A stretch of DNA of 64,000 bases, from contig NC_052159.1 of assembly GCF_902713615.1 (NCBI RefSeq), positions 20,348,018 to 20,412,017 of the forward strand, read 5' to 3'. Below, one piece after another: positions 1 to 64,000 of this stretch; the stretch's first letter is position 1, and each line of letters starts with the position of its first letter. The position numbers were made by a program, and so were the translations under genes. Source of the stretch: Scyliorhinus canicula (taxonomy: Eukaryota). The notes under the pieces were generated by a model, which saw nothing but the letters and a program-made list of their open reading frames with translations, did not search any database and was not told where the DNA came from.

Positions 1-1429
1 TCAAACATGTACAGTGTTAGCTTGGGTGCATCAAGTGAAAGACAGTCTGGTTTTCTGCAAAAGAATTGGATGGTCATAGCTGTAGTCGTCCGCCATTTTG
101 CAAATTTAAAATAACGTGTGGCAAATTCTGAACATAAATACTTCTGCTGTTAGTTATAATGAATCAAAGTATTTGATTTTTCTTTGATAGTGAAAATGTA
201 TTTTGCTGCTTAGTATAAGACCATAAGATGTAGAAGCAGAAGTCGGCTATTTGGCCACTGGAGCCTGTTTCCTCCCCCTCCCCCACCTCCCACCCCATTC
301 ACTGAGATCATGACTCAGCATGCGATACCACCAGATATCCTGTTGGGGAGATTTTGATGGCGCAGTCACTTCCCGAACATTCTTGGGTGTGGGATTGTAT
401 CCACCCCTGACTGACGGGATTGCAGTGCCCCCACTCCCTGTCAGCTACATGAGATTCCAGTGCAAAAGGAGTTGGCCAGGTCACAATGCATTTCTCAACA
501 AAGTCCACAAAACAGCTCATAAATTAGCACGAGTTGACAGGTTTACTGAAGGATGGCTGTGGTGCAGCAAATGGAAAGTTCACACTACACCAGTACAGGA
601 TGTTCCTCTTCCATTGCAGGGTAAGGGACACAAATACAATAGTGGGAATCCGGCTTCATACCAACCCTGAATTTTCTTTTCTTTTCAAAGGAGGAATTGC
701 ACATTGCTGTGTCGGCGTGAAAGTAAATTTATTCTGTAATCTTCACACACCATAATTTGAGGGCTCTTATTTTAGAGCACGTCCATGTCCATTCTCAGTC
801 TAAATGCACTAGGGACCTCAATGCCATTTTAGTGGCTTTGTTGCCCATTGTTCACTTTGCGCTATTATTGGACCACTTTCACCCCCACTAACTTCATTGA
901 AGCCTACTTGTGACAATAAGCGATTATTAGAATTATTAGTTTTATTATTAGCTTCTGATAAAGCTGCACTCCTTCAGTACTGCACTGAAACACTAAACTA
1001 GAGCATATGCTGGAATCACCTGTGAGATTGGCACCTTGAACCCGCGATCTTCTGACTCAAGGTTAATACCGACTGACCCGAGGAGTTATAAGACAAACTC
1101 AGTTCACATTGGATCTTCAAAGTGTGCAACAAGAGGGCAATTGCTGGGTGGTACAGTTTGGATTTAACACCAGATATCCGGACTTAAAGAACATGAAACC
1201 CAATATGCATTGCTAACCTCCTACTGACACGAGTTTCCACCACTTCTGTCCTGCATTACAAAAAGGATTACCCTTCAAATGTATTTAATTGGCGCATTGA
1301 GATGTTCAGAGGTCTTAAAAATCGCTATCTAAATGCAAGTTGTTTTTTTTTATTCATGAACTTCAGGAAGTCTGCAGATTATTAATAGACTGCACATTTG
1401 CTGGTACTATAGGAATGAAAATAGCTTGT

Positions 1430-1885
1430 CTAAGATCTCTTTTTGTTTCAGTTGGTAGCACTCTGGCCTCTGAGTCAAAAAGATGCGAGTCCAAATCCAA
1501 CTCCAGTGACCACGAGCACTGAAATCTCGGCTGACCACTCCAGCACTGTATTAGGTGGGTGCTGCACTGTCAGAAATGCCATCTTTCAGCTTGAACATTA
1601 AAGCGAGGCCCCGTCTGCTCCCTCAGGTAGACATGAAAGATTCCATGGCACTATTTCAAAGAGAGCAGCGGAGTTCTGGCCAATCCATGTCCCCCAATCG
1701 ACATCACAGAACCCGATTATCGTTGCTGCAATGCTGTTTCTGGAAGCTTTCTGTACGAAAACTGACTCTCGGGTCTCCTACATTACAACAGCAACAAAAC
1801 CTAAAACAAGTATTTAATTGGCTGTAAAGCACTTTGGAACATCCTGAGGTTGTGAAAGATGCTATGTAAATGCAAGTCTTTTTTT
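1430..1885 (+). mobile_element. Deu-domain/L2-tailed SINE (SacSINE1-like)
   Basis: Tail taattggctgtaaagcactttgg...gtgaaagatgctatgtaaatgcaagt; related minus-strand copies near 18150-18720 and 31550-31860. Confidence 0.6.
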
Positions 1886-1919
<34 letters not shown>

Positions 1920-4769
1920 TCAAACCAAGACATCTGGCTAGCTTAGTGTGAATAATGCTGATTGAGCAATGCATGATCCATGGGTACTAAAAACAAGAAC
2001 ATTGGATAGGGACGTGTTGGAAAACTGGTAAGAGTCCAAGTTATATCCTCTGTGGAAAATGTTGGTGCCTTGTTTTCAGAAGCAAAGGAGTAAGAGGAAC
2101 GTGGGCTTATCCTGTCAACCAAGAGAATGATAGTTTGCACAACTCAATTAAGGAGTTTAACACCAGTGTTGAATATGGTCGGTATTATTATGTGGTAGCA
2201 GTTCCAATCTGTCACTAGTTCAGACCTTGTGTCAATCAATGGTAAGAAGTCATTCAGGCCCCTTTACAAACAACAGAATAATCTGTGATGCTCGGTTTAT
2301 AAGTAACAAAGTCTTATTAAGTAATAAACTCTCTAGGGGCTGGTTTAGCACAAGGCTAAATCGCTGGCTTTGAAAGCAGACAAAGGCAGGCCAGCAGCAC
2401 GGTTCAATTCCCGTACCAGCCTCCCCAAACAGGTGCCAGAATGTGGTGACTAGGAGCTTTTCACAGTAACTTCATTTGAAGCCTATTTGCGACATTAAGT
2501 GATTTTCATTTGTAGCCATCTAGTAGAAAGATTCCTATCTGTTCATAGATTATGGTCAATATGAGTATAGATGTATGTGGTCTATGTAAAGAATCAACTG
2601 AATGTGAAGTTACTCTTCACAGTTTTAAAATGTCTTTCATCTCCAATTTTAAAATTATTTATTTTAAGACTTCCTGCAGCGGTCCACAATAGAGATTATT
2701 GCCTCGACAGGAAGACATAAGAAAATGATAATGGATCAAGTTTTAACGGTGAAGGTAAGTGAGAACGGAAGGTGAACAGATTGAACAGCTTTTCTTCATT
2801 CCTTTGGTCCTCCCTTTGTCTAAACCCTTGATCAGACTCTGCACCTGGTGCACCTTTGAGCTATTAAATTACAACTTACTCTAATTTCGCATTTGGATGA
2901 AACTATAGCAACGGGCAGGTAATTGATGAGTAGATGTTGCGGGTGGCACCACTGATAACTCCTTTTGCCCTAATGATTAGGAGGGACAGGAAGGGTGATA
3001 ATTAACCGGTTTATATTACTTGGTAAAGGGAGTGAACCAACCATGAGCATTGTAGTCAAGAGCTTTCATGGTCTATGGCCTTTGCTGCGTTCATCGCACT
3101 CAGCCATTTCTTTATGTTACTTGGAGTGAACTGAGTTGGCACTGCCATTTGGAGTGGTGCTGGTTTTGGGAGCTTTGGGTGGCTTTGGTAGGATTGCCCA
3201 ACGGATACTTTTTCGTCTCTTGCACTCAGATCGCTGAGGATGGAAATCTTCACCAAGCCTCCTCCTGCTCATTGCCTGACTACCCATCAGCATTCTAGGC
3301 TGAATGAGCTGACAAGTAACATTTGTTTTACCGTTTTTCATGCACATGGGATGCCAGTCCTATTCAAGACCTTTCTAAAGTGCCTTGTCATCCAGCAGAG
3401 CCTTTAATAGGCATGCTACAGTCTTCCGGTCGCAACATCGAATCCAACAACTCCAGGTGATTAGCTCTACCCCACCGAGATCCATTTGTTTTCATCCCAT
3501 TTCATTTCAAATGTCTCTCACCATTTCTTTCTTTCTTGTCTTTCTTAATATATATTTAACCCCCTCCCCCAATCTTATCCACCTTTCCTTACCCCTTCTC
3601 CCCTTTGCTTCCCCCTTCCCCTCCCCCCCACATCTCCATCAGTCACAGTTTAGCCTCTGATGTTAGTTTCTCTGCTGTTTGGCCTCTCACATCTTTTGTT
3701 CTCTCTGGGGACTGCCATTAGTACCCCGTTTCCTTGGGTTTCTGTGGCTATGACTCATCTTTCATTCTCACTCCACAGTCCCCACATTCTCTGACTGTTA
3801 GCTTTGACAAAGAGTCATTGGACTCGAAACGGTAGCTCTTTTCTCTCCCTACAGGTGCTGTCAGACCTGCTGAGATGTTCCAGCATTTTTTCTTTGGTTT
3901 CAGAGCCTTTAATGCTTGGCTTTCCTTTCAAGCCGAGATGCAGCCCATCTGGCACCAGATTATGGGTGAACAGGGCAGTTCAAAGAGGCAGCCAACTCTA
4001 AGATCACACAGTGGTAACTGAATTATCTGGTGATAGAATGGGGTGCTTGGGTACACCAACAATCTCAGTTAGTACTTTCTTACAAAGGGGGAATGATACA
4101 ATCAGTAAAAGATAGACAGTAAAATATTGCCAAATAGTCTTACTTTTTTTGAATTGCATTTGATTTAAGTCCAAAGATGCCACACGTGAAGACCTCCTTA
4201 AAAGAGGATTCTAACACAATCTTAAAATATAGAGATAGTCTGCAACCAAGGTCCTGTCAAAATTGATCAGAGGCGAAGATAGAAACAACCACATTCATTA
4301 CCTAGTCCTTGAGGAATAATTCACAGGTAGTGAGTGTATTGGGGATTTATATGCTGTACAATATCAGTAATTGGTTGCAGGTTGTCCCAAAGGCATAAAT
4401 GCTCACATAACGTAAAGTATTATGTCCTAAATTAGTTGCCAGCATACATAGCCACCTATGCATCAAATTAGATGCAAAATCAGATATCTCAATGGGCACT
4501 GCATGACAATTTGTGAAGCTGAAATCTGGGACAGGTTACTAGGTGTACCCAAGGATATGTCGCAACTCAGTCTCCTCACAATCGCTCCCTAGGGTGGGGA
4601 TACCTGATAGTTGACTAGGCTGGGCCTGTTAACTGGCAGCCATGAGGGAGCTGAAACAGCTTAATGAATGTGAGCTGTGTGTTCTGCTGCTGTCAAAAAG
4701 TAGGTTGATGACAAAAATGGTGCCAACAAAAATCCCAAGTTTTCAACTTTCCTAGCAGATAATACCTGC

Positions 4770-5790
4770 AAAAATCAATCCTGTTCAATTCCATCTCAGT
4801 CTCGGAACATCACTGCAGGAGTTCCTCAGGGTAGTGGTCTAGGTCCAGCCATCTTCAGTTGCTTTATCAATGACCTTCAAGCCAACATAAGGTCAGGGCC
4901 AGAATTCTCCACCCTTTGGGATTCTCGTTTCCCACTGGCAGGGCACCACTGCCCGTGGGACCCTGGCAGCATGGGGTGGCTTCAATGAGGAATCCCATTG
5001 ACAAGCGGCAGAAGAGAGAATCCTGCCACCAACGAACAGTGCGCATTGAGAAACACGCAGCTGGGGGAACCAGAGAACCCCGCCCCAGATGTGGGATGTT
5101 CGCTGATAATTGCACAATGTTCAGCCCCATTCGCAATTCCTCAGACACTAAAAGGAGTCAACATGCAAATGCAGCAAGACCTGGACAATATCCAGGCATG
5201 GGCTGACAAGTGGCAAGTTACATGTGCGCCATACATGTGCCAGGCAATGACCATCTCCAATAAGAATCCCCCAATGTCAACATCCTGGCGGTTACTATTG
5301 ACCAGAAACTGAACTGGACTAGCCATGTAAATACTGTGGCTACAAGAGCAGGTCAGAGGCTAGGAATCTTGCAGTGAGTAACTCACCACATGACCCCCCC
5401 AAAGCTTGTCCACCATCTACAAGGCACAAGTCAGGAGTGTAATGGAATACTCCCCAATTGCCTGGATGAGTGCAGTTCCAACAACACTCAAGAAGCTTGA
5501 CATTATCCAACCTGCTTGATTGGCACCCCTTCCACAAACATTCACTCCCTCCACCAATGTCGCACAGTAGCAGCCGTGTGTAACATCTACAAGATGCACT
5601 GCAGGAACACACCAAGGTTCCTTAGGCAGCACCTTCCAAACCCACAACTGCTACCATCTAGAAGGACAAGGGCAGCGGATACATGGAAACCCCACCACCT
5701 GCAAGTTCCCCTCCATGCCACGTGCCATCCTGTCTTGGAAATATATCACCGTTCCTTCACTGTCGCTGGGTCAAAATCCTGGAACTACAT
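4770..5790 (+). mobile_element. CR1/L2-group LINE 3' fragment
   Basis: GVPQGS, FAD and QQDLDNIQAWADKWQV motifs, degraded. Confidence 0.8.
4897..5085. mobile_element. Small MITE inserted in a LINE RT fragment
   Basis: Imperfect TIRs related to the other MITEs; 3-bp TSD CAG; LINE sequence resumes after it. Confidence 0.7.
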
Positions 5791-7359
5791 GGACTGAAAG
5801 AGAAAATGCTGGAAAATCTCAGCAGGTCTGGCAGCATCTGTAGGGAGAGAAAAGAGCTTCTCTCCCTACAGATGCTGCCAGACCTGATGAGATTTTCCAG
5901 CATTTTCTCTTTCGTTTCAGATTTCAGCATCCGCAGTAATTTGCTCTTAAACTACATGGACTGGAGCAGTTCAAGAAGGCAGCTCCCAATCACCTTTTCA
6001 TGGGCAATTAGGGTTGGGAAACAAATGCCGGCCTAGCCAGGGAAACCTACATTCCATAAAAATGAATTCAAAAAATTATTATTATTCCCCCAGTGATTGT
6101 ATTCCACTGTATTCCTGGAACCACTTCATTGCCCACTCATGGCTTTCGGCACTAATCCAACTGGATTTTCCCAGAGTAACTAATTTAAATAGTGTTGGAT
6201 GGGTTGGATTTCCACCTGCACCAGGGGTCTCTCCTTTGGAGGGATCTGGGGGTTGCTGGGGTGTTTAAGGCTAGCCAGAACATCCTTGGCTCAGGCTGGG
6301 AAAAGAGTGAGCAGGAGGAAGTAGTTACTTGTCCCCAGTGTAGCTCAGAAAGGACATTCCATTGTTTCTCCATTTAAAATTAATCGATCCAGCCTATAAT
6401 GAACTGTGCTGAAATTGCGCACTATTTACAATTTAAGCTCACCCATTCTGAGGAATGCAACACAACAGCAGTCCTGATGTTCAAAACAGTCAAAGTATTA
6501 ACAAAGGCGAACATGGCAAGCTTTGTTTCAATCATTAAGCCTTCCGACTAGAGCGGCTCAAAGAAAAATGGATGTGTTCAGGAAACGTGCGAAAGGATCA
6601 ATGAGACCCATTCTCTTCCCCCACCACTCCCCCCAGTCCCCTGCTATTTCTTCCATGTTGCCCATCCCGTTACTGAAACATCTCTGCCAGTAGGTGAGAA
6701 ACAATGCCAAAAGTTACACTATGGCTAAGGCGTAAGGCCATAAGACACAAGTAGACCATTCAGACCATCATGTCTGCTCCGTCATTCTTTGAAATCATGA
6801 CTGAACTGATCTGATAATCCTCAACTCCACTTCCCTGCCTTGTCCTCATAACCTTTGATTCCCATGTTTGAAGATGGTTTAATTTTCCACAATGGTACTT
6901 TTTGATCACTTGTACTGCCCTTTGAAAGGAAAAGGAGCTCAAGTAATTGATCTTCATATGGAAGATCTAAAGTCACACCTGCTTATGGCGGTTCTCCAAT
7001 ATTCCCCGCAAGTCAACTTTTCCTTTTGGAATGCAATGAGGAAGGGTTTGGAGCAAAGGCCAGACATCCCCTTATGAGGAAGAGAGGAAGTTAGAGTTTC
7101 ACCCATGCAGCACGGAAAATGTAAGTGTGACATGGCTATCCCCTGGAAGTGTCAACCATGTCCTTGAACACGGAGTGTTAAAACTGAGCCAAAATCTAAA
7201 ATAATTGAAAATCCCCAACAGATTTTATTCTTGTGGGCAAGGCCAGCATTTGTTGCCCATCCCTAATTGCTCTTGAACTGAGTGTCTTGCTAGGCTATTT
7301 CAGAGGGCAGTTAAGAGTCATTGCTGTGGGTCTGGAGTCACATGTAGGCCAGACCAGGT

Positions 7360-8297
7360 TGTTAGCCTTTGGCTGCTGTTGAGTAAAGAGTCAAGAGTTC
7401 TGCTCCTTTCCCAAAGACCGTTATTTTCCTTGAACACACTCCATATAAACCTCTTTCACCACCACAAGTGCCATCTGCAACCCCTTTATATAATCAGTGT
7501 CAATTATTGGATACATAGGGCGCGATTCTCCCAAAACGGGAGAAATCGTAAAGCAGCCGTAAAACCCGGGCGGGTTTTACGGCAGCGCGCCCCTTCCCGA
7601 CCGGGGACCGATTCTGGTCCCCGGTCGGGGCTAGCAGCCCGACGCCGTAGGCTCCGGCAAGACGGGCTTAACGAAAATCGTTAAGCCCGCTTGCCGGAGT
7701 TAGCGCCGGCTGACGCGTCATATGACGTCAGCCGCGCATGCGCAGTTTGGAAGACTCCAACCCGCGCATGCGCGGGTGACGTCATCGCGTTTTTTGCGCG
7801 AAACCCGCGCATGCGCGGGCCGGGTTGCCCCTCAGCCGCCCCGCGAATGGATACTGCGGGGCGGCGGAAGGACAAGTAGTGCGCGGGCATCGGGCCCGCT
7901 GCCCGCGATCGGTGCCCACCGATCGCGGGCCCATGGCACCCTTGGCACGGCCGTGGTACGGCCGTGCCAATCGGTGCCATGGTTATTAATAGCGAGTTTG
8001 TGACGCCGTTTTTACGAACGGCAAGACCAGGTGTGTTTGCCGTTCGTAAAAACGGCGGAAAGGGCTGGGACTTCGGCCCATCTAACAGCTGAGAATCGCT
8101 GCCGGCCGTAAAAAAACGGCGGCAGCGATTCGGGTCGGGACTTCGGCGGGGGGGGGGGGGGGGAGAATAGCGGGAGGGCAGCAAAAATGTCGGGAAGGCC
8201 CTCCCGCTATTCTCCCACCCGTCGTGGGGGGCGGAGAATTTCGCCCTTAACATCAATTTGACAAGTAATTGGAATCTCTCTTAACCCATTGCTAGCA
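7360..8297. mobile_element. Short solo LTR (about 210 bp net) carrying a nested MITE, itself inserted in a SINE/CR1-tail repeat
   Basis: TGTTAGC...GCTAGCA termini; 5-bp TSD CAGGT (7355-7359, 8298-8302). Confidence 0.75.
7518..8246. mobile_element. GC-rich non-autonomous TIR element (Harbinger-type MITE)
   Basis: TIRs GGGCGCGATTCTCC / GGAGAATTTCGCCC; internal palindromes; TSD imperfect. Confidence 0.8.
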
Positions 8298-8853
8298 CAG
8301 GTAAGGACGGCAGATTTCCTCCCGAAAGGACATCAGTGAACCAGCTGGATTATTAATTATGAGAATTTCATGGCCACCATTACTGAGGCCAGCTTTCAGA
8401 TCCAGGCTTTATTAATTGACTTTAAATTCCACCAGTTGCTGTGGTGGAATTGGAACCTGTCTGAACTTTGGGCATTAGCCTGGGCCTCGGGATTACTAGT
8501 CAAGTGACATTTAGGGGAGCTGATGGCATAGTGGTACTGTCACTGGGTTAGTAATCCAGAGACCCAGGGTAATGCTCCAGGTACCTGGCTTCAAATCCCA
8601 CCATGGCAGATGGTGGAATTTGAAATCAATAAAAATCTGGAATTGAATTCAGTAAAATCTAGAATTAAAAGTCCAATGAAAACACTGTTGAGTCATCAGG
8701 TTCACTAAAGAAATCTGCTGCCCTTACCTGGGCTACCCTACATGTCACTCCAGCCCCCAGCACACATAGCAATGTGGTTGACTTTTAAATGCTCTCTTAA
8801 AGTGAGCACAGTAAGAGGTCTTACAACACCAGGTTAAAGTCCAACATGTTTGT

Positions 8854-8900
8854 TTCAAACACTAGCTTTCGGAGCACTGCTCCTTCCTCAGGTGAATGAA
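8854..8900 (-). ncRNA. Minimal hammerhead ribozyme motif (mirror copy)
   Basis: Reverse complement of the 9795-9841 motif. Confidence 0.72.
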
Positions 8901-9794
8901 GGGGTATGTTCCAGAAACATATATATAGACAAATTCAAAGATGCCAGACAATGCTTAGGATGCGAACATTTGCAAGTAATTGAATCTTTACAGATCCAGA
9001 TATAGGGGTTGCCCCGGGTTAAAGAGGTGTGAATTGTCTCAAGCCAGGACAGTTGGTAGGATTTTGCAAGCCCAGGCCAGATGGTGGGGGATGAATGTAA
9101 TGCAACATGAATCCCAGGTCCCGGTTGAGGCCGTACTCATGTGTGCGGAACTTGGCTATAAGTTTCTGCATTGTCGCGCGTCCTGAAGGCCGCCTTGGAG
9201 AACCCTTACCCGGAGATCAGAGGCTGAATGTCCTTGACTGCTGAAGTGTTCCTGCCTGGTGATTGTCTCGTGATGTCCGTTCATTCATTGTCGCAGCGTT
9301 TGCATGGTCTCACCAATGTACCATGCTTCAGCACATCCTTTCCATTGGCGAGACCATGCAGACGCTGTGACAATGAATGAACGGACATCACGCGACAATC
9401 ACCGGGCAGGAATGTTCCCTTCCAGTCGGGGAACACTTCAGCAGTCAAGGGCATTCAGCCTCTGATCTCCGGGTAAGCGTTCTCCAAGGCGGCCTTCAGG
9501 ACGCACGACAACGCAGAATCGCTGAGCAGAAACTTATAGCCAAGTTCCGCACACATGAGTACAGCCTCAACCGGGACCTGGGATTCATGTCGCATTACAT
9601 TCATCCCCCACCATCTGGCCTGGGTTTGCAAAATCCTACCAACTGTCCTGGCTTGAGACAATTCACGCCTCTTTAACCTGGGGTAACCCCTCTCTCTGGA
9701 TCTGTAAAGATTCAATTACCTGCAAATGCTCGCATTCTAAGCATTGTCTGGCATCTTTGAATTTGTCTGTATATATGTTTCTGGAACAAACCTC

Positions 9795-9841
9795 TTCATT
9801 CACCTGAGGAAGGAGCAGTGCTCCGAAAGCTAGTGTTTGAA
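9795..9841 (+). ncRNA. Minimal type-I hammerhead ribozyme motif (Penelope-associated)
   Basis: ttcattcac CTGAGGA a ggagc-agt-gctcc GAAA GCTA gtgtttgaa: CUGANGA/GAAA core, stems I and II, palindromic AGCU stem III. Confidence 0.75.
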
Positions 9842-9994
9842 ACAAACATGTCCCATGCCGGCATCTCCACATCATGGCCTCTTAAAGTGAGACACTGAGC
9901 TCAAGGGGCAATTATGGATGGGCAACAAATGCTGGCCTTGCCAGTGATGCCCACATCGCAGGAAGAAACAAATGCAGCTCAATACAGGTTTTGG

Positions 9995-10635
9995 CCAGTG
10001 ATGCATACTCAGTTATCCTTCATTGGCAGAGGTATAGAATATAAAAGTAAAGATATAATGTTGGAATTGTATAAAAGACTGGTGAGGCCACAACATTGTG
10101 TGCAGTTCTGGTCACCACGTTACAGGAAGGAAGTAATTGCTCTGGAGAGAGTGCAGAGGAGGTTTACAGGAATGTGGTCAGGGCTAGAAAAGTGCAGCTA
10201 TGAGGAGAGATTGGATAGTTTGGGTTATTTTCCTTGGAACAAAGAAGGCTGAGGGGTGACTTAATTCAGTTGTACAAAATTATGAGGGGAAGAGATAGAG
10301 TGGACAGAATAAAATTGTTTCCTTTGGTGGAGAATTCTAGAACCAAGGACATAGATTCAAGATAAGTGGCAGAAGGTATGGAGGAGTCATGAGGAAGAAC
10401 GTTTTTACGCAGAGGGTAGTGGGAGCCTGGAATTCACTGTCCGGGTTGTGGTGGAGGCAGAGACCCTAAACGCTTTTAAAAGGTACCTGGATCTGCACCT
10501 TAAGTGCTGTAAGCTACAGGGCTACGGACCAGGTGCAGGGAGGTGGGATTAGAAAGGGCACCTGGGTGTCTTTGGGCTGACATGGACAAGATGGGCCGAA
10601 TGGCCATCTTCCGTGCTGTATCATTTCTATGATTC
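9995..10635 (+). mobile_element. CR1 LINE 3' fragment
   Basis: IEYKSKDIMLELYKRLVRP...LERVQRRFT; ttctatgattcta tail. Confidence 0.85.
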
Positions 10636-11979
10636 TAATGATAACTTTTACACATATCAAATCTGCACACTTTGTGCTGAATGACAACTACTAAGCCATG
10701 AATCAGACATTGCAAAATGGAAATGTCATCCGCTAAAACCACCCAACAACCAACAATACATGGTTATTGTTCTCATTTTGGAGTTTGCAACATAAACATT
10801 AATACAAGTTTTTATTGACTTTGACACCACATCAAATAAATACAGAAACTGTTCAAATCAGGAAGATCAGGAAGCAGGATGATTGTAAGAGAATCTGTCA
10901 ATATATCATTCACTTTTGAGTTGTAAATCATAGATAAGAGCCAATTCCTAATCGCAAGATGGGAGCTGATGTCTTCGAATTTGGCACGGCTACTTTAATT
11001 AAATATTTGTACGTGGGAAGAATTCAACAGATAAAGACAACATTCTGCCAGCTTGTTTTATTCATCGCATGTAGGCGTTTATTGTCCATCCCTAATTGCC
11101 CTAGTTGCTTGCATGGCCATTCAGAGGGCATTTAAGACTCAACCACACAGCTATGGATCTGGAATCACATGTAGGCCAGATCAGGAAAAGACGGCAGATT
11201 TTCTTCCCTAAAGGACATGAGTGAACCAGGTGGGGTTTTACAACAATCGACATCATTAGATTTTTAATTCCAGACTTACTGAATTCAAATGTTATCATCT
11301 GTCGTGGAGAGATTCGAACCCAGGGTCCCAGATCATTGCTCTGGGTCTCGGGATCACAAATCCACTGACAATACCACTACGCCACTCTCTCAGGTTGGTA
11401 GGAATAAGAATTGTACAGAATCACAGCTCCTAATTTCTCACTATTAAGGAAATATTCCAACTTGTCTTTCTCAAATCCCAAGTGGTCAACCTCACAAATG
11501 GAACTCCATGGTTTTGCCCACTCCTTTATGAAAATGAAATGAAATGAAAATCGCTTATTGTCACGAGTAGGCTTCAATGAAGTTACTGTGAAAAGCCCCT
11601 AGTCGCCACATTCCGGCGCCTGTCCAGGGAGGCTGGTACAGGTTAGTCTGCTAATGTCCTTTTGATAATTTCACGTTCCTGACCATACAATTTACCACTA
11701 ACAAAATGCCACCTGCAAACTTCGGTGTACTTTCCATTCCTTCATCTAAGTCATTGATAAATATGGTGAGAAGCTGAGGTCCCAATATAGATTCCTGGAA
11801 AACACAAGATACCACTGCCAAGGGGAAATTGGGGCAGGAGCTGGATGAGCACTCAGGAGTAATGCATATCAAAGGCAGACTTTGTTGATAGCAGGCAGTC
11901 CCAAGGCATAAAGCATTGCCTTGTGACGCAGTGGGTAGCGTCTCTGTCTCTGGGCCAGAAGCTCCGTGTTTGAGCTCCG

Positions 11980-12392
11980 GTAGCATAGCGGTTAGCACTG
12001 TGGCTTCACAACACCAGGGTCCCAGGTTCAATTCCCCGTTGGGTCACTGACTGTGCAGAGTCTGCACGTTCTCCCCGTGTCTGCGTGGGTTTCCTCCGGG
12101 TGCTCCGGTTTCCTCCCACAGTCCAAAGACGTGCAGGTTTGGTGGATTGGCCATGGTAAATTGCCCTTAGTGTCCAAAAAGGTTATGAAATGAAAATGAA
12201 AATCGCTTATTGTCACGAGTAGACTTCAATGAAGTTACTGTGAAAAGCTCCTAGTCGCCACATTCCGGCGCCTGTCCGGGGAGGCTGGTTATTGGGTTAG
12301 TGGGATAGGGTGAAAGTGATGGCTTAAGTGGGTCAGTGCAGACTCGATGGGCCTAATGGCCTCCTTCTGCACTGTTTGTTCTATGTTCTATG
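11980..12392 (+). mobile_element. HE1-like SINE with a nested short retroposon (about 12186-12286, minus strand)
   Basis: SINE head, core and tail interrupted by a (gaaat)n-tailed element flanked by ggttat duplicates. Confidence 0.78.
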
Positions 12393-13412
12393 AGTCCCCC
12401 CCCAGGACTTAATGGTCAAGGAAGGTGCGTTCGTAAAACGACCAAACAGGTTGAGTGTGTCAACCTGCAAATCCTTCCAAACCGGTGGTAAGAACAGGAG
12501 AGACAATCCTGGTCTGGGCTCAGAGACACTCCTGGTCAGCCAGGCTTGACCCACAAGCTATAAGCCTCTGGTGACAGACTAGTGATCTGTTCCGGGAATT
12601 ACTGGCTGTGGAAACAGACAAAGGTCTGCCTTTGTGTATCACGAGTTGCGGGAAGAGAATTTAAATGAAGTCCCAATGAATAAGTATTCCTGAATAGAGG
12701 TGGCGACAACAGGAAAATCCCAACTTGGAGAACAATTTTTTGGATGCTGGCCAGCATTGGGCCTCGAAGGGCAAAGGGCACGATCAAATGCGACAATTTA
12801 TTTTGCTTTCCCAATATTGCGGACTGCTCATTTCTGGCAAGTAATTCCAGTCCACCACATTGGGAGCTTACAAAGCTGCCGAGCATCCAGAAGTTTCCCA
12901 CTGCACACCATCCATTTAAATCCATAGGAGCAGTGATGTGGTCTCCAGAATCTCATCAGCCTACTCGGCAACCTGTCCGCCGCCTGCTTATTTTTCTTTT
13001 ATAATCCTCTCCAGTCGATTGTAATAAAGGTGTTTTCAAATTCTCTGGTCGCATAATTGTGTTGACAGGCCATTCACCGGAAAGGAGGAGGCCATTTGGC
13101 CCATCGTGCTTTTGTTAGCTCTCCATGGAAGAGCTATCCACATAGTTCCCCTTTCTCTGTGTCCTTTTAATTATTTCATTCTTCAACAAGGTGGGAAAAG
13201 TAGAGATGTGGATTCTCATTCAAGGAGAAAGACGATCGCTGGAAGGAAGACTTTGTCGGACAAAGTATTTGTTGGAATGCCAAGCCAAGGTATCAGTACA
13301 CAATGGAAGTGTGTTTTACAAACAAAAAATACTGTAATGGTTTGCTCATAAAGGTATGAATTAACTGAAACAATGTATTGTCTGTCAATGTTATAGAATT
13401 TTCTGGATCATT

Positions 13413-13760
13413 AGCAGCACGGTAGCATTGTGGATAGCACAATCGCTTCACAGCTCCAGGGTCCCAGGTTCGATTCCGGCTTGGGTCACTGTCTGTGCGG
13501 AGTCTGCACATCCTCCCCGTGTGTGCGTGGGTTTCCTCCAGGTACTCCGGTTACCTCCCACAGTCCAAAGATGTACAAGTTAGGCGGATTGGACATGATA
13601 AATTGCCCTTAGTGTCCAAAATTGCCCTTAGTGTTGGGTGGGGTTACTGGGTTATGGGGATAGGGTGGAGGTGTTAACCTTGGGTAGGGTGCTCTTTCCA
13701 GGAGCCGGTGCAGACTTGATGGGCCGAATGGCCTCCTTCTGCACTGTAAATTCTATGATC
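13413..13760 (+). mobile_element. tRNA-derived SINE (HE1-like) with CR1-type tail
   Basis: A/B-box head (GGTTCGATTCC), core GGGTTTCCTCC...CCCACAGTCCAAAG, tail ggccgaatggcctccttctgcactg. Confidence 0.88.
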
Positions 13761-16583
13761 ATCTGGGATTCACCAAAAGGCGGTACATCTTTGAAGAAAA
13801 ATAAACTGATTGGGTAAATTATTTCATTTCATAGTCTCTGATGATTTGAGTCACAATGTTAATCTGACTTTCTCCTTACAATTCTGCCTCACCTACTGAG
13901 GGTAACAAACTTTTCTACCTTGATTTCACATTCCCAGCATTTAGAAGCTTTTCCATTTTTTATCTTTCGTCTTCATTTTTGTTGTCATTCGTTCATGGGA
14001 TCTGGGTGTCGCTGGCTCAGCCAGCATTTATTGCCCACCTCTAAATGCCCTATACATTATATTTTGACAATAATTCAGAATCTAGTAGGGGGGAGTTGTG
14101 GGGGGGGTTATCTTCTGCCAGCCCATTCAGGCACAGGAAGCCATAAATATAATACAGTCACTTGTAAATCCAATAGGGAATTCAGGTGAAATGATTTTGC
14201 CCAGAGAATGGTTACAATATTGAACTCAGTCATTTCCAATGTACGTTTCTTTTTCCTAATAAGCTGGAAGCAAAAGGAGATAAGGGATAATTCCTGGACT
14301 TGGATAGGATGGATCAAATGTGACAAAGTTTATGGAGAAAATTCACCTTCCCTCACCGTAGTAATTACACATGTGACATTCCCCCCACCCCCAACCCTCA
14401 ATCTTCCCACTGGCACCAAACGCAACAGCAAAAACACACTCAAAGTTTCTGTGACTAGCCCATACTATTGTTGAGTGGCGATTTGAAGTTGGAAGGAAGC
14501 TCATGTGGAGCATTGAATAAATTTAAGGAGGAGATAGACAGATTTTTAATTAGGAATGGGCTGAAGGGCTGTGGGTAACATACAGGAAAGTGGATTTGAG
14601 CCAGAGAGGAGATCAGCCACGATTGTATTGCATGGCAGAGCGGGCTAGTCCTGCTCCTAGTTCTTATGTTCTTAAAACTGGGACAGATTTTAAATTTCAG
14701 CAGGAACCAATATTCTGCAGGGACTAATAACGCACCTTATACTATCTAATATAATCTTCATTATTGTCACAAGTAGGCTTATGTTAACGCTGCAAAATTC
14801 CCAAGTCGCCACACCCCGGTGCCTGTTTGGGTCCACAGAGGCAGAATTCAGAATGTTCAATTCACCTAACGAGCACGTCTTTCGGGATTTGTGGGAGGAA
14901 ACCAGTTGAATATAATCAGACAGGAGAACACAGTAGAGGTTGAAATGACAGATTGAAAAATGTACTGGAGTGGATAGCGTAAAGTGTTAATTCAGAGTGG
15001 TAATACAGACATGCCGAGCTTCGGCACTTGCTTGGAGAGGGTAGGGAATGATGGGGAACAGCAATGATCTTGGAAAACAACACCGCCCCAATTCACCAGA
15101 GCTACTTCTACTGAGGCTAGTAATTAGGATGTTGTTTGCACTAAGTGCATCCTCCGTCCTCTAGAATGACAAGGCCGTTCCATCCACAACGTTAAAACAA
15201 TATCAGAAATCAGAATTTACTGACAGCACACATGCCCTTTCCCCTGAACTCTGGAGCCTTCAGACATTTCTGAATGAATCATTGTAAAACAAACACATCT
15301 GTTCCTCAGCACAGCACAGAATGCCGGAAATCTGAACTAAAATGGAAAATGCGGGAAAAACTCAGCAGGTTCGGCAGCATCTGCAGAGAGAAAAACAGTG
15401 TTAATGTTTCAGATTGTTCTGAAGAAAGCTCCTTGATTTGAAATGTTAATTCTGTATCTCCCCCCCCCCCCCCCCCCCCCCCATGGACGCTACACGACCT
15501 GAATATTTCTATTGTTCTTTATTTTCATTACAGGTTTTAGAATACAGCCAATGTTAAGACAACCTCGTGCTCTTTACTGTAACTACCGTTCGGCCTGTCT
15601 ATGTAACGAATGATTTGAGTTACACAGAAAAATAAAACAAATGACAGAAAGTGGTCAGCACTGCTGCCTCACAACGCCAGGGACCCAGGTTCAATTCCAA
15701 CCTTGGGTGACTGTCTATGTGGAGTCTGCACGTTCTCCCTGTCTCTTGTGTGGGTTTCCTCCGGATGCACCGGTTTCCTCTCACAGTCCAAAGATATGCA
15801 AGTTAGGTGGATTGTCCATGTTAAATTGCCATTTGGGGTCTAAAGGTTCGGTGGGGTAATGGGGTTAGGGAGTGGGTGCTCTTTTGGAGGGTCAGTGCAG
15901 ACTCGCTGGGCTGAATGGCCTTCTTCTGCACTATAGGGATTCTGTGATTCTAGAACGAATAACAGAATATCATCCTTTACCCATTGGTAAAATGCCTGTA
16001 AATTAATAATAGCATTTCACTTTTTTCAGTCAACATTAAGCGGTGGAACAGGTCGCTCTATTTCACTTCCATCATTACCTGGCCTGGTCCACATGTGACT
16101 CCAGACCAACAGCAATGTGCTTGAGTCTGAGATGCCCTCTGAGATGGCCAAAAACAAGCCACTCCGTTCACGGGCAGCTAGGGAGAGGCAATAAAGGCCT
16201 GCCCAGCCAGTGGTGCCACATCCCATGAATTAATTTTTTAAAATATCAATGTCAGATTTTTCATGGGGGTGGGAGGAATGCTGTCTCAGCTTTGTGTTAA
16301 TTTTTTCAGTTATCATGTATTCTCCTCCATATTCGCCAATGATCTTTCTGGATTCTATGTTTCTGAGCTCTCAACACTTTTTATTCCAAACTATTTTTTG
16401 GGATGGGGGTGGTCGGTAGTAAAGCCTAAATTGCCCTTGAGAAAGGCAATGGTGAGCTGCTTCCTGAGCTTGTGATGTGGGTACACCTCCAGGGTACCAT
16501 TTGGAATTCAGAAAAATGTCCATGGCAGTTCAAAACGGAATTAGTATCATTTTTAAAAATAAGTTGAGAGTACCAAATAAGTT

Positions 16584-16935
16584 GGGCAGCACGGTAGCAT
16601 GGTGGTTAGCATAAATGCTTCACAGCTCCAGGGTCCCAGGTTCGATTCCCGGCTGGGTCACTGTCTGTGCGGAGTCTGCACGTCCTCCCTGTGCGTGCAT
16701 GGGTTTCCTCCGGGTGCTCCGGTTTCCTCCCACAGTCCAAAGATGTGCGGGTTAGGTGGATTGGCCATGCTAAATTGCCCGTAGTGTCCTAAAAAGTAAG
16801 GTTAAGGGGGGGGGGGGGGGGTGTTGGGTTACGGGTATCGGGTGGATACGTGGGTTTGAGTAGGATGATCATTGCTCGGCACAACATCAAGGGCCGAAGA
16901 GCCTGTTCAGTGCTGTACTGTTCTATGTTCTATGT
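16584..16935 (+). mobile_element. tRNA-derived SINE (HE1-like)
   Basis: Same head and core; ttctatg tail. Confidence 0.88.
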
Positions 16936-17559
16936 TAGTACCCAATTATTTTTTTCCAATTAAGGGGCAATTTAGCATGGGTAAACCACCTAACCGGCAC
17001 ATCTTTGGGTTGTGGGGGTGAGACCCACGCGGACATGAGGAGAATGTGCAAACTCTATAAGGACAGTCACCCAGGATCAGGATCGAACCCGGGTCCTCAG
17101 CGCCGTAGGCTGCAGTGCTAACCACTGCGCCACCGTGCCACCCTGGTATCATGGAATTGAACCGGTCACTTCCGTTATTTAACATAACATGAATTCATAT
17201 AGCGCCTTTCTCAACCAAGTCTGCTGCACCCACAACAGAGTTGCACTCCCTCAGTGCCAGTCAGGTCATTCTGGGTTTTGTGTTCAAGTCTCTTGAGTTG
17301 GGGAGGCGGTGGTGGCAAACACTTAAAGATCTTTGAACATGTTAGAAAGCTTAAGCCGACAAAGAAACAATGTATGTGTCATTTTAAATATCGGCAATTT
17401 GCCGAGATGCTACATGAAGGAAGCGTGTTAGTCTATATCAGTATCAAACACCATTATCAGCCACCTCAACACAAAGTATCCAAACTGTAACAGTGAGAAC
17501 TGAAATTGGCAACTTTTTCAGGCAACTTCCCTGATCCTTCCACTCAACCTAACTTCCCC

Positions 17560-17670
17560 AACAAGCTCCCGCCCCTTTCATTGGCTACTAGTGTTTGCCG
17601 GCTGATTGTTGCGGAGCGGCAGCGCGCCCTCTGATTGCTCCGCTCTCCTGTCGATCATACCAGCAGGTTA
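17560..17670 (+). promoter_or_regulatory. Probable promoter/non-coding first exon (GC box, CCAAT-like boxes, donor CAG|GTTAGG)
   Basis: ccgccc, attgg and two ctgattg motifs in locally CpG-rich unique DNA, followed by a donor-like site. Confidence 0.45.
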
Positions 17671-17970
17671 GGTTTCCTCCTCCTGCCTCTATTTCGCTGG
17701 GTCCGGATCTGTGTGTCTGACATGAAACAGGATCCCGGCCTTACGTCTGCCCCCCCCCCCCCCCCCCCCCCCCAACACACACACACAAACGGCGCATTAG
17801 GAATGCGAAATGTGCCAAAATGTTGAATGCAATGTTGCACAGACATGGCCTTATTGTAATCGCATCAATGTTTAAAACAAAATAACTCGAATTACTACCG
17901 TGTGGAAATGCCTTTGTCGATGTTTCAATGCCCAGTTCTTCTTTCTTGCTGCTGCTGGCGGACGGACCCT

Positions 17971-17989
17971 CACTGCCACCTGGTGGCCC
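17971..17989 (-). promoter_or_regulatory. CTCF-binding consensus motif
   Basis: Minus strand reads GGGCCACCAGGTGGCAGTG, close to the CTCF core CCAC/GCAGG/ATGGCG/AG. Confidence 0.55.
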
Positions 17990-19035
17990 TGCACCAAACA
18001 AAGAAGGGGTTTTCGAAACGACATTTCCGCTATTGTGTCGCCCTCTGTTGTAAAACTCCACCATGAACTTGCAAGGAATTTTGTATGTTGTAAAGTCTAC
18101 ATAAAATGACTTGCAACGTGATAAGTGTTACAGTTTTGAGAAAGGGCATTGAGACAATGCCTTTCACAACCTCAGGACGCCCCAAAACGCTTTGCAGCAC
18201 TTTTGAAGTTATAATGTAGAAAAAGTAGCAACGAATGTATGCACAGTAAGCAGCAAGGTGGTAATAGAACAGTACAGCACAGAACAGGCCCTTCGGCCCT
18301 CGATGTTGTGCCGAGCAATGATCACCCTACTTAACCCACGTAACCGGTATACCCGTAACCCAACAATCCCCCCCATTAACCTTACACTACGGGCAATTTA
18401 GCATGGCCAATCCACCTAACCCGCACATCTTTGGACTGTGGGAGGAAACCGGAGCACCCGGAGGAAACCCACGCGCACACGGGGAGGACGTGCAGACTCC
18501 GCACAGACAGTGACCCAGCCGGGAATCGAACCTGGGACCCTGTAATTTATTTTCAGTGATGCAGGCTGAGGAATAAACATTGGCCAGAATGCTCGGGAGA
18601 ACAGCTCTGCTCTTCAAATAATGGGTTCTTTAACATCTCCCCCAGAAGCTCAGTTTAACATGTTAGATAGATAGCGCTCCTGAAAATACAGAACTAACTG
18701 CATTGGGATGTCAGCCTCAAGTCGTGGGCCGAAGTTATGACGTGGAATTTTATCTGATTAAGAAGCCAGGGCATCAAAGGGTCTGAACAGCACAGGAGGA
18801 AGTCATTTGTCCATTGAGTCCATGCCAGCTCTCTGGAGAGAAATTCAATTGGTCCTCTATCCCCATAGCTCTGCAAGTTTGCTTTCCTCATATGGCCATT
18901 CATTTCCTTTTGAATCATTGATCAGCTCCACATCTACAACCTTAGTGGGCAGGGAATTTCAAGTTACTTAAACTCACTGTACAAAAATGTTCTTCCCATC
19001 CCCTATACCTCTTGCCCAAAGCCTTAAATCTGTGT

Positions 19036-21897
19036 CCCAGTCCCAGGTGGGCATTGCCAAGGCAGAACATGTCCTAGTCTCAGGTGGGCATTGCCAAGGC
19101 ACTGCAGAGTATGTCCCGGTCTCAGGTGGGCCTTGCCGGGGAGCTCCGGAGCATGTCCCAGTCACTGAGGAGCATCGCTGAAGACGTTGACACCGTGCTG
19201 CAGATATTGGGGAGCCATGAGGGCTGGCAGACCCAGATGGTGGAGGGGCATTCAGAGCTCAATCCAGTTGCTCCTCCGTCCCGAGGTGACCCTCAGGGCC
19301 TTAAGGGCACCGACGGGGAGGAAGGGGTGCTGGTTGCCAATGTAGAGCCTCCCAATTGGGTGGCGATGGTGGGCGCCATCTCCCCCCCCCCACCCCGAGT
19401 ACCCTCCCCCAACCCCCCAACAGCGGCACATCTCGAATAGGTGGCACAGCAAGCTATGTGCCAGCGGCAAGTGGACCAGGCACTCCGGCTCGAGGGCCCA
19501 CAAAGGACACCAGCCAGGGGCATCTTGGGAACTCACCTAGACGTAGCGGCAGAGCACGGAAGGTTAAGCAGGTTGACGATCACTGAGAGAGCACTGGGGG
19601 GGAGGGGGGTGGAAGGGGGAGGGGGGAAGAGGGGGGATGTGAGGAGGGGTGGGGAAGGGGGCAGCACCATCAGGGACTAGGGGCAGTTGGGGGTCACAAC
19701 TATACGGCATTAGAACACATTGCACCCGAGTCATGCCTCTGGCACATTATTCCAGCACCCACCCCCCTCCCACTGTATGGTGGTCCTGGAGTTCCTACCC
19801 CCTCCACACCCTTACCCGAGGTATACCATGTGCAGTTGAAGGCTGTGTGCGCTCTCTGACAGACAGAAAGGAGTCAAATTATGGCATAGATTGGGGAGCA
19901 CCAAAGCTCAGTTTACAGTGGGTTATCGTCACCCTCCTGCCTTCAACAGTGACCCGCTGACAGTGCCGACACAAACCCATCACCCCTGGGAGGGTGAAAA
20001 AGGGCAGTTAGAGGATGGAGGGGGGCAGAGGGGCATTTGAATGGGTGGGGAAGGAGGCCTGTTGATATGGGCCAAGTGGGTGATGTGGGAACAGGTGTGG
20101 TGGGATGGTGGGTGAGTGGGGGTGAGATGACGGACAAAGCCATGTCCTATGGGAAGTGGGCGAGGAGGGAGGCCTCCCTGGCCCTCTGGGCATGCCGGAC
20201 CCTTGCCGCTGCTGCCATTCCTCCATCCTCTGGCTGGTCCTGCAGTTCCTCCCCGGGCTCATCCTCCATCTCCTCCAGGTCCGGTGCCTCCTTAGAGGTG
20301 GTCACACATTCCTCCTCCTCCACCTCGAGCATGTCACTCCACTGCTGTGCTAGGTTGTGATGGGCACAGCAGACCATCACAGAGCGAGGCGTTCTGCAAT
20401 GCACCACCACGGTGGTCGAGGCATCAGAAATGCATCTTAAACATTCCGATGCACCGCTCAATGACAGCCCATGTAGCCGCATGGGGCTCCTTGTATTGGA
20501 TCTCCACATCTGTCACCAGCCTCCTACTGGCATCATTAATACGCAAGGACATGGTACAGGTGCAGCACTGTCCCTTTGTTGAGGTGGAGCCTCCTCCGAC
20601 ACTATCCTTCATCTGTTTGAAAGACCAGCGACGCCTGTACACATTGGGCCATCACTGGCCTCCCCCTCTGGGTCCCTCCCTGGCCTGATGGGTTGCCAGG
20701 TTCTCAGGGTGTGGACTTGGGACCTGCAAATGAGCCGCTGCCTCAAGCCTCTGTCAACACTGCTGCCAATCCAGCGTCTGTCCACCTAGCCTGCCACCAG
20801 CACCGCGACGGCAGCCTTCGCGGGAGTCCATGATATCATCCATCTTGTACAATAAGTGTAAGCAATTGGAGAGGATGAGAGACAGATAATTATCAATGGC
20901 TTCCAGCCGGGACACTCTAGTTCCCCCTTGGCTCCCCCATCTCGCTCCTTCACATCTTCTGCCATCCCTCATTGGTGCCATCCAACCTGCCCTGCCCATG
21001 CATTCCCAGCCACAGAAGGGCCCCTGGGCACCAGACACTCGCTAGTAACGTTACCTGGACTGGACACTGGTCGAGGGAATGTCCCCAGCCCTGAGGTCCA
21101 GCCCGTGGATGTTTGGATGTTGGCTGCTCCATCTGTGGTGTTGAGGCCTCATGGTCTGATTGGGATGCTGTGCAATAACTCTCACTGGCGACATGGTACA
21201 CATACCCACGGGAATCCACTTGAGAAGTGTGAAGTGCTCATTTTACTACGATTGCCAATTCCCGATTAGCAATAGCCTTTGGCTACATGGCCAAATGGCC
21301 ACCTTGGTCAGTGGGAGTTATGGGTGGTCGGTGGGACAGACAGGCAGGAGCTGGAGTTGCCCCCGTTATGGGTGCACACGAGTTGAGACACCCAACCCCA
21401 ACCCCCCCCCACCCCCCCCCCCCCCCCACCCCGCAGCCCAGGGACAACCCCCCACCCATGGCGACTCACACCCTGCCTCCACGGCTGAGGCCGTCCCTCC
21501 CAGAGGCAGCCCCAGTACCCCCGGGCTCACTGCCCAGAATCAAAGATGGCTTCTCACCTCCTCAGATCCCCACAGCAGCCATTCTGCCAGATTCCTGTAT
21601 TTAAAAAGGTGTACTAATCGGCCCCATGTGACCGTTTGCCAGGCAGACAGTTAGATCACAGGAGGCCGTTAGATAGGGCGTTATTCCTGTTAATTGTCTG
21701 GAGATTGGCTCTAATTGGTGATTATTGGTTCCTCGCCATGCTGCGGTAGGATTCAGTTCTCGCGAACATGAACGGGTCAGTTAGATCGTAAACTGATCGG
21801 TGCCTAGCGTGGTTCCTGATTTTGGCCTCTCCCACGATCTAATGGCCCCATCGCGCTCTCACTCAAACATGACGTGGCCGTTAAACAGTGCCCGCCC
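19036..21897 (-). mobile_element. Decayed, internally deleted PIF/Harbinger DNA transposon
   Basis: Minus-strand HARBI-like remnants (HAATWAVIERCIGMFKMHF, CCAHHNLAQ, acidic tail); imperfect tandem repeats at 19030-19170; GC-rich end at 21897 abutting the CR1 host. Confidence 0.75.
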
Positions 21898-22084
21898 ATA
21901 ATCTTGCACACCTCTCTCAAATTGCACCTCAGCCTCCTTTACCCCAAGGAGAACAATCTCAGCCTTTCCAACATAACCATGGAGCTAAAGCCCCTCGGCC
22001 CTATAACCATTTGTGTAAGTCTCTGTCACCAGAGCAGGGTACTAGTTGCGGCTTAACAAGAGCTTTCTATGGGTTCTATGGTAA

Positions 22085-22359
22085 TGTCATACATGAAGAC
22101 AATGCAAGGGTTAATGAAGTGTATGCAGACAGTTACTAGAGGGAGTTATGAGTATATAAGGGATGACGCTGAGCCTTGTGGGTCAGACGATACAGCAGGA
22201 CAGATGATGGTTAGAGAAGATGGTGAGGCATGAGAGAGAGAGCAGTTGTGTACTTGAGAGTTCTGCAGTTAGGTATAACATTCATTTACAAAACTTTGTG
22301 TTCTTAATTCAACACTACGCATCCGAGCCATCCAGGAAAGCAAAATAGAGAATACAACA
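22085..22359 (+). mobile_element. Possible short solo LTR
   Basis: TG...CA, AAGGGGTTAAT and TATATAAG; no TSD seen. Confidence 0.4.
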
Positions 22360-22933
22360 GCTTCAGCAGAACTTCCTGTTTTTCTATTCAGTACCTCAAT
22401 TGATGAAGCCCAAGATCCCATAGGCTTTGCTAACTGCTCTCAGCCATCTTCGAAAATCTACCACATGACCTCCACTCCTCCAAACTGTGCCATTAAGTCT
22501 ATATTGACACTCCCTATCCCTCCTGCCAAAATCACCTCACGCTTCTACATAGAAGCAAGTAAAATAGGAGCATGAGTAAGTCATTTGTCCTTTAAAGCCT
22601 GCTCCACCATTGAATATGATCATGGCTGATCACCGATCTCAACACCGTACTCCCGCACTTTCCCCAAAACCTGTAATGCCTCTGGAGCCCAGAAATCTAT
22701 CTCCATAATAAATTCCATTTGCCAGAAATAGAAAGCAACCCAGGTACTAAAATGAGTGATGAAATGAGGGTAATCAATGTCAACAGAGAAAAAGTACCGG
22801 AGAAGCTCAAGCAACTCAAATCCCAAATCCCCAGGATCTGAAGTCTGGCATGCTGGGGCTCGAAAGGAGATAGTTACAGAAATACCGGATGTACTAACAA
22901 TGATTGTCCAAAATTCCCCAGATTCTGGAATGG

Positions 22934-23270
22934 ATTTGGATTTAACCAGGTGTACAGAGGTTCAGTGAAAAGTATTTTTCTGCATACAGCCCAGACAGAT
23001 TGTTCCATACATGAAAAACATGTATCATACGATAAATGCACAATGTTGTTAAGAATATTGTTCTCCGACTTTTGTATCTCCTGCCTGATGGAAGAAGTAG
23101 GAAGAGAGAATAACACGGGTGGGAGGGGTCTTTGATTATGCTGCCCGCTTTCCCCAGGCAGCGAGATGTGTAGGTAGAGTGAATGGATGGGAGGCAGTTT
23201 CGCCTGATGGACTGGGCTGTGTTCACCACTCTCTGTAGTTTCTTACTTTCTTGGGCCGTGCAGTTGCTGT
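22934..23270 (-). mobile_element. Rex1/Babar-like LINE 3' fragment inserted in CR1
   Basis: KLQRVVNTAQSI...IKDPSHP...LLPSGRRY; AAATCC-type tail. Confidence 0.75.
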
Positions 23271-23370
23271 GATGTACCAGCAGTTTGAAAGTTAGCAATG
23301 TAACACTGCTACTCTAGAAATAATGGTACGAAGAACAGACCAGTTCGCCTGACATAATTCTTCAATAAAC

Positions 23371-23890
23371 CTAACCTCCGAAGTTCAGCTCTTTTGTCCA
23401 TGTTTGCACCAAAGCTGTAATGAGATCGGGAACTGAGTGATCATGACATAATCCAAACTGAGTGTCAGTGAGCAGGTTATTGCTAAGCAACTGCTGATTG
23501 ATAGCACTGTTGATGACCTCTTCCATCACTTTACTGAAGATCAAGAGTAGAGAGGTGGGACAATAATTGGCCGGGTTGGATTTGTCCTGCTTTTTGTGCA
23601 CAGGACATAACTGGCCAATTTTCCACATTGCTAGGTAGATGCCTGTGTCTTGCTCTGCTGGATAGCTTGGCTAGATGCACGGCATGTTCTGAAGCACAAG
23701 TTCAGTACTTTTGTCAGAATATTGTCAGGGCCCATAGCCTTTGCAGTATGCCTTCAGACATTTCTTGATATCACGTGGAGTCGATAGATTTGGCTGAAGA
23801 CTGATATCTGTGATGCTGGGGACCTCTGGAGGAGACTAAGATGGATCATCCACTCGGCACATCTGCCTGAAGATTGTTGCAAATGCTTCA
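23371..23890 (-). mobile_element. CR1/L2-group LINE RT fragment
   Basis: PVHKKQDKSNPANYCP...SKVME...QFG motifs. Confidence 0.8.
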
Positions 23891-24697
23891 AACACTTTGT
23901 TAAAATCGATGTAGACAACATTAGCCAAACACAATTTTATGTTTTACAAATCCGTACTGGCTCTTAATTTTTTTTTAATTTACAGGACCCACTTATTTTT
24001 TCCAATTTTAGGGGCAATTTAGCGTGGCCAATCCACCGAACCTGCACACCTTTGGGTTGTGGGTGTGAAACCCACGCAAACATGGGGAGAATGTGCAAAC
24101 TTCACACGGACAGTGACCCAGAGCCGGGATTCAAACCCGGATCCTCAATGCCACAGTCCCAGTGCTAACCACTGCGCCACATGCTGCCTACTGGCTCTTA
24201 ATGAACACAAACCTTTCCATGCTACTGCATATTCTTTCCTGGATTAGTTTCTAAAGTATCAACTAGCATTGATGTTGAACTGAACAGTCTATAGTTATTA
24301 GGAATGTCTTTACATCTTTTCTTGGATTTCACATTTGCCACTTTGCAATTCTGTGTGCCCCTCCTCCCCTGGTGGAAGACACAAGTGGGATGCCAGAACT
24401 CAAGGAGGATCAGGGGGCAGAGGTGAATGCAGTGGCCATCACTAAGGAGAAGGTTCTGGGGAAACTGAAAGGTCTGAAGGTGGATAAATCACCTGGACCA
24501 GATGGACTACACCTCAGGGCTCTAAAAGAGATAGCGGAGGAGATTGTGGAGGCATTGATGGTGATCTTTCAGGAATCACTGGAGGCAGGGAGGGTCTCAG
24601 AGGACTGGAAAGTGGCTAATGTAACACCGCTGTTTAAGAAGGGAAGGACGCAGAAGACGGCAAATTATCAGCCGGTTAGACTGGCTTCGGTCATTGG

Positions 24698-25961
24698 TGT
24701 AGGTTTTCTGGGCAAAATTCGAGCCTTTTACGAGCTGGGAAAAGGACTTTGAACTTTAAGGCAGTAAAAAAACAGCCATGTTTGGGGCTGCAGGACCTTG
24801 ACTAAACTTCCCAGCAGCCTCAGCCCTGTGTGTGTGTTTAGAGAGGCAACTCTCGAAATCCACAAGCAGCAGAAACCCAGATAGGCCGGTGATTAGTTTA
24901 TCTGCAAGATAAAGAAGTTTGTGACATCACCAGACTAGACCGGCAGAAGAACAATGCACCTGGGTTAGTTTCAATACAGGCGCTGATGGCCATGGCCCAG
25001 AGGAAAGATAGAACCCATTTCCTTAATGGGATAGCATTCAGCAACCTCCAGAGGGACAATAGGGTGCAATCAAGTACCTGATACCGAAGATAACGATGTT
25101 AAGCCCACGTATACTTCAATGGGGGCTGAAGGTCACAGTAGCAGATAAGGCCGTAGCCTTTGCAAACTACGAAACTGTTGGTTGGGAAAGGGGCGGAGGT
25201 GGCAGGAAACTCAAACCTGGTGTATAAAAAGGATGGTCAGACCGGCCAGCGCTCACTTCCTTTTTGTCACTCTTCTCTCCTCACTCCTGCTCATCACCAT
25301 CATCATCGTGCTCCTGGTGCCTGCCTTTCATTTTGTTCCAGCACGCAGCCTGAGACCCACTGAGCAGTTTAAATTTGAACTTGGATTGTGAGTATCCTCT
25401 GGAAGTTCGCAAAGTTCCCAAGATTACTATAGTGGATGAGGCTTTTGGGGGATGCACGCATCTCTCATAGCTTTAAGACACTGCTAAAATTGTGTAAAGT
25501 AAGCTTTTACGTGGTGCCCGTTTAGTATTCCTTCCATAGTCATAGTTTTGTAAAGCATAAGGCATTTTGTGGTGTTTTCTAGCATTTGGTGATATTGACC
25601 TTGAACGTTTAATAAATACCTATATTTGGCTTTCAATTGGAGTCTGTTTTGAGTTTTCAATTCCTCTGACCAAGTCACAATAGTAAATCTCCCTTACCAT
25701 AATTCCGGTGTCTAGGACCGAGTGGTACCCTGGGCGCCTCAAAACCACCCACTCAGGAAAGACTGCCAGATTAAGGTGGGCAGTGACTTTCCTTTCTTCT
25801 CTCTCCCGGGGGCGCTGCTCAAGTGGAGTAGGCGCAAGGTGGTTGTGAGTCCACCGGTAAGAAAGAGAGGATCACCCGGGCAGTGGTGGGGCTTGGACAA
25901 AGGGGTGTCAAGCCCAATATAAGCCTGTTGGGTGGAGTTAGAAAAAGGGGATCCCGCTACA
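24698..25961 (+). mobile_element. Solo LTR (1264 bp) inserted in a CR1 LINE
   Basis: TGTAG...CTACA termini; TSD TTGG (24694-24697, 25962-25965); TATAAAAA 25223, donor GTGAGT 25388, AATAAA 25611; CR1 sequence resumes after it. Confidence 0.88.
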
Positions 25962-26040
25962 TTGGTTAGATTTTAGAGTCCATTATGAAAGATGAGATTG
26001 CAGAGTACTTGGAAGTGCATGATAAAATAGAGCTGAGTCA

Positions 26041-26955
26041 TGTTGTGCTTTCTTTTCCTCGTTCTTTTCTATGGCTCTGTTCCAATTTTGGCAATCAGTG
26101 AGTTTGCCCTCCTGTCTTTTGATGTCTATGTACTACTGCTCAGAGTCGCTAGGTATCAAATGATACCACCACAAGGTTCAACCGGCTATCGATCAAAGAG
26201 CCAAACACCAGTTAGTTAGTTCAAGGTCAAGGGTACTCTATTTGCACACAATTAGTCATGCAACATGAACACTACTAGTTAACTACACCTATCGACTAAG
26301 ACAACCTGTACTTAACTTCAGGCACCCGGCTTAGGTCAGAGGAACAGTGGCCGCTGTCCGATTCTGGAACTATCGAGTCTGGAAAAGTAACTGCTGCTCA
26401 GCTAGGTTCATCCGTCTGGTAGCTAGCGTTGAACGTGGACTTGCTTCTGGTGTTGCTACACTTGGAAATGGTCGTGGCCGGGGTGCCAGGTCCAAGAGAG
26501 GACGAACATATGGCGCACTCTCTTCTTATACCTGGGGGGTTTTCGCGCTCTTTTGGGTGGTCCTTCAGTTTGGACCCCATTAATTGGGTGATCCCCGATC
26601 ACTGTGTTCGATTTCTAATCAATAAATGGGCGGGTGTCTGGATGGCTGGGCGTGTCCCAAGCGGTCACTGACCCTGTTGTTTACGCTTCCCTAGAACAGG
26701 GAGTGGCGCCGAAATGTCTGGGATTGTACCGGTCGCTCAAGTACCAGTCCTTTGTCTTGGTGGAGATGGGACATCAAATGCTAATTGGCCCATCAAATGC
26801 TAATCAGTCGGGGTTTCGATACCGTCTGGACTCGTTGCTTGCAAATATACATTTCAGGCTCTGAGCCTGCCTGAATCTTGCTTTGTCCATTTTACCTGCT
26901 AGGCTTTGCAAGTTTCTCTGTCCCTAGTTGTAAGTGGCCATCCCAGATAGATACA
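26041..26955. mobile_element. Solo LTR (915 bp), probably minus orientation, inserted in the same CR1
   Basis: TG...CA termini; TSD GTCA (26037-26040, 26956-26959); interrupts the CR1 SQHGF motif. Confidence 0.85.
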
Positions 26956-28852
26956 GTCAGCACGGCTTTGCCAAAAGTTAGTCATGTCTATTCGAGTTCT
27001 TTGACGAGGAAACAAGGAAGTTAGACAAAGGAGAACCAGTGGACGTGATTTATTTAGATTGCCAGAAGGCCTTTGACAAGGTGCTGCATAGGAGACTGCT
27101 AAATAAATTAAGAGCCCATGGTGTTAAGGATAAAATCCCAGCATGGATAGAGGATTGGCTGACTGGCAGAAGGCAGAGAGTGGGGATAAAGGGGTCTTTT
27201 TCAGGATGGCAGCCGATGACTAGTGGTGTGCCTCAAGGATCTGTGCCGGGACCACAACTTTTCACAATATACATTAATGATCTGGAAGAAGGAACTGAAG
27301 GCACTGTTGCTAAGTTTGCAGATGATACAAAGATCTGTAGAGGGACAGGTAGTATTGAGGAAGCAGGGGGGCTGCAGAAGGATTTGGACAGGCTAGGAGA
27401 GTGAGCAAAGAAGTGGCAGATGAAATACAATATGTGAGGTTATGCACTTTAGAAGGAGGAATGGAAGCATAGGCTATTTTCTAAATGGGGGAATCCTTAG
27501 GAAATCAGAAGCACAAAGCGACTTGTGAGTCCTTGTTCACGATTCTCTTACGGTTAACGTGCAGGTTCAGTCGGCAGTTCGGAAGGCAAATGCAATGTTA
27601 GCATTCATGTTGAAAGGGCTAGAATACAAGACCAGGGTGTACTTCTGACGCTGTATAAGGCTCTGGTCAGACCCCAATTGGAGTATTGTGAGCAGTTTTG
27701 GCCCCGTATCTAAGGATGGATGTACTGGCCTTGGAAATGGTCCAGTGGAGGTTCACAAGAATGATCTCTGGAATGAAGAGCTTCTCATATGAGGAACGGT
27801 TGAGAACTCTGGGTCTGTACTCGTTGGAGATTAGAAGGATATGGGGGGATCTTATTGAAACTTACAGGATACTGCGAGGCCTGGATAGAGTGGATGTGGA
27901 GAGGATGTTTCCACTTGTAGGAAAAACCAGAAGCAGAGGACACAATCTCAGACTAAAGGGACGATCCTTTAAAACAGAGATGAGGAGGAATTTTTTCAGC
28001 CAGAGGGTGGTGAATCTGTGGAACTCTTTGCCACAGAAGGCTGTGGAGGCCAAATCACTGAGTGTCTTTAAGCCAGAGATAGATAGGTTCTCGATTAATA
28101 AGGGGATCAGGGGTTGTGGGGAGAAGTCAGGAGAACGGGGATGAGAAAAATATCAGCCATAATTGAATGGCGGACCAGACTCAATGGGCCGAGTGGCCTA
28201 ATTCTGCTGCTATGTCTTATGGTCATATGGTATTTCAGGAAGTTTGGAAGATTAAGACAACCCCTCCAACAATCTCTGCTTCCACTCCACCTAGCAACCT
28301 GGTCGCCCAGGTAACGTATTCATTCTGATCCAGCCTTTCCTCTATGTATTTACATTGTGTTTTTATTGTATGCCCTATTTTAGGGAACGTTGTGTCTGGA
28401 CTGACCGCAGAACAATACTTTTCACTGTACCTCTGTACACGTGACAATAAACCCAAATCCAATGTGTCCTGTCCGCCATTATCACCCCATTCATTAGCTC
28501 TGCCATCTCAGCTGCTACCAATACTTTGTCAGCATCCTCTTCCTTAATTATAGGCATGATGTGGAGATTCCGGCATTGGACTGGGGTGGGCACAGTAAGA
28601 AGGCTATCGTCCAACAGGTTTATTTGGAATCACTAGCTTTCAGAGCGCAGCTCCTTCATCAGATCCATCACAGGTTTCCCCCTGGTTGTATTTCCTCTCA
28701 TCCCATTATTTATAGGCCAGTAGGTATTGGGTTCTCTTTTATGTTGTATTTCATCCTATTCTCAGATTCTCTTTCTCAGCCTTGATTTTCCTCTTCACTT
28801 CCCCTCTCAATTTGGCTTGGTTCTTGCTAAATAATTCACCTCCCTTATGTTT

Positions 28853-29309
28853 TGTTATGCTCTTGCCGTAGCATAAGGTGCTTCCTTGATGTGCACTCTG
28901 ACAAAGGAAGGTTCAGACTTGGAGATAGCTTTAACACATTTATTAAACTAACAATTCTCCTACTTGGATTCGACTCTCCTGTTAATCCTGCTATAGCTAC
29001 TCAGACTCACAAACCAGTCTGCTACAATCCACGCGGTGGGTGTGATGTGTTTCTAATCAACTCTGTGTACTCACTGAGTGTCTCCACTGGAAAGAGGAAG
29101 ACCATGTGTGCCGTGTCCTTATATATGGGTTGGTGTAATGCCCTCCTGTGGTAGTGTCACCTCTTGACTGTATCGTGACTGCCCATTGTTGTGTCCTATC
29201 TTACTGGCCTATTGGTTGAATGTCTGTGTGTCATGTCTTTGGTGCTCCCTCTAGTGTCTATCTAGTCTACATGTATTTACATTAACCCCTTGTGTATTAC
29301 GTCACCACA
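28853..29309 (-). mobile_element. Probable solo LTR
   Basis: TG...CA ends; minus-strand TATA and AATAAA; AGGGGTTAA near its 5' end; TSD not clear. Confidence 0.55.
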
Positions 29310-29324
29310 CATTACACCGATCTT

Positions 29325-30053
29325 GAGCGGGATTCTCCCCTACCCGGCGGGTCCCGGCGGGATGGAGTGGCGTGAACCACTCTGGCATCGAGCCGCCCCA
29401 AAGGTGCGGAGACTTTAGGGGCTAACCCTAACATTGAGGGGCTAGGCCCGCGCTGGAGTGGTTGGCGTCCTGCCGGCCAGCGGGAACGGCCTTTGGTGCT
29501 ATGCCAGCCGGGGCCGAAGGGACTTCACCAGCCGGCGGAAGTCCGCGCATGCGCCGGAGCGTCAGCAGCTGCTGACGTCATCCCCGCGCATGCGCAGGGG
29601 AGGGGGTCACTTCCGCCTCCACCATCGTGAAGACTATGGCAAAGGCGGAAGGAAAAGAGTGCCCCCACGGCACAGGCCCGCCCGCCGATTGGTGGGCCCC
29701 GATCACAGGCCAGGCCACCATGGGGGCATCCCACGGGGCCAGATCGTCCCGCACCCCCCCCCCCCCCCCCCCCCCCAGGACCTCAGAGCCTGCCCGCGCC
29801 GCCTGGTCCCGTCGGTAAGGGAAGTAGTTTGATTCACACCGTCGGGACCGGCATGACAGCGGCAGGACTTCAGCCCATCGCGGGCCGGAGAATCACGGGG
29901 GGGGGGGGGGGGGGGGGGGGCGCCAACAGGCACGGCACGATTCCCGCCCCCGCCGAATCTCTGGTGCCGGAGACTTCGGGAGACGGTGGGGGCGGGATTC
30001 ACGCCAGCCCCCGGCGATTCTCCGACCCGGCGGGGGGTCGGAGAATCCCGTCC
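29325..30053. mobile_element. GC-rich Harbinger-type MITE
   Basis: TIRs GAGCGGGATTCTCC / GGAGAATCCCGTCC; 3-bp TSD CTT. Confidence 0.82.
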
Positions 30054-33000
30054 CTTGTTTCATCATATTCTTTATCTCTCGCATGAGCCAAGAAGCTCTG
30101 GCTTTGATTTCTCTATCCCCAACCACCATGTCAAAAAGTACTAAGTCTCTACCTGAAAGATCATTCATTATTCCATTAGTTTTTCCCCTGGTTGAATTTC
30201 CTCTGATCGAGCACTGCCCAACAATACTGTAGCCCATACTCACTTTTTCCATGAATTACTTGAAAGTGGCAAGCGAACAAAAAAAAACGCAATCCAACGT
30301 TTTACAAACAACACTTTTATTCACAGTCTTGAAAAAAATAGTTGTTCTACTGTAAACAATTCACATGATAATTAAAACATACTTGCCGAAATTGTGCACT
30401 GATCTTTTATATCAGAAACTCCACCTCAATTACTTTCCACATAACTAATAGTACTAGTGCAATAATACAGGTTTAACTTTTTTTTTAAATTGACAGTTCC
30501 GAACATTCTCATTTTGCTTTTAATGCTACACCGTTCAACACCCAATTTGCCTGATCCTACACTATGCTCAGTAACACCCAGTGCGTAGGGTAATACAGGC
30601 TACAAGCTACTCATTTCCCATGTCTGTGCAGTCCTGGGTCTCACCTTCCTCCTGCACGTTGCCATCACTGCTGTGCAGTTACTTTAAAATCTTCCCTTCC
30701 ATTAAATTAATCAGCTCCCGTGTGATTTACATTAAATAACACAGCCCTCGAGCTGGAGAAGGCTGGACTAGTTAGGCCTCGTTGGACTTTCCAACAGGGA
30801 ACCGTTATCATTTTGTGAAATGTAATCAAATTTCCGTTAACCCAATTCTGGGAGGTGCAGGAAGGCCCAGAACATACCCAGATGTGCAAAATATTGTGTT
30901 GCTTTCCAACCATTTCTTCCGATTTTACATCCTTTTCTGATTGAACTTTAATACCAATTACACAGAAGAAAATATGGTAATTTGGGTAGAATTAAAATGA
31001 ACAAGGATGGATTACTTGATATCAGTGTTTTTCTCTACAAATTTCCCTTTTGTAAAATACAGGCACGCCCAGAAATTCTGTTCAATATTCCTAATCATGT
31101 GAAAGGAACCTACGTGTGAATGCAAAAAAGAAAAGCTTGGCCTGCATGTTTCTTTATCTTTTCAAACCAACCAGAAAACTGACATTGTGAAAAGGCAAAG
31201 TTTCAAATCAACCTTATTTGACATCTAACTGTTGGAAAACTGCTCAAAAATCCAGTGGATCTAAAGTCCATCTTTATAAGCCTCCAAATTGCTCTAGGAA
31301 ACATGGATTTTGATCAGGGATCCCATCGAAATGCCAAATAGACTCTTATCTTTCGTATTGCCAATGGCCCTGTTTTGCATTTCCATTGTAGTTTGTATTT
31401 GTTTCAGGAACACAGTATTTCTTTCTAGTTGATAATATAAGCTGCAATATGCTGGGGTTCTCCAACAGCATGAAACAGGTGTCTCAGACAGAGAGCAGCC
31501 ATTAAGGTCACAGCCAGTGAAGCATTTCTGAAGATTATTGTTTTAACATATGGACACCTGGCAGTCAAATTGCACACAGCCAGGATTCGAAAAAAGAATA
31601 AAATAATCAGTTTTACTAATGTTGGCTGATGGATAAAATGGGCCGGGACATTGAGAACTCTCCTGCGCTACTCTGAATAATGCCATTGGCTAGTCCATTA
31701 CAGTTCACTGTTTCATCCAAAAACAGCACCTCTGACAGTGCAGCACTTCCTCAATACTGCATTGAAGTGCTATCTTAGATTAACGCTCATGTGTCTGGGA
31801 TAGAGCTTGAATCCACAACTCCTGACTCAGTGTCAGCAGTGCTCCTTCTGAGCCAAGGTTGACATCTGGCATTCAGGCGAGCCAAAGAAGATACTTAATG
31901 GCATTGCAGGTATAAACCAGAAACACTGGCTCAGCTATTCCAGTCTATTGATCGTCAAAGACCAGATGAACCCTGAATGATGCTCTATGGGACTCCTCAG
32001 AAGTCCCAACACAAGGTCTCCATGGGAATTATTCAGAAAGTTTGAACTTATGATGGGAAATTCCCTGCTCCCTAGGGCCCTCTGAGAAAATCCGAGTTAG
32101 AGGACAGTTCTAGTTTGTTCATCTGGATTGTTATCCAGGAAATATAGAAAATAGGAACAGGAGGAGGCCATTCGGCCCTTCGAGCCTGCTCTGCCTTTCA
32201 TTCTGATCATGGCTGATCATCCAACGCAATAGCCTAATCCCACCTTCCCTCATATCCTTTGATCCCATTCGCTCCAAGTGCTATATATAACTGCTTCTTG
32301 AAACTAAACAATGTTTTGGCCTCAACTACTTTCTGTAGTAATGAATTCCACAACCCGACCACTCTCTGGGTGAGGAAATTTCTCCTCATCTTTGTCCATA
32401 ATCATAGAATCCATACAGTGCAGGATGAGGCCATTTGGCCCATGGAGTCTGCACCGGCCCCATCTCCAGCCCTACTTTCACTTTGGACACTTGGGGGAAA
32501 TTTAGCACGGCCAATCCACCTAACCTGCACATCTTTGGACTGTGGGAGGAAACCGGAGCACCCGGACGAAACCCTCACAGACAGGGAGAGAACGTGTAAA
32601 CTCCACACAGACAGTGACCCAAGCCGGGAATCAAACCCGCATCCCTTTTGCTGTGATGCAGCAGTGCTAACCACTGTGCCGCTCACTGTATCCTCAGACT
32701 TTAACCCCTAGTTCTGGGCAACCCCACCATCGGGAATATCCTCTTGCATCTACCCGGTCTAGGCCAGTTAGAATTTTTTATAGGTTTCTGTGACATCCCA
32801 CCTCCATTCTTCTGAACTCCAACAAATAAAATCCGAACCGACTCAATCTCTCCTCATACGTTCAGTCCTGCCATCCCAGGAATCTTTCTGGTAAACTTTA
32901 CTGCACTCCCTCTAGAGCAAGAACATCCTTCCTCAGGTAAGGAGACACAATATTCCAAGTGTGGCCAGGATTGAACCCGGGTCCTCGGTGCCATGAGGCA

Positions 33001-35389
33001 GCAGTGCTAACCACTGTGTCACTATGCCGCCCCAAGTTTCCTGAAAGCTTTCCCCTTCTTAATCCCTTGGTTCTCCTTTGCCGAATTCTAAACTGCTCCC
33101 AATCCGGAGACCTGTTATTTTTCTTGGCCAATTTGTATGTGAGGCCAGAATAAATTCTGGTCTAACCCCTGGATAACTAGACAACTAACCCCACAAACTA
33201 CCCCCCTGTACCCCAACTTCCTCCAAACCGACCTGACCATCCCCCACCACCCAATGTTTCCCTGTCCCCGGACAGAACTAGACCCCCCCTCCCCCTGCTG
33301 ACCCAAACTGGCTAGCCCCCGACCCAACCAAATTTCCCCCAACCAGACTCAAACTCCCAACCCACCCTACCCACCTCGCCTATATACCTACCTGCCACTC
33401 TACCTATCTCATCCAACTGCCACCCGATCCTCCTTACACACTTACCTTCTCTCCTTAGCTATTTTCAAAACAGATTTGGAAAATGTAAACTTTTTACTTA
33501 GCGGAATCACAGAATCCCTACAGAGCAGAAGGAGGCCATTCAGCCCGAGTTTGTACCTACCCTCTGAAAGGGCACCCTAACGAGGCCCACTCCCCCGTCT
33601 TCTCTAACCCTACCTAACCTACACATCCCTGGACACTAAGGGGCAATTTTATCATGGCCAATCCACCTAAGATGCACATCTTTGGACTGTGGGAGGAAAC
33701 TGGAGCACCCGAAGCAAATCCAAGCATCACGAGCAGAAAGTGCAAACTCCACAAATACAGTCACCAGAGGGCAGAACCCGGTCCATGGCGCTGTGAGGCA
33801 GCAGTGATAACCACTGTGCCACCGTGCCGTGGCATGGAGACTACAGCAGCTAGTGCTCTAAAAGGGCATGTGGCGTCGGTGTGGACTCTTAATAGGAAGC
33901 AGCACAGAGTCAGATCTGAAGGTTCTTCCATTGGAAAATCCCTCAGAAAAGTCAGAGGAAGGCAAGTGTTCATTTCCTGTCGAATCAGGGTTGGAAATAG
34001 GATTTCTGATCCTGATGAGCAAATCTGGGCCTATACTTTCAGATATGCAAGAGGAGAGCTGAAAAGCACGTTTTGATTGTGAAAAACGTTTTTAAAAATA
34101 AATTTAGAGTACCCAGTTTTTTTTTTCTAATTAAGGGCCAATTTAGCGTGGCCAATCCACCTAACCTGCACATCTTTGGGTTGTGAGGGTGAAACCCACG
34201 CAGACACGGGGAGAATGTGGAAACTCCACACAGACAGTGACCCAGGGCCGGGATCGAACCCAGATCCTCTGCTAACCACTGCGCCACCGTGCCGCCCGTA
34301 AAAGATATTTATGACAGGCATCAGAAACCCTTTTTTCTTTTACATGCAGGGAGTTATCAACAGCTGGAACAGGTTGGGAGAACCAAGAGACTGGAATCAT
34401 TTAAGGAACAACAAGACGTCATAATAGCAAGTGCCCCAAAAAGATTAGATCAATTTTGCTGAAGGCAACCGTTCATCCAAAGCTATGCTGTAATTAAACT
34501 GGATACAAAACATATTAGAAATAGGAAAGGGATAGCTAATTGCTTATATGTGAACCCAGATGGCAAATTCAAGTCGTATGTGCCTATCTGAACATTTGGT
34601 TGTCAACTTTTGCTTTGCTATGTATTTTTTCCATATTTAAAAATGATAATTGTTGTTCAAGATCAATAATGGTCCCAGCTGCTACAAATAAAGCCAACAA
34701 ATTGTTTGAAAGCCAACAAATTGTTTGATATCCTGACAAATAGTTTATCCATTTGTATAAAGTTTTGGGTTACAGTAATTGCAACAGAAAAGATTTGTTC
34801 TCCAGTGATTGCCTGCTGAGTTTTCACATTACTCTGCAAAAGGGTTCAGGCACTGATTGATGCTAAAATCCTCACAAAGCACGTGTAAATTTTATCCGTG
34901 TTCTGATAAAAGTCCATCTCGACCCGGGCTGGATTTTTATCCTCAAGGTCGGCAGTGGGAGTGGCCCCACCAAGGGAGAAGGGCCAGGAAGGACAGGATT
35001 TTCATTTCAGGGGGTGGGGGTGTTCGCTGCAGTCAGACCTGCCAACCTGCTAAACAAGTTTGGAGGCAGCCACAGGGGCTTCTGGGTGCAGTGGTGGGCA
35101 GTTTTAAAGGCCTGGTTCAGTGCTGTGGGACTTCATTCCAGTTATAATTGAAACAGAAAGGCCCTACAGCCCTTAATCACAACTGCTTCAACTCCCCATC
35201 CATACCCAGCAGTGCAAACTCCTTTGGGCCTTTATGACCTCCATGCTGAACTATTCCCCCCACAACCCCTGTGGTCCCACATGCCCCAATGTTAGCTTTA
35301 AAAAAAAACATTCAATGCTAACTTTCCACTTACTTAAAAAAAAACTCCCTTTCAATGAGAGCCCAATAAAAGATCCAGGCATTTTCATA

Positions 35390-35739
35390 GATCATAGAAT
35401 TTACAGTGCTGAAGAAGGCCATTCGGCCCATCGAGTCTGCACTGGCTCTTGGAAAGAGCTCCCTACCCAAGGTCCACACCTCCACCCTCTCCCCATAACC
35501 CAGTAACCCCATCCAACACTATGGGCAATTTTGGACACTAAGGGACAATTTAGCATGGCCAATCCACCTAACCTGCACATCTTTGGACTGTGGGAGGAAA
35601 CCGGAGCACCCGGAGGAAACCCACGCACACACGGGGAGGATGTGCAGACTCCGCACAGACAGTGACCCAAGCCGGAATCGAACCTGGAACCCTGGAGCTG
35701 TAAAGCAATTGTGCTATCCACAATGCTACCGTGCTGCCC
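35390..35739 (-). mobile_element. tRNA-derived SINE (HE1-like), near-identical to 13413-13760
   Basis: Reverse-complement match; further copies near 15650, 16945, 18265, 23975, 32400, 33500, 34090, 36140, 50038, 52720, 53037, 63225. Confidence 0.88.
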
Positions 35740-36559
35740 TTTTAAGTATCAATAGCAGAATACGCAAACATTTGAAATCTCTATCTTATGTAAATTAATA
35801 GTGAAATTAACAGTTTAGATCAGAGAGCAAGACCTGTCAATCAAAAACTTTTTCCCTGGTGCTTAATTGTTTCAAAAAGCTGTTTTTACATTATAGGGTT
35901 CATTAGTTCAATAAAGTGTGGAGTGGATAAATGGGCAAAGTGACATACCTTATTCTGGAGGGCATGAGGGGCCATAAGGGGTGGATATGGGCATTCCTTG
36001 GCATGGGGACATGAGGATAACCTTTTGCTCTTATCTTTCAAAAGGTTTCCTCGTGCAGTTCTTTGGTGCCATGAACTAGGATTCTTTGAAAAGCTGGCCT
36101 GACTCCATGAAAATTGAGGACAACTAGGACATGCCATAGGCGGCATGGTGGCGCAGTGGTTATCACTGCTGCCTCACGGCGCCGAGGACCCGGGTTCCAT
36201 CCCGACCTCAGGTCACTGTCCATGTGGAGTTTGCACATTCTCCCTGTGCCTGCTTGGGTCTCACCCCAACAACCGAAAGATCTGCAGGGTAGATGGATTT
36301 GCCACGCTAAATTGCCCCTTAATTGGAAAATAAATAATTGGGCACTCTAAATTTATTTTAAAAACACTAGGACATGTCAATCACTGCAACAGAGGCAGCC
36401 AGGTGGGGACTACGGCTGCGGGGTCACATCCTGAGCCAATCTTCACACTTATGCCGTGGTGAAATCTCAAGAATGAGATCAGGATCCGGCCACCATTTGT
36501 AAAGGTCCACAGAATCTCCCTGACTCCTCAAAAATCCAGCCCATTAACTCTGTTTCTCC

Positions 36560-37508
36560 TGTAGCCATGCTGGCCACGCAAAATGGACACTGAGCCAAAC
36601 TAAAATGGAAGGCTGCTGGGAAACAGACAGTTCAGCCAGAACAGCAGTCTGCAAAGAGCAGTTTGCATTCTGCAGCAGCAGAAACCAGTTTGGGCTCAGG
36701 TGAAAAGACCTTAGCTAGGTGCAAATGGCAAAACGCTTTGCATGCTAATGAGGCCATCAGACTTGAACACCCACACAATAGATACATTTGGTTCTGAATG
36801 GACACATTCCAATCAAGACCCAGACATCGAGGCACCAGAAACCTCCGAACAAAAGGACATAAGAAACGCCCCCTCCATCACGGAGACCCCCTCGCATTGG
36901 GGAATTAATCCAGTATCGATAAGAAATTGATCCAATAGGTAGAGCCCGCCCGAGAAGAGGGAAGGACAACGGAACCCCTATAAAAGATAGGGACCTCGTG
37001 TTGTCCGGTCTGTTAAACCCGTGCTCCGGCTCCGACTGACACCTGGTATCCTGACTCCAGCCGTTGAGCACCAGCCGCCGAAACCGTAAGTTCAACGCTC
37101 GCTACGCGATCCAAGCCCACTAGACTCCCAAGTGCCAGAACGCTTGCTGAAGGCTGCAGACAAAACCAGGACGAAGGCCTCGTTCTCTGACCTTGCCTGT
37201 TCCTGTTAGATAAGTATTCTGTTTGCTTATGTTTAGTTGTAGCTTAGTCTCTTAGTGTGTGCATGAGTATTTATTATTAACTGTATAATAAATATTGATC
37301 GTTTGAACTTGACTAATCGGTGTATCGTCTTTATTACTTTGAACTTGACCTTGGAATACTTGTGACGTTGCCTATACGGCAACTGGCGACTCCAGAGCTA
37401 AATAATTACATAGAACAGAGCCTAGCAGTGTTAAGCACACGTCGAACTCGGAGGCGTGTTAATACACTCCAATAAACGCGTTTTACGCCCATAGTAAAAC
37501 GTGCAACA
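36560..37508 (+). repeat. 5' LTR (949 bp)
   Basis: Starts TGTAGCC, ends GCAACA; CCAAT 36932, TATAAAA 36979-36985, splice donor GTAAGT 37086, AATAAA 37287 and 37471; no visible difference from 45428-46376. Confidence 0.97.
36932..36985 (+). promoter_or_regulatory. LTR U3 promoter (CCAAT box plus TATA box)
   Basis: CCAAT at 36932-36936 and CCCTATAAAAG with typical LTR spacing. Confidence 0.7.
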
Positions 37509-37513
37509 TTTAG

Positions 37514-37531
37514 TGGCGACTCCGCCGGGAC
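37514..37531 (+). other. Primer-binding site complementary to tRNA-Arg(UCU) 3' end
   Basis: TGGCGACTCCGCCGGGAC lies 5 nt after the LTR; its reverse complement GTCCCGGCGGAGTCG-CCA matches the vertebrate tRNA-Arg-TCT 3' end as I recall it. Confidence 0.85.
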
Positions 37532-37826
37532 CCTGTTGTAAGTGGAAACACCACAGTGTCCAGGACCCTGAAATTTGAATTAGAACTCCAAATTGCAGAG
37601 AAAGAAAGAGATCACAAGTATTCAAGGTGTTCAAAATAATAAGCGAAATTCGGAAGTGTGTTTAGTGCATGCGTACTAACAGGGCTGTAAGGTAAAACTG
37701 AAAGCTTTTTGTTGCGACAAACTTTCGGTAGTTTTGTGATCGGAAAATAGCGTAAGCCGTACCCTTTTTTCGAAACACCACCCCAGCAACCCCCTGTTCC
37801 AAATTATACAAAGAGAGTCAGAGGAA

Positions 37827-39575
37827 ATGGCCATGCAGGCAATGGAACGTCTGATGGATCCAGCAAAGTTTGTGGTCGCAGCGACCAGCAGCAGTAGCAG
37901 AGTAGGCCAGTGTCCCACGTGGGAGCTGGAACTCCGCAAATATCTGCAGGGAAAGGGATGGCCCCTTTGGAAAGAGTTTTGTGCAAATGAGGAGACAGGT
38001 CCCGGGAGTATAGGTCATACTTGGTGGGAGAACCTCTCTCAAATACACAAAAAGAGTTTAGGTAAAGCACGCAAGCCGATGGCGATTGTGTCCTGCTTGG
38101 CACAGTTGCGAGGCGCAGAGGAGGTCATCAGGACGCTCCGGGCAGATTTAGAGGAAAGGAACCGAATGAGTAAGGTCGATGTCAGGGACATCGAGAAAGA
38201 AAACCTGGATCTTAAAGGGAAGTTGGCAGAGAAGGGTAGAGAGGTGGATGATGCCAAGAGGGCTCACCAGTCTTGTCTAGCTCATCTGAACAGTTCCCAG
38301 ACCCAGTATGAGAAAGCCTATCAGGACGTGCAACGTGCCGTTCTGATAAGACAGGAATCGGAAAAGCAGGTGGAGGCATTGCAGAGGCAATGTTCCGATC
38401 TCAAAGCAGCTTTGAGAGCACTCCACGCTGCAACGACCGAACAAAGACAAAGCACAGTTGACCACGCGAAATGCAGGAAACAGATTGCGGAACTGCAATC
38501 TCTGCTTTCGGTGCAGAATGGCTTCCAAAGCACCTTTGGAGCACAGTTAGATGGAGAAAACGCCCCAGATTGGCAGGAATTAAGCGAGACAGCGCAGCGT
38601 TATGTTCAGGGAACATGTGCGCCCGCAGCTCAGCAGAAACGACAGGCACCCCAACCCCCCACAGCTCAGATCATAACCGCACCCATGAATCCCGTAACCA
38701 CACAGAGGAAAGCCGAATCAGAAGGCGCCCCAGACATAACTTACACCACCCCTTTAACAGTAACCCAGCTAAGGGACGCTTGTGAAAAGATCACTCCGTT
38801 CCTCCCCACCGCAGACCCCCACCAGTTTTTCGCTAAAGTAAAACAGCAGGCTACCATGTACGGCCTGGATGAGAGAGAGCAGGTTAAGCTCACCGTGCTG
38901 AGCTTAGACCAGAGTGTAGTGGCAGCCCTCCCCGACCCACAAAACGTGGCAGGAGGCAGCCTAGAGGAGATGCACACTGCCATTTTAGATGCCATCGGGT
39001 ACAATAGAGGTGACCCCGTAGAAGGATTGAATAAGTGCAGGCAGAAGAGATCCGAACACCCCACAGCATTCGCAGGAAGGCTGTGGATTCATTTCAGCGC
39101 AGTTTTCGGACAGTTAGATAGAGCGCATTTAACCCGCGAAAACATGGTTAAGTGGACGCGCACAATTATCTCACACGCAACAGAAGCAGGACAGAGCGCT
39201 TGCAATAGTTACGACCCCTCAGAAGAGGCCCATAACGAAAAATGGGTCCTGAAAAGATTGTCCCGCGCTTGGGAGCAATCGCTTCAGGCAAAAGGAAAGG
39301 TTAGATCCCCAGAAGAGGCTCAGGCTGCTGCAGATATCCAAGCAGTCAGAGAGCACCAGAAGCCCGCATGGGTAAATGAAGGCAAGAGCAGCCCTCAACA
39401 GAAAGGACAGGAATGCTATAACTGTGGACAGTTAGGGCATTGGGCAAAAGAGTGTAATGCACCCCAGCGATCTCAGAGAGGCCAGCAGACAGGCACTCTG
39501 AACCGCAACAAAGCAAAACCCATCCACAATGTAGCAGTACAGTCAGGACCCACCAATGTGGACGAGACGAACTGA
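37827..39575 (+). CDS. gag: Gag polyprotein (coiled-coil N-terminal region, capsid, one CCHC knuckle), 582 aa
   Basis: Long ORF after the PBS; MHR-like QKRSEHPTAFAGRL; zinc knuckle CYNCGQLGHWAKEC. Confidence 0.93.
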   Translation: MAMQAMERLMDPAKFVVAATSSSSRVGQCPTWELELRKYLQGKGWPLWKEFCANEETGPGSIGHTWWENLSQIHKKSLGKARKPMAIVSCLAQLRGAEEVIRTLRADLEERNRMSKVDVRDIEKENLDLKGKLAEKGREVDDAKRAHQSCLAHLNSSQTQYEKAYQDVQRAVLIRQESEKQVEALQRQCSDLKAALRALHAATTEQRQSTVDHAKCRKQIAELQSLLSVQNGFQSTFGAQLDGENAPDWQELSETAQRYVQGTCAPAAQQKRQAPQPPTAQIITAPMNPVTTQRKAESEGAPDITYTTPLTVTQLRDACEKITPFLPTADPHQFFAKVKQQATMYGLDEREQVKLTVLSLDQSVVAALPDPQNVAGGSLEEMHTAILDAIGYNRGDPVEGLNKCRQKRSEHPTAFAGRLWIHFSAVFGQLDRAHLTRENMVKWTRTIISHATEAGQSACNSYDPSEEAHNEKWVLKRLSRAWEQSLQAKGKVRSPEEAQAAADIQAVREHQKPAWVNEGKSSPQQKGQECYNCGQLGHWAKECNAPQRSQRGQQTGTLNRNKAKPIHNVAVQSGPTNVDETN

Positions 39576-42500
39576 CGGTGTTCGGGCTCCCCCACTTGGG
39601 TCTGTGACACACTATGGGACTCATCAGGGAGGCCCGTAGTCACGGCAAAAGTCAAAGGGAAGCCCATAGAGTTACTGTGGGACACAGGAGGATCCCGCAC
39701 CACCATTAACTCCACAACCACGGCACACGCAGACACGTGGCCGACCACCTCCACCATCACACTTAGCGGGTTCACCGGACACTCGCAGCAGGGACATATC
39801 ACAGCACCCGTAGCGATCCAGCTAGGGAACATTTCCACAAGACACCCCGTAGTTTTAGTAAATCTTCCCCGGACAGCAGAGCACATCCTGGGGATAGATT
39901 TTATGAACGCTCATAGCTTGTCGTTCGACCCAGTGAACCAGTGTGTCTGGCGAATGGCAAGATCAGACAGAGCCCCAGCCACCCTCACAGTAGGAGACTA
40001 CGCTAATCGGATTAGCGCAGTGGGAGAGTACTCATTCGACCTGACTACGCTCCACACCGACAGACAAATTAAGGCCCTACTAAACAAACACAGGACAGCA
40101 TTTGCAAGTCACCGTCATGACTGTGGCAGAATGACTGGACAAGTTCATGTTACCGGACAGGACCCCCGACCGCAAAAGCAGTATAGATTTCCCCTCGAGG
40201 CAGAGGTGGAAATAGAAAAAGTTATAGGCAGCTTGTTGGACCAAGGTGTACTGAGAACGGTAGCCTCCACCAACAATGCCCCTATTTGGCCAGTGAGGAA
40301 GCCCGATGGATCATGGCGTCTGACCATCGATTATCGGGAACTCAACAAAGTAACCCCCGCAGTAGCCCCAACGGTAGCTACTAGTCCCGAGACCATGCTC
40401 AAGCAGGGTCTCAACGCCAAGTACTTCACGGTATTGGACATCAGTAATGGATTCTGGTCAATACCATTGGCAAAAGCGTGCCAATACAAATTCGCATTCA
40501 CTTTTAAAACACAGCAGTACACGTGGACATGCCTCCCACAAGGATTCCACAATTCACCCTCCATTTTCCACCGACAGCTGGCAAGTGGATTAGAGAAATT
40601 TTCCCGACCCGAATGTCTGGTACAGTATGTAGACGACCTACTACTGCAGACAGACACAAAGGCAGAGCACATTTCGCTTCTGGCCGAACTCCTGGAACTC
40701 TTAACTGAAATTGGCTGTAAAGTTAACCCGAAAAAGGCCCAAATATTGGAAAGTAAAGTGATGTATTTGGGAACAGTCATCACGCACGGCAAACGCGAGA
40801 TCGAATTCAAAAGAATTGATTCGATCGTCAAATTGCCCCTTCCCCAGAATGTATCAGCCCTCCGGTCGTTTTTAGGACTGGTTGGCTATTGTCGGAACCA
40901 CATCGACGGATTCGCGACAAAAGCCGCCCCACTTTCAGACCTCCTTAAGAAAGGAGCCCCCTGGGAATGGCTTCCGCAGCATACAGGCGCTGTGGAAGAG
41001 TTGAAACGAGCCCTTAGTGCAGCACCCGCGCTGCTAGTCCCCGACCCACTTTCCCCTTTCGCAATAGAGGTAGCGAGCACCGATCTGACCCTCTCGGCCG
41101 TGTTGCTTCAGGAACGGCACGAGCAGCTAAGACCAGTGGCTTATGCCTCCCGACTGTTAGACCCGGTAGAACAAGGATTTTCAGCCTGTGAGAGGCACCT
41201 CCTTGCTGTCTTCTGGGCAGTTCAGTATTTCTCATACATCACCGGACTCAACCCCATTACTATTCTGACCGAACACACACCCACACAGCTACTACTAGAC
41301 GGTCGACTGAAGGACGGTTCAGTTAGCCAGATTAGGGCAGCTAGGTGGACCCTACTTTTACAAGGACGGGACATTACAGTGAAACGGACACGCACACACA
41401 CATACTTAGCAGACAACCTCCAATACCCCGGACAGCCCCATGACTGTGAAATTGTAGCTCCCCTGCATAACACAGGACCCTTTTTAGCAAAAACACCCCC
41501 CAGGAAGATAGGGAACCCGAAACAAAGCCCCCAGCCCACAGACACGTGTGGACCCTTGAGGATTTATGTAGACGGTTCCTCCAGTTTTAAATGGTGAGCG
41601 TATCACAGGATGCGGCATCTATGTAGAGGACGCGCAGGGGCGCGCTCTCGAAGAGATAGCTCTTAAGTTACCAGGTCACTTAGGCGCGCAGGCAGCAGAG
41701 CTAGCAGCCATAGCGTACATAGTGGACCACCCCGATTCTTTCCCCAGCCCAGCAGACATATATTCAGACAGCTTATATGTCTGCAATAGCCTAACAGATT
41801 TTCTGCCCCTGTGGAGGACACGAGGTTTTGTCTCCGCAGACGGGAAACCCCTTCCATCAGCCCCTCTACTCCAGCATATTTTAGCAAAAGCGAAGGACAG
41901 GACCTTCGGCATTATAAAAGTAAGAAGCCACCATAGGTCATCACCCCCTGGGAATGTAAAAGCCGACGCATTGGCTAAGGCAGGTTCCAGGAGAGGACAC
42001 TTATGGACCCCCCCAGCTAGCGCACCAGCTAGCGCCCCTGTGAGCGCAGTCCAAGTCTCACAGACTGATATTAAAGATCTCGTGGCAGCACAGAAACAGG
42101 ACGGAGACCTCAGGGAGGTTTTCAAGGGAAACTTTGTGCCTGCGTACGAGCACTTTAAACACGCACTGACCACACATGAGGGTGTGATCATTAAGGACCA
42201 ACTTTATGTGGTCCCACAGCAGGACAGGAATCAGATGATTGCCTTGTTCCATGACGGCCACGGGCATCAGGGAATTGATGCAACAACGAGGCACCTCAGG
42301 CAACTCTGTTGGTGGCCTAATCTCAGGAATGATGTAACGCACTACATAGAGAATTGCCTGATTTGTGCTCAGAATAACCCGGAGCGGTATTCTAAGAAAG
42401 CACAACTTCGGCATACTCGCCCAGTTAACGGCCCTTGGACAAACCTCCAGATCGACTTTATAGGTCCATTGCCCCCTTGTAGGAATGGCTATAAATACGT

Positions 42501-43800
42501 TCTGGTGGTGATAGATACCTTTACCAAGTGGGTAGAGGCATTTCCCTCACGAACAAACACAGCTAAGACAGCTGCAAAGATCCTGACCCACCACATCTTC
42601 ACGAGATGGGGTTTACCCCGAAGTATCGATTCGGACCAGGGATCTCACTTTACAGGACGGGTCATGAGGAACGTCCTGACAATATTCGGAATCAAACAGA
42701 ACTTCCACATTGCGTATCATCCACAGTCCAGCGGGATTGTGGAGCGCATGAATCGGACCCTAAAAACTACCCTCAGGAAAATGGTTCAAGAGAACAATTC
42801 CACATGGGATTCAGTGCTCCCATTTGCACTTATGTTCATAAGGAACACTGTCTCCACATCGACAGGATACACACCACACACACTCATGACCGGACGCCCT
42901 ATGAAAGGTACAGAATTCCTTTTAGGACTGGACATGACAAGCCCCGAAGTGACGGCCCTCACACATGAAAAGGCAGTTAAAGATCTAGTTGAGACTGTGA
43001 GGTCTGCACAGCTCGCAGCCGCAGTCCAGCTAGGGAAACGCCGACAGCAACGGACTGCCTGTTTCAATAAGACCGTACACACCACAGAATTCCAGGTTGG
43101 GCAACAGGTAATGTTATCTGTTTATAACCCCAGCAGTTTTTTGGCTCCAAAATATTCCGGTCCCTACTCAATTTCGGACAAAATTAGCCCCTCCGTTTAC
43201 AGGATAAAGTATCCTAATGGGAAGACCGCGTGGTTCCATATAAACCAGTTAAAGGCATATGGAACACAGGCCAACCATGCTCACCATGTCCTGCTGGATG
43301 CAGCAGAACACTTCACCCCGCCCACCAGAGACACTTTTCCACCATCCCCCTCACAGACCAGTTCATCCACGGACTCGCCCACGACTCCGCCCACAGACCA
43401 CTACAGACCACGCCCCGACACGCCCACAAGCTGCCACAGCAGAGACAGTAGGACTGACACTGACTCTGAAGACAGCGACACCACACAGCCATACAGCCCA
43501 CACTGCACCAACTACGACCCCGACTCCAGTGACCCCATGGAAGTCACCTACCTCAAATATCCAGAACCACCACCCGACCCCGACTACCCCGACAACACAC
43601 TCGACGCTACACAATGGCACAGGGACAATTCCTACAGACTTGTCCGCAATGACGAGAGTGACCCCCGGTCACACAATTCCAAAATTGCATGCCTGATCCA
43701 CACAAGGGTGTGGGATCCGGGAGAGCAGGATGACACGGTGTCTGACTCCCGACACGGCAACCCCTTTGTGACCCTGTTCACAGAGGCAGAATCAAAGTGA
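39576..43800 (+). CDS. pol: Pro-Pol: protease, RT, RNase H-like tether, RNase H, integrase; in frame with gag via UGA readthrough; one frameshift near 41583
   Basis: Open from the gag stop; LWDTGG (39681) and HILGIDF protease motifs; LPQGF and YVDD (40626); degenerate RH (IEVAS, ERHLLAV, LTEH); second RH YVDGS...AQAAELAA...YSDS...GNVKADALA; HHCC, D-D(35)E and GPY integrase motifs. Confidence 0.93.
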
Positions 43801-44739
43801 GGTGTCCAGATGATGTAAGATAGGAATCGTTTGAGGGAAACGATGTCCTTTCTGATGGAACCTGCACGTATGTTTGTCTTCGTTTTATGTTTGTTTGTTC
43901 TCAGGTTTGTACATTGTTCAGCTGGAGGATGGACATCTTCTTTTCAGCTGAAAAGATTGTGACCACCTCACATGCACGTTAGTTTGTCCGCAGATACCTT
44001 TGAGAACTTCGGTTGGATTGGAGATCTTTTCCAAAGTTGTAAGGCCACACGCCAAATAGTTTATCTGCAGATATCTCTGAGAACTTCAGTGATGTCCTCA
44101 GTTGGAGCATCTTGGCTCCCTTGGTTTTTTAGGTGCCCCTCTATTCGGCGAAATAGAGGCTGCAAGTCATGGTAAACACATTCGTACCCGTTTTTTCCAG
44201 GTTACTCAGGCAGTGGACAAACGGCACTGAGGACCCGCCCTGTCTGAGAACCAACCCTTGGTCAGCCAAGCTCGGGTATGGCACAGCACGCCCTACCCGG
44301 GGATCCCATCCAACTCGTACCCGTAGCGGCCCATACGCAACTCATTCGGATGTTTATTTCCAAGTTTGTTTTCATTTTACGTTAGGTAGCCCTTCGGCCA
44401 CCATCCCACATGCTATTTACATCCGGGAACATTCGGATGGTAAATCAGCAAAGCCTGCGAGACGGCTCGCAGAAGGAAGGATTGTTAGGTGTATGCTGGT
44501 CTTTAAATTCGCTTTTTGAAAAAAAAAAAAATGAGGGGAGTCACAGGGGGTGACTTAGCCAGTCATTTTAAAGGGTCAATTGGGTTTTGAAAGACAGATG
44601 CACTAACAAGTAAAGGTCTTAAACTGTGTATTGACAGATACTGTGCTTGATCCCAAAGGTTTCAAAGGACGAGACAGAGGTCGAAGCCAGGATTGTCAAT
44701 ACCGGAGGAAGAAGGAAGAGAAAGAAGAAGAACAGCAAA

Positions 44740-45096
44740 ATGATGGAAGCCCACTTATTACTGTTCAATGTCATATGTATATGTGTGGAAACAAGACACG
44801 TTTCCCCCACAACCCCCACCGTAAATGTTTCCATTACAGCAAACCCCCAGTGCTCAGCTCTGATCAGCGAGGTTCAGACCTGGTGTACTAAATTCATGAC
44901 GTGGTACTCCATGTCCTACATAATCGAATCACTGTTGGTGATCGCGATCCTCATCATCCTAGTGCAGACCCTCAGGTTGAGGAAATGGAAGAGGAGAGCC
45001 TCTCGTTCCAGCACCTCACCCATCTATAGAGTGCAATCCCCCATCTTCGGATTCCACCAAACCCCTCAACCCCTCACTGATTACAACACTCTGTAA
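44740..45096 (+). CDS. Small type-I membrane protein in the env position (118 aa; FAST-like architecture, function unproven)
   Basis: AAAATGATGG start context; hydrophobic N-terminus, NVS sequon, C-SALISEVQTW-C loop, TM IIESLLVIAILIILVQTL, RLRKWKRR, terminal YNTL. Confidence 0.72.
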   Translation: MMEAHLLLFNVICICVETRHVSPTTPTVNVSITANPQCSALISEVQTWCTKFMTWYSMSYIIESLLVIAILIILVQTLRLRKWKRRASRSSTSPIYRVQSPIFGFHQTPQPLTDYNTL

Positions 45097-45417
45097 ATAA
45101 AATTCAGCCATGTATTATATTGTTCCATACTCGACTGCCGAGTTGGGAAGTGTGATGTTGTGGTGTGAATGGTTAAGATTTTAGAGTGATTAAATGTTTA
45201 AGTTAAGGTTAAGGTTAATAGTGATAGGTAGAGGTTCCCAATTGTAGTAATGCATGTCCCCTTTGACATAGGGCCAAGTAGAAATGTTAGTTAAAATTTT
45301 TTTTTCTCTTCTTCCCATAGTTTAGAACAGAGTAGAACAGGAACTGGCAAGAGGTCAGAACACAAGGAGGCAAAGTACATAGGTGATCCTTCACAATAGT
45401 ATGATTGTGAGGATCAC

Positions 45418-45427
45418 AAGGAGGGAA
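45418..45427 (+). other. Polypurine tract
   Basis: AAGGAGGGAA directly abutting the 3' LTR. Confidence 0.85.
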
Positions 45428-46376
45428 TGTAGCCATGCTGGCCACGCAAAATGGACACTGAGCCAAACTAAAATGGAAGGCTGCTGGGAAACAGACAGTT
45501 CAGCCAGAACAGCAGTCTGCAAAGAGCAGTTTGCATTCTGCAGCAGCAGAAACCAGTTTGGGCTCAGGTGAAAAGACCTTAGCTAGGTGCAAATGGCAAA
45601 ACGCTTTGCATGCTAATGAGGCCATCAGACTTGAACACCCACACAATAGATACATTTGGTTCTGAATGGACACATTCCAATCAAGACCCAGACATCGAGG
45701 CACCAGAAACCTCCGAACAAAAGGACATAAGAAACGCCCCCTCCATCACGGAGACCCCCTCGCATTGGGGAATTAATCCAGTATCGATAAGAAATTGATC
45801 CAATAGGTAGAGCCCGCCCGAGAAGAGGGAAGGACAACGGAACCCCTATAAAAGATAGGGACCTCGTGTTGTCCGGTCTGTTAAACCCGTGCTCCGGCTC
45901 CGACTGACACCTGGTATCCTGACTCCAGCCGTTGAGCACCAGCCGCCGAAACCGTAAGTTCAACGCTCGCTACGCGATCCAAGCCCACTAGACTCCCAAG
46001 TGCCAGAACGCTTGCTGAAGGCTGCAGACAAAACCAGGACGAAGGCCTCGTTCTCTGACCTTGCCTGTTCCTGTTAGATAAGTATTCTGTTTGCTTATGT
46101 TTAGTTGTAGCTTAGTCTCTTAGTGTGTGCATGAGTATTTATTATTAACTGTATAATAAATATTGATCGTTTGAACTTGACTAATCGGTGTATCGTCTTT
46201 ATTACTTTGAACTTGACCTTGGAATACTTGTGACGTTGCCTATACGGCAACTGGCGACTCCAGAGCTAAATAATTACATAGAACAGAGCCTAGCAGTGTT
46301 AAGCACACGTCGAACTCGGAGGCGTGTTAATACACTCCAATAAACGCGTTTTACGCCCATAGTAAAACGTGCAACA
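45428..46376 (+). repeat. 3' LTR (949 bp)
   Basis: Copy of 36560-37508; followed by TSD CTCC. Confidence 0.97.
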
Positions 46377-46581
46377 CTCCCCACAGATGCTACCTGACCT
46401 GTTGAGTATTTCCAGCATTTCATGTTCAAATTTCAGATTTTCAACATCAGCAGTATGTGTTTTGCCTTTTTATTAACTTTTATCAGCTCTTTTGTGGACA
46501 CTCCGTGGGATGTTCCCAAGCTGAGCATTACATCCAAGAGCTTTAAAAGTAGCTGTGTTTTCTCTACATCTTGTTTTTCAG

Positions 46582-46720
46582 GAAGCACATCTCCAACCAT
46601 GGTAACATGTCCCAGAAAATCAAGAGGAATGTGTCCACCATCCCATATGTGAATGAGACCATCAAAACTGGAATAATAAAGAAAAGTATAGATGGAGAAG
46701 AGAGTGTAAATGTCAAATGA
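46582..46720 (+). CDS. Candidate terminal exon of an unidentified plus-strand gene (KHISNHGNMSQKIKRNV...EESVNVK*)
   Basis: Acceptor ttgtttttcag, 45 open codons to TGA, ATTAAA at 46735; no upstream exons established. Confidence 0.3.
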
Positions 46721-47458
46721 AGGAAAATTTGGGCATTAAAAACATCATTTTACTTCATTTATTTTAAATCAGTACCTGGCTTGTTCATTTGGTCTACAAA
46801 TAGCTGGTTCAAAACTCACTACATTGTGTTACTAGATAATGATGTTTGAAACTTTCCTCTGATGTCTCAGGTGGTTAAGTGCACTGTGGGACTGAGCCAC
46901 ACAAACCGGCAAAGTTCCAGGTTAGATCCCTGAATTACTTGATCTCAGCAGAGTACCAAAAGGGGTGCTAAAGGTGATCTCCGGATTGTTGGGCTAGGAA
47001 GTGGCAGGAGGGAAAGCAACCAGGATCCCTGCTCCTGACTGCCATCCAGTGACACCTGTCAACAGACACACCAATAAACAATTTGCATTTATGTAGCACC
47101 TACAACATAGCAAAATGTCTCAAGGCGCTGGAGTGTGGCCACGCGCATGTGTGAGGGCAGAATCAAGCTCAGCTGACATGACCACCCAACCCCACATCTC
47201 CCCCTGTCAGCATAAACTGACAACATTCAAGAACTATACTCACTCGCAAAGAATGCATATTTGAGAAAGGTAACATAGAGGCACCTAACCCAGTACGAGC
47301 CAGCACATTCAGAAGAGGGAAGAAAAGAGCGATATTAAGTTAATTTTTTAAAAGTGCACGACTAACTATTGAATTTTTATCAGATTGATGTTCAGTGCAG
47401 TATTAAATATGTTACTTCTGTTCGCTAGGATCCTAAAGTGTGCTTGCGCACATGAGCA

Positions 47459-47564
47459 TCATCTCAGATTCATAGCAAGAGACATGGCCAAAGACATTTC
47501 TTCTGTAAGTTCTTCAGGAAGGCTAGACACAATTGTAGTGATACTGCGAGTAAGAGAGAGTATC
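47459..47564 (-). CDS. Host gene last coding exon (ILSLTRSITTIVSSLPEELTEEMSLAMSLAMNLR*)
   Basis: Acceptor tttttcttttag, phase-2 fit, TGA stop; candidate minus-strand AATAAA at 46758-46763. Confidence 0.85.
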
Positions 47565-50500
47565 CTAAAAGAAAAACAAGTTTTAAACAAAGATTATTTC
47601 AAATTAACAAAAACATTTTGAAATAATTATTTCCTCATTAATAATTCTTCTCCCTCATCTTATGCTTCATATTAGTTAAAGTAGCCTCAAGTGTCCTGAA
47701 CTGGGACCGGGGGCAAGTCACGGTTGTGATGCCTAGGAAGTTGGAACATGCCAGCTGACCAGTCTCAATGATGAATGATCACCATTGGCCAATTACCGGA
47801 TGCCCACTTGGGTAGCGATGAGCCACAGGGGCATTTAAACGAGAACTCCGACCTCAAAATGGATCAGGCCACTTCACCTTGAAATGAGCAGGCTGACGGT
47901 AACTCCAACCGTTACACCTCGTTATCAGCGTTAATTCACTTTTCATATCGACTTGGAACTTACTGACATTAGCTGTTGGGCAAGATTACTTCAGACATTT
48001 CACTGATAAATTCAAAAACATCTCCTGCCCAGGAGGGCCTTTTACAATTGGTCTGAAGCTGCTTTGGTAGATCGGGCTGATAATTTGGCTGACATATTCC
48101 ATGGATTCATTTCCAGCTGGCTGCTAATCATCTCTGTATGGATTAATTCCTCATGCTAGATTCCAATCGCTAGTGCTCAAACCAGAGTAGAAAAGACTTG
48201 GTATTGATTGACACAAGGCCAAAAAGTGGCAAGCCGTTGATTTAGTTCAAGAAGCATATGTGTCTTTCCAAAGTTCATATCCAGCCAGTTTGATACAGAC
48301 CATCTAATAAGTCATCTAAATCCATGGCCATGGGATGTGAACGGTGCCATCCCTAATTACCCTTGAACTGATTAACTTGCTCGGCCATTTCAGAGGCCAG
48401 TAAGAGACAACAACATTCCGGTGGTAGTAGCGACGCTGAAAATCCAGAGGCAGTTGCACCAGTACTTTAGGCTGGGGACGGGGTTCAAGAGAAATGCCAA
48501 TTCGGGGGAATCATAGATTTGAGCCAGGGAAGTGGGATGGGAATTTTCAGAGATGGGAGGAGAAGGGAGTCAGGGCAATAAAGGATTTGTTTCTGCGGGG
48601 CCAGTTTGTGGGACTGGAGGAGCTGGGGGCGCAATATGGGTTGGGGCAGGAGAAATGTTTAGGTATATGCAGGTCCGAGATTTCGTAAGTAGGAGATACA
48701 GAGCTTTCCGGTGGCGCCGGACCCCCAACCTGTTGGAGGAGGTGCTGACGACAGGGGGAATAGAGAAGGGGGTGGTGTCGGCGATTTATGGGGCGGTTCT
48801 GGGAGAAGAGAAGGCACCGCTGGAGGGGATTGACAAAGTGGGAGGAAGAGTTGGGAGAGGGCATGGAAGAGGGGTTGCGCGTGAGGTGCTTCGGAGGGCG
48901 AATGCTTCAACTTTGTGTGATACAGCTGAAGGTGGTGTACAGGGCACACCTCACAAAGGCAAGGGTCAGCCGACTCTGTGAGGAGATAGAGGATGTTTGG
49001 AAACGTTGTGGCGGGTGGGGAGCGAGAGAGAGGAGCCCGCAAATCACGTTCATATGTTTTGGTCCTGTCCGAAGCTGGAGGGGTATTGGAGGGAGGTCTT
49101 CAGCGTAATTTCAAAGGTGGTACATATGAAGCTTGAACCGGGTCCTCTGAAAGTCATATTCGGGGTATCAGATGAGCCAGGGTTGGAAGCGGGTGCGGAG
49201 GCACATGTTTTAGCCTTTGCCTCACTGATGGCCCAAAGGTGGGTCCTGCTGGGGTGGAGGTCAGTTTCTCCACCCTGTGCCCTTGTGTGGCTATCTATTG
49301 GAGTTTTCAACACTCGAGAAAGTGAAGTTTGAGTTGAGGGGAAGGATGGAAGGGTTCTATAATTCATGGGCTTTGTTTATTATGCACTTTCAGGAGTTGG
49401 ACGGCATCAAACACTGGGGCCCCAGAGGAAACTGGTTTGCACTGTGAATGTTGTTGGTGACTATGTATGGGGTGATGGTGGATTCCTGATTCCTTTTCTT
49501 TGATGTTTGTATTTAAAATGTTGAGGGTTGTTTGGGGGTTGGTGGGAGGAAGGGATTGTTGGCCAGGGGATTGGCATTATATTTGTTGCCGGTGATTGTT
49601 TGTTGTTGGGTGTAAATTAGAATGAAAATGTGAAAAAGGAGAATAAAAGTATATATTTTTTAAAAAGAGTCAACAACATTACACTGGGTCAGATGTAGCT
49701 GGACCAGGTAAGGATGGCAGGTATCCTTCCCTAAAGGATATCAGTGAACCAGATGGGTTTTTACAACAATTGATGATACTTTCATGGCCACCCTGACTGA
49801 GACTAGCTTTCAATTCCAGATTTTTATTAATTTGAGCTCATGTCCCCAGGGGATTAGCCAGGGCCTCTGGATCACTAGTTTCAAAAGAATAGACAGTTTC
49901 ATAAAATCTCTACAGTGCAGAAGGAGGCCATTCTGCACCGACACTCTGAAAGAGCGCCTACTTAGCCCACTGGCCCTACCCTTTCCACAAGTCAGTGTTG
50001 AGAAAAGAGGCAAGTAAGGAGAATCAGAAGATCAATTAGAACATAGAACATAGAACAGTACAGCACAGGACAGGCCCTTCGGCCCTCGATGTTGTGCCGA
50101 CCAATGATCACTCTACTCAAACCCACGTATCCACCCTATACCCTTAACCCAAGAACACCCCCCCTTAACCTTACTTTTTAGGACACTACGGGCAATTTAG
50201 CATGGCCAATCCACCTGACCCGCACATCTTTGGACTGTGGGAGGAAACCGGAGCACCCGGAGGAAACCCACGCACACACGGGGAGGACGTGCAGACTCCT
50301 CACAGACAGTCTATTAAATTGGGATCAAACAAACCGTTTCGGTCTGAAATTATTAAACTAGATTAGATTAGTATGGCGAGGAATGTTTAATATTTAAATC
50401 ACAGAATTGTTATGGCGCAGAAGGAGGCCATTTAGCCCATCGTGTTTTCCCAGCTCTCCGAACGAATATCATGACTTTGTGCTATTTCCCTGCCTTTTTT

Positions 50501-53500
50501 CCATAACCCTGCACATTGTTTCTAATCATCTAAATGATAAGTAATCATCTAATACCCTCTGAATGCCTCGATTGAACCTGGCAGTTCATTCCAGACCTGA
50601 ACTACTCATGTGAAAAAATATTTTTTCTCACATATAGTTGCTCAAATTCACAAAATGCGGATGTATGATGATCATATAAAGCATTCTCTTTAATGATTTG
50701 CTTTAAAATGCCACTTTACAAAAAAAATTGTGCAAGGATTAAGTTTAATCGATTTAATGGTACTCCTCAACAGACATAGTTTAAAACTGTTCAGTGATTT
50801 CCACCGAATACCATTACAGAAGTTTAATCAATTTAATGGGACCCCTCAACAGACATATTTTAAAACTGTTCAGTGATTTCCATTGAATACCATTACAGAA
50901 TGCATCATAAACAAACATGATTTCATCTTCTGTCCAAGCCCTTGGTTCCTGCCAGTCCTACTCACCAGTTTACGTAATGGAATGGTAGCAGAGGCTCCTG
51001 CTCAGTCCCCTCACCAACTGCCAGTCCAGATTTTAAAGCTTTAAAATTAGCTTCAATGTCTTTTTTTAAGATGTCCAAACTAACAGAAGACCCACTGAAG
51101 TAATTTAGAACTTTCTGCAAGGAGAAAATAAAGACACTTTAATGAAAAACAGCTCTCTTTCAATTGCCTCGTAGACACTGCCACCACTCGGTGTAGTATT
51201 AAGCTGTGCAGAACTGAGTATCCTGAATTTGATTCCAGGTCTCTGCTTATATGTTGTGAAGGAGTTTTTTGCACTGCTGGTTTTCAAAGTATCTTGCAAA
51301 ACTGGTAGCAATTCCAAATTAAATCTGTTGGATTCATAAAGGTCACTTTCCAGTAAAACCAGAAGGTTTACACTGGGGTTGCCACTGGTTACACGAGATC
51401 AGGGATTTTCAAAACCAAGATTGATCAATTTTTGTTCTGTAAGATACCCAGACCTGCGGAACAAAAGGTGGGTCAATGAATTTGGAGTACTGGCTAGTCA
51501 GATGTAATTGAATGCTCTAGTGGCTAAATGGCCTACAGAGCTATGTTCCTAACATGTTCAACAAAGCTAAGTGATGTTTTATTAATGCGTCATGTTGCAA
51601 ACATCAATTAGCAAAGAAGAACAGAGGAGTTTTTTTTAAAATAAAGAAATACCTCTCTTTCAGTTGTGCTTATTTGCTAAGGATTGTTAGTGATGTTGCT
51701 CAATTGATCAATATTTTTAGATGCACTCAATTCTTTCAAATGTATGAGCTCTAACACCTATTTTGTGTTCCATTAGTTTTGTCTTTTAAAAAGAATTGAA
51801 AGATGTGAAAAGGTGCCTCGGAATAAATTACAGGATTAATACAACTGGTTCGGACTACATGCTGAGCTTTAACAGTCAACAAAAATAGGAAAGGGAATAA
51901 GGGCATGATAAAAATGCCTGATGAAACATCACCATAACGGACAAAGGATTACAACAATCATTTTTACAATGTGCCCCGAGGTTAATCAAGATGGTACTTA
52001 CATACAATACTGAAAGCTGATGTGCTATGTACTTGTGGCTTCCCAGGTGCTGCACATCATCTTCCAACTGTTGGCTTAAAACCAGGAGCTGATTTAGTTT
52101 CCCAATGTGGGAAAAATAATCTGCATTGAAAGCACAGACAAAACAACATTAGACTTCTGCCCTCAACAGCTTAACTGGCGCAATACAGTATGGTTTCCTT
52201 GACGGGAAAGGTGTCTATTGGCAAAGGCGTCTGTTGGCAAAGTAGGGAAGATCAATAGAATAGGTGAAGCTATGTGCAAAACTACTGATTATGAAGAACT
52301 TATCAAGTGTAATCCATGTATAATGAAGCTTTTAGAGCATGGTTAAAAAAAAAACTTCCTCTGAATTTAATCAGGATATAAGGGCTCATAAATATATTAC
52401 AATTAGCACAAATAGAACAATAAATGTGTTATTGACCTACAAATGTTGAGAGAACAATTCCATGTAATTAATTAGCTATTCATAATACATTATCCAGCAG
52501 TTACATTTTATAACACATGTACACAACACAAAATTACTCAATTTATAATGCAACACAAAATTGGGTAATATTATTGAATCACCCGCATTTCACTGAGGAA
52601 TTCATAGATTCATCACACAATTCAAGAATGTAAGAACATTTCACTCAATGATTCAAGTGATCTTCATGGGGATCAATGTTTTCACCCTCAGAGGGTTTTT
52701 GTGTATTTTCTTCTTCATTTTTCCGCTTAAGGGACAATTTAGTGTGGCCAATCCATCTACCCTGCACATCTTTTGGGTTGCGAGGGTGAGACCCATGCAG
52801 ACACAGGGAGAATATGCAAACTCCACCCGGACAGTGACCCGGGGCTGGGATCAAACCCGGGTTCTCGGTGCCATGAGGCAGCAGTGCTAACCACTGCGCC
52901 CCATGCCGCCCAGGTTTTTGTGTATCATACGCACAAGTATAAATAATAACGGCAGTCATTCAATAATCTGAGATAAACTTGATTTTGAAAAACATATTCT
53001 TTGCATGGGTCTCAACTCCACAATCCAAAGGTAAGAGGGCACGGTAGCACAGTGGTTAGCACTGTTGCTTCACAGCACCAGGAATCCAAGTTCGAGTCCC
53101 GACTTGGGTCACTGTCTGTGCGGAGTCTGCACGTTCTCCTCGTGTCTGTGTGCGTTTTCTCCAGGTGCTCCAGTTTCCTCCCAGAAGTCCCGAAAGACGT
53201 GCTTGTTAGGTGAATTGGACATTCTGAATTCTCCCTCAGTGTACACAAATAGGCACAGTAATGTGGCGACTAGGGAATTTCCACAGCAACTTCATTGCAG
53301 TGTTAATGTAAGCCTACTTGTGACACTAATAAAGATTATTATGTGCAGGGTAGGTGGATTGGCCATGCTAAATTGCCCCTTCATTGGAAAAAAAAAAGAA
53401 TTCAAGGTACTTAAGAAAACACAATTCATGCATGCGCAGTAGCTGGATTTGCTTTCCGACACACATAAATAACATATTTTTCTTGCTCTTTAAGACCCTG

Positions 53501-56500
53501 CATGCTGCACATTATTATCTTGATGAAACATGTAAATAATCTCTTCCCAGGACACCACCAGTGCAGTAAAAGCACTTTACATTTTTCTATAGGCACAACC
53601 AGAGAGAGGGAACTTCCTTGCGGCAGTATTTTCCTGTCACCACACCAAATCAACACTGTTGGGAGGGTGTTAAGCTGCTTCTAGAACCCAGGAAGGAATC
53701 CAGCTCCATATATTTGGGTGTCAGTAGAGACTTATTGAAAGCTCAGCAGCCCCCTCAAAAAAATGGAAGTTTCTAGTGTCATCAACTCTGAAAGTCAGTG
53801 CCTTTATGTTAAAGAGGGTTGTCAACAGTGAGATCTCCATGTGCCTGTTGCCCATGGTACGGCTTGCAGCTAAAAGGCTTCCTGACCAGTTGTTAAGAGG
53901 AACTTAACATCAATCCAAGGCAATACCGTTTGCTTTTCTTTAGTTAATTGTGAGATACAATAGAAGCATGATAGGGACTGAGAATGTAATGTGTGAGTAA
54001 TGAGAAGTGCAAACCCATGTCCTTCCCCAAAATATAAAACAATAGCAAACCATTGTTTTTTTAAAAAGCGAAAATAAAAGACAACAAAGTTTTATACAAA
54101 ATAAATTCAGAAAACTATGCTACTATTAGTTATTAACTCACCTGAATGCAAAACCCTCATAGTTCTTCTTACGTGCAACAAAAAGCCACCTTTGATGTAA
54201 AAGCTACAGAAAACCGTAGGGTGAGTTTCAACACTAAACAAAAATTAAAATAAAATGTAATCACTATAATTTAATAAAACAAAATAAAAAGCACCTAAAC
54301 TAAAAAAGAAAGTACTTCTTGGCCCACGGTTTTTGTGAATGATGCATCACATGTTCTAGCTCCAGGTTTCTACATGTTTGTGCAGCCTTATTTCAAAGCC
54401 AATGTCAAAGCAACACTGTCAGTCATGTTTCGCAACAGTTCATTAGTCTCAGACATTTTAAAATAGGCAGCATCATAGTGAAGAAGCTAAATTGACAAAT
54501 GTTGTATTCAGGTCTGATGAAATATGGATGTAAACACAGCATTTTTAAGCCCAGAGAAAACACCATCTTACATTTGGTTTGTTAAGTAAACATTCAAAGA
54601 AGATATAAATAAAGGTAGCAAATGACCACTTTGTATTCCTTGCTATCAGATAGGCTCCTCCTTCCACAAACATTCAAACCCTCCACCACCGATGAACTGT
54701 GGCAGCCGTGTGGACCATCTGCAAGATGCACTGCAGTAACTCACCAAGGTTCCTTAGGCAGCACCTTCTAAACCCACGACCACTGCCATCTAGAAGGACA
54801 AGAGCAGCAGATACATGGGAACCCCACCACCCAAAATCTTGGAACTCCCTCCCTAACAGCACAGTGGGTGTACCTACAGCAGTTCAAGAAAGCAATTCAT
54901 CACCACCTTCTGAAGGGCGACTAGGATGGGCAATAAATGTGGCCTAACCAGCGACACCCATATCCCGTAAATTAATTTTTAGAAAAGATAACAGGAACTT
55001 GTTTATGATATTTCTGGACACTTTGATCTTCATCGTATATCATTTCATTCAACTCCATTAATTAAAATTAAAATGCTGTTGAAGACTTTGTGTGAAGCTT
55101 GAACCTACTCTGCTGCAGAGAAGCTAATGTTATTACGATTTTAAGCTCGTCGTGACAGAAAGATGAAGAAGAATTGAAAATATACTAAGACATTTTGCAG
55201 TTTCAGATGTCCAGAACTCTTTCAAAAACAGAAAATGCTGGAAATACTCAGCAGGTCAGTCAGCATCTGTGGAGAGAAACATAGCGTTAACATTTCAGGT
55301 CAATAACCTTTCTTCAGAACAAAACAGATGAAAGGTTATTGACCTAGAGATTAAATCTATTTATCTCTCAACAGATGCTGCCTGACCGGCTGAGAATTCT
55401 TTTCTTATTTCAGATTTCCACAGTATTTTGCTTTTGCTCTACTCATTTTAACATGGAAACCCCAGGAATCAATTTCCCTTATCTTTGCTTCTGGAGAACA
55501 CTGATTTTGAGAATGCTTGGATTAGAAAGACAGCTGAAACTGCTTTCACTTATAAATACTATACCGTTTCATTTAATTAAAAAATATATATTTTCCTGAT
55601 AAACCCTCATAGCTTCCCCTTGCTGTTCTAAAATATTTTCCTATTTTCTCCTTTATCTCGTTGTAGTCCTCATAAGTCAACATCCGTCAGAAACAGTTGC
55701 ACTCTTCCTCAAACCTGTTCAGATAGATTGAAAGCAAGCAATCTGAACTTGAGCAATAAATGCGGTTAACAGAAACGAAAGAGAAAATGCTGGAAAATCT
55801 CAGCAGGTCTGGCAGCATCTGTAGGGAGAGGAAAGAGCTAACATTTCAAGTCCAATGACTCTTTGTCAAAGCTTTGACAAAGAGTCTTTGGACTCGAAAC
55901 ATTAGCTCTTTCCTCTCCCTACAGATGCTGCCAGACCTGCTGAGATTTTCCAGCATTTTCAAACCATAGATCTGAGCCAGGGAAGTGTGATGGAAATGTT
56001 CAGAGGCGGGAGAAAGGAATTAGGACACTAAAAGATTTGTTTCTTGGGGGTCGTTTTGCGGGATTGAAGGAGCTGGGAGCGAAGTATGGGCAGGAGCAGG
56101 GGGAAATATTTAGATACATGCAGGTTCGAGACTTTGCCAAAAAGGAGATACAGAGCTTCCCAATAGAGCCGGCTTCCACATTGCTGGAGGCGGTGCCGAC
56201 GACAGGGAGACTGGAGAAGGGGGTAGTATCGGCGGTTTACGGGGCTATTTTGGAGGAGTTGGCGCTGTTGGAAGGGATCAAGGCAAAGTGGGAGGAAGAG
56301 TTGGGAGAGGGTATGGAGGAGGGGTTCTGGTGTGAGGTGCTTCGGAGGGTGAATGCCTCCACCTCGTGTGCGAGGTTGGGGCTTATACAGCTGAAGGCGG
56401 TGTATAGAGCACACCTTATAGGGGTGGCGAGGATGAGCCTGCTCTTTGAGGGGGTAGAAGGTGTGTGTGAACGTTGCGGGGGAGGCCCCGCAATCCACGT

Positions 56501-59500
56501 TCATATGTTTTGGTCCTTTCCAAAGCTGGAGGATTACTGGAAGGAGGTGTTTAGGGCAATCTCTAAAGTGGTGCACGTGAAACTGGACCGGGGCCTCGGG
56601 AGATCATATGCAGGGTGTCGGACTAGCCGGAGTAGGAAATGGGCGGGGAGGCAGATGTTGTAGCCTTTGCCTCGTTGATCGTCCAAAGGCGGATCCTGTT
56701 AGGGTGGAGATCAACCTCTCCACCCTGTGCCCTGGCATGGCAGGAATTCTTAACGCTTGAAAAGGTCAAATTTAAACTGAGGGGAAAGATGGAGGGGGTC
56801 TACAATTCTTGGGCGTTATTCATTATGCACTTTAGCGAATTGGATCACATCAAGCATTAGGGGGTTTGGGGCTGGGAGGGTTGGGGGGAGGGGGACTGTA
56901 TGTGTTAATGGTGACTATGGGTGATTCCTGATTCCTTTTTGTCATTTGTTTATGTCAACATGCGGGCTAATGTTTGGGGGTTTGATGGGAGGATGGGATC
57001 CTGGTTATTGATATGGGGATTGACATTACATTCGTTACTGATTATTGTTGGGTGTAAATTTGGGAGAAAATGTGAAAAAGGAGAATAAAAAATATATATT
57101 TTTTTAAATTACACCCTGCGATCCTGACGAGTAGTTGTAGAATCACAGATCATCTACAGCACAGAAGGAGGCCATTTGGCCAGTTCACTGCAAGAGCAAT
57201 TCAGCGAGTCTCTCTTTCCTGACGTTTCCTCAGGGCCATCAAATTTTTTGGCCTTCGGTTGCTTATCCAATTCCCTTTTGAAAGCCATGATTGAATCTGC
57301 ATCCACCAGTCTTTCAAGCAGTGCATTCCAGATCCTAACCACGCACAGAGTTAAAAAAAAAAAATTTCAAGGGTCGCTTTGAATTCTTTTGCCAGTCACC
57401 TTATATCTGTATCCTCTGGTTCTCGCCCCTTTTGCCAATGGAGCAGTTTCTTTCCATATACTCTGTTCAGATCCCTCATGATTTTGAACACCTCTGATCA
57501 AATTTCTTCTCAATCTTTCCTTCTCGAAAGATAACAACCTTGGCTTCTCCAGTCTATCCACATGCCTCTTAAACCTCCACTTTATGTTGTGCATAGAATT
57601 GGATACTGTCCGTCAATTGAGGTTGAATCAGTGTTTTATAATGATTCATCACACCTTCCTTGCTTTTGTACTCTACACCTAGAGTTATAAAAGGCCAGGA
57701 TTTAGTGTGACATATATCCAGGTCTCTCTCTGTTGCTGCACCCATTTTAGAATTGTACTCTTTAATTATATTGCCTCTCCTCATTCTTCCTGCCAAAATG
57801 TATTCCCTCGCGTGTCATCTTTTGTTTACACCATCTTCCAGCATCATGTTCTCTTATTGTTTCATTTTAACTGCCAAACCTCCCAATGTAATCATTATCC
57901 TTTATTCAGTAATATGCTTATTTATTTGATGCAATTTTACAGTTCTTCTGTAGAATAAAAAAACAGCCAGAACCAAAATTAATAAGAGCAATACGTTGGT
58001 ACAAATATAATTTACTTGTAGAACATCCACAAATGTATCAAGACAGGGAAAACATTCTTACCATCCATAGGAGGCCGTTCTAACATGTCAACAGGTCGAC
58101 CGTGTATTACAAATATTTCAACACGGGGAAACAATGTTGACAATCCTTGAGAATCCAGATAGTCCTGTAAAAGACAGTGTACTTTACGGGCTGTGAAAAG
58201 GAGACAATTTTGCAATAATACAGCAATAACACCCCTTCAGAAAGTGCTTCATGTCCCAGGAGTACAATTGTTTTTTATAATTGTAGTACCTATAAATTCT
58301 TTCCAAATAGCGTCTTTACTGCAGATAAACTTCTCAAAATCACTTCATATACCTTCCATTAATATCACCAGTGTATCAGAGCTGTAACTTGAAGTACTGT
58401 AATGCAAATAGTTTTCAACCAACCAATGTATATCTAGATAGAAACAATATAGCATACCATACTACAGTTAATTAGAGTCTTAAAAGATGATAAAGCACAT
58501 CACCTCCAACTGTGGAACAGGATCTGGCAGGTGCTCCAGATATTGTTTAATTCGTTCAACATAATCTACACCTGTATGAGAATGAAAGAACAATTTGAAA
58601 AACAACCCAAGCATGTTGTTGAATTCTAATATATCATTACTACACCCTGAATAAGTATTTAAATGTAAAGTATCGCTTCCAAGTTAAATGTTTTTGGGGC
58701 TTATTCAGCCCCCATTCTTTATTATTAGTACATATGAACATACAAAAAAGGAGCAGGAGTAGGCCGCTCGAGCCTGCTCCGCCATTCAATAAGATAATAG
58801 TTAATCTATTTGCATTGTGTATTCTACATTCGCATCTAACTTAACAACCCTACCCCTTCCCTGAAGCCTCACATATGTTCCTTGGACAACGAACACCCAA
58901 CTAGTCATCATTTACTCGTGAGCTTCATGCGGCATGTTGTCAGAATATGGAACAAGCCTCTGTCTATGTCCGCATTCACATGGTTCCAACAGAGTTCATT
59001 TGATAAGGATCAGGCTTGGAAATCCTCACCAATTTTCCCTCCTTCTATCATGGACACTGAGATCAACGGAAACATACTGATCACTCTTGCTCCCTGGATG
59101 AGATCAGCTAACTGAGCACACCACACTTTTACTTTGAAGTTTTAAAAAAGTATTGTTTCCTTTAGGTTTCTCTCCAATGTTCATCGAAGATGGCAGAAAT
59201 GTAACCTGGGACCCAGACCACTGCCAATGCAATACCAATACTATTGACTGCAAGGAAAGGTAGAAGAGCACTGCGGGTTAATGCAAATTACTGTTTACCT
59301 TATTTTATTCTCCGGAACGTGACTCACTTCTGTTGAACTGAGCACGGTTTTCTGCTCGTGTGTTTGCCCACTACCCCCGCCCCCGCCCCCTTGGCAAGAA
59401 AATCACAAGCTAGTGAACACCAATATGGAGAAATACATGTGGAAAACCCCAGTCATTATTTATTCTCCCTCCTTCTTAACTGAGTTTACTATAGAAAACA

Positions 59501-62500
59501 AATGGTACTAATATCCTGTGCAGTCGGTGCACCATATTTCAACAGTGCAGTATGCATAAACATACACAACAGAACACAACCACATTTTAGTGTGATTGTA
59601 TGCAAGAAATTATCTTTCGAGAATTATAAAAAGTCCAATCAGCACTATCACTGACTAAACTACGTAAATAGGTGAGCAAAGTTAAATTTATCTCAATTTA
59701 CAAAGTGGCACGGAGAATTTAGCCAAATGTCATTCATCTGGAAATCAAAGGGGATTTGTAGGTTGCAGGTCTCCCCCCACCCCTCTCCCAGGTTAAGTAG
59801 GCTACTGGGAGACCGAAAGGGCGCCCTCGGAAAGCAAAGTGGAATAACAAACATGCGATATTGAACAGGAAAAGAACAGCAAAATAGAACATAAAAACAC
59901 CATCTTTACCTACTCTTTATTTTCACAGCCTCTGCCTACCTTCACCTCCCACTGCCTGCAAAACATCACCTAACCTTCCTAACCACCTTGTCTATTCCTA
60001 GCAGCCAGTGGCGACGACCCACCGTATGCTCCAGAAACCTTCTGCTGGGACAGATTAAAGACATCTCAATTTGGGAACCAGTGAGAGACAATAAAAACTG
60101 TACATTATTATATTCACCACAGTATTTAATTTTGGCTTGAAGAGCTGTCTAAAGAACAAATGTACTTACCTCTTATGTGAAAAGACTCTGACTCTACAGG
60201 ACTTTTATCTTCCCTAAGCTGTTCCTGCAACTACAAACAATAGTCACTATTAGTCAAATGATCGCACAAACCTTTCCTAATTCAGAATAGAAAAATGTTA
60301 ACACTCAAGTAATTTTGTACTAAAGCAGAGAGCTGAAGGTGAAGTGGCACAGGGGCAAGGTAAAGTGGTTCAAGGTGAGAGAGAGGTTCCCCTCCAAGAT
60401 GCACAACATCCTATCTTGAACATAAATTGCCGCTCCTGCATCGTTGAAGTGATGAGGAAAGATTTTTTTCACCCAGAGGGCTTTTGGGCACTGGAACTCA
60501 CTGCGTGAAAGGGTATCAGAGGTAAAAACCCTCAACTCATTGAAAAGGCATCTGAATATACACCTCGAGTGCAGTAAGCTTCAGGGTGACCAACCAAATC
60601 TAGGAAGTGGGATTAGGCTGGGTGGCTCATTTTTCCGCCGGAGCAGGCTCAATGAGTTAAGTGGCCTGTTTCTATGCTGTAAACTTTCAATGATTCTATG
60701 ATTATGGGAGGATATTTTCATGAGGCATTAACTCTTTAAGTTGTTAAACTATTTCTTGCATATACCAATGGACAATAAAAGATACTGGTATTGCATTTTC
60801 AGTTGCTTGCATTTGATTACTATCACTGTTCAATCTCCCTATAAAAAGAACATTTTCTACAGAATTCGAACAATCATAAAATAACTAATTTTTATTTTTA
60901 AAAGGTATCAGCTAAAGTCACAATTTAAAAAATTCTAACCAACTTGTTTTGTAGCTAATATATTTATGATGTGGAGATGCCGACGTTGGACTCGGGTTAA
61001 CACAATAAGAAGTCTTCCAACACCAGGTTAAAGTCCAACAGGTTTGTTTTGAATCACTAGCTTTCGGAGCACTGCTCACCTGAGGAAGGAGCTGCGCTCC
61101 GAAAGCTAGTGTGCCTTTGCAAAGCAGGTCTGGAGTGAGATGCAGTGGTATCTGTCAAGGTTCATCCCGAGCAGCTCTGTAACACAGGACTCTGTGCTCT
61201 ACGGACTGTTTCCAGGGACACACACCGAAACAAATATCAACTGCTGCTGGAAGGTCATCAACTCGGTGAAAGACGCTCTTTGGTTTGCCCGAAACTTGCT
61301 GATCTTCCAGTGCAAAGAACTGTCCTCGACCGAGTGTTGCAGACTGGCACATTCCAAGCTCCAGGACTACGTGCTGAGGGACGCACTCAAGCTTGGGGCA
61401 GCTGCCGCCAAGGCGCAATGGGGAAAGACCACAGTGTAAGGTCTTACCAACAAATGTACACCGAGGGGTTGGTAACAGTGTAAAACCCCTCGGCCCGGGT
61501 CTTCAATACCACAATGTATGAAAGAAGCAAAACAATGTAAATATTTAAGAAAGAACTGTAACTCATTGTAGGATACGTGTGTAACGTTATCCCAATTGAA
61601 TTGAAGAAAGACAAATGAATGTAACTCGGATGGAAATGCACAGTCAAGACAATTTGAAATGTTCTGTAAAGTTTATGATAAATTTTATGAATAAAGTATA
61701 TTTTTTGAAAAAAAAACTAGCTTTCAGAGCACTGCTTCTTCCTCAGGTGATTTGAGACCTGAGACCCGAGGAAGGAGCAGTGCTCCGAAAGCTAGTTGAA
61801 ACGAACATGTTGGACTTTAACCTGGTGTTGTAAGACTTCTTACTGGACTTTAATCTGGTGTTGCAAGACTTCTTAATATATTTATGGCCAGTCATTGATC
61901 ACACCACACTGAACTGTCAAAATTACGTACTTGATGCACCTCTGCCCGGATAAGGAGATCAAGCTGAAAGCAGAGAGACCAGATTTCCACAGCCACCTGC
62001 TCACTACTCAGTTGGATGGGTTGAAGGGGTTTCTTAATGTTAACATCCACTGCACACAAAGAGAACAAAGCACATGTTATATTATGAATATGCAAAGTTA
62101 ACCTGTACAACACAACAAAAGAAAACATAGAATACACAGTGCAGAAGGAGGCCACTCGGCCCCTCGAGTCTGCACTGACCCACTCAAGCCCTCACTTCCA
62201 CCCTAACCCCGCAACCCAATAACCCCATCTAGCCTTTTAGGTCACTAAGGGCAATTCATCATGGCCAATCCAACTAACCTGTACGTCTTTGGACTGTGGG
62301 AGAAAACCGGAGCACCCGGAGGAAACCCACGCAGACACGGGGTAAACGTGCAGACTCCACACAGACAGTGACCCAGCGGGGAATTGAACCTGGGACCCTG
62401 GCGCTGTGAAGCCACAGTGCTAGCCACTTGTACTACCCTAAACCTGGGACCCTGGTGCTGTGAAGCCACAGTGCTAGCCACTGGTGCTACCCTAAACCTG

Positions 62501-62754
62501 GGACCCTGGAGCTGTGAAGCCACAGTGCTAGCCACTGGTGCTACCCTCAACCGTTAAACACGGTGGGCACTAAATGCGGGGCCCAGCCGCCAGCGCCCGC
62601 ATCCCGCAAAAGATAGATTAAATAAAAGGCCCCATTTAGCTGATATGATGACATCGGGCGTCTCCCCTCCCCGCCCCCGGGCAGCGGTACCTCTGAAGCG
62701 CCGCTGGTAGGTGCAGGGCTCCCGCAGCGGCTCCGTCTTCCCCACTGCTGCCAT
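47459..62754 (-). CDS. Spliced host gene, 8 coding exons, about 260 aa, uncharacterised predicted helical protein (MAAVGKTEPLREP...HGRPVDMLERPP...HKYIAHQLSVLY...SLAMNLR*)
   Basis: All exons have GT-AG boundaries and matching phases (1,0,1,0,1,0,2), giving one open frame from an ATG in CpG-rich DNA to TGA. Confidence 0.88.
48420..49668 (+). mobile_element. L1-clade LINE 3' fragment
   Basis: KWEEELG, QLKVVYRAHLT and C-x2-C...HMFWSCPKL zinc-knuckle region; G-rich 3' UTR; AATAAA. Confidence 0.85.
50742..50899. repeat. Tandem duplication, 2 x 79 bp, in intron 7 of the host gene
   Basis: agtttaatc...ccattacaga repeated with few mismatches. Confidence 0.85.
50966..51114 (-). CDS. Host gene exon 7 (KVLNYFSG...PFHYVNW)
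   Basis: Acceptor ttttctccttgcag, donor gtgagt. Confidence 0.88.
52002..52120 (-). CDS. Host gene exon 6 (DYFSHIGKLNQLLVLSQQLEDD...LSVLY)
   Basis: Acceptor caatgcag, donor gtaagt, phase fit. Confidence 0.88.
55782..55960. repeat. Near-perfect 180-bp palindrome of a Penelope-derived short repeat
   Basis: Arms mirror around tttgtcaaagctttgacaaa; related repeats at 3780-3900, 5796-5940, 15320-15520, 55225-55440. Confidence 0.8.
55962..57108 (+). mobile_element. L1-clade LINE 3' fragment (same family as 48420-49668)
   Basis: CERCGGGPAIHVHMFWSFPKL; same UTR and tail. Confidence 0.85.
57150..57800 (-). mobile_element. Degraded CR1 3' fragment
   Basis: VRIWNALL...AFKRELDK and VEYKSKE motifs. Confidence 0.7.
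58062..58164 (-). CDS. Host gene exon 5 (DYLDSQGLSTLFPRVEIFVIHGRPVDMLERPPMD)
   Basis: Acceptor cttttacag, donor gtaaga. Confidence 0.88.
58504..58571 (-). CDS. Host gene exon 4 (GVDYVERIKQYLEHLPDPVPQLE)
   Basis: Acceptor catacag, donor gtgatg, phase fit. Confidence 0.85.
60170..60230 (-). CDS. Host gene exon 3 ((LQ)EQLREDKSPVESESFHIR); exon could start at 60230 or 60224
   Basis: Acceptor tttgtag or ttgcag, donor gtaagt, phase fit. Confidence 0.8.
61077..61111 (+). ncRNA. Minimal hammerhead ribozyme motif
   Basis: cac CTGAGGA a ggagc-tgc-gctcc GAAA GCTA gtg. Confidence 0.65.
61112..61717 (+). mobile_element. Tx1-like non-LTR retrotransposon 3' end with polyA
   Basis: WKVINSVKDALWFARNLLIFQ...AKAQWGKTTV*, then AATAAA and an A-tail. 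Confidence 0.8.
61931..62049 (-). CDS. Host gene exon 2 (VDVNIKKPLQ...RAEVHQ)
   Basis: Acceptor tttgtgtgcag, donor gtacgt, phase fit. Confidence 0.85.
62123..62547 (-). mobile_element. HE1-like SINE with triplicated 54-bp tRNA head
   Basis: aacctgggaccctgg...gctaccct units at 62387, 62441, 62495. Confidence 0.85.
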
Positions 62755-63080
62755 CGTTACCAGGACAACGGCGAACCCGGACCCGCATCCCTGCTGCACC
62801 GGGCCCACATCGGACCCGCTGACACCTTTAATCAGGGCCGGGAAAATCCCTGCCATCAACCAAATGTACCGAGACGGTGGCGGTTTGAAAAACACCGCCC
62901 GGGGGTCGGTGCTTGTGCTAATATATATATTTTTTGTGTTCTCATAAAGAAGGCGTGTCACAGTCTAATCGTTCCGCCCGCCGGGGAAAGCGGGATGAGT
63001 GAGAAGAGAATTCGTGCACGGCCTTTACTTTTTAAATTTCTCAAACGGGGCCTCCGGGGAAGCCTTCAGCACGGGAACCA
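62560..63080. promoter_or_regulatory. CpG-rich promoter/first-exon region of the minus-strand host gene
   Basis: Non-repeat CpG-rich DNA with GC boxes around the start codon. Confidence 0.6.
62691..62754 (-). CDS. Host gene exon 1 (MAAVGKTEPLREPCTYQRRFR)
   Basis: ATG with G at +4 in GC-rich DNA; donor G|gtaccg. Confidence 0.8.
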
Positions 63081-64000
63081 GAGTTAAATTGAGGGGGTGG
63101 ATTTGAGGAGAAACTGTTAGCTGGCAAGTTCAGGTGGATGTTTCCAGGGGAGGGGAGGGGAGGGGAGGGGGATTTAGGGCCTGTTTTCATCATCATAGGA
63201 TTTTGGGCCTGTTTTCATCATCATAGGATTTCCAGTGCAGAAGGAGGCCATTTGGCCCATCTAGACTGCACTGGCTCTCAGGAAAGAGCACCCCATTTAA
63301 AGCCCACGCCTCCACCCTATCCGCATAACCCCGCTGAACCTTTTTGGACACAAAGGGCAATTTATCATCGCCAAACCACCTAACCTGCACGTTTTTGAAC
63401 TGTGTAAGGAAACTGGAACACCCGGAGGAAACCCACGCAGGCACGGGGGAGAACGGGCAGACTCCGCACAGACAGTCACCCGAGACGGGAATTGAACCTG
63501 GGACCCTGGAGCTGTGAAGCAACTGTTCTAACCACTGTGCTGCCTTTAGTCCCCATTGATACTTTTTACCCTGTTAATATGGCGGCGAGGCTGAGCTGGG
63601 AAATGTTAACTGAATGTGTCTCTGACTCCCCCAGCACATGATCTTTTGAAGTCATCAGAACGGACAGCTGCTGGACCTGGCTGATAGGCAGCCTTGCTGT
63701 TCACCGCCATGGGGTTACTGAGGAATGCCTCCAGGATATTTGTGCTGCACCCCCTGCAAAGACTACAGCTTCAGAAAAGATGCGTATGCACAGTTGGCAC
63801 ACAGGCGCCAAACCTGTGTTTCCACCCCAAACTCCTGCCTCTGAAAATCAGGAATGCTTCTTATGGTTCAGGGGAAAATCAGTATCCTGCAAACTTGCCC
63901 TGCCACAGTTTTCGGTGTTTTGCTACAAGCAAGTATCATTCAAAAAGCAGGAAAACTGCCAACAGCAGAAAGCCCTCAAGAAGTGGAAAGCAAAGTGAGG

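Follow-up and report, generated by a model that had tools for sequence, protein, structure and literature searches.

The stretch of DNA analysed here, 64,000 nt of the catshark Scyliorhinus canicula (the window), contains a 9.8-kb provirus with the layout LTR-gag-pol-sORF-LTR, in which sORF denotes a small open reading frame in the env position. The provirus is a member of a young, recently copied, and very abundant family of catshark endogenous retroviruses (ERVs). We conclude with considerable confidence that this family lies on the canonical Retroviridae side, at the grade of the snakehead retrovirus (SnRV) near the base of Retroviridae, and operates by the steps proposed below. The dual RNase H layout, which a sequence-only reading had flagged as lokiretrovirus-like, is ordinary for a retrovirus, and the lokiretrovirus label fails. 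The features of the provirus are as follows.

36556..36559 (left) and 46377-46380 (right), no strand: target-site duplication (TSD), 4 bp
36560..37508, + strand: 5' LTR, 949 nt, TG...CA; TATA at 36979, AATAAA at 37287 and 37471
37514..37531, + strand: primer-binding site (PBS), complementary to the 3' 18 nt of tRNA-Arg(UCU)
37827..39575, + strand: gag (582 aa), with a long coiled coil, a capsid region and a single CCHC zinc knuckle; terminal UGA in frame with pol
39573..39581, + strand: UGA-CGG stop context, type II readthrough motif; putative Gag-Pol route
39576..40178, + strand: aspartic protease and linker; DTG at 39681; Pfam gag-asp_proteas, RVP
40179..40970, + strand: reverse transcriptase (RT); LPQG at 40533, YVDD at 40626
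41040..41420, + strand: tether: RNase H of Ty3/gypsy type, degenerate, with three of the catalytic residues replaced and the fourth uncertain
41559..41997, + strand: second RNase H, D/E/D/D plus His; frame break at about 41580-41597 in the window copy
42220..43260, + strand: integrase; HHCC, DDE, GPY motif, SH3-like C-terminal domain
43261..43800, + strand: pol tail, Pro/Thr/Asp-rich; kept open, fast-evolving
44200..44350, + strand: conserved non-coding block by identity across older copies; probable cis-acting RNA element
44740..45096, + strand: small ORF (sORF), 118 aa, env position
45418..45427, + strand: polypurine tract
45428..46376, + strand: 3' LTR

The LTRs, tRNA PBS, polypurine tract, and gag-pro-pol order with a tether are all present, as in canonical Retroviridae. 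The two LTRs of the window provirus showed 0 mismatches, and LTRs were also identical in 11 of 15 resolved young pairs. The TSD was 4 bp in 15 of the 17 other copies with scorable flanks (19 fetched). The PBS assignment was checked against the host tRNA-Arg(tct) gene, and a longer intron-free, CCA-bearing tRNA footprint was found in three copies. Copy number in the catshark was estimated at hundreds to about a thousand, with 706 exact genomic matches for a 23-mer of the sORF, and for the PBS 485 exact and 606 one-base-longer matches. The proposal that the host is a cartilaginous fish is supported. It should be noted that selecting copies by similarity biases the sample towards those that are young and intact. 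Older subfamilies, with a DNA identity of about 70-80%, have the same layout.

Both RNase H domains were located where the sequence-only reading had placed them. Pfam profiles matched RT_RNaseH and RT_RNaseH_2 after the RT (E 2.7e-19 and 6.2e-22) and RNase_H (PF00075, E 2.4e-12) before the integrase, and an open sister copy gave one continuous alignment to the RT of MLV across RT, tether, and RNase H. Both folds are assigned from profiles and alignment. The residues of the window tether that align with the four catalytic positions of Ty3/gypsy are A (41073), H (41196), E (41271), and N (41415), the last of which is uncertain because an Asp stands one residue before. The first RNase H is thus degenerate as claimed, although the register proposed for its first motif was off by one, with TDAS aligning to VAST rather than EVAS. 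The tether is strongly conserved, with a dN/dS of 0.05 against 11 older copies. The motifs of the second RNase H are intact (D 41571, E 41698, D 41767, and D 41965, plus His 41929). By analogy with MLV and foamy virus RT, the tether would serve as the structural connection domain and the second RNase H would do the cutting.

In the window copy, pol is interrupted once, by a frame break immediately downstream of YVDGS (ORFs 39576-41597 and 41572-43800), so that neither the second RNase H nor the integrase can be translated in frame from this copy; with its own pol broken, it is a passenger. A programmed frameshift at this position was ruled out, because sister copies are open there: the region from the tether through the second RNase H was open in 30/30 sister loci examined, which had been picked as 100% protein matches to part of the second RNase H domain. 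A full open pol of 1408 aa was retained in about 115 of the 150 top copies (counted by eye). The pol tail had 0 indels and a pN/pS of 0.29 in 19 young copies and was 43-70% identical in older copies. Selection on pol is purifying, as it is on the tether and the sORF. The family probably copies itself inside cells.

The RT phylogeny (39 rows, LG+C20) placed the window element inside Retroviridae (100/99), in a clade with seven frog, coelacanth, and unnamed homologs (99/94). The retroviral and deep-branching part of the earlier proposal thus held, and its lokiretrovirus affinity did not: a 100/99 branch separated the element from the three lokiretrovirus references. The RT+tether tree gave the same split (100/99), and an 87-row RT tree, run as a quick tree only, agreed. 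Since the tether plus RNase H is common to all Retroviridae, this layout cannot tell lokiretroviruses from other retroviruses. The trees hold three lokiretrovirus rows and one SnRV row and lack Odin elements, ERV-L, ERV4, Ovex1, the elephant-shark CmiERV, and the fish foamy-like ERVs.

We consider it very improbable that the element is an env-less member or sister of the lokiretroviruses or Odin elements, as had been suggested. In addition to the dual RNase H, its tether and integrase score higher to lokiretroviruses (83-85 and 226-235 bits) than to SnRV (37 and 117 bits), gammaretroviruses, or foamy viruses, the best among the named groups. The lokiretrovirus integrase nests among the frog and coelacanth relatives of the element (97/90), where the window is not its sister, and the RNase H tree did not reject a grouping of the window with lokiretroviruses (p=0.215). 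However, on RT and RT+tether AU tests rejected that grouping (p=0.0012 for RT; p=0.0072), and they also rejected the window, its seven relatives, and lokiretroviruses together (p=0.0032). RT motif B reads LPQG in the window vs PFG in 24/24 published lokiretrovirus RTs (supplement alignment). Furthermore, the element has a zinc knuckle whereas the lokiretrovirus Gag frames fetched have none, and it has no F-like env. Of 73,186 candidates from a lokiretrovirus RT query of the catshark genome, 146 were scored, and none of these exceeded 43% identity. Lokiretrovirus-motif scans of viral contigs and of the catshark genome found nothing, nor did a single-sequence scan of the viral contigs. The three lokiretrovirus references carry the published PFG motif and the gag-stop-pol-env layout.

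An ordinary Ty3/gypsy element that gained its second RNase H independently was also considered, and the probability of this is negligible. Plant Tat elements did gain a second RNase H in that way, the Gag features resemble Ty3/gypsy capsid clusters (ESM Atlas 0.93), and the tether matches Ty3-type RNase H profiles. However, the RT fell outside gypsy at 100/100 in both the RT and RT+tether trees. PDB scores were also higher for foamy virus (241 bits) and MLV (237 bits) than for Ty3 (138 bits), and a gamma-type Pol bears the same Pfam tether labels.

Within Retroviridae, RT identity to the window was 47.3% for SnRV, 38-42% for gammaretroviruses, 39% for lokiretroviruses, 36-37% for foamy viruses, and 32-35% for gypsy. 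There is a little under an even chance that the element forms a separate, earlier branch of Retroviridae with its frog, coelacanth, and turtle relatives, retaining the ancestral tether and an integrase type shared with lokiretroviruses. SnRV, foamy viruses, and orthoretroviruses grouped without the element (94/92 for RT, 84/80 for RT+tether), the branches are short, and the lokiretrovirus integrase is sister to three of the relatives of the element (97/90). However, support for the grouping without the element is below the starred level, the long foamy virus and lentivirus branches may exert a pull, and key lineages are absent from the trees. Moreover, a grouping of the window with SnRV, absent from the free trees, was not rejected by the AU test (p=0.34). 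The earlier placement is compatible with the same mechanism as the preferred placement at the SnRV grade.

SnRV is the nearest named RT and shares with the element an Arg-tRNA primer, in-frame gag stop, single zinc knuckle, LPQG, GPY integrase, dual RNase H, and a similar pol length (1398 vs 1408 aa). The two differ in gag stop context (UAG-GGC in SnRV vs UGA-CGG) and in the Arg-tRNA site, which in the element is that of tRNA-Arg(UCU). SnRV also has an env and no match to the sORF, scores only 117 bits with the integrase, and is not joined to the element in free trees. SnRV-related ERVs (clade Huo/class III, CmiERV lineage I of elephant-shark) have been reported from a cartilaginous fish (PMC4422223, PMC6001957); our comparison with clade Huo was made on the SnRV reference. 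Lokiretroviruses (PMC7947760) resemble the element in having tether plus RNase H, gag-pol in one frame across a stop, and a similar tether and integrase, but differ in RT clade, PFG, a paramyxovirus-F-like env, and a Gag with neither zinc knuckle nor detectable similarity. Odin elements (PMC9040795), whose RT is sister to that of lokiretroviruses, are likewise env-less with dual RNase H; the catshark element falls across the split between lokiretroviruses and Retroviridae from them. ERV4 and ERV3/ERV-L (PMC4299795) also have a retroviral pol outside classes I and II; however, they have a 5-bp TSD, no zinc finger, and no GPY, compared with 4 bp, one zinc knuckle, and GPY in the element. ERV-L is the known case of env-less amplification. 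The catshark ERV-Spuma.0-Sca (~9.2 kb, LTRs near 870 nt; PMC10699275) is a different element, with a different LTR start (first 400 nt), a 753-codon gag, a 982-codon pol, and an annotated env; it reportedly clusters with the foamy-like ERVs of fish, which have RT motifs unlike those of the window.

The element is env-less, as the sequence-only reading had noted: no env was found in the window or 39 other copies. ORF searches found no env-sized ORF in the window or 19 young copies, and a lokiretrovirus env query found none in 20 older copies. The distance from the pol stop to the LTR was 1611-1665 nt in 18 of the 19 young copies measured, and the largest ATG ORF there was 142 aa. Because env loss is common in ERVs, this absence lowers the case for an infectious virus but not for an ERV. 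The env may have been lost once, before the split of two catshark species, and without it the family would spread mainly by retrotransposition in germ-line cells. It is improbable that the family instead borrows Env from an env-bearing helper virus and is not self-sufficient in its spread. The genome does contain 78 env-like (TLV_coat) matches. However, none of the 12 env loci fetched shared DNA with the element, their adjoining integrases were 28-43% identical, a stricter and shortened SnRV env query of the genome found no match, and the full open pol is kept by most top copies.

The env position is occupied by the 118-aa sORF, which the sequence-only reading had also recorded. Hydropathy and sequence predict a hydrophobic N-terminus, a Pro/Thr stalk with an N-glycosylation sequon, an aromatic membrane-proximal segment, and one transmembrane helix followed by a polybasic stretch and a Tyr-containing tail, and the small size, the single helix, and the polybasic region next to it are kept in homologs. 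The sORF is conserved across old subfamilies and two species, with a core dN/dS of 0.12, and we infer that its product is a small membrane glycoprotein of type I from which the element gains a benefit. Interpretation as a recognisable env remnant was rejected, since profile searches gave no significant match among 5222 frames of 63 reference loci (best E 0.15) or 561 frames of 12 env loci of the catshark genome (best E 0.024). Searches of Pfam and the ESM Atlas (best 0.88) gave leads only. A cystine loop, such as reovirus p10 has, was considered, but of the two Cys just one is conserved. Four sequencing runs of guessed type yielded no GT-AG joint leading to the sORF. The acceptor-like site at 44200 is without its AG in 9 of 18 older copies compared, and 7 ATGs intervene before the sORF.

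The sORF resembles insect sORF2/FAST-like proteins, which belong to LTR retrotransposons that likewise lack env (preprint PMC11952523), and reovirus FAST proteins in being a small single-pass membrane ORF with a short ectodomain and a polybasic stretch right after the helix, and some lepidopteran cases also lie downstream of pol. However, it has no N-myristoylation glycine (Gly is absent from position 2 both in the window and in the 18 older copies translated from a start codon), its N-terminus resembles a cleavable signal peptide by eye and by hydropathy, it carries an N-glycosylation sequon, and it is longer (114-118 vs 63-107 aa) and found in Retroviridae rather than Metaviridae. The sORF product might interfere with a host membrane protein or receptor, although we hold this at less than even odds; with slightly less likelihood, it might be an env-like stump used in anchoring or routing particles. 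A role in fusion or in direct handover between cells appears rather unlikely, and some other job is doubtful. We would offer only as speculation, by analogy, that the sORF is an envelope substitute passing an env-less ERV between cells (e.g., into the oocyte from the somatic follicle cells) and so the Retroviridae equivalent of insect sORF2/FAST, in a lineage that may be the earliest branch of canonical retroviruses.

The 2023 screen for invading ERVs counted only those with an intact env and reported 0 across 13 cartilaginous fishes, so this env-less family would be missed by design. The catshark family represents recent ERV activity in a cartilaginous fish, outside the reach of an env-based screen. 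It also keeps a small membrane gene under selection, for which an element only retrotransposing within the cell has no obvious need. If the sORF does mediate transfer from one cell to another, vertebrate retroviruses would share the envelope-free route demonstrated in flies. Furthermore, a lineage near the Retroviridae root with a slow-evolving tether and a lokiretrovirus-like integrase bears on the order of domain swaps discussed in the lokiretrovirus paper.

Homologs of Gag, at 71-78%, were found in Scyliorhinus torazame only. The Gag family profile aligned weakly with the CA-NC part of SnRV Gag (214 columns, probability 54%, E 1.3e-4) and gave no match to lokiretrovirus Gag (4.5%). A Gag structure model made without an alignment had a pLDDT of 45 and was set aside. 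Translation of Gag would begin at the first AUG, and Gag-Pol would arise when ribosomes read through UGA-CGG, a stop motif of the type II readthrough class (PMC13517186) that is kept in 8 of the 11 older copies covering the junction.

The block at 44200..44350 had a mean identity of 0.81-0.85 in 20 older copies, whereas the remaining 50-nt bins between 43600 and 45200 had 0.45-0.77. An Rfam search returned two chance matches. The folding score was better than that of column shuffles (-31 vs -14), but compensatory change was seen in only 1 of 30 pairs; the block is a probable cis-acting RNA element.

The provirus is complete, with identical LTRs of 949 nt each that begin with TG and end with CA, and its main features are as follows.

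36560-46376: full provirus, with two LTRs, a polypurine tract and a 4-bp target duplication
37827-39575: gag, ending in a UGA in frame with pol
44740-45096, plus strand: small ORF of 118 amino acids

Pfam domains in pol follow the order protease, RT, Ty3-type RNase H-like domain, PF00075 RNase H and integrase. Aligned with five gypsy RNase H domains, the first RNase H (the tether) carries A, H, E and N where those domains have their four catalytic residues (the N being uncertain by one residue), and the second retains D/E/D/D and a His. The dead tether and intact second domain proposed in the sequence-only reading were borne out by both the Pfam matches and the catalytic-column alignment. Strong selection acts on the tether (dN/dS 0.05), as expected if it serves as a structural connection domain. 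In the window copy, pol is divided by a frame shift directly past YVDGS, which the sequence-only reading did not mention; 30/30 sister loci (~98% identical) are open at that site. Gag includes a coiled coil of >100 residues, and its language-model features resemble those of Ty3/gypsy capsid clusters; an N-terminal coiled coil is likewise reported for zebrafish lokiretrovirus Gag in the accessible part of 10.1101/2024.03.25.586437. Each LTR contains a 9-nt copy of the primer-binding-site start (37384-37392 and 46252-46260), which is retained in diverged LTRs.

The same reading had assigned the element to a lokiretrovirus-like lineage. However, the dual RNase H is common to retroviruses according to the available text of the lokiretrovirus paper itself (PMC7947760), and an open sister copy aligns with MLV RT across both RNase H domains. 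The layout is not specific to lokiretroviruses; placement needs RT. L031 was taken as snakehead retrovirus (SnRV) because three of its motifs match SnRV rows in the portion of PMC7947760 at hand. L046, L047, L048 and P0121 were taken as lokiretrovirus-like from their PFG motif and layout; the first three come from metagenome contigs that probably represent fish host DNA, and two of them are near full length. The foamy, gamma, epsilon, lenti, alpha/beta and delta references carry labels that we assume from motifs, clustering and genome lengths.

In the 39-row RT tree, the window element fell within Retroviridae (100/99), clustering (99/94) with seven homologs, some from frog and coelacanth and others unnamed, and lokiretroviruses formed a separate clade (100/99). 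The 30-row RT+tether tree gave the same split. Forced grouping of the window with lokiretroviruses was rejected by AU tests (p = 0.0012 and p = 0.0072), as was grouping of the window and its relatives with them (p = 0.0032). Moreover, PFG is present in 24/24 lokiretrovirus RTs (supplement of PMC7947760), whereas the element has LPQG at the same place. The lokiretrovirus reading is therefore rejected on RT. The best matches to a lokiretrovirus RT query in this genome reached 40-43% (146 scored of 73,186 candidates) and had open frames of 1408/1411 aa, which points to the element's own family. Cartilaginous fish are absent from the host list in the available text of PMC7947760, whose supplement includes five of their genomes and scores Orectolobiformes at 0/3.

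By RT identity the element is nearest to SnRV (47.3%), followed by gamma (38-42%), lokiretroviruses (39%) and foamy (36-37%). Like SnRV, it has a primer site for Arg tRNA, a gag closed by an in-frame stop and a single zinc knuckle, and SnRV Gag was the sole reference Gag with an extended, albeit weak, match. By score, however, the tether (83-85 versus 37 bits) and integrase (226-235 versus 117 bits) are far closer to lokiretroviruses than to SnRV, which counts against a simple SnRV label. The integrase tree placed lokiretroviruses as sister to three frog/coelacanth relatives of the element (97/90), and the loki-like integrase may reflect retained ancestry or integrase exchange; apart from this node, the integrase and RNase H trees were poorly resolved. 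The proposed deep branch near the retroviral base is favored by the free trees, in which the lineage branches off before SnRV+foamy+orthoretroviruses (94/92, 84/80), but joining it to SnRV was not rejected (p = 0.34). Clusters P0013 (member P0145, from the shark Mustelus asterias) and P0009 (member P0143, from the turtle Pelodiscus sinensis) are further deep-branching relatives with dual RNase H.

The broad kind is already known, since the parts of the sources available report SnRV-related ERVs in elephant shark (PMC4422223), an SnRV-related clade, Huo, infecting all major vertebrate lineages (PMC6001957), and many ERV RT copies, mostly clade III, in a screen of cartilaginous fish (10.1101/2023.10.17.562709). 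Within the open-access literature no description of the family or its small ORF was found, and an entry in Repbase or Dfam may exist. The only catshark ERV found there, ERV-Spuma.0-Sca, is a different element, its sequence being seen to 400 nt (PMC10699275, in part). An invading-ERV screen that required intact env scored 0/13 cartilaginous fishes in the text available (PMC10435555). ERV3/ERV4 identity was set aside, as the element lacks the defining features in the accessible part of PMC4299795. The element is a new env-less variant among deep-branching retroviral ERVs.

As the sequence-only reading had noted, env is missing and a small ORF is present: the region from the end of pol to the 3' LTR contained no env-sized frame in the window, in 19 young copies or in 20 older ones, of which some are internally deleted. 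The genome contains 78 env-like matches, which appear to belong to other families; 12 of the 78 loci were fetched and shared no DNA with the element. Given these observations, intracellular retrotransposition would be the simplest route of spread.

The conserved small membrane gene is the element's main point of interest. Its predicted product begins with a hydrophobic segment, followed by a Pro/Thr stalk that bears an N-glycosylation sequon; an aromatic segment then precedes a single transmembrane helix, after which come a polybasic stretch and a tail containing Tyr. The small ORF is open in 18/19 young copies, among which pN/pS is 0.43 (weak, with only 17 changes). Against the 20 older copies, dN/dS was 0.12 for the core and 0.26 for the whole ORF, optimistic figures because these copies were picked by protein similarity and are non-independent; the two other frames of the same DNA gave 0.97 and 2.87. 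With dS near saturation, constraint on the small ORF is nevertheless clear. Env-less insect retrotransposons encode sORF2/FAST-like proteins alike in size, helix and polybasic stretch (PMC11952523, a preprint available in part). A myristoylation motif defines those proteins there, whereas the element's small ORF lacks it and seems instead to carry a signal peptide. By analogy, it may work like them.

Searching 1.84 billion representative proteins returned five small-ORF matches, four from catshark and one spurious repeat. The homologs come from Scyliorhinus canicula and S. torazame, one being 100% identical to this genome, and all four Gag homologs recovered belong to S. torazame, which makes the host a catshark. 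P0133, an S. torazame HEPACAM2-like gene model, ends in the small ORF's membrane helix and polybasic tail, through either host-gene exonisation of the retroviral ORF or a prediction artefact. In L112, a sister copy, the 3' 2 kb is tandemly repeated, small ORF and LTR included (4768-6812, equivalent to window 44333-46376). In the stretch separating pol from the 3' LTR, non-coding conservation across 20 older copies is highest at 44200-44350; this block shows little covariation and is a possible export, packaging or translation element.

The primer-binding site corresponds to a tRNA-Arg(UCU) gene of the host. Three copies (L161-L163; G000 C5, C6 and C7) have a longer footprint reaching ~44 nt into spliced, intron-free, CCA-bearing tRNA-Arg(UCU). 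Judged from these footprints, reverse transcription went beyond its usual stop in the primer; the gene match and the footprints show priming by tRNA-Arg(UCU). One extra base (mostly A, sometimes C/T) lies within the site in 606 matches genome-wide, versus 485 exact matches that include tRNA genes; among the examined set L164-L181, one copy (L181) has it in a site that matches a second tRNA-Arg isodecoder. The extra base is odd because the tRNA normally serves as template for this site, and could reflect a variant tRNA, repeated slippage by RT or evasion of silencing by tRNA fragments. Gag-Pol would be made by readthrough of UGA-CGG, which is retained in 8/11 older copies spanning the gag-pol junction and belongs to the type II readthrough motif class (PMC13517186, available text).

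The genome has 706 occurrences of a 23-mer taken from the young subfamily. Pol is open over 1408 aa in ~115 of the best 150 copies (counted by eye, in a set biased to intact copies), and of 15 young copies with resolved LTR pairs (19 fetched), 11 have two identical LTRs. Older subfamilies have the same layout at ~70-80% DNA identity, with LTR pairs 92-98% alike. SINE-like repeats are also scattered through the window in large numbers and in both orientations (e.g., 11972-12185, 13414-13760, 16584-16936, 35390-35739 and 62124-62552), which presumably resemble shark tRNA-derived SINEs.

Follow-up and report, generated by a model that had tools for sequence, protein, structure and literature searches.

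A conserved small membrane-protein gene in the env position of a young endogenous retrovirus family of the catshark Scyliorhinus canicula

The 64,000-nt stretch of the Scyliorhinus canicula genome analysed here (the window; contig NC_052159.1) holds a young, 9.8-kb provirus (36560–46376), which carries a 118-aa ORF in the position of env. This small ORF is a real gene under strong purifying selection, with the membrane core of its product constrained to nearly the level of gag. The element belongs to a large, young and recently active family, with thousands of candidate copies in the catshark genome.

A small gene under purifying selection

The ORF is encoded exactly as the first-pass annotation had it, and the TM helix (19-mer hydropathy peak 2.3–2.5), the NVS sequon, the cysteine pair C38-x10-C49, the RLRKWKRR run and the YNTL end then listed are all present in the window copy. 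It is the sole sense-strand ATG ORF of at least 40 aa in the element with a TM-like stretch. When the 1.6 kb in which it lies were base-shuffled, any 100-aa ORF arose in 117 of 2000 trials, and one with both a TM stretch and a basic run in none of 2000. A second ATG ORF, of 116 aa (44169–44519), had been passed over in the first description; we dropped it as a gene, since all forward frames of a 130-nt block within it are interrupted by stops, each in 47–52 of 65 copies.

Sixty further loci were fetched, 20 picked by diverged gag and 40 by a diverged homologue of the ORF. The ORF was found in 54 of these, including 14 of the 20 gag-chosen loci; the six loci without it were truncated, interrupted or out of range. 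At one gag-selected locus, L019, the small ORF is missing while the flanks on both sides are intact. The frame was intact from Met to stop in 42 of the 54, and the other 12 were dropped from the analysis. From an older subfamily, 33–42% identical to the window ORF, 16 loci were fetched, of which nine were intact and seven were dropped. In subfamilies down to 33% protein identity, the ORF keeps its position and a size of 106–138 aa.

Pairwise Nei–Gojobori comparisons between three subfamily groups (the pairs not being independent) gave a dN/dS of 0.16 for the membrane core, residues 47–112 (codon bootstrap 0.09–0.23), 0.26 for the whole ORF, 0.38 for the stalk and 0.5 for the signal, as against 1.13 and 2.94 in the shifted frames and 1.25, 0.29 and 2.99 in the antisense frames. 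The 40 ORF-chosen loci bias these values downward, but the 13 gag-chosen copies are free of that bias, and they gave 0.07–0.18 for the ORF core, 0.06–0.13 for gag and 0.05–0.14 for RT. In comparisons with the oldest subfamily, where synonymous sites have reached saturation, the uncorrected pN/pS is 0.30. Across intact family copies the ORF is thus neither disrupted nor neutral, as a core dN/dS of 0.16 attests.

The provirus, its relatives and the absence of env

Features of the provirus and of its small ORF (window coordinates)
Feature	Position	Strand	Basis or remark
5′ LTR	36560–37508	+	949 nt, TG...CA; identity to 3′ LTR
TATA-like TATAAAA in 5′ LTR	36979	+	motif read from sequence
Donor-like GTAAGT	37086	+	putative; motif read from sequence
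Primer binding site	37514–37530	+	TGG-starting tract 5 nt after LTR
gag	37827–39575	+	582 aa; no Gly2, coiled-coil-like N-half, one CCHC knuckle
pro-RT-tether-RNaseH-integrase pol	39576–43800	+	SnRV-like RT
Candidate RNA element, conserved non-coding block	44200–44480	+	column identity per 40-nt bin
Splice-acceptor-like motif	44630–44658	+	exon would begin at 44659, with an 81-nt purine-rich leader before the ATG
Small membrane ORF	44740–45096	+	118 aa; ORF translation
Signal-peptide-like N-terminus, aa 1–19	44740–44796	+	fast-evolving but hydrophobic
Ser/Thr/Pro-rich stalk with N-glycan sequon, aa 20–46	44797–44877	+	per-copy counts
Aromatic membrane-proximal helix and TM helix, aa 47–78	44878–44973	+	per-position counts
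Cytoplasmic tail	44974–45096	+	polybasic run, conserved Tyr, P-x-F-G-like motif; YNTL end subfamily-specific
3′ LTR	45428–46376	+	polypurine tract precedes it

The two LTRs are identical at 949 of 949 bases and a 4-bp target duplication (CTCC) flanks the provirus. With the ORF protein as query the genome yielded 5330 candidates, the best 150 of which are all 100% identical to it and without stops; together with the identical LTRs, this bears out the earlier view of a recently active element. Two S. canicula gene models agree exactly with the genome analysed. Small-ORF homologues also occur in S. torazame, and in the older subfamily most LTR-like pairs are 88–91% alike, with one at 98%. Outside the provirus the window consists mostly of dispersed repeats, labelled by eye as SINE-like families and LINE-like fragments (for example 27692–28144, 48523–48981 and 55944–56663), and holds a 326-nt inverted pair (8844–9169 and 9526–9851).

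The primer binding site we take to be that of tRNA-Arg. gag, which matches S. torazame proteins at 71–78%, ends in a TGA in frame with protease and RT, and Gag-Pol would be expressed by readthrough of this stop; among 32 matches to a coelacanth pol query, 27 have exactly one TGA, three have none and two have more stops. pol encodes RT, a tether, a second RNase H and an integrase; in the window copy a single frameshift breaks it where the second RNase H begins. Two further observations concern these genes: in the leader (37669–37697) a short upstream ATG and then a donor-like AAG/GTAAAA precede gag and might add a leader exon, and the integrase (43280–43800) has a long Pro/Thr/Asp-rich C-terminal extension, the terminal motif of which is kept in diverged copies.

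Judged by its SnRV-like RT motifs and gag-pol layout, the element belongs with the SnRV clade. In a comparison by eye with the RT rows printed in the PMC7947760 supplement, its RT motifs side with SnRV rather than with Loki or the foamy-like elements of fish. Among database pols, those of amphibians and the coelacanth come closest (53–58% over RT), and with them the window pol forms a clade (SH-aLRT 95) in a quick tree whose sequences do not include SnRV. With SnRV and the SnRV-clade ERVs CmiERV lineage I and Ovex1 the element has in common, besides the RT motifs, gag and pol in one frame across a stop, a tether and second RNase H, and a non-myristoylated coiled-coil Gag with a single CCHC zinc knuckle, although the stop is TGA in the catshark family and amber in SnRV. 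The clade trait it lacks is a full env gene: SnRV carries env and several accessory ORFs (of 52, 94, 76 and 205 aa; PMC12193657), whereas the catshark family has only the small membrane ORF. Since env occurs both in SnRV and, as a homologue, in an SnRV-like lineage described from the elephant shark (PMC4422223), it was probably lost in the catshark lineage.

Two other placements were rejected. Lokiretrovirus was rejected on RT motifs: printed Loki RTs differ at the LPQG-equivalent motif and at the motif after TIDYR (PMC7947760). The paramyxovirus F-like Env (PF00523), a Loki trait, is absent from the window element, and in a genome-wide search for it neither the targets nor the controls gave a signal. 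The foamy-like ERV-Spuma.0-Sca has another layout with a 1.3-kb env, and the element's motifs were not found in its supplements (PMC10699275). A search of viral contigs gave no match. A Pyxicephalus pol model (P0013) has in its last 140 aa, after integrase, what look by eye like a hydrophobic stretch and an Ig-like segment (Pfam scored no Ig domain); this tail may come from an adjacent host exon or represent another non-env membrane gene of the SnRV clade.

Between the end of pol (43800) and the start of the 3′ LTR (45428) the longest stop-free frame, 153 codons, is the small ORF's own, and the statement that these 1.6 kb hold no env-sized ORF stands. At family matches the longest open frame was 322 codons (best 150 of 5169) or 313 codons (best 150 of 5223), and the gap from integrase end to ORF match is about 0.6–1.2 kb where both ends were located. 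A frog-RT query for an env-bearing SnRV-like sister gave, in the best 150 of 55,205 candidates, a uniform 57–58% identity, most with the family's 1408-codon pol frame. Thus no sister copy with a full env was found among the matches listed, although a rare one may exist elsewhere in the genome. The catshark genome does contain gamma-type env genes (78 matches), and 20 loci with such an env have distant pols (RT at most 35% to the window). Epsilon-like ERVs (L061–L065 and L077) have open env frames of 503–568 codons. The env-less retrotransposing ERVs IAP, MusD and ERV-L resemble the catshark family in env loss, in very high copy number and possibly in an RNA element after pol; we know of no conserved secretory-pathway membrane gene in env's place in any of them.

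Might the ORF then be a non-functional env remnant, or a chance ORF, that is passively carried? Its position, acceptor, signal peptide, aromatic stretch and TM are what an internal env deletion would leave, and env is present in the relatives named above (PMC12193657; PMC4422223). However, strong purifying selection refutes ‘non-functional’, the ORF is of equal size in all subfamilies, and no longer form occurs among the best 150 plus best 150 matches. Its profile matched no env gene of the 20 gamma-type loci, the one match being a neighbouring copy of the small-ORF family; as to likeness with an Env C-terminus (CX6CC, ISD, MPER-TM), neither these gamma-type envs nor the PDB gave a match. We therefore regard passive carriage as extremely unlikely; the gene may have an env origin with a later new function, or be a new gene.

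Expression signals, protein anatomy and comparison with known fusogens

An acceptor-like motif lies 28–110 nt upstream of the ATG in 47 of 52 copies, as opposed to one of 29 gag-pol windows, the motif having been defined from the same copies that were scored (five have an ATG in between). In two NCBI gene models, P0007 and P0009, each at its own locus, the exact provirus match begins at the acceptor AG, which supports acceptor use as far as automated annotation goes. Contigs of four presumed-RNA runs cover all 30 bins with no joint into the acceptor listed, such contigs being unreliable for level or splicing. A longer protein of 204–213 aa was rejected, since the exact proviral match of the database gene models starts at the acceptor (two of four checked). 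Gene models P0007–P0009 also end in or run through the small-ORF exon. In S. torazame a HEPACAM2-like model (P0010, XP_072365112.1) joins host Ig domains to the TM and tail of the ORF; here the host may have put the proviral exon to use.

Upstream of the acceptor lies a non-coding block conserved across all subfamilies, with 59–82% column identity per 40-nt bin as against 20–25% at 44001–44120. It is made of repeated hairpin-like units, the predicted stems of which are invariant or one-sided with no real covariation, and it has no Rfam match. It is a candidate RNA export or packaging element.

The small protein reads as a type I single-pass membrane protein, its N-out/C-in orientation being suggested by the basic run and the sequon. 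Counted over 52 intact copies, the N-terminus has a hydrophobic h-region in 45 and, by a heuristic, a small-x-small cleavage-like site in 43. The stalk is hydrophilic and variable in length (S+T+P 58% in 43 copies), keeps its sequon in 49 of the 52 and has a hydrophobic patch in one. Constraint is tightest beyond it: C49, W55, E63 (a transmembrane Glu), L65, L66, K82 and W83 are invariant in 52/52, and the W-C-x5-W-Y-S membrane-proximal helix is conserved (mean hydrophobic moment 0.35 in 43 copies, with no control; helical in the model). A Cys at the TM end, possibly palmitoylated, is present in 49 of 52 copies and lost in the window's subfamily. In the tail the polybasic run occurs in all 52, a Tyr in 50 and the P-x-F-G-like motif in 46; a YxxQ (STAT3-like) motif was dropped, as it occurs in only 5 of 43 copies. 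The predicted structure (mean pLDDT 67, pTM 0.34) has a signal helix (2–19), a disordered stalk and one continuous helix (36–90), with no helix after residue 90, where pLDDT is about 50. The protein matched no Pfam family at the curated cut-off; a word-based homologue search and a PDB profile search returned nothing, as did BFVD at E 0.001, and Atlas leads scored 0.90 or lower.

The first-pass annotation had likened this protein to the FAST fusogens of reoviruses. With p10, p14 and p15 it does share its size (about 60–200 aa), an N-out/C-in single TM, a membrane-proximal region, the TM-end Cys and a polybasic motif, which by the definition of at least three K/R within 15 residues after the TM (bioRxiv 10.1101/2025.03.14.642691) is present in 52/52. 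By its defining features, however, it is not a FAST member, because it has no myristoylation motif (MGxxxS/T in 0/52) and starts with a putative signal peptide, whereas FAST proteins lack one and insert by a reverse signal anchor (PMC3952855). FAST proteins need a fusion peptide with a cystine loop (p10) or N-myristoylation (p14 and p15, as in most sORF2), neither of which is conserved here, and the model predicts no amphipathic helix in the endodomain. The proposed p10-like cystine loop fails as a family trait, its first Cys (C38) occurring in only six of 52 copies, all from the youngest subfamilies, and so does the YxxL tail motif (a C-terminal YxxL/YxxPhi end in 1/52). Nor was profile or structural likeness to FAST detected, with no FAST family of Pfam hit by any of 38 members up to E 0.5 and no BFVD match at E 0.001, a weak test given that FASTs diverge freely. 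FAST ectodomains, as far as the accessible text describes them (PMC7830690), are also unlike the hydrophilic glycosylated stalk of variable length.

The first-pass annotation's mention of small FAST-like ORFs in env-less insect LTR elements proved correct: they are the sORF2 genes of the MDG1 group (Drosophila 412, Stalker2), further candidates being listed in the supplements of the same preprint (bioRxiv 10.1101/2025.03.14.642691). In both systems an env-less LTR element encodes a single small protein that is under selection, spans the membrane once and has a polybasic patch after the TM; the ectodomain stretch that is amphipathic in sORF2 may be so in the catshark protein too. In contrast to sORF2, which belongs to Metaviridae, lies upstream of gag on unspliced RNA, has 63–107 aa and is often myristoylated, the catshark gene belongs to Retroviridae, occupies the env position behind a splice acceptor, and encodes a signal-like N-terminus and a sequon with no myristoylation motif. 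Our literature search, which did not extend to subscription journals or Repbase/Dfam, brought up no account of the catshark small ORF, nor of any vertebrate ERV with a FAST-like gene.

Possible roles of the small protein

Our tentative preference, held at somewhat less than even confidence, is that the protein acts as an Env substitute at the plasma membrane in cell-to-cell passage. Going by sequence features, it would be made from a spliced mRNA, enter the ER by its signal peptide, be N-glycosylated and be directed to the plasma membrane by the basic run next to the TM, and there it would probably self-associate via the invariant ectodomain Cys and a polar TM face. At the weakest step it would stand in for Env, passing capsids to a neighbour cell (for example from gonadal soma to germ cell); the aromatic membrane-proximal helix and the TM would do this work, not a cystine loop. 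In its action it would resemble insect sORF2 or FAST, though outside that family.

Because selection is seen between subfamilies, the gene appears to help the replicating element make new insertions; in purely intracellular elements env normally decays. The ORF is the element's only membrane-type ORF, with an env-type acceptor, and is most constrained in the membrane-proximal helix, the TM and the basic run, on which FAST and sORF2 also rely (PMC7830690; bioRxiv 10.1101/2025.03.14.642691). In p14 a membrane-proximal tribasic motif drives Golgi-to-surface export (PMC3952855), and for sORF2 Env-independent passage from soma to oocyte has been shown in fly ovaries (bioRxiv 10.1101/2025.03.14.642691). 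A direct cell-to-cell Env substitute fits because the build is surface-directed, there is no folded receptor-binding ectodomain and constraint lies at the membrane. [quoted passage not shown] On the other side, the SnRV reporter was expressed in oocytes themselves (PMC12193657), so that a step from soma to germline may be unnecessary. Against an Env substitute stand the lack of any fusion-peptide candidate (loop Cys 6/52, myristoylation 0/52, stalk patch 1/52), the failure of searches in Pfam, PDB, BFVD and Atlas to link the protein with FAST or Env families, and locus L019 without the ORF.

Nearly as likely, though likewise short of an even chance, is an accessory host-manipulating protein. 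Its invariant Glu would pair it with a membrane protein of the host, and its tail Tyr would signal or reroute cargo. DAP10/DAP12-type adaptors have a like layout of signal peptide, short ectodomain with Cys, acidic TM residue, basic run and Tyr, and functional analogues would be Vpu, papillomavirus E5 and M2-type viroporins. E63 and C49 (52/52) and the tail Tyr (50/52) are kept, a signal peptide and sequon suit an ordinary type I glycoprotein, and SnRV has several accessory ORFs (PMC12193657). Weak leads point the same way, namely K1 and adenovirus E3A (E about 0.1, below cut-off), TMEM156 (33 of 38 members, best E 0.0006) and M2 (0.84–0.87), yet all family matches fall below curated cut-offs or under 0.9. 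Gag-strength constraint with no arms-race change in the core also speaks against this role, as do the absence of an ITAM and the rarity of YxxQ (5/43).

Gag without Gly2 and the conserved tail motif raise another possibility: an assembly or budding scaffold without fusion, the tail recruiting non-myristoylated Gag to the surface or an internal membrane and insertions arising in the same cell or via a borrowed ERV Env, for which the genome offers epsilon-like ERVs whose env frames stay open over about 563 aa. However, SnRV Gag is likewise presumed non-myristoylated (PMC2717909) and yet forms C-type particles (PMC12193657), and the invariant ectodomain Cys, Trp and sequon are not obviously required; we rate a scaffold as clearly improbable. 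The boldest form of the preferred Env-substitute reading, a vertebrate retrovirus lineage long without Env that spread to thousands of copies by a signal-peptide glycoprotein of about 100 residues, a new minimal fusogen class passing capsids directly into the germline, strikes us as rather unlikely, if conceivable.

Env-less ERVs are assumed to copy within one cell and to need no membrane protein. That a large, long-lived env-less family keeps a membrane gene at gag-level selection therefore points to an undescribed membrane step, or host manipulation, in its cycle. If cell-to-cell passage is true, the Env-independent infectivity shown in flies would also exist in Retroviridae, where the minimal fusogen would be built differently; if the accessory role is true, this would be a new retroviral accessory gene family that points to an antiviral or germline pathway of the shark. 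In both cases the gene, small and naturally intact, can be tested alone in a laboratory shark model.
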